Positions 1 to 32,000 of a stretch of DNA of 32,000 bases are shown in pieces. The DNA lies in contig NZ_JBHSTI010000051.1 of NCBI RefSeq assembly GCF_042660085.1, positions 1 to 32,000 of the forward strand, written 5' to 3'. This DNA comes from Longivirga aurantiaca. GTDB taxonomy: Bacteria; Actinomycetota; Actinomycetes; S36-B12; CAIYMF01. The notes below the pieces were generated by a model. That model made no database searches and was not told the origin of the DNA. It saw nothing but the letters and a program-made list of their open reading frames with translations. The position numbers were made by a program, and so were the translations under genes. The first letter of the stretch is position 1. Each line of letters begins with the position of its first letter.

Positions 1-106
1 CGTATCCGTCGTGGAGCGCGCGCTGGTTACCCGGGTAAGGCGGCGTCCTGCTGGGTGAGTCGCGTATGCGTCGTGGAGCGGACGCCGGTTACCCAGATAC
101 GCCGAT
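1..106. repeat. Two direct copies of a ~44-nt unit with 62-nt spacing (1-44 and 63-106), truncated by the window edge
   Basis: cgtatCcgtcgtggagcgCGcgcTggttacccGgGta versus cgtatGcgtcgtggagcgGAcgcCggttacccAgAta. Roughly 33 of 42 positions match by eye. No convincing ORF covers them. Confidence 0.5.
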
Positions 107-339
107 GAGCCGCCGGACGTCGGCGCGGGCGGGCGGCCCACGTCTCGTCGGTCACACAGCGTCCGCTGCGCGCGGCTGGCGCGATCCGGGCGCGAACGAT
201 GAGTGCGAGCGGACGGCGGCTGACCCGGCTCGACCGGTCTGGCCCGCGCGGCCGTCGTCGCCATCAGGTACGTCGTCCCGGCTGCCTGAGCACTGAGCAC
301 GAGGTTGGCCCGGCCACGGGGCGGGCCCTCCGCGCACGT

Positions 340-414
340 CACCCCCGCGTCGCACTGATCGAACCGTCGCTTCCCAGGGCCGGAAGCAACGGATTGGCCA
401 GTCTCACGGGGGTG
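340..414. repeat. Palindromic intergenic element, degenerate copy A
   Basis: The left arm cacccccgcgtcgcactgatcgaaccgtcgcttcc and right arm ggaagcaacggattggccagtctcacgggggtg are imperfect reverse complements. The core gaagcaacggatt(g) is shared with the element at 9545-9622. It lies 109 nt upstream of the lipoprotein ATG. Confidence 0.55.
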
Positions 415-522
415 GGCCCGGGCTGTGCGGCTGGTCACGAGTGCGTCGCGGTCGGCGCGCAGCGCGCGCATACGGCGTACCCCGCGCGCGAGGATGGCGG
501 TACAACCTGGAGGGGGATCCCC

Positions 523-1125
523 ATGCGCATCCGCACGTACGCCGCCGTCGGCGTCACCCTGCTCGCCCTGACAGCCTGCGGCTCGTCCGGAGGTGCCAGC
601 GACACATCGTCTGCGGCTGTGCCGTCCGAGACCGCGGCCGACGTCGCCTGGGCCGAGTCGGTGTGCCAGCGCGCCGACGAGCTCGACGCCTCCGTGGCCG
701 CGATCGCGTCCAGCGTCTCGATCGACCCGCAGGCCGGCGACGTGCTCGACCAACTGCAGCAGCAGATCGTCGCGGCCGTCGACACCGTGAAGGGCGACGT
801 CGTCGACCTCGCCGGGGCGGTCGCCGACGTGCCGAAGGGCTCCGACCCGGCCCTCACCGCGGCGTCCGAGCAGCTGACCGCCGACAAGGCCGCGCTCGAG
901 GCGTCGATCGATGCGCTGAAGACCGCGGCCACGGCCTTCAGCGAGGCCGAGGGCGTGCTCGGCAAGGTGACGGCGTTCGGTGCGGTGTCGACCGCGGCCG
1001 GCCAGGTCGGCGACTCTGCCAAGGCGTTCGGCACGAGCCTGTCGAACGTGTCCGAGACCGGCGGCGCTGCGGCCGAGGCCGCGTTCGCTGCTGCCCCCAC
1101 CTGCCAGGCCCGCAAGGCCAGCTGA
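523..1125 (+). CDS. Ala-rich secreted lipoprotein of unknown function
   Basis: An internal ATG of ORF 199..1125 is preceded by ggaggggg. The N-terminus MRIRTYAAVGVTLLALTAC|GSSGG has a signal peptide plus lipobox (LTAC). The mature part is helical, A/D/E/S-rich and has two Cys. Confidence 0.7.
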   Translation: MRIRTYAAVGVTLLALTACGSSGGASDTSSAAVPSETAADVAWAESVCQRADELDASVAAIASSVSIDPQAGDVLDQLQQQIVAAVDTVKGDVVDLAGAVADVPKGSDPALTAASEQLTADKAALEASIDALKTAATAFSEAEGVLGKVTAFGAVSTAAGQVGDSAKAFGTSLSNVSETGGAAAEAAFAAAPTCQARKAS

Positions 1126-1186
1126 CCCCTGCCGATCTGGATGGCGAGGCGCTCGCCCGAGTGCGCGCATCGCCAGCCAGTTCGGG

Positions 1187-2368
1187 TCACCAGGTGGCGT
1201 GCAGGGCGGTCGGCGCACGGAACTCCCAGCCGCGGAAGGTCACGTCGTACGCCGGGTCCAGGCGCAGATCGGGCAGCGCGTCGACGAGCAGCTGCAGGGC
1301 GATCCGCTCCTGGCCGCGCGCGAACGCGTGCCCCGCGCAGAAGTGCGGCCCGTACCCGAACGCGGCGTTGGGCACGCGCGGTCGGCGTACGTCGAAGGCG
1401 TCGGGATCGGTGAACACGCGCTCGTCGCGGCAGGCGCTCGCCACCACGCCCGCGACCGCTGACCCCGCGGGGATCACCGTGCCCGCGAGCTCGACGTCGC
1501 GCGTGGTCTGGCGGGTCTGCGTGCCGATCGGTGCGACCCAGCGCAGGCCCTCGTGCACGGCGTCGTCCCACCGCGCGGGATCGGCGCGCACCCATGCGAG
1601 CTGGTCGTCGTCCGCCAGCAGCGCGGCGAGGGTCGAGGCGGCGCCGTGCCCCGGCTCCTGCATGCCGCCGAGGATGATCACCTTGAGCGAGGGCAGCACG
1701 GCCTCGATCGAGCGCGGCTGGCCGACGGGGCAGCCGCTGGTGAGCATCGAGGCGATGGTCGAGTCGTCGGGCTCGGCCTGCAGCCGCTCCATCAACGGCC
1801 TGAGCTCGTGGTCGATCACCGCCGCGGTCTCGTCGTTGATGCGCTGCTTCTCGGGATCGTTCTCGAAGTTGATCGCGCCCATCGCGAGGCCGTGGAACCA
1901 CTCCTGCAGCGTCGACTCGCTGAGGTGCCCGAGCCCGAGGACGGCGCCGAGGCTGAGCACCGAGATCGGTTCGAAGTACTCCGACACCAGCTCGGCCCGG
2001 CGCTCGGGCTGCGCGAGCAGCCGGTCGAGGAAGCGCTCGGCGATCGGAGTCACGAGCTCGTCGATGTAGGTCGCCACCGTGCGCGGGCGGTACTTCGTGT
2101 CGAGGCTGCGGCGCAGGTCGAGGTGCTCGGCGCCGTCCACGGTGAGGATGGTCGGCCCGCCGAAGGATCGGTCGAGCGGCGAGCCGTCGACCTTCGCGCT
2201 GAAGAGCTCGGGCTTGGTCGTGACCGTCTCGACGTCGGCCGCGCGCGTGACGAGCCAGAGGTTGACCGCCGGCACCCACGCCACCGGCTCCTCGGCGCGC
2301 AGCCGCGCGTAGACGGGGTAGGGGTCGGTCTCGAGGTCGTCGACCGTGATCGTCTCGGCGTACGTCAT
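1187..2368 (-). CDS. Cytochrome P450 monooxygenase
   Basis: Heme-thiolate loop FGYGPHFCAGHAFA (FxxGxxxCxG) near the C-terminus and typical length. The start is chosen at MTYAETI because ggaggg lies about 8 nt upstream; the ORF itself extends to 2404. Confidence 0.9.
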   Translation of the reverse strand: MTYAETITVDDLETDPYPVYARLRAEEPVAWVPAVNLWLVTRAADVETVTTKPELFSAKVDGSPLDRSFGGPTILTVDGAEHLDLRRSLDTKYRPRTVATYIDELVTPIAERFLDRLLAQPERRAELVSEYFEPISVLSLGAVLGLGHLSESTLQEWFHGLAMGAINFENDPEKQRINDETAAVIDHELRPLMERLQAEPDDSTIASMLTSGCPVGQPRSIEAVLPSLKVIILGGMQEPGHGAASTLAALLADDDQLAWVRADPARWDDAVHEGLRWVAPIGTQTRQTTRDVELAGTVIPAGSAVAGVVASACRDERVFTDPDAFDVRRPRVPNAAFGYGPHFCAGHAFARGQERIALQLLVDALPDLRLDPAYDVTFRGWEFRAPTALHATW

Positions 2369-2547
2369 GGGCACACCCTCCAGTCGTTCGACCCCGAACG
2401 GCAAGAGTCCGCACCTGCCCGGCCGATCCGGTCAGCCTCGCGTCGTCCTGTCGTCCAGCCACGATCGGAGGGGTTCCGGCGCCGCACACGCGCCGCACAG
2501 ATCCTGCTTTCCCCGTCGCACATCACCGGATACACCTCCCGCACAGT

Positions 2548-2561
2548 TGAACACTTGTTCA
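2548..2561. promoter_or_regulatory. Perfect 6-2-6 palindrome TGAACActTGTTCA; candidate ArsR/SmtB operator
   Basis: The sequence is self-complementary and ends 18 nt upstream of the ArsR ATG, inside the P450/ArsR divergent region. It resembles TGAACA-type half sites that I recall from SmtB/CzrA-class operators. Confidence 0.5.
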
Positions 2562-2578
2562 TGTAGTAATGTGCGCTC

Positions 2579-2920
2579 ATGACGCGCCCGCTGTACGAGG
2601 CCAAGGCCGAGTTCTTCCGCACCCTCGGCCACCCCGCGCGGATCCGCGTGCTCGAGCTGCTCTGCGAGCGCGAGCTCGCCGTGCACGAGCTGCTCGCCGA
2701 GATCGAGATCGAGCCGAGCAACCTCTCGCACCAGCTCGCCGCCCTGCGGCGCACGGGGCTCGTGTCGCAGAGCCGCCGCGACGGCCAGGTCTTCTATGCC
2801 ATCACCGCGCCGGAGATCCGCGACCTCCTGCTCGCGGCCCGTACGATCCTGCTCGACGTGATCGACGACCAGGCGGGTCTGCGCAAGGAGCTCCGGGCGT
2901 CACGGAAAGCCGCGTCGTGA
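2579..2920 (+). CDS. ArsR/SmtB-family winged-helix transcriptional regulator
   Basis: FFRTLGHPARIRVLELLCERELAVHELLAEIEIEPSNLSHQLAALRRTGLV is the canonical ArsR HTH core. The protein is 113 aa. Confidence 0.9.
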   Translation: MTRPLYEAKAEFFRTLGHPARIRVLELLCERELAVHELLAEIEIEPSNLSHQLAALRRTGLVSQSRRDGQVFYAITAPEIRDLLLAARTILLDVIDDQAGLRKELRASRKAAS

Positions 2921-4593
2921 TCGACCGGGCCGGTACGGCGCTCGGCCAGGCTGCGGCCCGCGCCCGGGCCCTGCTGCCGCAGGCGGCGGACTTCCGCGCG
3001 ATGAAGCGCGACCCCAAGCGCGACGTGATCGCCGGTCTCACCGTGGCCGTCGTCGCCCTTCCGCTCGCCCTCGCCTTCGGCGTCGCCTCGGGGCTCGGCG
3101 CAGGGGCGGGCCTGGTGACCGCCGTCGTGGCCGGACTGCTCGCGGCGCTCTTCGGCGGTAGCAACCTGCAGGTGAGCGGGCCGACCGGCGCGATGACGGT
3201 GGTGCTGCTGCCGATCGTGGCGCAGTTCGGCACCGGCGCGGTGCTCGTGGTCGGCCTGATCGCCGGCGTCTTCCTCATCGCGCTGGCCGCGATCGGCGTG
3301 GGGCGCTGGATGCAGTACGTGCCGCTGCCGGTGGTCGAGGGGTTCACCCTCGGCATCGCGGTGATCATCGGCCTGCAGCAGGTGCCGGCCGCTCTCGGCG
3401 TGACGGTCGAGGGCGAGAAGGTGCTCGGCCGCGCGGTCGAAGCCATCAGGCTGTGGTTCGCCGACCCGCAGTGGGCGCCGGTGCTCGTGGCCGGGTTCGT
3501 CGCGGCGTCGATGCTCCTCGCGATCCGGTTCCGCCCGGGCCTGCCGGTGTCGCTGCCGGCGGTCGTCGTGGCGACGCTGGCCGTGTCGTACTTCGCGCTC
3601 AACGCGGAGACGATCGGCACCATCCCCACCGGCTTCCCGGCTCCCGCCCTACCCGACTTCGAGTGGTCGCAGGTGAGCGCGCTCATCGTGCCGGCCCTCG
3701 CGGTCGCGGCACTGGCCGCGCTCGAGAGCCTGCTCTCGGCCACGGTCGCCGACGGCATGTCGGTGGGCGAGCGGCACGACTCCGACCGCGAGCTGTTCGG
3801 CCAGGGCGTGGCCAACCTCGTCGGGCCGATCTTCGGCGGGGTGCCGGCCACCGCGGCCATCGCGCGGACGGCGGTCAACGTGCGCAGCGGCGCGCGGTCG
3901 CGGCTCGCGTCGTCCACCCACGCCGTCGCCCTGCTGGTCGTGATGCTCGTCGCCGCCCCCTGGGTGGGTCACATCCCGCTCGCGGCGCTGGCCGGCGTGC
4001 TGATCGCGACCGTCGTCCAGATGGTCGAGGTGTCGAACCTCCGCGCCCTCATGCGCGCCACCCGCGGCGACGCGCTCGTGCTCGTGGCCACGGCGGTCGC
4101 GACGGTCGTGTTCGACCTCGTGACGGCCGTGATCGTGGGGCTCGTGGTCGCCGGTCTCTATGCGCTGCAGCAGGTCTCGCGGTCGGCGCACATGGACGCT
4201 GTTCCCCTCGACACGAGCGACCACAGCGACGCCGAGCGCGCGCTGCTCGACGAGCACGTGGTGGCGTACCGCCTCGACGGCCCGCTCTTCTTCGGTGCGG
4301 CGCACCGGTTCCTGCTCGAGCTGTCGGAGGTGGGCGACGTACGCGTGGTCATCCTGCGCCTCGGCCGCGTGCAGACCCTCGACGCCACCGGTGCCACCGT
4401 GCTCGGCCAGACCATCCGCGACCTCGAGGGCCGCGGGATCACGGTGCTGCTCTCGGGCATCCGCGACGACCACGACACGGTCTTCTCGACCCTCGGGGTG
4501 TACGAGCACCTCGCGCACGCGGCGCACGTGTTCCCGACGACGCCCGAGGCCATCGAGCACGCCCGCCGCCACCTGGCCCGCACCCCCCACTGA
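2917..4593 (+). CDS. SulP-family anion transporter with C-terminal STAS domain
   Basis: The protein is polytopic and Gly/Ala/Val-rich (DVIAGLTVAVVALPLALAFGVASG...), with a C-terminal STAS-like segment (VVAYRLDGPLFFGAAHRF...LDATGATVL). The start is set at a GTG that overlaps the ArsR stop (GTGA); an alternative ATG is at 3001. Confidence 0.85.
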   Translation: MIDRAGTALGQAAARARALLPQAADFRAMKRDPKRDVIAGLTVAVVALPLALAFGVASGLGAGAGLVTAVVAGLLAALFGGSNLQVSGPTGAMTVVLLPIVAQFGTGAVLVVGLIAGVFLIALAAIGVGRWMQYVPLPVVEGFTLGIAVIIGLQQVPAALGVTVEGEKVLGRAVEAIRLWFADPQWAPVLVAGFVAASMLLAIRFRPGLPVSLPAVVVATLAVSYFALNAETIGTIPTGFPAPALPDFEWSQVSALIVPALAVAALAALESLLSATVADGMSVGERHDSDRELFGQGVANLVGPIFGGVPATAAIARTAVNVRSGARSRLASSTHAVALLVVMLVAAPWVGHIPLAALAGVLIATVVQMVEVSNLRALMRATRGDALVLVATAVATVVFDLVTAVIVGLVVAGLYALQQVSRSAHMDAVPLDTSDHSDAERALLDEHVVAYRLDGPLFFGAAHRFLLELSEVGDVRVVILRLGRVQTLDATGATVLGQTIRDLEGRGITVLLSGIRDDHDTVFSTLGVYEHLAHAAHVFPTTPEAIEHARRHLARTPH

Positions 4594-4722
4594 CGCGAGT
4601 TACTGCCCAGAGCGGGGTGATATGGGCACGCATAACCCCACTGTGGGCAGTAGCTCCCAGCAGGGGTCAGGTGCGGAGGTGGGCCATGCCGCCGTCGACG
4701 CTGAGGATCGTGCCGGGGGTGC
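4582..4722. repeat. Left copy of a ~140-bp direct repeat (SulP stop region + hairpin 4599-4654 + SDR 3'-end relic)
   Basis: It aligns with 5837-5977. The flanks are identical (cccccactgacgcgagttactgccc, and 54 nt ggggtcaggtgcgg...gatcgtgccgg). The central hairpin core is diverged. Confidence 0.85.
4667..4716 (-). pseudogene. Relic of the last ~16 codons plus stop of the SDR gene
   Basis: These 50 nt are identical to 5922-5971, which encode ...GTILSVDGGMAHLRT* of the intact SDR. Upstream similarity is lost after ~4722, and no ORF continues in that frame. Confidence 0.65.
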
Positions 4723-4774
4723 GGGCGGGGGTCGCCTCTCCTGGCTGGGATCCGCGGCCCCCGCCCACGTCGGG

Positions 4775-5425
4775 TCACGCGGGGGCGGCGACACCCGTGC
4801 GTGCGGTACGGCGGCTGCGCACGGCGTACGCCGCGAAGAAGGCCATGGCCGCGATGCCCACGGCTACGACGAGGCCTGCCCACATCATCCAGATGGTCAT
4901 GACAACAGCTGTCGCACCCAGCTCGACCGCTGCCCGCACGGGGTGCGAGCGCAGCCCCATGAGCGCGTGGACGCAGAGGGCGAGCATGACGACGCCCACC
5001 ACGCCGAGGCCGATGCGCCACTGGAAATCGTACGAGCCGACCGCCGCGTTGCGGGAGTCGATCAGCATGCCGATGCCGATCAGCGCGGTCCAGGCGGTGA
5101 CGATCGCTGCAACGCCGTACGCGGTGCGGGTCCAGCCGTCGAGCGGTGCGCGTGCGGTCATGACGACCTCCGGTTCCCGTGCGGATCGGGCGATCCGCCG
5201 TTGGTGGGTGCGCCAGGAGAGGTCGGCGGGGACGCCGAGGAGCGCGCGGCGCAGGACGTCGCGCGGGAAGGTGGACCGGGCCTGGCCGAGCGCGGCCAGC
5301 CGGTGGTCGTGCAGGTCGGACGCGAGCTCGTCCCGTCGATCGGCGGCGACGTCGGCGGGCAGGCCCCGGGTGTACAGGGCGCACCACCGCAGGACGAGGG
5401 CCGTGACTCGCCCGCCGGAGGTCAT
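4775..5425 (-). CDS. Membrane protein partnered with PadR (N-terminal cytoplasmic helical domain plus ~4 TM segments)
   Basis: A 216-aa ORF whose ATG overlaps the padR stop (ATGA). The C-terminal half is hydrophobic (AAIVTAWTALIGIGMLI, GLGVVGVVMLALCVHALMGL, TAVVMTIWMMWAGLVVAVGIAAMAFFAAYA). Confidence 0.6.
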   Translation of the reverse strand: MTSGGRVTALVLRWCALYTRGLPADVAADRRDELASDLHDHRLAALGQARSTFPRDVLRRALLGVPADLSWRTHQRRIARSAREPEVVMTARAPLDGWTRTAYGVAAIVTAWTALIGIGMLIDSRNAAVGSYDFQWRIGLGVVGVVMLALCVHALMGLRSHPVRAAVELGATAVVMTIWMMWAGLVVAVGIAAMAFFAAYAVRSRRTARTGVAAPA

Positions 5426-5772
5426 GTCGTCGCCACCCTCGCTGCGGCGACGGTCGCGACCGGCTGCCGGCTTCGGGCCAGGGCCGTCTCGCCGGCCCCG
5501 GTGACGCGGTACAGCCGGCGTCGCGGCCGGCCCTCACGCTCGGCGATCGACGACTCCTCCCAGCGGGCGGTGAGCAGCCCGCGCTCGGTCATGCGACCGA
5601 GCGCCTTGTAGAGGGTGCCGTGGGCCGTGAGCCGGCGCGACCCATCGGAGTCCGCCAGCGCAGAGGCCAGCACGAACCCGTGGAACTCGCTGCCGTCACG
5701 GGTCAGCGCGAGGCCGGACTCGAGGATCGCCTGCTCGAGCGGCAGCAGCTGGTCGGGGCGTCGTCGGGCCAT
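5422..5772 (-). CDS. PadR-family transcriptional regulator
   Basis: HGFVLASAL...RLTAHGTLYKALGRMTERGLLTARWEE...GRPRRRLYRVTGAGE is the typical PadR winged-helix pattern. The start is taken at MARRRPDQ (ATG 5770-5772); the ORF extends to 5844. Confidence 0.8.
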   Translation of the reverse strand: MARRRPDQLLPLEQAILESGLALTRDGSEFHGFVLASALADSDGSRRLTAHGTLYKALGRMTERGLLTARWEESSIAEREGRPRRRLYRVTGAGETALARSRQPVATVAAARVATT

Positions 5773-5785
5773 GGACACAGAATGA

Positions 5786-5797
5786 GAAGATATCTTC
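5786..5797. promoter_or_regulatory. Perfect 12-bp palindrome GAAGATATCTTC; candidate PadR auto-operator
   Basis: It lies 14 nt upstream of the padR ATG in a locally AT-rich patch. Imperfect extension runs to about 5777-5806 (acagaatgaGAAGATATCTTCccattgt). Confidence 0.45.
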
Positions 5798-5836
5798 CCA
5801 TTGTCAAGAGGCCATCGCCTGACCCATCGCCCCGGG

Positions 5837-5977
5837 ACCCCCACTGACGCGAGTTACTGCCCGAAGTGGGGGGGATGCGGGCCGGCATCACCCCACTTCG
5901 GGCAGTAACTCGAAGAAGGGGTCAGGTGCGGAGGTGGGCCATGCCGCCGTCGACGCTGAGGATCGTGCCGGTGGTGC
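5837..5977. repeat. Right copy of the ~140-bp direct repeat (perfect 19-bp hairpin 5853-5909 + genuine SDR 3' end)
   Basis: See 4582-4722. The hairpin gttactgcccgaagtgggg / ccccacttcgggcagtaac is a perfect complement. Confidence 0.85.
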
Positions 5978-6662
5978 TGCCCGACAGCGGCGAGGCGAGG
6001 TAGGCGATCGCGTGCGCGACCTCGTCGGCCGTGACCAGGCGGCCCATCGGCTGACGCTGCCGCAGCGCCTCGCCCATCGCGGCGGGGTCGTCGGCCTGGT
6101 CGAGCAGCCGCGCGACCCAGGGGGTGTCGGCCGTGCCGGGAGCGACGGCGTTGACGCGGATGCCCTCTCCCACATGGTCCGCGGCCATCGCGAGCGTGAG
6201 CCCCGACACCGCGCCCTTGCTCGCGCTGTAGAGCGCGCGGTTCTTCACACCGACCACCGCGACCACCGAGCTCGTGTTGACGATCGCGGCGCGCTTCGAC
6301 TCGCGGAGGTACGGCAGCGCCGCGCGGGCCACGCGCGCCATCCCGACGACGTTGACGTCGAGCACGCGGTGCCACTCGTCGTCGTCGTTCGCGGCGACGT
6401 CGCCGCCCGCCCCGATGCCGGCGTTGTTGATCACGACGTCGATGCCGCCGAGCTCGAACGCCGCGGCGTGCACCGCCGCCTCGACCGACGCCGGGTCGCT
6501 GACGTCGCACGGGATCCGCGAGGCGCGCTCCGGGCCGGCGTCGATCGTGAGGTCGAGCACCGCCACCTTCGCCCCGCGCTCGAGGAGGAGGGCTGCCGTG
6601 GCCGCGCCGATGCCGCTCGCGCCACCGGTGACGATCGCCGCGATGCCGTCGAAGTCGCCCAT
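5922..6662 (-). CDS. Short-chain dehydrogenase/reductase (SDR)
   Basis: N-terminal TGGASGIG cofactor motif, NNAG, and an S...YSASK catalytic motif. The protein is 246 aa. Confidence 0.9.
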   Translation of the reverse strand: MGDFDGIAAIVTGGASGIGAATAALLLERGAKVAVLDLTIDAGPERASRIPCDVSDPASVEAAVHAAAFELGGIDVVINNAGIGAGGDVAANDDDEWHRVLDVNVVGMARVARAALPYLRESKRAAIVNTSSVVAVVGVKNRALYSASKGAVSGLTLAMAADHVGEGIRVNAVAPGTADTPWVARLLDQADDPAAMGEALRQRQPMGRLVTADEVAHAIAYLASPLSGSTTGTILSVDGGMAHLRT

Positions 6663-6663
6663 G

Positions 6664-7695
6664 TCAGTCTCTCTTCCTCGGGTCCACGTGGATCTTCGGT
6701 CCGGCGCCCGCGCCGTCGGGCCGGTGCCCGGCGAGCACGTCCGCGACGCCGTCGAGCCCCACGGTCGTGGCCACGATCGGCCGGGGGTCGACCGCTCCCG
6801 CGGCGTACGCCTCGATCGTGCCCGCGAGGCCCGGCGACGCCGACAGCACGCCGACGGCGGTCACGTCCTTCAGCGCGATCGTGCGGGTGTCGACCAGGCT
6901 GGGGCTGCCCGCGAGGCCGATGTAGACCACGCGCCGACCGGGCTCGACGAGGTCGAGAGCCTTCGCCGGGAGGTACGCCGCATTGCTCGCGTCGACCACC
7001 GCATCCCAGGGGAGAGAGGGCAGCTCGGCCTCGGTCCACGCGTTGTCGAAGCCGACCGAGCGCGCGAAGTCGAGCGTGCGCGCCGAGTGCCCCAGCAGGT
7101 GCACCTCGGCGCCGGCGGCGCGCGCGAACATCGCCACGAGCAGGCCGATCGTGCCGGGGCCGAGCACGAGGACGCGGTCGCCCGGTGCCAGGCCGGCGCC
7201 CTGCGCGGCGCGCAGCGCGTTCCCTCCCGGCTCCACGAGAGCGCCGGCGACGTCATCGACGGCGTCCGGCAGCGCGTGCAGCGACGTCACGGGGACGGCA
7301 AGCTGCTCGGCCAGCGCTCCGGCGCGGCCGCTGCGGATGCCGACCTCGCTGCGGTGCTCGCACACGTGCTGGTCGCCGTGCAGGCAGCGGTGGCACCGCC
7401 CGCACCCGAGCATGGTGTCGCCCGTGACGCGTCGTCCGACCCAGCGGTCGTCGACCCCCTCGCCGACCGACGCGACCGTGCCGCACCACTCGTGCCCGAG
7501 CCGCAGCGGGAAGTGCGCGAACCCGTCGTGGAGGTACTGCATCTCACCGGTGAAGAACTCGACGTCGGTGCCGCAGACGCCGACACGCGCGACGTCGACG
7601 ACGACCTCGCCCGGCGCAGCCACCGGTCGGTCGACCTCCTGCACGCCCGCCTCCCCCGGGGCCGTGACGACGAAGGCGCGCATCGTGCCCGTCAT
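6664..7695 (-). CDS. Zinc-dependent medium-chain alcohol/polyol dehydrogenase
   Basis: GVCGTDVEF, LGHEWCG, the structural-zinc motif CGRCHRCLHGDQHVC, and the Rossmann motif LVLGPGTIG. The start at MTGTMRAF overlaps the FAH stop (ATGA); the ORF extends to 7941. Confidence 0.9.
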   Translation of the reverse strand: MTGTMRAFVVTAPGEAGVQEVDRPVAAPGEVVVDVARVGVCGTDVEFFTGEMQYLHDGFAHFPLRLGHEWCGTVASVGEGVDDRWVGRRVTGDTMLGCGRCHRCLHGDQHVCEHRSEVGIRSGRAGALAEQLAVPVTSLHALPDAVDDVAGALVEPGGNALRAAQGAGLAPGDRVLVLGPGTIGLLVAMFARAAGAEVHLLGHSARTLDFARSVGFDNAWTEAELPSLPWDAVVDASNAAYLPAKALDLVEPGRRVVYIGLAGSPSLVDTRTIALKDVTAVGVLSASPGLAGTIEAYAAGAVDPRPIVATTVGLDGVADVLAGHRPDGAGAGPKIHVDPRKRD

Positions 7696-8552
7696 CGAGG
7701 AGCGAGGACGCTCTGCCGCTGGGTGCCGAGACCGGTGATGCCGAGCTCCATGACGTCGCCGGGCTGGAGCCAGACCGGCGGCTTGAAGCCGAGGCCGACG
7801 CCCGGGGGCGTTCCGGTGTTGATGAGGTCGCCGGGCTCGAGGACGAGGAACTGCGACAGGTAGTGCACGAGGAAGTAGGGGTCGAAGATCATCGTGGCCG
7901 TCGTGCCGGTCTGACGCCGTACGCCGCTGACGTCGAGCCACATGTCGAGCGCGAGCACGTCGTCGATCTCGTCAGGCGTGACGAGCCACGGGCCAGCGGG
8001 GTTGAACGTCTCGCAGCTCTTGCCCTTGCTCCACTGGCCGCCGCGCTCCATCTGGAACGCGCGCTCGCTCACGTCGTTCACCACGCAGTAGCCGGCGATC
8101 GCGTCGCGGGCGTCGTCGACGGAGTCGAGGTAGCTCGTGCGGCGTCCGATCACGATGCCCAGCTCGACCTCCCAGTCGGGCTTGGTCGCTCCGCGCGGGA
8201 TGAGCACGTCGTCGTACGGTCCGATGAGGGTGTTGGGGGACTTGGTGAACAGGATCGGCTCGTCCGGCACGGCCTGGCCGGTCTCAGCGGCGTGGTCGCT
8301 GTAGTTGAGGCCGATGCAGAGGATCTGGTGCGGCCGCGCGAACGGCGCACCCACGCGCTGGTCGCCGAGCTCGATCACGTGGCCCGCGGCCGCGCGCGAC
8401 GCCACGGTGTCGCGCACCCGCTCGATCGCACCGCCACCGAAGAAGGCCTCGTCGAAGTCGTCGACAACGTCGGAGAGGTCGACGTACGTGCCGTCGGCCA
8501 CGAGGGCCGCGGGCTTCTCCGAGCCGGGAGCGCCGATGCGCATGAGCTTCAT
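7692..8552 (-). CDS. Fumarylacetoacetate hydrolase (FAH)-family hydrolase/hydratase
   Basis: KILCIGLNY-like segment (QILCIGLNYSDHAAE), WEVELGIVIG, and NDVSERAFQ...QWSKGKSCETF are typical of FAH-fold enzymes. Confidence 0.9.
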   Translation of the reverse strand: MKLMRIGAPGSEKPAALVADGTYVDLSDVVDDFDEAFFGGGAIERVRDTVASRAAAGHVIELGDQRVGAPFARPHQILCIGLNYSDHAAETGQAVPDEPILFTKSPNTLIGPYDDVLIPRGATKPDWEVELGIVIGRRTSYLDSVDDARDAIAGYCVVNDVSERAFQMERGGQWSKGKSCETFNPAGPWLVTPDEIDDVLALDMWLDVSGVRRQTGTTATMIFDPYFLVHYLSQFLVLEPGDLINTGTPPGVGLGFKPPVWLQPGDVMELGITGLGTQRQSVLAPR

Positions 8553-8582
8553 GGGATCTCGTCCTGTCGGTGAGTGGTGCGG

Positions 8583-9491
8583 TCAGGTCGTGCCGCGCCA
8601 CGGACGGGCCGGCAGGCCCGGCACGTCCACGCGCGTGGTGAACAGCCTGCCCGACCGCGGATGGTCGGCGACATCCTGGGCGGTCATATTCTCGCGCGCG
8701 GTCGTGATCACAAGCGTCCGCCGGTCCTCGCCCGCGAACGCCACGTTGGTGGCCTGCGGCGCTCCGGGCGTGCGGACGACGTCGACGAGCGTGCCCTCGG
8801 GGCTGAACCGGCGCACCTCGCCCTGGCCGAAGACGGCCACCCAGAGGTGGCCGTCGGCATCGAGCGCGATGCCGTCGGGGAAGCCGTCGTCGACCCGCAC
8901 GAAGTCCGAGCGCCCACCTGCGGTGCCCGTGACGGCGTCGTACGGCCGCACCCGGACCACATGGCTGAAGGTGTCGACGCTGAAGAGGGTGCCGCCGTCC
9001 GCGGAGAACGCCAGGCCGTTGGACAGCCCGAGGTCGTCGTCGAGCACCGTGACCGTGCCGTCGTGGTCGACCAGCCACAGCCGCTCGGCGAACGTCCGCT
9101 CGCCCGTGGGTGCGGAGCCGACGAGGTAGCGGCCGAGCGGGTCGGTGACGCCGTCGTTCAGTCGGCGCGGCTCGTCGGCGCAGAGGACGGCTACGAGGTG
9201 CTCGCCCCCGTCGACGTCGACGAACACCAGCCGGTCGTGCGCCGCGAGCAGAGTGCCGGGCTCATGGTCGAGGAAGGCGGGGGCCGCGACGGCACCGAGC
9301 GTGGCCGGCGCGTAGGCCAGGGAGAACGACGCCTGCTCGTGAACACCGCCGCCGTCGTCGAGCGAGCCCACGTGCACCCGGCCGCCGAGGATGTCGACCC
9401 AGCGCAGGATCGCCCGTTCCGGGTCCCACACCGGGCCTTCGCCGAGCTCGTACGACGCCGTGGTCGCGACGTCGGCGTCCCACGTGGTCAC
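8583..9491 (-). CDS. SMP-30/gluconolactonase/LRE-family lactonase
   Basis: YELGEGPVWDPERAILRWVDILGGRVH at the N-terminus, LNDG, SNGLAFS and PDGIALDADGHLWVA are beta-propeller lactonase hallmarks. The start codon is GTG. Confidence 0.85.
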   Translation of the reverse strand: MTTWDADVATTASYELGEGPVWDPERAILRWVDILGGRVHVGSLDDGGGVHEQASFSLAYAPATLGAVAAPAFLDHEPGTLLAAHDRLVFVDVDGGEHLVAVLCADEPRRLNDGVTDPLGRYLVGSAPTGERTFAERLWLVDHDGTVTVLDDDLGLSNGLAFSADGGTLFSVDTFSHVVRVRPYDAVTGTAGGRSDFVRVDDGFPDGIALDADGHLWVAVFGQGEVRRFSPEGTLVDVVRTPGAPQATNVAFAGEDRRTLVITTARENMTAQDVADHPRSGRLFTTRVDVPGLPARPWRGTT

Positions 9492-9544
9492 GCCGACGAG
9501 CCTAGACGGGCGGCGCGCTCGGCGAGGGTTGAGCCTCGCACCAG

Positions 9545-9622
9545 CCCCACCCCGTCAGCCTGATCAATCCGTTGCTTCCCGGGTGCAGAAGCAACGGATT
9601 GATGAGGCTGAGCTGGGGGGTG
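9545..9622. repeat. Palindromic intergenic element, well-preserved copy B
   Basis: cagcctgatcaatccgttgcttc (9556-9578) pairs with gaagcaacggattgatgaggctg (9588-9610) as a 23-bp stem with 1 mismatch and a 9-nt loop, with G/C-rich partial extensions. It sits between the divergent lactonase and PAP2 starts. Confidence 0.7.
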
Positions 9623-9679
9623 AACCGCCGGGGAGAGTGTGCAGGGTTGAGCGGCGGCCAGCGGGGGAAGACAGGACGA

Positions 9680-10423
9680 ATGACGACGTCGGACCCGCGG
9701 GTCGTGCAGAGCGGTGCCCGCGCCGCGTGGCTGCTCGGCTCCGGGTTGACCGCCGGCTGGTTGGCGCTGCTGGCGTGGGTGCGCGCCACCGCCCCGGACG
9801 TCCCCGCCCTCGACAGCGGGCTGCACGACTGGGCCGTTCAGGTCCGCACGCCCGAGAGCATCGACCTCGCCAACGCCGTGAGCGTGCTGGGTCAGGTGGA
9901 CGTGGCCGTGCCGCTCGCGGTCGTCGGCGTCGTCCTGGTCGAGTCGGTCACGCGCCGCTGGGGCCGCGCCCGTGCTGCCGTGGGCATGGCGGTGCTCGCG
10001 GGTGGAGGCGCGGTGGTCGGTCTCGCCATGAACCACGTGGTCGGCCGCGAGCGTCCGGTGCCCGACTCCTGGGCGGGCGCCGCCGGCGGCCCGTCCTTCC
10101 CCTCCGGCCACACCACGGCTGCGACCGTCGCCGCGCTGCTGCTCGCGTGGGCGGTCACCCGCGTCGTCACCCGCCGCTGGGCGCAGGTCGCCGTATGGCT
10201 CGTTGCCGCCGTCTGGGCCGTCGGCGTCGGCTGGTCTCGAGTCTGGCTCGGCGTCCACTGGCCGACCGACGTGCTCGCCGCGTGGCTGTTCGTCCCCTCG
10301 CTGCTCGTGCTCGGCCGGGCAGCGCAGCTCACCTGGTGGCCGGGCGACGCGCCCCCCACAGCGGTCCTCGACCCGTCCGACACCCCCGGCTCCGAGCCGG
10401 TCTACCGAGAGGTTCCCCGATGA
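9680..10423 (+). CDS. PAP2-superfamily membrane phosphatase
   Basis: PAP2 motifs PSGHT and SRVWLGVHWPTDV (SRxxxxxHxxxD), plus multiple TM helices. The start is at MTTSDPRV (ATG 9680); the ORF opens at 9572. Confidence 0.8.
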   Translation: MTTSDPRVVQSGARAAWLLGSGLTAGWLALLAWVRATAPDVPALDSGLHDWAVQVRTPESIDLANAVSVLGQVDVAVPLAVVGVVLVESVTRRWGRARAAVGMAVLAGGGAVVGLAMNHVVGRERPVPDSWAGAAGGPSFPSGHTTAATVAALLLAWAVTRVVTRRWAQVAVWLVAAVWAVGVGWSRVWLGVHWPTDVLAAWLFVPSLLVLGRAAQLTWWPGDAPPTAVLDPSDTPGSEPVYREVPR

Positions 10424-11352
10424 CCAAGGTCGCCGTGGTCGCGCATTCCGGCAAGACGTTCGGAGGCGGGCTGCCCGAGCTCCACGACGTCCTCGCGCAC
10501 GAGGGCGTCGACGTCCTCTGGTACGAGGTGCCGAAGAGCAAGCACGCCCCGAAAGCGGTGCGCAGGGCGCTGAAGCAGGGCGCCGAGCTCGTCCTCGCCT
10601 GGGGCGGCGACGGCATGCAGCAGCGCTGCATCGAGGTGCTCGCGGGCACCGGCGTTCCGCTCGGGATCCTGCCTGCCGGCACCGGCAACCTGCTCGCGAC
10701 GAACCTCGACGTGCCGACGACCGTCGCGGACGCGGTGGCGGTCGCGCTGCACGGCGACCGGCGGGCCCTCGACACCGGTGTCTGCAACGGCGAGCACTTC
10801 GCCGTGATGGCGGGCGCGGGCTTCGACGCGCTCATGATCAAGGACGCCGACCGAGGACTGAAGGACCGCATCGGCAGGGCCGCCTACCTGTGGACCGGCC
10901 TGCGCAACATCAGCGCCGCGCAGGTGCACGGCCGGGTCAAGGTGGACGGCAACCTCTTCTACGAGGGGCAGCTCTCGTGCGTGCTCGTCGGCAACGTCTC
11001 GAAGGTCTTCGCGGGCATCGAGGCGTTCGACGGCGCCCGTCCGGACGACGGGGTGCTCGAGGTCGCCGTCGTGTCTGCCAGCACGCCGGTCGAGTGGACC
11101 CGCGCGGTGACACGCGTGGTCGCCGACCGCGCAGAGAGGTCGCCGTTCATCGACGTGACGAGCGGTCGGAGGATCCGGGTCGCTCTGAGGACCAAGCTCG
11201 CGTACGAGATCGACGGCGGCGACCGTCCGCCGACGAAGAAGCTGCGCATCGACGTCCGTCCCGCGTCCGTGACGGTGTGCGTGCCGCAGCGCACCACGGA
11301 GATCCAGCAGGTCGACCACGCCGAGGGGGTTGAGCCGGTCGCTGCCGGGTAG
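10420..11352 (+). CDS. Diacylglycerol-kinase-family lipid kinase (DAGK catalytic domain, YegS/LCB5-like)
   Basis: MTKVAVVAHSGK..., GGDGM and PAGTGNLLA motifs. Its ATG overlaps the PAP2 stop (ATGA). Confidence 0.85.
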   Translation: MTKVAVVAHSGKTFGGGLPELHDVLAHEGVDVLWYEVPKSKHAPKAVRRALKQGAELVLAWGGDGMQQRCIEVLAGTGVPLGILPAGTGNLLATNLDVPTTVADAVAVALHGDRRALDTGVCNGEHFAVMAGAGFDALMIKDADRGLKDRIGRAAYLWTGLRNISAAQVHGRVKVDGNLFYEGQLSCVLVGNVSKVFAGIEAFDGARPDDGVLEVAVVSASTPVEWTRAVTRVVADRAERSPFIDVTSGRRIRVALRTKLAYEIDGGDRPPTKKLRIDVRPASVTVCVPQRTTEIQQVDHAEGVEPVAAG

Positions 11353-11408
11353 AACCCCTGGGCACGGTGCGAGGTGCGCCGTGCTCCGCACAACGAGAGG
11401 GGCCAGTC

Positions 11409-11684
11409 ATGGGTATCGGAGCGAGCATCTTCCTGCTGGCGGTCGGCGCGATCCTGGCGTTCGCCGTCAACGCGCAGGTCGCAGGCATCGACATCCAGGT
11501 GGTCGGCTGGGTCCTCATGGGCGCCGGTGTCATCGGCCTGCTCATGACCCTGCTGGTCTTCGCCCCCCGTCGGCGTCGTCTGGTGCGCGAGACCGGCGTG
11601 CCGTACGGCTCGGTCGCCCCTGACGGCGACCTCCCCGTGTCCCGCAACGTCGTCACCACCGAGGTGCGCGACGACGTCGTGTGA
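11409..11684 (+). CDS. Small two-TM membrane protein (DUF6458-like)
   Basis: MGIGASIFLLAVGAILAFAV...VVGWVLMGAGVIGLLMTLLVF followed by RRRR. A gagagggg RBS lies upstream. Confidence 0.6.
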   Translation: MGIGASIFLLAVGAILAFAVNAQVAGIDIQVVGWVLMGAGVIGLLMTLLVFAPRRRRLVRETGVPYGSVAPDGDLPVSRNVVTTEVRDDVV

Positions 11685-11725
11685 AGCCGCTGAGCCCCCG
11701 TCACGGGGGTGCGGGGGCTCAGCGG
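11685..11725 (+). terminator. Perfect 14-bp GC-rich stem-loop directly after the stop codon
   Basis: gccgctgagccccc (11685-11698) and gggggctcagcggc (11712-11725) are exact complements around a 13-nt loop. There is no U-tract, which I recall is common in high-GC actinobacteria. Confidence 0.6.
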
Positions 11726-11833
11726 CGGGTGACGAACGAGGCTCCGGGCGCGCGAGGACGGGGATGCGGTCCTACCGTGCTCCCTGTGGCGGCCCCGGGT
11801 GCCGTCCGACGTCGTGCGAACCGAGGAGCGCCC

Positions 11834-12151
11834 ATGTCCGAGCAGCTGACCGACCCCACCGCTGAGGCGACCGAGGGCTGCGTCGGCTGCGGATGCGGCG
11901 CTGGCGGCTGCGGCGGGTCGGGCGCTGCCCCCGTCGTCGACCTCGGGGCCGTGAAGTCCGAGGTGCGCCGGGCCGTCGTCGAGGCGGTCGTCGCCGTCGT
12001 GCCCGTGGACGACGAGGTCGTGTTCGTCGCCCCGCACGAGGTGCTGCCGCTGATGCGCTCGCTGATCGACTCCGACGCCGGCGCGCTCCAGGCGTCGTAC
12101 GACGAGGAGGGCCCCGAGCTCTGGGCCCTGCGGGTGCGCCGCCTCCGCTAG
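11834..12151 (+). CDS. DUF2249-like small protein with an N-terminal four-Cys Cys/Gly-rich tail (paralog A)
   Basis: A gaggag RBS lies 5 nt upstream. The tail is EGCVGCGCGAGGCGG. The body ...VDLGAV..EVRRA...APHEVLPL...YDEEGPELWALRV fits my recollection of the DUF2249 pattern (LDVR..P..RH...HDP.PL...Y...GP..W.V). Confidence 0.7.
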   Translation: MSEQLTDPTAEATEGCVGCGCGAGGCGGSGAAPVVDLGAVKSEVRRAVVEAVVAVVPVDDEVVFVAPHEVLPLMRSLIDSDAGALQASYDEEGPELWALRVRRLR

Positions 12152-12167
12152 CGCGCCCGTCCCTGAG

Positions 12168-12923
12168 TCAGCCGCGGCGGATTGGCTCCCAGCCCCGCTG
12201 CGGGTCGCGGTTGCCGGTGACTGTCGTGTCACGGCTGCGGTAGACGAGGTACGGCCGCGAGACGTAGCCGACCGGTGCGCTGAAGATGTGCACGAGGCGC
12301 GTGAACGGCACGAGGGCGAAGAGCAGCATCGCGACCGCGGCGTGGAGCTGGAACGACAGGGGCGCACCCGTCATGTCGCCCGGGTCCGGGCTCAGCACGA
12401 AGAGGCTCCGGAACCACACTGCAACGGACTCTCGGTAGTTGTAGCCGTCCGGGTAGCCGCCGGTGAGGTTGAGCAGGTTGATGCCCACGGTGTTGAAGAC
12501 GCCCAGGCCGACGACGGCACCCAGGAACACGTACATGACCTTGTCCATCGTCGTGGTCACGGAGAACACGCGTCCGACCGTGCGGCGGCGGTAGATCAGG
12601 ATCGACAGGCCCGTGACGACCATGACCGCTGCGATCACGCCGAAAGCCACCGCGGCCACGTGGTACATGTGCTCCGAGACGCCGATCGTCTCGGTCCACC
12701 CGGCGGGGATGAGCAGGCCGAGCACGTGACCGCCGAGCGCCAGCAGGATGCCGACGTGGAACAGCGGGCTGCCGATGCGCAGCAGCTTGGTCTCGTACAT
12801 CTGCGAGGACCGCGTCGTCCAGCCGTAGGCGTCGTACTTGTAGCGCCAGAACATCCCGACGGCGAACGCCACGAGGCTGACGTAGGGCAGGACGACCCAG
12901 ACGAACGTCTGCACGGTGGTCAT
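12168..12923 (-). CDS. narI: Respiratory nitrate reductase gamma subunit (cytochrome b)
   Basis: VWVVLPYVSLVAFAVGMFWRYKYD..GWTTRSSQ..E...LRIGSPLFHVGIL is the canonical NarI N-terminus. Its ATG overlaps the narJ stop. Confidence 0.95.
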   Translation of the reverse strand: MTTVQTFVWVVLPYVSLVAFAVGMFWRYKYDAYGWTTRSSQMYETKLLRIGSPLFHVGILLALGGHVLGLLIPAGWTETIGVSEHMYHVAAVAFGVIAAVMVVTGLSILIYRRRTVGRVFSVTTTMDKVMYVFLGAVVGLGVFNTVGINLLNLTGGYPDGYNYRESVAVWFRSLFVLSPDPGDMTGAPLSFQLHAAVAMLLFALVPFTRLVHIFSAPVGYVSRPYLVYRSRDTTVTGNRDPQRGWEPIRRG

Positions 12924-13567
12924 GCGTGCACACCTGCCTTCAGCGACTCGACGGGGAAGAACGGGGCGAGGCCGACCTGCTCGGCCGGCGGGCCGGCGAA
13001 GGCGAGCTCCTCCGCCGTGGGGCCGTCAGGAGCGGCGGGGACGACGGCGAGCAGCGCCGACACCGGATCGACATAGGGCGAGTCGAACTTCGCGAGCGCG
13101 TGCTCGAGCAGCTCGAGCCCGGCCCGGTGCCGGGCCAGCATCTCCAGCGCCGCGTCGACGGGTCCGACGGCACCGAACTCGAGCACCACCGGCAGGAAGT
13201 CGGGGAGCTCTTCCGGCCCGAGGTCGAACCCGGCCTCCTGATACCTCTCCTTGAAGCCGACGAGGGCCATCCCGCGGCTTCGCGTGTCGCCGTTGAGGAA
13301 CCAGGTGAGGTAGAGGCATGCCTTGCGCCTGCGGTCGAAGATCTCGACGTAATGCGCCTGAGCATTGACGAGGTCCGTGCTCGAGAGCCACTCGGTCATG
13401 CGCCGCAGTGGTTCGCGCGAACCGTGGGGGAGCTCGTCGAGGCTGCGGCCGACGAGGTTCAGCCTGTCGACCGCTCCCTGGTCCGGGTACGACAGCAGCA
13501 TCGACGTGGTGGCGAGCAGGCGGCGTACCGCAGGCGCCTCGCTCTCGGGGAGATGGTGGGTGATCAC
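12920..13567 (-). CDS. narJ: Nitrate reductase molybdenum-cofactor assembly chaperone
   Basis: Position between narH and narI, 215 aa, with LLSYPD...Y.E.FD... as the NarJ/TorD-like pattern. The GTG start overlaps the narH stop (GTGA). Confidence 0.9.
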   Translation of the reverse strand: MITHHLPESEAPAVRRLLATTSMLLSYPDQGAVDRLNLVGRSLDELPHGSREPLRRMTEWLSSTDLVNAQAHYVEIFDRRRKACLYLTWFLNGDTRSRGMALVGFKERYQEAGFDLGPEELPDFLPVVLEFGAVGPVDAALEMLARHRAGLELLEHALAKFDSPYVDPVSALLAVVPAAPDGPTAEELAFAGPPAEQVGLAPFFPVESLKAGVHA

Positions 13568-15138
13568 TGCGACCCTCCCGGGAGGTCGGCGTTCGAGTCG
13601 GCCTCGAAGCGCTGCTTGGTGAGATGGAAGCTCTCGATCGAGACGGGTACCGGCTTGCCGTCACCGACGACGGGCTGCATCCCCGGCCCGCCCTCGAAGT
13701 CGAGCGAGCATCCGGGCGACTCCTCCAGCGCGGCAGCCGCCTCCTGGTGCGCGCGCGGGATCACATATCGGCTCTCGTACTTCGCGATCGCGAGCAGCCG
13801 GTACATCTCGTAGAGGTCCTCGCCCGTGAGGCCGACCGCCTCCGCGATCGACTCGTCGGTGTCGCGACCGAGGTTGATGTCGCGCATGTACGAGCGCATC
13901 GCTGCCAGCCGCTTGAGGACGCCGTCGACCACGGGCACGTCGCCTGCCGTGAGGAGGTTGGCCAGATAGCCGATGGGGATCCGTAGGGCGTCGATCGCGC
14001 CGAACAGGTTGCCGGCGTCCTCGGCGTCATGGCCGCTGTTGGCGAGCGCGTCCACCACCGGCGACAGCGGCGGGATGTACCAGACCATCGGCATGGTGCG
14101 GTACTCCGGGTGCAGCGGCAGCGCGAGGCGGTACTTCTTGGCCAGCGTGTAGACGGGCGACTTCTGCGCCGCCTCGATCCAGTCGTCGGCGATCCCGTCG
14201 CGACGTGCCTGGGCGACGACCTCGGGGTCGTTCGGGTCGAGGAGCACGTCGAGCTGCGCCTCGTACAGGTCCTTGTCGTCCTCGACCGAAGCCGCGGCGA
14301 GCACCTTGTCCACGTCGTACAGGAAGAGGCCGATGTAGCGCAGGCGCCCGACGCAGGTCTCGGCGCAGACGGTCGGCTGACCCACCTCGAGGCGGGGGTA
14401 GCAGAACGTGCACTTCTCGGCCTTGCCGGTCTTGTGGTTGAAGTAGACCTTCTTGTACGGGCAGCCCGAGACGCACATGCGCCAGCCGCGGCAGCGGTCC
14501 TGGTCGACGAGCACGATGCCGTCCTCTGACCGTTTGTACATCGCGCCGGACGGGCAGGCGGCGACGCACGCCGGGTTGAGGCAGTGCTCGCAGATCCGCG
14601 GCAGGTAGAACATGAACGCCTTCTCGAGCTCGAAGACCACGCTGTCCTCGATGCCCTTGAGCATCGGATCGAGGTGGCCGCGCTCGTGCGTCCCGCCGAG
14701 GTCGTCGTCCCAGTTGGCGCCCCAGCGGATCTCGGTGTCCTTGCCCGTGATCATGGACTTCGGGCGGGCGACAGGGGTGGTGTCCATGGCCGGCGAGCTG
14801 ATGAGGGTGTCGTAGTCGTACGTCCACGGCTCGTAGTAGTCGTCGAGCGACGGGAGCTTGGGGTTGCTGAAGATCTGGGTGAGCCGGCGGATGCGGCCGC
14901 CGCTGCGCAGCTTGAGCCGGCCGCGCTTCGTGCGGACCCAGCCGCCCTTCCACTGCTCCTGGTCCTCGTGCCGCTTGGGGTAGCCGAGACCGGGCCGGGT
15001 CTCGACGTTGTTGAACCAGACGTACTCGACACCCGTGCGGTTGGTCCACGTCTGCTTGCACGTGACCGAGCAGGTGTGGCACCCGATGCACTTGTCGAGG
15101 TTCATCACCATGCCCACCTGGGCCATGACGCGTGTCAT
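13564..15138 (-). CDS. narH: Respiratory nitrate reductase beta subunit (Fe-S)
   Basis: MAQVGMVMNLDKCIGCHTCSVTCK plus further ferredoxin Cys clusters (CEHCLNPACVAACPSGA, CRGWRMCVSGCPY, CTFCYPR). The start overlaps the narG stop by 1 nt (TGATG); the ORF extension to 15738 is spurious. Confidence 0.95.
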   Translation of the reverse strand: MTRVMAQVGMVMNLDKCIGCHTCSVTCKQTWTNRTGVEYVWFNNVETRPGLGYPKRHEDQEQWKGGWVRTKRGRLKLRSGGRIRRLTQIFSNPKLPSLDDYYEPWTYDYDTLISSPAMDTTPVARPKSMITGKDTEIRWGANWDDDLGGTHERGHLDPMLKGIEDSVVFELEKAFMFYLPRICEHCLNPACVAACPSGAMYKRSEDGIVLVDQDRCRGWRMCVSGCPYKKVYFNHKTGKAEKCTFCYPRLEVGQPTVCAETCVGRLRYIGLFLYDVDKVLAAASVEDDKDLYEAQLDVLLDPNDPEVVAQARRDGIADDWIEAAQKSPVYTLAKKYRLALPLHPEYRTMPMVWYIPPLSPVVDALANSGHDAEDAGNLFGAIDALRIPIGYLANLLTAGDVPVVDGVLKRLAAMRSYMRDINLGRDTDESIAEAVGLTGEDLYEMYRLLAIAKYESRYVIPRAHQEAAAALEESPGCSLDFEGGPGMQPVVGDGKPVPVSIESFHLTKQRFEADSNADLPGGSQ

Positions 15139-18100
15139 CAGTACTGCACCTCCTGCGACCGGCGACGGATAGTCGTCACCTCGTCGCGCTGGTTGCCGGT
15201 GGGGCCGTAGTAGTTGAAGCCGTACGACAGCTGCGCGTAGCCGCCGATGAGGTGGGTCGGCTTGAGCAGCAGCCGCGTGAGCGAGTTGTGGATGCCGCCG
15301 CGCTTCCCGGTCTTCTCGACCCGGGGGACGCCGACCGTGCGGTCCTTCGCGTGGTACATGTAGACAGTGCCCTCGGGCATGCGGTGGCTGACGACGGCGC
15401 GCGCGACGACGATGCCGTTGCGGTTGTGCGCCTCGATCCAGTCGTTGTCGCGCACGCCGATCTTCTCGGCGTCCTCGCGGCTCATCCAGATGTCGGGACC
15501 TCCGCGCGAGAGTGCCAGCATGAAGAGGTTGTCCTGGTACTCGGAGTGGATCGACCACTTCGAGTGCGGGGTCAGGTAGCGGACGACGACCTGCTGCTCG
15601 TCGTGGTCGCCGATCGTCGGGTAGCCCGCGATGGCCGCGAGGTTGAGCGGCGGCCGGTACGTGGGGAAGCACTCGCCGACCTCGGCCATCCAGTCGTGGT
15701 CGAGGAAGAAGTGCTGACGCCCCGTCAGCGTGTGCCACGGCTTCTTGCGCTCGACGTTGATGGTGAACGGAGAGTACCGGCGCCCTCCGTGCTCGCTACC
15801 CGACCACTCCCACGAGGTGATGACGGGCTGGGGCCGGCTCTGGGTGTCGGCGAACGTGATGTGCTTGCCCTCGTTGTCGCGCGCGAGGTCGGCGAGCACC
15901 TGTCCGGTGCGCTTCTCGAGGAACTCGAAGCCGGCCACGGCGACCGCGCCGTTGCTGACGCCGGAGAGGGTGAGGATCGCCTCGCACACCTGCTCGGCCG
16001 TCTCGATCCGGGGGCGTCCGTCGGCCACGCCGCCCACGACCGTGCCGTTGACCTTCTTCAGGTGCTCCACGGACTTCGGCTGCCTGAGCGTGATTCCCTT
16101 GACCACCGTGCCGATGCTCTCGACGTTGGGCCCGAGGGCGCCCATCTTCGCGGCGATGGCCGAGTAGTCGCGCTCGACGACCACGAGGTTGGGCATGGTG
16201 CGGCCGGGGACCGGCTCGCACTCGCCGGCGCGCCAGTCGAGCACGCGGCCGCCGGGCTGGGAGATCTCGCTGGGGGTGTCGTGCTGCTGCGGCAGCGCGA
16301 CGACGTCCTTGACGACACCGAGCCGTGGCCCGGCGAGCTCGGTGAACACCGCCGCCATCTTCTGGAAGACGTCGTGGTCGCTGCGGCACTGCCACGGTGG
16401 CGAGATCGCCGCGTTGAACGCGTGGATGAACGGGTGCATGTCGGTCGAGGAGATGTCGTACTTCTCGTACCAGGTCGCGGCCGGGAGCAGCACGTCGCTG
16501 AACAGCCCGGTGCTCGTCATGCGGAAGTCGAGCGACACCAGGAGGTCGAGCTTCCCGGTGGGCGCCTCGTCCCGCCAGGCCACCGTCTTCGGCCGCTTGC
16601 CCTCGGGCGTCTGGCCGCCGTCGATGGCGCCGTCCGCACCGAGCAGGTGGTGCAGGAAGTACTCGTTGCCCTTCCCGCTCGAGCCGAGCAGGTTCGCGCG
16701 CCAGACCGTGAGCACTCGAGGGAAGTTCTCGGGCGCGTCCGGGTCCTCGACCGAGAACTTGAGACGGTCGGCCTTCAGCTCCTGCACCACGTAGTCGGGA
16801 GCGGACATGCCTGCGGCCTCCGCGTCGGCAGCGAGCGTGATCGGGTTGCGGTCGAACGTGGGGTACGACGGCGTCCAGCCCATGCGGACCGCCTGGGCCA
16901 GCGTGTCGGCCATGGCCTGGCCGGTGAACCGACCGGTCCCGAGCGGGGTCGCGACCTCGTCGGCGCCGAACGCGTCGTACCGCCACTGGTCGGTGTGGAG
17001 GTACCAGAACGATGTGCCGGCCATCTGGCGCGGCGGGCGCGACCAGTCGGCGCCGAAGGCGAGCTGCGCCCAGCCGGTGAACGGCCGGGCCTTCTCCTGA
17101 CCCACGTAGTGGGCCCAGCCTCCGCCGTTCTTGCCCTGGCAGCCGGTGAGCAGCACCAGGCTGATGATCGCGCGGTAGATCGTGTCGGAGTGGTACCAGT
17201 GGTTGGTGCCGGCACCGAGCGTGATCATCGAGCGACCGCCGGAGTCCTCGGCGTTCTGCGCGAACTCGCGGGCGATGCGCTCGACGGTCGCCGCCGGGAC
17301 GGAGGTGATCTCCTCCTGCCAGGCCGGCGTGTACGGCGCATCCGCGTCGTCGTACCCGGCGCCCCACGTGCCGGGCAGGCCGTCGCGGGCCACGCCGTAC
17401 TGCGCGAGCAGGAGGTCGTAGACCGTGGTCACGAGCCGGTCGCCCATGCGGCGCACGGGCACACCTCGCCGGATGACGCTGCCGCGCTCGGTGCCGTTCT
17501 CTCCGGCGTCGAACCGAGGAAGGTCGACGGTCACAGTCTCGGCGCCGTCCGCGTGCATGGTGAGCAGCGGGTCGACGTCGCCGAGGTCGAGGTTCCAGTG
17601 GCCCATCCCGGACTCGTTGTGGCGGAAGCCGATCGAGCCGTCGGGCACGACCGTCTCGCCGGTCGCGGCATCGATGAGAACCGGCTTCCACTCGGCCGCC
17701 TCGACATCCTGGCCGAGGTCTGCGGCGTTGACGAAGCGGTCGGGGACGAACGACTCGCCGTGCGCGCGGAGCGAGACGAGGAAGGGCAGGTCGGTGTAGC
17801 GCTTGGAGTAGTCGACGAACATCGGCACCTGCCGCTGCACGTAGAACTCGCGCAGGATCACGTGGCCCATCGCCATGGCGAGCGCACCGTCGGTGCCCGG
17901 GTGCGCGGGCAGCCACTCGTCGGCGAACTTGGTGTTGTCGGCGTAGTCGGGGCTGACCGTCACGACCTTCTGGCCCTTGTAGCGGGCCTCGGTCATGAAG
18001 TGCGCGTCCGGGGTACGAGTCGTAGGGATGTTGGAGCCCCACATGATCAGGTAGCTCGCGTTCCACCAGTCGGCCGACTCGGGGACGTCGGTCTGATCGC

Positions 18101-18833
18101 CCCAGATCTGCGGCGACGCGATCGGCAGGTCGCAGTACCAGTCGTAGAACGACAGCATCGTGCCGCCGATGAGCGAGGTGTAGCGGGCTCCGGCTGCGTG
18201 CGAGGCCATCGACATCGCGGGGATCGGCGAGAACCCGGCGACGCGGTCGGGACCCCAGCGGTCGATCGTGTGCACCTGGGCGGCGGCCACCATCTCGAGC
18301 GCCTCGTCCCAGGAGGCGCGGACGAGACCGCCCTTGCCGCGGGCGGACATGTAGGTGCGGCGCTTGGCGTCGTCGTCGACGATGCTCGCCCACGCCGCGA
18401 CGGGGTCGCCCCCGTGGGCGACCTTGGCTGCGCGGTACATCTCGAGGAGCACACCGCGGATGTACGGGTAGCGCACGCGCGTCGGCGAGTAGGTGTACCA
18501 GGAGAAGGCGGCACCACGGGGGCAGCCGCGGGGCTCGTACTCGGGGGAGTCGGCGCCGACGGACGGGTAGTCGGTCTGCTGCGTCTCCCACGTGATGATG
18601 CCGTCCTTGACGTACACCTTCCACGAGCACGAGCCCGTGCAGTTCACGCCATGGGTGGAGCGCACGACGCGGTCGTGCGACCAGCGGTCGCGGTAGAAGA
18701 CGTCGCCCTCGCGACCGCCGACGTAGTGCACCGCGCGGTGGTCGGGAGAGGTCTCGCTGCGGGTCAGGAACGAGCGGGCGCTGATGAGGGCGTCGACGAA
18801 GGGGTCGTCGATGCGCGTCGGGGTCTCGGTCAC
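15138..18833 (-). CDS. narG: Respiratory nitrate reductase alpha subunit (Mo-bisMGD)
   Basis: RSTHGVNCTGSCSWKVYVKDGIITWETQQTDYP (FS0 H/Cys motif). The product is ~1231 aa from the GTG at 18831-18833, 1 nt after the upstream regulator's TGA. The 1418-aa ORF extension overlaps the regulator and is rejected. Confidence 0.95.
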   Translation of the reverse strand: MTETPTRIDDPFVDALISARSFLTRSETSPDHRAVHYVGGREGDVFYRDRWSHDRVVRSTHGVNCTGSCSWKVYVKDGIITWETQQTDYPSVGADSPEYEPRGCPRGAAFSWYTYSPTRVRYPYIRGVLLEMYRAAKVAHGGDPVAAWASIVDDDAKRRTYMSARGKGGLVRASWDEALEMVAAAQVHTIDRWGPDRVAGFSPIPAMSMASHAAGARYTSLIGGTMLSFYDWYCDLPIASPQIWGDQTDVPESADWWNASYLIMWGSNIPTTRTPDAHFMTEARYKGQKVVTVSPDYADNTKFADEWLPAHPGTDGALAMAMGHVILREFYVQRQVPMFVDYSKRYTDLPFLVSLRAHGESFVPDRFVNAADLGQDVEAAEWKPVLIDAATGETVVPDGSIGFRHNESGMGHWNLDLGDVDPLLTMHADGAETVTVDLPRFDAGENGTERGSVIRRGVPVRRMGDRLVTTVYDLLLAQYGVARDGLPGTWGAGYDDADAPYTPAWQEEITSVPAATVERIAREFAQNAEDSGGRSMITLGAGTNHWYHSDTIYRAIISLVLLTGCQGKNGGGWAHYVGQEKARPFTGWAQLAFGADWSRPPRQMAGTSFWYLHTDQWRYDAFGADEVATPLGTGRFTGQAMADTLAQAVRMGWTPSYPTFDRNPITLAADAEAAGMSAPDYVVQELKADRLKFSVEDPDAPENFPRVLTVWRANLLGSSGKGNEYFLHHLLGADGAIDGGQTPEGKRPKTVAWRDEAPTGKLDLLVSLDFRMTSTGLFSDVLLPAATWYEKYDISSTDMHPFIHAFNAAISPPWQCRSDHDVFQKMAAVFTELAGPRLGVVKDVVALPQQHDTPSEISQPGGRVLDWRAGECEPVPGRTMPNLVVVERDYSAIAAKMGALGPNVESIGTVVKGITLRQPKSVEHLKKVNGTVVGGVADGRPRIETAEQVCEAILTLSGVSNGAVAVAGFEFLEKRTGQVLADLARDNEGKHITFADTQSRPQPVITSWEWSGSEHGGRRYSPFTINVERKKPWHTLTGRQHFFLDHDWMAEVGECFPTYRPPLNLAAIAGYPTIGDHDEQQVVVRYLTPHSKWSIHSEYQDNLFMLALSRGGPDIWMSREDAEKIGVRDNDWIEAHNRNGIVVARAVVSHRMPEGTVYMYHAKDRTVGVPRVEKTGKRGGIHNSLTRLLLKPTHLIGGYAQLSYGFNYYGPTGNQRDEVTTIRRRSQEVQY

Positions 18834-18834
18834 G

Positions 18835-19557
18835 TCACTGCTCCCAGGGCGTCGGGCTGTCGCCCGCGGTCTGCGGGGCCGGGGCCGGGCGCAGGTCGGG
18901 GCGGTTGAGGTGGGCGACGCAGAGGTCGTCCTTGATGAAGATGTCGAGGCGGCGCACGGTGACGCCCGACCCGAGCTCGTCGAAGAAGCCGTGCAGCATC
19001 TCGTGGTGCAGGCGGCAGATGGCGCGGTCCTGGCGGGCGAGGTCGGCGAAGGGGCAGGTCGAGAGGTAGAGGCGGTCGCCGAGCGGATCGGTCGTGGTCT
19101 CGAAGCCGAGCACCTCGAGGCCGTCGACGGCCATCTCGATGCTGGCCTCGGGGGTGATCGCCTCGGCGCCCGGCGCGACCTTCTCGCGCTGCGCCTTGGC
19201 CAGCCGGTGGCCGGCGGCCTCCCCCGGGGAGTGCGCGGTGTCGCCGGCGGCGGCCGCGAGCTCGGCGGCCAGCGCGCGGTAGGGGTCGGCCGGCTCGGCC
19301 GCCTCGGTGGCGCGATAGAGCAGCTTGGGCCGGCCGGGCCGGGTGCGGTTCTCCGGCACGACCTCGACCCGGCCCATCTCGACCAGCAGCGCAAGGTGCG
19401 AGCGGACGGTATTGGCGTGCTGCCCGGTGCCGGCGGTGATCTCGGCGACCGTCAGCGCCTGGCCCTTCTGGGCGAGCAGGTCCAGCACCCGGCGGCCGGT
19501 GGCCTCGGTCTCCCCCGCGCTCGGCTCGGGCCTCGCGAACCGGTCCTGCAGCGACAC
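18835..19557 (-). CDS. Winged-HTH (ArsR/HTH_20-like) regulator with a three-Cys C-terminal domain; ArnR-like candidate
   Basis: The N-terminal segment RRVLDLLAQKGQALTVAEITAGTGQHANTVRSHLALLVEMGRV is a wHTH. The only Cys residues are C168 (STCPF), C181 (AICRLHH) and C213 (DLCVAHL). The GTG start is preceded by gaggagggg. Confidence 0.7.
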   Translation of the reverse strand: MSLQDRFARPEPSAGETEATGRRVLDLLAQKGQALTVAEITAGTGQHANTVRSHLALLVEMGRVEVVPENRTRPGRPKLLYRATEAAEPADPYRALAAELAAAAGDTAHSPGEAAGHRLAKAQREKVAPGAEAITPEASIEMAVDGLEVLGFETTTDPLGDRLYLSTCPFADLARQDRAICRLHHEMLHGFFDELGSGVTVRRLDIFIKDDLCVAHLNRPDLRPAPAPQTAGDSPTPWEQ

Positions 19558-19753
19558 GACCCCTCCTCAAGAGGTTTTTTCCACCACGTCGTGATTTATC
19601 CCTGAGCCCGACCGTACGCCGTCCACTGACCTGGGCCAACAGGCACAGCATGTGGGCCATATCACTAGTAAAAAACAATTCTGAGGGTGGACATCCCGCC
19701 GGGTCCGAGGTCTAGCGTGACTCGTGATTGGTAAATAACACTTCGGAGGGGAC
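19558..19753. promoter_or_regulatory. Divergent control region for regulator-narGHJI (-) and narK genes (+)
   Basis: Strikingly AT-rich islands occur in a high-GC background: gaggttttttcc, gtgatttatcc, cactagtaaaaaacaattc, gattggtaaataacac. TCGTGATT is repeated at 19589-19596 and 19722-19729, with a degenerate inverted copy at 19660-19667. Confidence 0.55.
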
Positions 19754-21148
19754 ATGAGCATCACCGCGGCGGAGAGCTCGCCCGAGGTCCGTCAGCCGAG
19801 CGGCACGGCGATCAGCGAGGACGTGTCCCCGGGGCGCTACCGGGTCCTGACCACCTCGACCCTCGCCTTCACGCTGATGTTCGCGGTGTGGCTGCAGTTC
19901 GGGATCCTCGGCCTGTCGATCCAGAAGGAGTTCGGCCTCTCCGACACCGCCTTCTACTGGCTCACGGCGCTGCCGGTGCTCAACGGCGCGATCTGGCGGC
20001 TGTGGACCGGGATCCTGGCCGACCGCTGGGGCGGGCGCATCGTGATGACCGGCCTGCTCCTCGCCGCCGCCGTACCCACCTTCCTGCTCTCGGGCGTCCA
20101 GAGCGCACCGATGCTGTTCGTGCTCGCGTTCCTGATCGGCTTCGCCGGCAACTCGTTCAGCTCGGGCATCGCCTGGAACAGCGCGTGGTTCCCGCGCAGC
20201 CAGCAGGGCTTCGCCCTCGGGGTCTTCGGCGCCGGCAACGTCGGGGCCTCGGTCACCAAGCTCATCGGCCCGGCGATCATCGCCGGCACGGCCGGCTCGC
20301 TCTACCTCGGCGGTCGCGTCGAGGGCGGGTGGCGGCTCATCCCGGTGATCTACGCCGTCGCCCTCGTGATCATGGCCGCAGTGCTGTGGTTCGTGGCTCC
20401 GAGGCCGGACCACCGGCCCGGGGCGACCACCCCGATGCGCGAGCACCTGCAGCCGCTCAAGCGGATCCGGGTGTGGCGCTTCAGCCTCTACTACGTCGCT
20501 GTGTTCGGCGCGTACGTCGCGTTGTCGTCCGCCCTGCCGAAGTACTACGAGACCAACTACGGCGTGCCGCTGTGGCAGGCGGGGCTGCTCACCGCGCTGT
20601 TCATCTTCCCGGCGTCGCTGCTCCGGCCCGTGGGCGGCTGGCTCTCCGACAAGGTCGGCGCGCGCCGGATCATGTACTGGACGTTCGGCCTGATGCTGGT
20701 CTCGACAGGCGTCCTGATGATGCCGAGCGGCTACATCACCGTCGAGGTCTCGACGAGCGTGTCGCCCGACGGTACGGCCGAGATCCTCCCGTGGAGCCTC
20801 GGAATCGTGCCCTTCACCGCGTTCGTCGTGCTGCTCGGCTGCTCGATGGGCATCGGGAAGGCCGCCGTCTACAAGCACATCCCGGAGTACTTCCCGCACG
20901 AGGTCGGCTCGGTCGGCGGCGTGGTCGGGATGCTCGGCGCCCTCGGCGGCTTCGTCCTGCTCCCGATGTTCGGGTACGCCGTGCAGATCACGGGCCTTCC
21001 GACCGCGCTCTTCGGCGTGCTCTTCCTGCTGACGCTCGCCTGCGCCGTGTGGATGCACCTCACGGTCGTCCAGATGCTCCACGACAGCTCGCCCGAGCTG
21101 TCCGACCAGTTCGAGACCCCGGTGCAGATGCCGGAGTACACCCCGTGA
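19754..21148 (+). CDS. narK: MFS nitrate/nitrite transporter, NarK1/NasA-like
   Basis: A 12-TM MFS protein with GxxxDRxGGR-like ADRWGGR and GAGNVGAS nitrate-signature-like motifs. A ggagggg RBS lies upstream. Confidence 0.85.
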   Translation: MSITAAESSPEVRQPSGTAISEDVSPGRYRVLTTSTLAFTLMFAVWLQFGILGLSIQKEFGLSDTAFYWLTALPVLNGAIWRLWTGILADRWGGRIVMTGLLLAAAVPTFLLSGVQSAPMLFVLAFLIGFAGNSFSSGIAWNSAWFPRSQQGFALGVFGAGNVGASVTKLIGPAIIAGTAGSLYLGGRVEGGWRLIPVIYAVALVIMAAVLWFVAPRPDHRPGATTPMREHLQPLKRIRVWRFSLYYVAVFGAYVALSSALPKYYETNYGVPLWQAGLLTALFIFPASLLRPVGGWLSDKVGARRIMYWTFGLMLVSTGVLMMPSGYITVEVSTSVSPDGTAEILPWSLGIVPFTAFVVLLGCSMGIGKAAVYKHIPEYFPHEVGSVGGVVGMLGALGGFVLLPMFGYAVQITGLPTALFGVLFLLTLACAVWMHLTVVQMLHDSSPELSDQFETPVQMPEYTP

Positions 21149-21176
21149 CCCGGCCCATCTCCCTGAGGAGCACGAC

Positions 21177-22586
21177 ATGAGCAGCGCGACCGACGAACGC
21201 CGCACCGGCGGCGAGTGGCTGGCGGACTGGGACCCGGAGGACGCCCAGCACTGGGACAAGGCCCTGGCGTGGCGGACCCTCTCGATCACGACGGTCGGGC
21301 TCATGCTCGCCTTCTGCACCTGGTTCCTCGCGAGCGCGCTGGCGCCGGTGCTCGGCAACCTCGGCTTCACGATCACCAAGGACCAGCTCTACTGGCTCAC
21401 CGCCATGCCGGGTCTCGCCGGCGGCACGCTGCGCCTCATCTGGATGTGGCTGCCGCCGATCATGGGCACGCGCAAGCTCGTGTCGCTCACCACGCTCCTG
21501 CTCGTGATCCCGCTCATCGGCTGGGCCGTCGCCGTGCAGAACCCCAGCACGAGCTACAGCACGTTCATGATCCTGGCGTTCCTGTCCGGCATCGGCGGCG
21601 GCGCGTTCTCCGGCTTCATGCCGAGCACGTCGTACTTCTTCCCGCGGCGGCTGCAGGGCACGGCGCTCGGGCTCCAGGCGGGGCTCGGCAACTTCGGCGT
21701 CTCGGTCGTGCAGTTCGTGACGCCGTGGATCGTCGGCTTCAGCCTGCTCGGAGTGCTCGGTGCCGCGCAGACGTTCCACAACCCGGCGACCAACGTCAAC
21801 AAGGACGTCTGGTACCAGAACGCGGCGTACATCTACGTGCCGTTCGTCGTGATCGTCGCGATCCTCGCCTGGACGATGCTCAAGAGCGTGCCGGTGCGCG
21901 CCAACTTCCGCCAGCAGCTGGACATCTTCAAGAACGTCGACACCTGGTGGATGACCGCCCTCTACGTGATGACGTTCGGCACCTTCGCCGGCCTCTCGGC
22001 GCAGTTCGGCCTGCTCATCAAGAACCTGTACGGCGCAGGCAATCCCGACATCGTCGCGACCGCGGCCGACGGCTCGACCACGGTGCTGGTCGCCGGGTAC
22101 GCCGTACCTCTCGCCCTGACGTATGCGTTCATCGGCCCCCTCGTCGGTGCCGGTGCCCGCGTGCTGTTCAGCCCGCTCACCGACCGGTGGGGCGGCGCGC
22201 GCTGGACGCTCGTCTCGGGCATCGGCATCGCGGCCTCGATCGTCTACACGATGCAGTATGTGCAGCCCGATGTGGCTGCGGGTGCTGAGGCGTTGACGGC
22301 CCAGTTCCACAGCTTCCTGTTCGGCTTCATCGCGATCTTCTTCTTCACGGGAATCGGCAACGCCTCGACGTTCAAGCAGATGCCGATGATCTTCGAACGC
22401 CGTCAGGCTGGAGGCGTCATCGGATGGACATCGGCCATCGCGGCATACGGGCCCTTCCTGTTCGGTGTGGGCCTCGCGACGCTGTCGGTGTCGGGCTTCC
22501 TCACCGTGCTGCTCGTCTTCGTCCTCGCCTGCGTCGCGCTGACGTGGGTGCGTTACGCGCGCCCCGGCGCGCCGAAGCCCTCCTGA
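21177..22586 (+). CDS. narK: MFS nitrate/nitrite antiporter, E. coli NarK-like (NarK2 type)
   Basis: WDPEDAQHWDK..AWRTLSITTVGLMLAFCTWFL, FFPRRLQGTALGLQAGLGNFGVSVVQ and GIGNASTFKQMP closely follow my recollection of E. coli NarK motifs. Confidence 0.9.
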   Translation: MSSATDERRTGGEWLADWDPEDAQHWDKALAWRTLSITTVGLMLAFCTWFLASALAPVLGNLGFTITKDQLYWLTAMPGLAGGTLRLIWMWLPPIMGTRKLVSLTTLLLVIPLIGWAVAVQNPSTSYSTFMILAFLSGIGGGAFSGFMPSTSYFFPRRLQGTALGLQAGLGNFGVSVVQFVTPWIVGFSLLGVLGAAQTFHNPATNVNKDVWYQNAAYIYVPFVVIVAILAWTMLKSVPVRANFRQQLDIFKNVDTWWMTALYVMTFGTFAGLSAQFGLLIKNLYGAGNPDIVATAADGSTTVLVAGYAVPLALTYAFIGPLVGAGARVLFSPLTDRWGGARWTLVSGIGIAASIVYTMQYVQPDVAAGAEALTAQFHSFLFGFIAIFFFTGIGNASTFKQMPMIFERRQAGGVIGWTSAIAAYGPFLFGVGLATLSVSGFLTVLLVFVLACVALTWVRYARPGAPKPS

Positions 22587-22588
22587 CC

Positions 22589-22633
22589 GGGTGGGGGGAG
22601 CGGCAACCCCCTCACGGACCGCTCCCCCCACCC
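22589..22633 (+). terminator. Perfect 15-bp stem-loop between narK2 and the DUF2249-like gene (terminator, attenuator or processing/stability element)
   Basis: gggtggggggagcgg (22589-22603) and ccgctccccccaccc (22619-22633) are exact complements with a 15-nt loop. It starts 3 nt after the narK2 stop and has no U-tract. Confidence 0.5.
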
Positions 22634-22680
22634 TTCGATCCCGACGACCCACGTGAGACCCCGACGACCGGAGGATGACG

Positions 22681-22995
22681 ATGACCGAGGACCTGCCCGA
22701 TCCGACGACCTCGCCGACGGCCTCGAGCGGCTGCGGCTGCGGCACCTGCGGGTGCGGCGCGGCGAGCGAAGCGCCTGTGCTCGACGTGCGGACGATCCCG
22801 CGCGAGGTGCGGCATGCGGCAGTGATCGGTGCCGTCGGAGCCGTCCCCGTCGACGGCTCGATCGTCCTGCTGGCTCCGCACGACCCGCTGCCGTTGCTGC
22901 GCGAGCTCGACACCCTCTGGCCTGGGGTGCTGACGGTCGCATACGACGAGTCCGGACCGGAGACATGGGCGGTCCGCCTGCTTCGGACACGCTGA
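22681..22995 (+). CDS. DUF2249-like small protein with an N-terminal four-Cys Cys/Gly-rich tail (paralog B)
   Basis: The tail is SSGCGCGTCGCGAAS. The body is APVLDVRTIPREVRHAAV...LLAPHDPLPLL...VAYDESGPETWAVRLLR. The second ATG is chosen because GGAGG lies 6 nt upstream; the ORF opens at 22675. Confidence 0.7.
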   Translation: MTEDLPDPTTSPTASSGCGCGTCGCGAASEAPVLDVRTIPREVRHAAVIGAVGAVPVDGSIVLLAPHDPLPLLRELDTLWPGVLTVAYDESGPETWAVRLLRTR

Positions 22996-23002
22996 CACGA
23001 CG

Positions 23003-24184
23003 ATGACCACCCTCGACACCCGTTCGACGACCCTCGTAGGTGCGGACTGGGCATCGGCGCGCACGGTCGCCCACGGCTGCCTTCCGCCCTTGGCCGCCGA
23101 GCACGTCTCGGTCGGACACGCCCACCGGCGCGTGCTCGCCTCGGATCTCGTCGCTGCGACGGCGCTTCCGGCGTTCACGTCATCCGCCATGGACGGCTGG
23201 GCGGTGAGCGGTCCAGGTCCGTGGACGGTGACCGGAACCCTCCTCGCTGGAGGTTCCGCAGGGCCGCTGGCACCGGGAGAGGCGGTGGTGATCGCCACGG
23301 GCGCCCAGGCCCCGGGAGGTGCCACCGCAGTGCTGAGGTCCGAGGACGGCGTGGTGGTCGACGGCCGGCTCGAGGGACACGTGCGCGACGGCGACCACCT
23401 TCGGCTGGCCGGTGAGGAGGCTCATCGGGGCGAGCTGATGGCACCCGCCGGCGTCGTCCTCACCGCCGGTCATCTCGGGCTCGCAGCGGCTGCCGGCTAC
23501 GACGTGGTCCCGGTGGTACGCCGGCCGACGGTGGCCGTGCTGGTGCTCGGCGACGAGCTGCTCGACCACGGGGTGTCTGCGCGCGGCCGCGTGCGCGACT
23601 CTCTCGGGCCGCAGCTGCCGGCCTGGCTCGACCTGCTCGGCTGTTCCATACGGTCGGTGGCGCGCGTGCCGGATTCGCTGGCCGCCCTCGTCGAGGCGCT
23701 GATCTCGGTGGGCGACGTCGACCTGGTGGTGACCACCGGCGGCACCGCCGCCGGCCCGGTCGACCTCCTGCACCGGGCGATCGAGGCCCTTGCCGGGAGG
23801 CTGGTGGTCGACTCCGTCGCGGTGCGGCCGGGTCACCCCATGCTGCTCGCACGCCTCGCGCACCGCGTCGCGCTGCTCGGCCTCCCGGGCAACCCGCAGG
23901 CAGCGGTCGCCGCGCTGCTGACGCTCGGCGCGCCCCTCGTCGACGCGCTGCTCGGCCGCCCGCTCGCGGTGCTCGACCAGGTCCGGTCACGTGAGGCGCT
24001 GGCTGCGCCCGGCCGGGCGACGCGGCTCGTGCTCGCGCGGCGTGGCGATGCCGGCGCGATCGCCGTCGCGCACCAGGGGTCGGCCATGCTCCGCGGCCTC
24101 GCGGAGGCGGACGGCTACCTGGTCGTCCCAACCGGTGGGTGTGCTGCCGACGACAGGCTTGCCTGGCTGCCCCTCCCACGATGA
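23003..24184 (+). CDS. moeA: Molybdopterin molybdotransferase
   Basis: SSAMDGWAV, VVTTGGTAAGPVD and LGLPGNPQAA motifs are typical of MoeA. It starts 7 nt after the DUF2249-like stop. Confidence 0.85.
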   Translation: MTTLDTRSTTLVGADWASARTVAHGCLPPLAAEHVSVGHAHRRVLASDLVAATALPAFTSSAMDGWAVSGPGPWTVTGTLLAGGSAGPLAPGEAVVIATGAQAPGGATAVLRSEDGVVVDGRLEGHVRDGDHLRLAGEEAHRGELMAPAGVVLTAGHLGLAAAAGYDVVPVVRRPTVAVLVLGDELLDHGVSARGRVRDSLGPQLPAWLDLLGCSIRSVARVPDSLAALVEALISVGDVDLVVTTGGTAAGPVDLLHRAIEALAGRLVVDSVAVRPGHPMLLARLAHRVALLGLPGNPQAAVAALLTLGAPLVDALLGRPLAVLDQVRSREALAAPGRATRLVLARRGDAGAIAVAHQGSAMLRGLAEADGYLVVPTGGCAADDRLAWLPLPR

Positions 24185-24232
24185 GGCCCGGATCGGGCGC
24201 ACGGTGGAGGGGCGTGCCGGATACTCCGCAGG

Positions 24233-26611
24233 GTGCTGAGGTTCCGCGACTGCGCCGTCGATGTCGCCGGCCGCGTGCTGCTGCGCGGCGGCGTGCCTCA
24301 GCACCTCGAGCCCCAGGCCTTCGACGTCCTCGCACTGCTCGTCGATCAGCGACACCGGGTTGTGCCCAAGGAGGAGATCCTCGACGCCGTGTGGGGCGGG
24401 CGCTTCATCAGCGACTCCGCGCTCTCCACGCGCATCAAGGAGATCCGGCGGGCGACGGGGGACGACGGCGACGCGCAGGCGGTGGTCAGGACCGTGCGCG
24501 GCCGCGGCTACCAGTTCGTCGCCGAGGTCGGCTCGCGCGTCGCTTCCCCGGCCGCGCCGACGCTGGTCGGTCGCGACCGGGACGTCGAGGAGCTCCTCGA
24601 TCGCCTGGCGCCTGGCTCGCTCGTGACCCTGGTCGGCACCGGCGGGGTGGGCAAGTCCACCCTGGCGCGCGAGGTGGTTCGCCGTGCGGCCGAGCGGCGG
24701 GGCGTTGCGTGGTACATCGTCGATCTGACGGTGCTCGACGATTCAGCTCAACTGCTCCCGGCCGTCGCCCGAGGCGCCGGTCTCGTCGACGACGGACCAG
24801 ACCTGCTCGCCAAGACCCTCGCCGGTCGCGACGTGATCGTGCTGCTCGACGACGCTGATCTGCTCGTGGCCGATGTGGCCGCGCTGTGCGATGCCGTGGC
24901 GGCTGCGGCCGGCGTGGCCACGATCGTGGTCACCTGCCGCGAGCGTCTCGGCGTCCGCGCCGAGCGGATCTGGCCCGTGCTGCCGTTGTCGCCCGACGCC
25001 GCTCGAGCACTTCTCGTCGCCCGTGCGCGGGACGCCGCTCCTCTGGCGATGCTCGACGAGCTGCCGGACAGCACCCTCGACGCTCTCGCCGACTCGGTCG
25101 ATCGCCTCCCGCTGGCGCTCGAGATGCTCGCGTCGATGAGCGCCCTCCTCGACGTGCCCGAGCTGCAGGTGGTGGTCGCTTCGAGTGCTTCCGCCGTGAC
25201 CACGGGGCGGCGGGATGCGCCCGAGCGCCACCGCTCGCTGGCCCGACTCGTCGAGGGGTCGCTCGACCGGCTCGCCTCCCGCGACGCCGACGCGCTCGTG
25301 ACGTTGTCGGCGTTCGCGGGCGCGTTCGCCACGTCCGATGCGGTGCGGCTGCTCGCGACGGACGACGCCCTCGAGGTGCTCCGATCTCTGGCCGACCGAT
25401 CGCTTCTCTCGCCGGTGGAGGGTCGAGGAGGCCGGCGCTATCAGGTGCTGCGCACGGTGCGACGCGCCGTCGACGGGCGGACCTCGAGCGCCAGGCGCGC
25501 GGCTGCCGCAGGGCGGCACGCCGTGCTGGTCACGACGCTGCTGGAGGCCGCCGACGCAGACCTCCGTTGCGAACGCGAGGCCCAGGGGGCAGTCGTCTTC
25601 GACCGGCTGGCGGACGAGGCGCGCGCCGCGCACACCTGGGCCCGCGACGTCGACGTCGACCTCGCGGTCCGGCTTACCGCGGCCCTCCACCTGTATGCCT
25701 ACTCGCGCATGTGGGCTGAGCCGTCGACGTGGGCGGACGCACTCGAGCACCGCACCGACCATCCGGCAGTCGTCGTCGCGCTTGCGAGCCAGGCCGCTCA
25801 GGAGAGCCGACTGGCAGAGGCGCGCACCCGCGCGCTCGACGCGCTGGAACGCGGCGACGAGCGGGTGCGGGCGGCGGCCCTCGAGGTGCTGTCGGACGTC
25901 GGCATCTATGAGCACCGGCTCGACGAGGCGGCCACCTGGGCGAGTCGGCTGGTCGAGTCGGCCGCGGCGTCGGGAGCGGTGCGCGATCGCGCGATCGGCC
26001 TTTCCAACCGTGCCCTCGCGGCGACGTACGCGGGGGACGCCGCAGGCGCCGCTGCCGCCACTGCCGCGATCCTCGAGACCCCGGAGGACGGCATGGCACC
26101 GACCGAGCGGGCCTGGCTCGCCTTCGCGCGTGGAGACGCGTATGCCGCGCTCGGCGGCGGGGATGCGATCCCCTGCTATGGCTCGGCCATCGCGATCTCG
26201 GACAGCGTCGGGAGCACCTTCGTCGGCGGGGTGTCCCGCTGCTCCCTCGCGGCAGCGGTGGCCGAGACCGATGGTCCGATGGTGGCTGCGGCGTACTTCC
26301 GCGACGTGCTCGACACATACCGGGAACGCGGCAACATCACCCACCTGACGACGGCCCTCCGGCTCGTCGTGCCCGTCCTCGCCGGCATCGGGGCGGACGA
26401 GACGACGTGCTGCGTCGCGGGCTGGACGCTGGGACCATCTGCGCGTCCGGGGCTCGCCGGCGACATCGCGCGGACCCGCGCGACCCTCGACGTGGTGCGC
26501 GGACGGCAGCCGGAGCCCGACGTCGAGCGGTGGACGACCCGAGGCTCGACGCTGACCGCCGGCGAGGTGGCTCACGCGGCGTCGGTCGCGCTCGCGGCCG
26601 CCGCAAGCTGA
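24233..26611 (+). CDS. OmpR/PhoB-type winged-helix DNA-binding domain fused to a P-loop NTPase and a helical-repeat (TPR-like) C-terminus; STAND-class regulator
   Basis: The N-terminus ...LEPQAFDVLALLV...VVPKEEILDAVWG....SDSALSTRIKEIRRA......VRTVRGRGYQF is trans_reg_C-like. Walker A is GTGGVGKST and Walker-B-like is VIVLLDDAD. The long Ala/Leu-rich C-terminus has a repeat character. The start codon is GTG. Confidence 0.8.
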   Translation: MLRFRDCAVDVAGRVLLRGGVPQHLEPQAFDVLALLVDQRHRVVPKEEILDAVWGGRFISDSALSTRIKEIRRATGDDGDAQAVVRTVRGRGYQFVAEVGSRVASPAAPTLVGRDRDVEELLDRLAPGSLVTLVGTGGVGKSTLAREVVRRAAERRGVAWYIVDLTVLDDSAQLLPAVARGAGLVDDGPDLLAKTLAGRDVIVLLDDADLLVADVAALCDAVAAAAGVATIVVTCRERLGVRAERIWPVLPLSPDAARALLVARARDAAPLAMLDELPDSTLDALADSVDRLPLALEMLASMSALLDVPELQVVVASSASAVTTGRRDAPERHRSLARLVEGSLDRLASRDADALVTLSAFAGAFATSDAVRLLATDDALEVLRSLADRSLLSPVEGRGGRRYQVLRTVRRAVDGRTSSARRAAAAGRHAVLVTTLLEAADADLRCEREAQGAVVFDRLADEARAAHTWARDVDVDLAVRLTAALHLYAYSRMWAEPSTWADALEHRTDHPAVVVALASQAAQESRLAEARTRALDALERGDERVRAAALEVLSDVGIYEHRLDEAATWASRLVESAAASGAVRDRAIGLSNRALAATYAGDAAGAAAATAAILETPEDGMAPTERAWLAFARGDAYAALGGGDAIPCYGSAIAISDSVGSTFVGGVSRCSLAAAVAETDGPMVAAAYFRDVLDTYRERGNITHLTTALRLVVPVLAGIGADETTCCVAGWTLGPSARPGLAGDIARTRATLDVVRGRQPEPDVERWTTRGSTLTAGEVAHAASVALAAAAS

Positions 26612-26677
26612 CGTGTCCCCACCTGATCCCCACGCAGCCCTCAAGCGGCGCGGCGGTGCGCGCTGTTGCCTGGGGGC

Positions 26678-27622
26678 ATGACGAACAAGCGCACGGATGG
26701 CCTCGCCGTTGACGACCTGATGCTCACCGACGGCGGACTCGAGACGGTCCTGGTGTTCCACGAGGGCATCGACCTCCCCGCGTTCGCCGCCTTCCCGCTC
26801 CTGGACTCCGCCGAGGGCCGCGACGCCCTTCTGCGCTACCACCGCGAGTTCCTGACGATCGCGGCCGACGCTGGTGCGGGCTATGTGCACGAGACCCCGA
26901 CCTGGCGCGCGAACCCGGCATGGGGGGCCGAGGTCGGCTACTCGGCGGACGGTCTGCGCCGGATCGCGTTCGACTCGGTCGCGTTCGGCACGTCGCTGCG
27001 CGATGAGTGGTCGGGCACCGGCGGCTTCCTCGTCAGCGGCTGCATCGGTCCGCGCGGCGACGGCTACGTGCCGGGTACGACGATGACGCCCGACCAGGCC
27101 GCGGCCTACCACCGCACGCAGGTCGGCGATCTCGCCGATGCCGGGGTCGACCTCGTCACGTCGTTCACCCTCCCGTACGCCGACGAGGGCACGGGGCTCG
27201 TCGCGGCGGCGGCGGAGGCCGGCGTGCCCGTGGTCGTGGGCTTCACGCTTGAGACGGACGGTCGGCTGCCGTCGGGGGAATCGCTGGGGGAGGCGATCGA
27301 AGCGGTGGACGCCGCGACGGGCGGATACGCGTCGTGGTTCATGGTCAACTGCGCGCACCCCGAGCACGTGCTCCCCGCCCTCGACGGGAGCGCTGCGTGG
27401 GCCTCCCGGATCGGCGCACTGCGTGCGAACGCGTCACGCATGACCCACGCCGAGCTCGACGAGGCCGAGGTGCTCGACGACGGCGACCCGGACGACCTGG
27501 CGCGCGGTTACGTCGACCTCGCCCGGCTGCTGCCCGGACTGCGGGTGGTGGGCGGATGCTGCGGCACGGACGCCCGCCACGTGGCCGCCATCGGTGCGGC
27601 GATGACGCGCGCGGCCGGCTGA
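26678..27622 (+). CDS. Homocysteine S-methyltransferase-family (Zn-dependent thiol methyltransferase) protein
   Basis: DGGLET at the N-terminus, the zinc-ligand contexts NCAHP and GGCCGT, and the overall pattern of the S-methyl_trans family. An alternative TTG start is at 26666. Confidence 0.8.
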   Translation: MTNKRTDGLAVDDLMLTDGGLETVLVFHEGIDLPAFAAFPLLDSAEGRDALLRYHREFLTIAADAGAGYVHETPTWRANPAWGAEVGYSADGLRRIAFDSVAFGTSLRDEWSGTGGFLVSGCIGPRGDGYVPGTTMTPDQAAAYHRTQVGDLADAGVDLVTSFTLPYADEGTGLVAAAAEAGVPVVVGFTLETDGRLPSGESLGEAIEAVDAATGGYASWFMVNCAHPEHVLPALDGSAAWASRIGALRANASRMTHAELDEAEVLDDGDPDDLARGYVDLARLLPGLRVVGGCCGTDARHVAAIGAAMTRAAG

Positions 27623-27629
27623 GACTGGT

Positions 27630-28085
27630 CTAGGGCTGGCGGAGCCGGTCGAGGAGCTTGTCGAGCCGGGCGAGGTCTGTGCCGCTGAAGCCGTCGAAGA
27701 TCTCGTGCAGCTCGGCAGCATGGATGGCGGCGGCCCGCTCGACGACGTCGTGACCCTGCGGGGTGACGACGGCCCAGATCACGCGCCGGTCGTGAGGAGC
27801 GGGCACCCGCTCGAGGTAGCCGGCCTCCACGATGCGGTCGACGAGCCGCGTGACCCCGCCCGTGGTGAGCGCGAGCTGGGCCGAGAGCTCGCTCATCATG
27901 AGCCGCTCCTCGGGGGAGCGCGCGACCCGCAGCAGCACCTCGAACCACGTGAGCGGTAGGTCGGCCTCGGCCTCGAGCGTGCGGGCGAGCCGGCGCTCCA
28001 TGCCGCTGAACGCCTCGAGGAGGCGTCCGAACGTGGTGATGAGCGGATCGTCGATGGCGCGCGGCACGTCCGGTACCTTACTCAT
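27630..28085 (-). CDS. MarR-family transcriptional regulator
   Basis: LTWFEVLLRVARSPEERLMMSELSAQLALTTGGVTRLVDRIVEAGYLERVPAPHDRRV is a classic MarR wHTH. The start is taken at ATG 28083-28085; the ORF begins one codon earlier with TTG. Confidence 0.9.
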   Translation of the reverse strand: MSKVPDVPRAIDDPLITTFGRLLEAFSGMERRLARTLEAEADLPLTWFEVLLRVARSPEERLMMSELSAQLALTTGGVTRLVDRIVEAGYLERVPAPHDRRVIWAVVTPQGHDVVERAAAIHAAELHEIFDGFSGTDLARLDKLLDRLRQP

Positions 28086-28091
28086 CAACGT

Positions 28092-28103
28092 CTGACACGT
28101 CAG
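28092..28103. promoter_or_regulatory. 5-2-5 palindrome CTGACacGTCAG; weak candidate MarR operator
   Basis: It lies 7 nt upstream of the MarR ATG in the 80-nt MarR/VOC divergent spacer. It is short, so chance occurrence is plausible. Confidence 0.3.
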
Positions 28104-28165
28104 GGAATTCCACGGCGGGTCCGGCTGTTGCCGTGTCGTCCGTCCCCGCTTCTCCGAGGTGCCCC

Positions 28166-28684
28166 ATGGTCGTCTCCGCCGTCAGGCTCAACCACGCCGT
28201 GCTCCACGTGTCCGACCTCGAGCGCTCGCTCGACTTCTACCAGCGCGTGTTCGGGATGGAGGTCGTCGCGCGGGAGCCCCGCGCCAACGCCGCTTTCCTG
28301 AAGCTGCCGCGCAGCGGCAACCACCACGACCTCGGCCTCTTCGGCATCGGCGGCTCGTACGGGCCGAAGCGCCCGGGCATCGGGCTCTACCACCTCGCCT
28401 GGCAGGTCGACACCATCGACGAGCTCCAGGACGCGCAGGTGGTGCTCGCCGAGGCGGGCGCCCTCGTGGGCGAGTCGAGCCACGGTGCGACCAAGAGCCT
28501 CTACGCGCAGGACCCGGACGGCAACGAGTTCGAGGTCATGTGGATGCTGCCGCGCTCGGAGTGGGGTGCGTACGAGAACTCGGCACCCATCGAGCGGCTC
28601 GACCTGCGCGGCGACGTCGAGCGGTGGACCGGCGTCTCGACGTCCGATGAGCTCCGACCTCGGCTCGCCCAGGGCGACGCGTGA
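28166..28684 (+). CDS. VOC (glyoxalase/bleomycin-resistance/extradiol-dioxygenase) family protein
   Basis: LNHAVLHVSDLERSLDFYQRVFGM, LYHLAWQV and the DPDGNEFEV motif. The ATG at 28166 has gagg about 7 nt upstream; an alternative GTG is at 28133. Confidence 0.8.
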   Translation: MVVSAVRLNHAVLHVSDLERSLDFYQRVFGMEVVAREPRANAAFLKLPRSGNHHDLGLFGIGGSYGPKRPGIGLYHLAWQVDTIDELQDAQVVLAEAGALVGESSHGATKSLYAQDPDGNEFEVMWMLPRSEWGAYENSAPIERLDLRGDVERWTGVSTSDELRPRLAQGDA

Positions 28685-29313
28685 CCGGCTTCGCCGAGCC
28701 CGTCGTCGCGACTGCCGGGAGCCTCGACCCCGACGCTCCGCTCGTGGTGCTGCTGCACGGCCGCGGCTCGCACGAGGGCGACATCATCGGCCTCGCGCGC
28801 TACCTGCCCGAGGGCCTGGCGTACGCCGCGGTGCGCGCGCCGATCGGCGAGGGCGGCGGATACGCCTGGTTCGCCAACCGCGGCATCGGGCGCCCGGTCG
28901 CGGAGTCGCTGCGCGCCACGATGGACTGGTTCCGCATGTGGCTCGACGCGGCCGCCGGCGAGCGCCCTGTGGTTCTTGTCGGCTTCAGCGGCGGCGCCGC
29001 GTTCGCCGGCGGCCTCGTGCTGGACGACCCGTCGCGGTACGCCGGGGCAGCCGTGCTGTTCGGCACCGTCCCCTTCGACGCCGGCGTGCCCGTGACCGAT
29101 GGCCGGCTCGACGGCGTGCCGGTGCTCGTCGTCCAGGGCGACGACGACACCGTGATCCCGCGCGACCTGCTCGACCGGACCTGGGCCTACGTCACCGGCG
29201 AGTCCCGGGCCGCGGCCACCACGCACCGCTCGCCGGGCGGCCACGGCATCGACCAGGGCGCCCTCGGCACCCTGCGCACCTGGCTCACCGCCACCGTGCC
29301 CCGGCACGAGTAG
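28681..29313 (+). CDS. Alpha/beta hydrolase, phospholipase/carboxylesterase (dienelactone-hydrolase-like) family
   Basis: LVVLLHGRGSHEGD, the nucleophile elbow GFSGG, and VLVVQGDDDTVIP followed by a distal His (GGHGI). The GTG start overlaps the VOC stop (GTGA). Confidence 0.8.
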   Translation: MTGFAEPVVATAGSLDPDAPLVVLLHGRGSHEGDIIGLARYLPEGLAYAAVRAPIGEGGGYAWFANRGIGRPVAESLRATMDWFRMWLDAAAGERPVVLVGFSGGAAFAGGLVLDDPSRYAGAAVLFGTVPFDAGVPVTDGRLDGVPVLVVQGDDDTVIPRDLLDRTWAYVTGESRAAATTHRSPGGHGIDQGALGTLRTWLTATVPRHE

Positions 29314-29357
29314 CTCGAGCTGCTCGAGGACCGAGAGGCGAGCGGTAGCGTTCCCGC

Positions 29358-29627
29358 GTGACTGTGACGGACGTCCTCGGCTGGGTCGGAGCGCTCGGCG
29401 TGCTCGCGGCGTACGGCCTGCTGACCGTCGGACGCTGGGAGTCCGCGTCGATGCGCTACCAGGGCGCCAACACGGTGTTCGCGGCGCTGCTGCTCGTGTG
29501 GGCGATCTCGATCGCGGCCTGGCAGTCGGCGCTCCTCAACGGGGTCTGGGCCGCGGTCGGCCTGGTCGGCGTCCTGCGGATCCTGCGGCGTCGCTCCGAC
29601 GCCCCGGAACCGCACGTGGGCGACTGA
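29358..29627 (+). CDS. Small three-TM membrane protein of unknown function
   Basis: An 89-aa ORF with hydrophobic helices (VLGWVGALGVLAAYGLL, TVFAALLLVWAISIAAW, LLNGVWAAVGLVGVL). GTG start; no family recognised with certainty. Confidence 0.5.
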   Translation: MTVTDVLGWVGALGVLAAYGLLTVGRWESASMRYQGANTVFAALLLVWAISIAAWQSALLNGVWAAVGLVGVLRILRRRSDAPEPHVGD

Positions 29628-29817
29628 TCGCACGTCCGGCGCCTGCTCCGATCGGGCGTCCAAGGTTGCGCCTGGGTCACGACCCGGCGCTTCAGCGCGC
29701 ATCGGCGCTCCGGCGGTGGCACCGTCGGACGCGCACACAACCCGTCAGACCGTCCGACTGGGGAGCCGGCCGCAGGTGCGGCAGGGGGCTTCCCGCGGCG
29801 GTCCGATCGCGGTATCG

Positions 29818-29831
29818 TGGGAGCGCTCCAT
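29818..29831. promoter_or_regulatory. CebR-box-like LacI-family operator TGGGAGCGCTCCAT
   Basis: It matches 12 of 14 positions of the Streptomyces CebR box TGGGAGCGCTCCCA as I recall it. The perfect palindromic core is GGAGCGCTCC. It is nested between ggtatcg and cgatacc inverted flanks. Confidence 0.5.
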
Positions 29832-29853
29832 CGCCGAGCCACCGATACCAATT

Positions 29854-29867
29854 TGTAATCGGTTGCA
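29854..29867. promoter_or_regulatory. LacI/GalR-type operator TGTAATCGGTTGCA
   Basis: It fits the generic TGNAANCGNTTNCA consensus at every constrained position. It lies 119 nt upstream of the ABC substrate-binding protein ATG. A half-site-like gcgaaaCGcTTaCA is at 29921-29934. Confidence 0.55.
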
Positions 29868-29985
29868 GACCGGAAACTTCACTGAAACCCCTTGCTTACG
29901 CGCGTGACTCGCAGCAAGATGCGAAACGCTTACAAGCCCGGGGATCAGCCACCCGGACCTCTCAAATCGGCTCGAGGGAGACAGA

Positions 29986-31368
29986 ATGTCCGTTCCCGTC
30001 CGTCGCCGGACTGCCGCCGTTGTCGGTGGCGTCGCGGCTGCCCTGCTTCTTGCTGCCTGTGGCAGCAGTGGTGGTGGCGACTCAACTACCTCGGCTGCGC
30101 CGAGCTCCAGCACCCCCGTCGTGGCGGGCTGCGAGGACTACGCCTCGTACGGCTCGCACCCCGGCACCAAGGTGACCGTCTTCACCTCGATCCTGCCGCC
30201 CGAGCAGCAGAAGTTCGAGGCGTCGTGGGCCCAGTTCGAGAAGTGCACCGGGATCGACGTCGTGTACGAGGGGTCCGACCAGTTCGAGGCCCAGCTGCCG
30301 ACGCGTATCCAGGGTGGTAACGCTCCCGACATCGCGTTCATCCCGCAGCCGGGTCTGCTCCAGAAGCTCGTGCAGCAGGGCGGCCCCAAGCCGGCTCCGC
30401 AGTCGGTCACCGACAACGTGGGCAAGTTCTGGACCGAGGCCTGGAAGAACTACGGCACCGTCGACGGCACGTTCTACGCCGCTCCTCTCAGCGCGAACAT
30501 GAAGTCGTTCGTCTGGTACTCGCCGGCGGTCTTCGCGGAGAAGGGCTACACCGTCCCCACGACGTGGGACGACCTCTTCGCCCTCTCCGACAAGATGGCC
30601 GCTGACGGCATCAAGCCGTGGTGCGGTGGCATCGAGTCCGGTGGCGCCACCGGTTGGCTCGCTACCGACTGGATCGAGCAGCTCGTGCTCCGCCAGCAGG
30701 GTGGCGACGTCTACGACAAGTGGATCTCGCACGAGATCAAGTTCGACTCGCCCGAGATCAAGGAGGCGTTCACGACCCTCGAGGGCTGGATGCGCAACTC
30801 CAAGTACGCGAACGCCGGCTTCGGTGACACGAAGACCATCGCCACCACCGCGTTCCAGGACGGCGGCAAGCCGATCCTCGAGGGCAAGTGCGGCATGTAC
30901 CAGCAGGCGTCGTTCTACGCGAACTTCTGGGTCAACTTCGACAAGACGGCGGAGATCGGCGAGGACAAGGACGTGTTCGCGTTCTACCTCCCGGCGATCA
31001 GCGCCGACGTCACCACCCCGATCGTCGGCGGTGGCGAGTTCGTGACGGCCTTCGCAGACCGTCCCGAGGTCCAGTCGTTCCAGACCTACCTGGCGAGCGA
31101 CACGTTCCACACGCTGAAGGTCAAGGAGGGCACCTGGGTGTCCGCGAACAACGGCGTGCCGCTGGACGCGTACTCCGACCCGATCTCGGCCCTGTCGGCG
31201 AAGTACCTCACCGACTCGACCGCGACCTTCCGGTTCGACGCTTCGGACCTCATGCCGGCTGCTGTCGGTGCGGGTTCGTTCTGGACCGGCATGACGGCCT
31301 TCTTCGGAGAGAACAAGTCCGTGGACGACACCGTCAAGGCGATCGACGCTGCGTGGCCTGCTAGCTGA
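29986..31368 (+). CDS. Carbohydrate ABC transporter substrate-binding lipoprotein (family-1 SBP)
   Basis: Signal peptide plus lipobox (LLLAAC|GSSGGG) and a gagggag RBS. Sugar-SBP patterns are present (GNAPDIAFIPQPG, FYAAPLSANMKSFVWY, KPWCGGIESG, ATGW..TDW). Confidence 0.9.
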   Translation: MSVPVRRRTAAVVGGVAAALLLAACGSSGGGDSTTSAAPSSSTPVVAGCEDYASYGSHPGTKVTVFTSILPPEQQKFEASWAQFEKCTGIDVVYEGSDQFEAQLPTRIQGGNAPDIAFIPQPGLLQKLVQQGGPKPAPQSVTDNVGKFWTEAWKNYGTVDGTFYAAPLSANMKSFVWYSPAVFAEKGYTVPTTWDDLFALSDKMAADGIKPWCGGIESGGATGWLATDWIEQLVLRQQGGDVYDKWISHEIKFDSPEIKEAFTTLEGWMRNSKYANAGFGDTKTIATTAFQDGGKPILEGKCGMYQQASFYANFWVNFDKTAEIGEDKDVFAFYLPAISADVTTPIVGGGEFVTAFADRPEVQSFQTYLASDTFHTLKVKEGTWVSANNGVPLDAYSDPISALSAKYLTDSTATFRFDASDLMPAAVGAGSFWTGMTAFFGENKSVDDTVKAIDAAWPAS

Positions 31369-31417
31369 TCCGGTCACTGCCATCACGTCACGACCAGTCG
31401 TGACGAAGTAGTTCCGG

Positions 31418-31457
31418 CCGGGGCTCGGAAGGGGTAGACACTCCTTCCGGGCCCCGG
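31418..31457 (+). other. Intercistronic stem-loop between the SBP and permease genes
   Basis: ccggggctcggaagg and ccttccgggccccgg form a 15-bp stem with one mismatch. A second 8-bp perfect hairpin, cgtcacga/tcgtgacg, is at 31386-31405. Confidence 0.5.
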
Positions 31458-31518
31458 TTCACATCCGGGCTCGGAACCGATCGTTGGTTCACGACGCATC
31501 GAGAGGGTGGTCGAGGGG

Positions 31519-32000
31519 ATGGGAAACGCATCCAAACTGGCCTTGATGGCCAGCGTGGTGCTGGTGTTCTTCGGGGTCCTGCTGCTCGTGTTCTTCCTGG
31601 CGGCGCGCACCAGGGGCAAGGTGCAGACTCCGCTCGCACGACTGATCTTCCTGGGGCCGGCAGCGCTGCTGCTCCTCATCGGCCTGGTGATCCCGGCCGT
31701 TCAGACGACGTACCAGAGCTTCCTCGGCCCCGACGGCAAGAAGGTCGTCGGGCTGGCGAACTACCAGTGGATCTTCGGCACCGAGGCCAACTGGGTCTTC
31801 CTGCGCAACACCGCGATCTGGATCGTCATCACACCGATCTTCTCGACTCTCGTCGGCCTGATCCTCGCGTTGCTCATGGACCGCATGCGCCGCGAGTCGC
31901 TGCCCAAGTCGCTCATCTTCATGCCCATGGCCATCTCGTTCGTCGGCGCCTCGATCATCTGGGGTCTCGTCTACGAGTACCGCGACCCTGCGGAGCCCCA
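31519..32000 (+). CDS. Carbohydrate ABC transporter permease (MalF/AglF-like), 5' partial that runs off the window
   Basis: My own translation from ATG 31519 gives MGNASKLALMASVVLVFFGVLLLVFFLAARTRGKVQTPLARLIFLGPAALLLLIGLVIPAVQTTYQSF...NYQWIF...FLRNTAIWIVITPIFSTLVGLILALLMDR with no stop before 32000. This ORF is not in the supplied track because it is open-ended. Confidence 0.85.
   Translation, partial: MGNASKLALMASVVLVFFGVLLLVFFLAARTRGKVQTPLARLIFLGPAALLLLIGLVIPAVQTTYQSFLGPDGKKVVGLANYQWIFGTEANWVFLRNTAIWIVITPIFSTLVGLILALLMDRMRRESLPKSLIFMPMAISFVGASIIWGLVYEYRDPAEP

What the first reader, a model, noticed from the sequence alone, without database searches (positions are those of the whole stretch)
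11834..22995. Two paralogous four-cysteine, Cys/Gly-tailed DUF2249-like proteins bracket the narGHJI-narK island
Seen in sequence:
- Two ~105-aa proteins (11834-12151 and 22681-22995) sit at the two edges of the nitrate-respiration cluster.
- Each has a short acidic/Thr-Pro leader and then a tight cluster of exactly four Cys in Gly-rich context (GCVGCGCGAGGCGG versus GCGCGTCGCG). There are no other Cys in either protein.
- A ~74-residue domain follows, in which I count about half the positions as identical between the two. It fits my memory of the DUF2249 signature (LDVR..P..RH ... HDP.PL ... Y..GP..W.V).

Established knowledge, as I recall it: DUF2249 is an uncharacterised TusA/SirA-like small domain. 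It is often found in denitrification or NO-stress neighbourhoods.

Inference: a duplicated small protein with a metal- or persulfide-competent tetra-Cys tail, genomically locked to NarGHJI, NarK and MoeA, looks like an undescribed accessory component. Candidate roles are Mo, Cu or sulfur delivery to Moco or NarG, or NO/nitrite damage control. This is the best candidate in the window for a novel system.
Basis: partly seen in the sequence, partly recalled or inferred. Interest (0 to 1): 0.72.

Follow-up and report, generated by a model that had tools for sequence, protein, structure and literature searches.

The report
Cysteine-tailed DUF2249 proteins beside nitrate reductase
Two small, real and conserved genes flanking the nitrate-respiration cluster encode the detached, cysteine-bearing half of a widespread but uncharacterised actinobacterial hemerythrin-DUF2249 protein, which is nearly always partnered with an ArnR-like iron-sulfur regulator and so points to nitric-oxide or metal-centre handling rather than a nitrate-reductase-specific molybdenum or sulfur chaperone.

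Summary
Both ~105-aa ORFs exist, each has exactly four Cys in a Gly-rich cluster, and their 74-aa domains are 49% identical. Copy 2 is a clear DUF2249; copy 1 falls below Pfam's cut-off but is its diverged paralog. Both are under purifying selection.

The "Cys tail" is not special to this locus. It is the conserved CxC-containing linker of a large actinobacterial family. In 54 of 80 related loci, DUF2249 is the C-terminal domain of a hemerythrin-CxC-DUF2249 fusion.

The most constant neighbour is not Nar or MoeA. It is a SufR/ArnR-like regulator (GRP AT-hook, three Cys plus His), present in 70 of 80 loci and in the window at 18835-19557. A membrane-anchored NirK nitrite reductase follows (44/80), then narG (13/80) and moeA (8/80).

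Copy 1 is a recent, degenerate duplicate, and its position is not conserved.

My best reading is a metal- or Fe-S-binding module of an NO-responsive, ArnR-type-controlled system, here split from its hemerythrin and recruited into the narK operon. The mechanism is inferred, not shown. DUF2249 links to nitrate respiration are already published for Thermus DrpA/B and Haloferax. This is a new variant of a known kind, of moderate interest.

The parts
22681..22995 (+). Copy 2: stand-alone CxC-type DUF2249 protein (104 aa; alternative ATG at 22675), lying between narK2 and moeA
   Evidence: Translation. Pfam PF10006 at 66.6 bits. The identical protein is annotated in Longivirga aurantiaca. dN/dS is 0.14-0.24.
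22732..22755 (+). Cys cluster of copy 2 (residues 18-25, CGCGTCGC)
   Evidence: The GCG triplet is invariant in alignment A1. Cys codons are kept while neighbouring codons change synonymously.
22774..22989 (+). DUF2249 domain of copy 2 (beta-alpha-beta-alpha-beta-beta). It keeps the RH and HDP motifs but has Arg where the fusion proteins have an invariant His ('PH' position).
   Evidence: (pLDDT >90 for residues 33-102).
11834..12151 (+). Copy 1: diverged paralog (105 aa), convergent with narI
   Evidence: Translation. Pfam 23.2 bits, below the cut-off. BLASTP to copy 2 gives E 7e-25. Orthologs P0169, P0170 and P0024. dN/dS is 0.26-0.34. The neighbour-joining tree places it as a long-branch sister of the copy 2 clade.
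11879..11911 (+). Cys cluster of copy 1 (residues 16-26, CVGCGCGAGGC)
   Evidence: The same C-x2-C-x-C-x4-C pattern occurs in the orthologs from L081 and L082.
11930..12142 (+). Degenerate DUF2249 domain of copy 1 (RH changed to RR, HD to HE, 'PH' position is Ser)
18835..19557 (-). SufR/ArnR-like (COG2345-type) winged-helix regulator. Its stop codon abuts the narG start. It is the most constant genomic partner of this DUF2249 subfamily.
   Evidence: Pfam HTH hits. Invariant T50, R52, H54, G75-R76-P77, C168, C181, H184 and C213 across 47 homologs. These match the features reported for SufR and ArnR (PMC12343034; bioRxiv 10.64898/2025.12.26.696629). A homolog lies near the DUF2249 gene in 70/80 loci.
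19575..19743 (.). Regulator-narK intergenic region, with A/T-rich boxes in 71% G+C DNA: TTTTTTCCAC...GATTTAT at 19575-19603, CACTAGTAAAAAACAAT at 19663-19680 and GATTGGTAAATAACAC at 19726-19743
   Evidence: The boxes are conserved in the orthologous intergenic regions of L001, L002, L012, L044, L054, L061 and L081. They are absent upstream of copy 1. The role as operator is inferred.
19754..22586 (+). narK1 (19754-21148) and narK2 (21177-22586), MFS nitrate/nitrite transporters upstream of copy 2
22589..22633 (+). 15-bp G+C-rich stem-loop between narK2 and copy 2
   Evidence: RNAfold gives -49 kcal/mol, z -4.8. A hairpin with a different stem sequence sits at the same place in all 7 orthologous loci.
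23003..24184 (+). moeA (molybdopterin molybdenumtransferase), immediately downstream of copy 2
   Evidence: The order narK-DUF2249-moeA is conserved in the nar-linked clade.
12168..18833 (-). narGHJI: narG 15138-18833, narH 13564-15141, narJ 12920-13567, narI 12168-12923
11686..11726 (+). 19-bp hairpin after the DUF6458 gene, separating it from copy 1

Best explanation
What it is (well supported). Both genes encode stand-alone members of an Actinomycetota-specific DUF2249 subfamily. The subfamily is defined by a CxC-containing segment about 8-10 residues before the first strand of the domain. In most species this segment is the linker of a ~250-280-aa protein built as a di-iron hemerythrin domain, then a His/Cys/Gly-rich linker, then DUF2249. 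That gene is transcribed divergently from a SufR/ArnR-like [4Fe-4S]-type regulator. The regulator usually heads an operon with a membrane-anchored copper nitrite reductase (NirK), and is sometimes next to Nar.

In the Longivirga/Nanopelagicales lineage the hemerythrin half is a separate gene or absent. narK1-narK2 sits between the regulator and the DUF2249 gene, and the regulator is fused to the head of narGHJI. Copy 2 is therefore a member of the ArnR-like-controlled nitrate-respiration unit. Copy 1 is a lineage-specific duplicate that has lost two of the three conserved His residues and has its own promoter region.

How it most likely works (inferred). The Cys cluster, together with the conserved His/Asp at the N-termini of helices 1 and 2, binds a metal ion or a small Fe-S cluster. 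The protein acts with a di-iron hemerythrin partner, in the manner of RIC/YtfE. It would cope with the NO that Nar and NirK activity generates, by sensing it or by re-metallating NO-damaged iron centres in the ArnR-like regulator and/or in NarGH. It does not carry persulfide sulfur or Mo for Moco.
For: Family anatomy:
- Hemerythrin plus DUF2249 in one ORF in 54/80 loci, and a separate hemerythrin gene in at least 8 more.
- At least 1759 fusion clusters carry PF01814 plus PF10006.
- A full di-iron ligand set and C192/C194 are conserved in 50 fusions.
- The CxC motif is present in about 100 of the 150 best family representatives.
- His/Cys-rich expansions of the linker occur, for example in P0039.

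Split and fused forms within the nar-linked clade:
- L002, L054 and L061 carry hemerythrin downstream of moeA.

Partnerships:
- The regulator is nearby in 70/80 loci, NirK in 44/80, and narG or nirK in 44 of the 51 loci with full flanks.
- Independent gene calls in Blastococcus and Mycobacterium show the same arrangement.
- The NirK identity is confirmed against PDB entry 2dv6, E 6e-53.

Regulator:
- It has the GRP AT-hook, the RxH motif and the C-x12-C-x2-H-x28-C pattern. These are like ArnR, a [4Fe-4S], NO-sensitive repressor of narKGHJI and hmp (PMC12343034).
- A 38-nt motif is conserved in 57/60 divergent intergenic regions.
- A/T-rich boxes are conserved in the nar-type intergenic regions.

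Co-variation:
- The extra 'PH' His is present in 285 of the ~298 domains preceded by two or three Cys. It is present in only 20 of 65 Cys-less DUF2249 domains.

Selection:
- Purifying selection acts on both genes and on the Cys codons.

Literature:
- Mycobacterial hemerythrin-like proteins react with NO (PMC8913304).
- Haloferax has an Mrp/ApbC Fe-S-carrier-DUF2249 fusion in its nar operon (PMC11218638).
Against: - No hemerythrin gene lies in the 32-kb window, so the proposed partner is unseen here.
- AlphaFold leaves the Cys segment disordered in both the stand-alone model and the fusion model, so no site geometry is shown.
- Copy 2 has lost a His that is invariant in the fusions, and copy 1 has lost two. 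The site may therefore differ or be defunct.
- The 38-nt motif of the non-nar loci does not score above shuffles in the window.
- The co-variation counts are not phylogenetically independent.
- The only genetics on DUF2249 proteins (Thermus DrpA/B) points to signal transduction and to nitrate-reductase maturation, not to repair (PMC6282519).
- No metal-binding or NO data exist for any family member.
Confidence: 0.45

Rival explanations
1. Signal-transduction partner of the regulator, working like Thermus DrpA/DrpB. The Cys-DUF2249 protein senses nitrate, nitrite, NO, O2 or redox state through its Cys/His site. With hemerythrin in other species, it modulates the ArnR-like regulator by direct contact, setting the level of nar or nirK expression.
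For: - The near-universal divergent pairing with the regulator: 70/80 loci, confirmed by independent gene calls.
- A conserved cis-motif between the two genes.
- In Thermus, loss of DrpA/DrpB raises DnrS/DnrT and nitrate reductase expression and abolishes nitrate dependence (PMC6282519).
- Hemerythrin domains are common O2/NO sensor modules.
- The conserved N-terminal 'DLPDP' peptide of the stand-alone forms could be a docking motif.
Against: - Adjacency to a regulator is equally expected for a simple regulon target. For example, ytfE is under NsrR control in E. coli (established knowledge).
- ArnR already senses NO directly through its own cluster (PMC12343034).
- No interaction was tested here.
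- Copy 1 lacks the A/T-rich boxes and has lost key His residues.
- The Thermus regulators (DnrS/DnrT) are unrelated to ArnR.
Confidence: 0.25
2. The tetra-Cys tail on a TusA-like fold carries sulfur, Mo, Cu or an Fe-S cluster to Moco biosynthesis (MoeA) or to apo-NarG/NarH.
For: - The order narK-DUF2249-moeA is conserved throughout the nar-linked clade: L001, L002, L012, L044, L054, L061 and L082.
- The Thermus drpAB double mutant makes normal amounts of nitrate reductase protein but shows little activity (PMC6282519).
- There is weak fold resemblance to the TusA-family proteins YeeD and TM006.
- E. coli TusA influences Moco synthesis (established knowledge, recalled).
Against: - Only 13/80 related loci have narG and 8/80 have moeA, and most have the Cu enzyme NirK instead.
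- The TusA catalytic Cys position is Arg or Ser.
- hhalign against TusA gives 0.15% probability, and Foldseek finds no hit at E <= 1e-3.
- No rhodanese, DsrE, MoaD or MoeB genes are nearby.
- The recurrent partner domains are iron proteins: hemerythrin, Rieske, cupin and ferredoxin.
Confidence: 0.2
3. Decaying remnants. After the split from hemerythrin, the stand-alone genes (copy 1 especially) are losing function. The extra Cys/Gly residues are slippage products of (GGC-TGC)n DNA with no role.
For: - Copy 1 scores below the Pfam cut-off and has lost conserved His/Asp residues.
- It sits on a long branch.
- Linker length and Cys number vary widely, with repeat-like expansions such as P0039 and the P0283 group.
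- The position of copy 1 is not conserved.
Against: - dN/dS is well below 1 for both genes (0.14-0.34). The four-Cys pattern of each paralog is retained at 75-90% protein identity, with synonymous changes around it.
- Both ORFs are intact in three or more genomes.
- GC3 and codon signal are those of coding sequence.
Confidence: 0.1

Closest known systems
Thermus thermophilus DrpA / DrpB (DUF2249 proteins encoded downstream of narCGHJIKT; PMC6282519)
   Same: They have the same Pfam domain. They are small proteins encoded next to a respiratory nitrate reductase and its transporters, in an organism lacking FNR and NarXL. They are genetically linked to both control of nar expression and nitrate reductase activity.
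   Different: - DrpA was found in the periplasm, and DrpB carries DUF1858 plus two DUF2249 domains.
- No Cys-rich segment is described for them, though conserved His residues are.
- Their regulators are DnrS/DnrT, not an ArnR/SufR-like protein.
RIC / YtfE / ScdA 'repair of iron centres' di-iron proteins
   Same: The fusion relatives combine a hemerythrin-type di-iron four-helix bundle with a small extra domain that carries conserved Cys. They are encoded next to an NO-sensing Fe-S regulator, as ytfE is under NsrR. JGI annotates some fusions as 'RIC family', and NCBIfam gives a faint match to FeS_repair_RIC (E 0.0014).
   Different: - The domain order is reversed: in RIC the small domain is N-terminal and is ScdA_N, not DUF2249.
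- The match is far below the family cut-off (18 bits against 205).
- The window proteins themselves have no hemerythrin domain.
Corynebacterium glutamicum ArnR and Mycobacterium/Streptomyces SufR (COG2345 [4Fe-4S] regulators), compared with the partner gene at 18835-19557
   Same: The window regulator has a winged helix, an RxH motif, a GRP AT-hook, and three Cys plus a fourth ligand three residues after the second Cys. It lies next to narK and narGHJI, with A/T-rich promoter boxes.
   Different: - Its relation to SufR is distant: the closest model, SufR_cyano, matched only a homolog (L005) at E 0.005.
- In C. glutamicum arnR lies downstream of narKGHJI, whereas here the regulator heads narGHJI.
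- No DUF2249 or hemerythrin partner is reported for ArnR in the papers read.
TusA / SirA / YeeD sulfur-carrier fold
   Same: Both are small two-layer alpha/beta domains of similar size and topology. Foldseek lists YeeD and TM006 among the weak hits.
   Different: The defining Cys of the CPxP motif is absent. No hit is significant, and hhalign against the recalled E. coli TusA sequence gives 0.15% probability.
Haloferax mediterranei DUF2249 proteins, including a Mrp/ApbC-DUF2249 fusion in the nar operon (PMC11218638)
   Same: These are DUF2249 genes inside nar, nir, nor and nos clusters and are induced under denitrification. The fusion to an Fe-S carrier ATPase points to iron-centre handling.
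   Different: They are archaeal. No CxC linker or hemerythrin fusion is described, and their regulators are different (bacterioopsin-activator type).

Membership tests
DUF2249 (Pfam PF10006) | HMM score at or above the gathering cut-off (29.5 bits) | tested here: met
   Copy 2 scores 66.6 bits, E 1.8e-18, covering profile positions 1-68 of 70.
DUF2249 (Pfam PF10006) | HMM score at or above the gathering cut-off, tested for copy 1 | tested here: not met
   Copy 1 scores 23.2 bits, E 6.2e-5. Homology is nevertheless secure through copy 2 (BLASTP E 7e-25). PF10006 is also precomputed for its orthologs P0169, P0170 and P0024.
DUF2249 (Pfam PF10006) | Signature residues LD.R ... RH ... HDP.PL ... 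Y..GP..W, and a beta-alpha-beta-alpha-beta-beta fold | tested here: met
   Copy 2 has all of them, and the AF2 domain model has pLDDT >90. Copy 1 keeps the LD, PH.(V)LPL, Y and GP..W elements, but RH is changed to RR and HD to HE.
Actinobacterial CxC-DUF2249 subfamily (defined here) | A CxC pair about 8-10 residues before the P[EV]-LD-x-R strand | tested here: met
   Copy 2 has C23-x-C25, seven residues before P32. Copy 1 has C19-x-C21 plus C26. The motif is at least 90% conserved in 50 fusions and is present in about 100 of 150 representatives.
Actinobacterial CxC-DUF2249 subfamily (defined here) | His at the 'PH' position of helix 1 (invariant H212 in the fusions) | tested here: not met
   This position is Arg in copy 2 and Ser in copy 1.
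Hemerythrin-DUF2249 fusion proteins / RIC-like proteins | A di-iron hemerythrin (HHE) domain in the same polypeptide or encoded nearby | tested here: not met
   tblastn with three hemerythrin queries finds no hemerythrin-coding sequence anywhere in the window. Hemerythrin is fused in 54/80 related loci and separate in L002, L054 and L061.
TusA / SirA-like sulfur carriers | A conserved catalytic Cys (CPxP) at the N-terminus of helix 1 | tested here: not met
   By manual alignment to E. coli TusA (sequence recalled from memory), the equivalent position is Arg in copy 2 and Ser in copy 1. All Cys lie upstream of strand 1.
TusA / SirA-like sulfur carriers | Significant sequence or fold similarity to TusA-family structures | tested here: inconclusive
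Thermus DrpA-type nitrate-sensing DUF2249 | Encoded adjacent to the respiratory nar operon | tested here: met
   The arrangement differs, however: here the gene lies between narK2 and moeA.
Thermus DrpA-type nitrate-sensing DUF2249 | Periplasmic location and an effect on nar regulation | not testable with these tools
   Neither N-terminus has a hydrophobic signal-like segment; the maximum 12-residue Kyte-Doolittle mean is about 1.0-1.1. DrpA also lacks a recognisable signal peptide, so location cannot be judged from sequence.
SufR/ArnR-like COG2345 regulators (partner gene 18835-19557) | wHTH with an RxH motif, a GRP AT-hook, and three Cys plus a fourth ligand at C+3 | tested here: met
   R52, H54, G75-R76-P77, C168, C181, H184 and C213 are 96-100% conserved in 47 homologs. 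The features are as listed in bioRxiv 10.64898/2025.12.26.696629 and PMC12343034.
SufR/ArnR-like COG2345 regulators (partner gene 18835-19557) | Binds a [4Fe-4S] cluster, with NO-sensitive DNA binding | not testable with these tools
   This needs biochemistry.

The most novel reading that the evidence does not exclude
The hemerythrin-CxC-DUF2249 protein, or its split stand-alone form as here, is the dedicated partner of ArnR/SufR-like [4Fe-4S] NO sensors across Actinomycetota. It would be a 'sensor plus resetter' pair. The DUF2249 module holds iron or a small Fe-S cluster on its Cys/His site, supplied by the di-iron hemerythrin. It rebuilds, or gates, the regulator's NO-damaged cluster and so times the switch-off of nar and nirK expression. 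In Longivirga the module has been rewired to the nitrate-respiration operons. It has evolved a four-Cys variant that holds its own cluster without hemerythrin.
Probability: 0.15. Interest if true: 0.7.

Novelty: new variant of a known kind. Interest (0 to 1): 0.5.

Why it matters
DUF2249 is a large domain family of unknown function. It keeps turning up in nitrate-respiration and denitrification clusters of bacteria and archaea, and the only genetics comes from Thermus.

This locus led to a sharper handle on it:
- a subfamily with a selected Cys(/His) site;
- a 'Rosetta-stone' link to di-iron hemerythrin;
- an almost obligatory pairing with ArnR/SufR-like Fe-S regulators, a class only now being characterised, and with membrane-anchored NirK.

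That gives concrete, cheap experiments: metal analysis, Cys-to-Ser alleles, regulator recovery after NO exposure. They would address how actinobacteria, including mycobacteria and streptomycetes, sense and survive the NO that their own nitrate and nitrite respiration produces.

It is not a new kind of system, and nothing here shows a mechanism.

Tried and rejected
- **PDB by sequence.** A profile of A1 found no solved relative at E <= 1.
- **Foldseek of both AF2 models against PDB.** Nothing at E <= 1e-3. The lists are dominated by partial Rossmann and methyltransferase matches.
- **hhalign of the family against E. coli TusA** (sequence recalled from memory). Not significant.
- **AlphaFold.** It did not order the Cys segment, either alone or in the fusion. 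No coordinates were available, so the proximity of H45, H67 and the Cys residues could not be measured.
- **NCBIfam.** No family for either protein.
- **Search of the window for partner genes.** tblastn found no hemerythrin, Rieske, cupin, c3 or c1 (NirK/membrane) homologs.
- **PWM of the 38-nt regulator-side motif from non-nar loci.** It does not score above shuffles in the window, and only loose half-site resemblance clusters at 19575-19743. I therefore do not claim the same operator.
- **Sigma-70 promoter and U-tract terminator scans.** Empty, as expected at 71% G+C.
- **Rfam.** No family in the window.
- **N-terminal extension of copy 1** (GTG at 11681, overlapping the DUF6458 stop). Rejected, because the extension is Arg/Gly/Ala-rich, contains the terminator-like hairpin, and the orthologs start at the ATG.
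- **Lipoprotein or secreted reading of the 'SSGC' motif.** Rejected, because there is no hydrophobic signal segment.
- **Long 'DUF' ORFs (470-650 aa) from my crude gene caller**. These are artefacts: the frame runs antisense through the regulator gene. The HMM map was used instead.
- **Literature search for an actinobacterial hemerythrin/NirK link.** Nothing relevant was found.

Full report
**1. The observation**

The two ORFs are as described. Copy 1 (11834-12151, +) encodes 105 aa and copy 2 (22681-22995, +; an alternative ATG lies at 22675) encodes 104 aa. Each has exactly four Cys, all within an 8-11-residue Gly-rich stretch: residues 16, 19, 21 and 26 in copy 1, and 18, 20, 23 and 25 in copy 2.

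The proteins are 44% identical overall (BLASTP E 7e-25). Over the C-terminal 74 residues they are 49% identical (36/74).

Pfam PF10006 (DUF2249) matches copy 2 at 66.6 bits, well above its 29.5-bit cut-off. Copy 1 reaches only 23.2 bits. Copy 1 is therefore a DUF2249 by descent rather than by the curated threshold.

Cys makes up 0.85% of the window's proteins, so four Cys in eleven residues has a probability of about 2e-6 per position.

Both genes evolve under purifying selection. dN/dS is 0.14-0.24 for copy 2 and 0.26-0.34 for copy 1. The TGC/TGT codons persist while adjacent Gly, Ser and Thr codons change synonymously. The cluster is therefore selected at the protein level and is not just a GC-rich DNA repeat.

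An identical copy 2 is annotated in Longivirga aurantiaca (Sporichthyales) as 'DUF2249 domain-containing protein'.

**2. Local anatomy**

The gene map is as follows.

| Feature | Coordinates | Strand |
|---|---|---|
| Diacylglycerol-kinase-like gene | 9391-11352 | + |
| DUF6458 | 11367-11684 | + |
| 19-bp hairpin | 11686-11726 | + |
| Copy 1 | 11834-12151 | + |
| narI | 12168-12923 | - |
| narJ | 12920-13567 | - |
| narH | 13564-15141 | - |
| narG | 15138-18833 | - |
| 240-aa winged-helix regulator | 18835-19557 | - |
| ~200-bp intergenic region with A/T-rich boxes | between 19557 and 19754 | . |
| narK1 | 19754-21148 | + |
| narK2 | 21177-22586 | + |
| 15-bp stem-loop | 22589-22633 | + |
| Copy 2 | 22681-22995 | + |
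| moeA | 23003-24184 | + |
| SARP/STAND-type regulator | 24185-26611 | + |

The regulator's stop codon abuts the narG start.

Copy 1 is convergent with narI and is separated from the upstream gene by a terminator-like hairpin. It is therefore its own transcription unit. Its upstream region lacks the A/T-rich boxes found in front of narK.

Copy 2 is in the narK-narK-DUF2249-moeA gene string. However, a strong hairpin follows narK2 in this genome and, with different stem sequences, in all seven orthologous loci examined.

**3. The 'Cys tail' is the linker of a fusion family**

A scan of one genome per species found 373 relatives, all in Actinomycetota, and the best 80 loci were kept.

I mapped domains with HMMs built here on six-frame ORFs. 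In 54 of the 80 loci the DUF2249 domain is the C-terminal part of a ~250-280-aa protein whose N-terminal ~150 residues are a hemerythrin (HHE) domain (Pfam confirmation on L005:9491-10249).

An exhaustive profile search of 1.8 billion representatives gave 1314 hits. Most of the top 150 are 250-280-aa proteins matched at their C-termini, starting from profile position ~10. The Cys region is therefore part of the conserved match.

A third search, seeded with a fusion, returned at least 1759 clusters carrying PF01814 plus PF10006. These are annotated only as 'DUF2249 domain-containing' or, by JGI, 'RIC family'.

In 50 aligned fusions the seven hemerythrin di-iron ligands are invariant, and two Cys (C192 and C194, followed by Gly) are at least 90% conserved.

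Across the representatives the recurring motif is (H)-x-C-x-C-G-(E/H), 8-10 residues before 'P[EV]-LD-x-R'. Proteins carry two, three or four Cys. Some have His-rich or repeat-expanded linkers.

Multi-repeat DUF2249 proteins from other lineages have no Cys there.

Cupin-hemerythrin-CxC-DUF2249 and hemerythrin-DUF2249-DUF2249 architectures also occur.

The window's proteins are the detached C-terminal module.

**4. Genomic partners**

| Partner near the DUF2249 gene | 80 loci | 51 loci with full 10-kb flanks |
|---|---|---|
| Homolog of the window's regulator within 4.5 kb | 70 | 47 |
| ~857-aa membrane + cupredoxin + NirK protein | 44 | 35 |
| ~373-aa membrane protein with no Pfam match | 50 | 33 |
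| narG within 10 kb | 13 | 11 |
| moeA | 8 | 6 |
| narG or the NirK protein | 55 | 44 |

The ~857-aa protein has a polytopic membrane domain, a cupredoxin domain and a copper nitrite reductase domain (TIGR02376 at 177 bits). Its best PDB relative is the Hyphomicrobium nitrite reductase 2dv6, E 6e-53.

The usual arrangement is regulator-c3-NirK on one strand, divergent from hemerythrin-DUF2249. Independent database gene calls for Blastococcus saxobsidens and a Mycobacterium confirm it.

The claim 'locked to NarGHJI, NarK and MoeA' therefore fails for the family. It holds only for one monophyletic clade of stand-alone proteins: the window, L001, L002, L012, L044, L054, L061 and L082. In that clade the order narK-narK-DUF2249-moeA is conserved.

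Within that clade the hemerythrin is a separate gene downstream of moeA in L002, L054 and L061. It is absent from this window.

**5. The regulator**

The 240-aa protein has a MarR/ArsR-like winged helix. Across 47 homologs it also shows invariant T50, R52, H54, G75-R76-P77, C168, C181, H184 and C213.

These are the hallmarks just described for SufR-like COG2345 regulators: an RxH recognition helix, a GRP AT-hook, and three Cys plus a fourth ligand three residues after the second Cys (bioRxiv 10.64898/2025.12.26.696629).

They also match C. glutamicum ArnR. ArnR is a [4Fe-4S](Cys)3 repressor of narKGHJI and hmp whose DNA binding is abolished by NO. It has Cys179, Cys193, Cys223 and a conserved nearby His (PMC12343034).

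The regulator-narK intergenic region contains three A/T-rich boxes that are conserved in seven orthologous loci despite 71% G+C. This is what an AT-hook regulator would need.

In the non-nar loci a 38-nt element (TATTTTcCACGGAA-n3-A-n-TGTA-n-TAAA) is present in 57 of 60 regulator/hemerythrin-DUF2249 intergenic regions. That element does not score above shuffles in the window, so I claim only a family resemblance.

The regulator's cluster binding and its control of copy 2 are inferred.

**6. The two copies compared**

A neighbour-joining tree places the copy 1 clade (window, L081, L082) as a long-branch sister of the copy 2 clade, inside the nar-linked group. This indicates a recent duplication followed by divergence.

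- The fusions have three invariant or near-invariant His (H212 'PH', H216 'RH', H238 'HD') and D239.
- Copy 2 has Arg at the first of these positions.
- Copy 1 has Ser, Arg and His, and Glu in place of Asp.

Across 412 domains, the 'PH' His is present in 285 of the ~298 domains preceded by two or three Cys. It is present in only 20 of the 65 domains with no Cys, and it is often lost in stand-alone four-Cys forms.

This pattern suggests, but does not prove, that the Cys pair and these His residues belong to one site. The counts are not phylogenetically independent.

The position of copy 1 is not fixed. In L081 it lies between DUF6458 and narI, as here. In L082 it lies between the S-methyltransferase and MarR genes, at the other end of the island.

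**7. Structure**

AF2 models the DUF2249 domain confidently (pLDDT >90) as beta-alpha-beta-alpha-beta-beta. The RH motif sits at the start of helix 1 and HDP at the start of helix 2. The first ~30 residues fall below 50.

In a fusion model (mean pLDDT 86.7) the linker with the CxC pair is again below 50.

Foldseek against PDB finds nothing at E <= 1e-3. The weak hits include the TusA-family proteins YeeD and TM006 and, for the fusion, a mycobacterial hemerythrin-like protein, 6q09.

No solved relative exists by sequence.

The TusA catalytic Cys is not conserved, and a profile comparison with TusA is not significant.

**8. What it most likely does**

The facts to explain are these:
- a selected Cys(/His) site on a small domain;
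- obligatory linkage, covalent or genomic, to a di-iron hemerythrin;
- near-obligatory linkage to an ArnR-type Fe-S regulator;
- association with NirK, which makes NO, or with Nar, whose product nitrite and side-product NO are the ArnR signal. It is not associated with one particular cofactor pathway.

The explanation that covers all four is a metal- or Fe-S-binding module of an NO-responsive system under ArnR-type control. It would work like RIC/YtfE under NsrR in enterobacteria. Here it has been recruited into the narK operon (confidence 0.45 for the whole statement; the classification part is far more secure than the mechanism).

Three rivals remain:
- a DrpA/B-like signal-transduction partner of the regulator (0.25);
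This gains some support from the Thermus drpAB double mutant, which has normal nitrate reductase protein but little activity, and from the conserved moeA adjacency in this clade;
- functional decay, especially of copy 1 (0.10).

**9. Novelty and score**

DUF2249 next to nar is published for Thermus (PMC6282519). DUF2249 induction in denitrification is published for Haloferax (PMC11218638). Only those two papers in the searchable library mention the domain.

I did not find described:
- the CxC subfamily;
- its split and fused relation to hemerythrin;
- its pairing with ArnR/SufR-like regulators and membrane-anchored NirK.

I rate this a new variant of a known kind, with interest 0.5. It is a good experimental lead into an uncharacterised family and into how ArnR-type sensors are serviced.

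Noticed in passing
window 22589-22633 (+); the same position in L001, L002, L012, L044, L054, L061 and L082: A strong G+C-rich stem-loop lies directly after the narK2 stop and before copy 2 (-49 kcal/mol, z -4.8). Every orthologous locus has a hairpin at this place, but with a different stem sequence. In the window, L001 and L082 the loop contains CCCCCUCACG. It may be a U-less terminator, an attenuator or an mRNA stabiliser that sets the narK : DUF2249-moeA expression ratio. Rfam has no match.
   Followed up: partly
window 18833-18837 and 18835-19557 (-): The ArnR/SufR-like regulator's stop codon abuts the narG start, so the regulator appears to be co-transcribed with narGHJI. In C. glutamicum, arnR lies downstream of narKGHJI (PMC12343034).
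   Followed up: partly
window 19575-19603, 19663-19680 and 19724-19743: Three A/T-rich boxes (TTTTTTCCAC..GATTTAT, CACTAGTAAAAAACAAT, GTGATTGGTAAATAACAC) sit in 71% G+C DNA between the regulator gene and narK1. They are conserved in seven orthologous loci. They are candidate AT-hook/HTH operator sites.
   Followed up: partly
L004-L079, between the regulator and hemerythrin-DUF2249 genes (for example L005 9400-9500): A 38-nt element, TATTTTcCACGGAA-n3-A-n-TGTA-n-TAAA, is conserved in 57 of 60 divergent intergenic regions across Mycobacterium, Rhodococcus, Nocardioides, Oerskovia, Streptomyces and others. It is probably an overlapping promoter and operator for the ArnR-like regulator.
   Followed up: partly
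L005 5086-7656 (-) and homologs in 44 loci; L054 11683-12924 (+): These loci encode copper nitrite reductase (NirK, with an extra cupredoxin domain) fused to a ~400-aa polytopic membrane domain that has no Pfam match. The same membrane domain occurs alone (~400-413 aa) downstream of moeA in the nar-linked loci L003, L027, L054 and L061. A second unannotated ~373-aa membrane protein (c3) always precedes it.
   Followed up: partly
L082 5434-5751, compared with window 11834-12151 and 27622-27630: In a related metagenomic contig the copy 1 ortholog lies between the S-methyltransferase and MarR genes, at the opposite end of the nar island from its place in the window. This looks as if the ~15-kb segment from narI to the methyltransferase had moved relative to copy 1.
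   Followed up: no
window 11686-11726 (+) and 11760-11833: A 19-bp perfect hairpin follows the DUF6458 gene. Upstream of copy 1, a TAC(C/G)GT -10-like hexamer and the block GCTCCCTGTGGCGGCCCCGG are conserved in L081 and L082.
   Followed up: no
Alignment A1, residues 1-9 of copy 2 and copy 1: Stand-alone family members share a conserved N-terminal peptide, M-x-x-D-L-P-D-P (copy 1 has MSEQLTDPT). It has no counterpart in the fusions. It could be a docking motif that replaces the covalent link to hemerythrin.
   Followed up: no
L041 8491-8919 (+), with similar genes in L039, L043, L048 and L062: A second type of small hemerythrin begins with MCSYCGC. It is encoded directly after a stand-alone DUF2249 and is followed by Rieske and cupin genes, so this is another split arrangement with its own N-terminal Cys motif.
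   Followed up: no
L083 (Blastococcus saxobsidens FO117623.1, 4681811-4698635): This is a dense island. It holds three ArnR-like or IclR-type HTH genes, two hemerythrin-DUF2249 fusions, a stand-alone DUF2249, a stand-alone hemerythrin, ferredoxins, membrane-NirK, narG, and MauE/DoxX plus DsbA-like genes directly downstream of the fusion.
   Followed up: no
window 24185-26611 (+): A SARP-type (Trans_reg_C plus STAND NTPase) regulator lies immediately downstream of moeA. It is also present in L082, and it occupies the position where relatives carry the c37, membrane-domain and hemerythrin genes.
   Followed up: no
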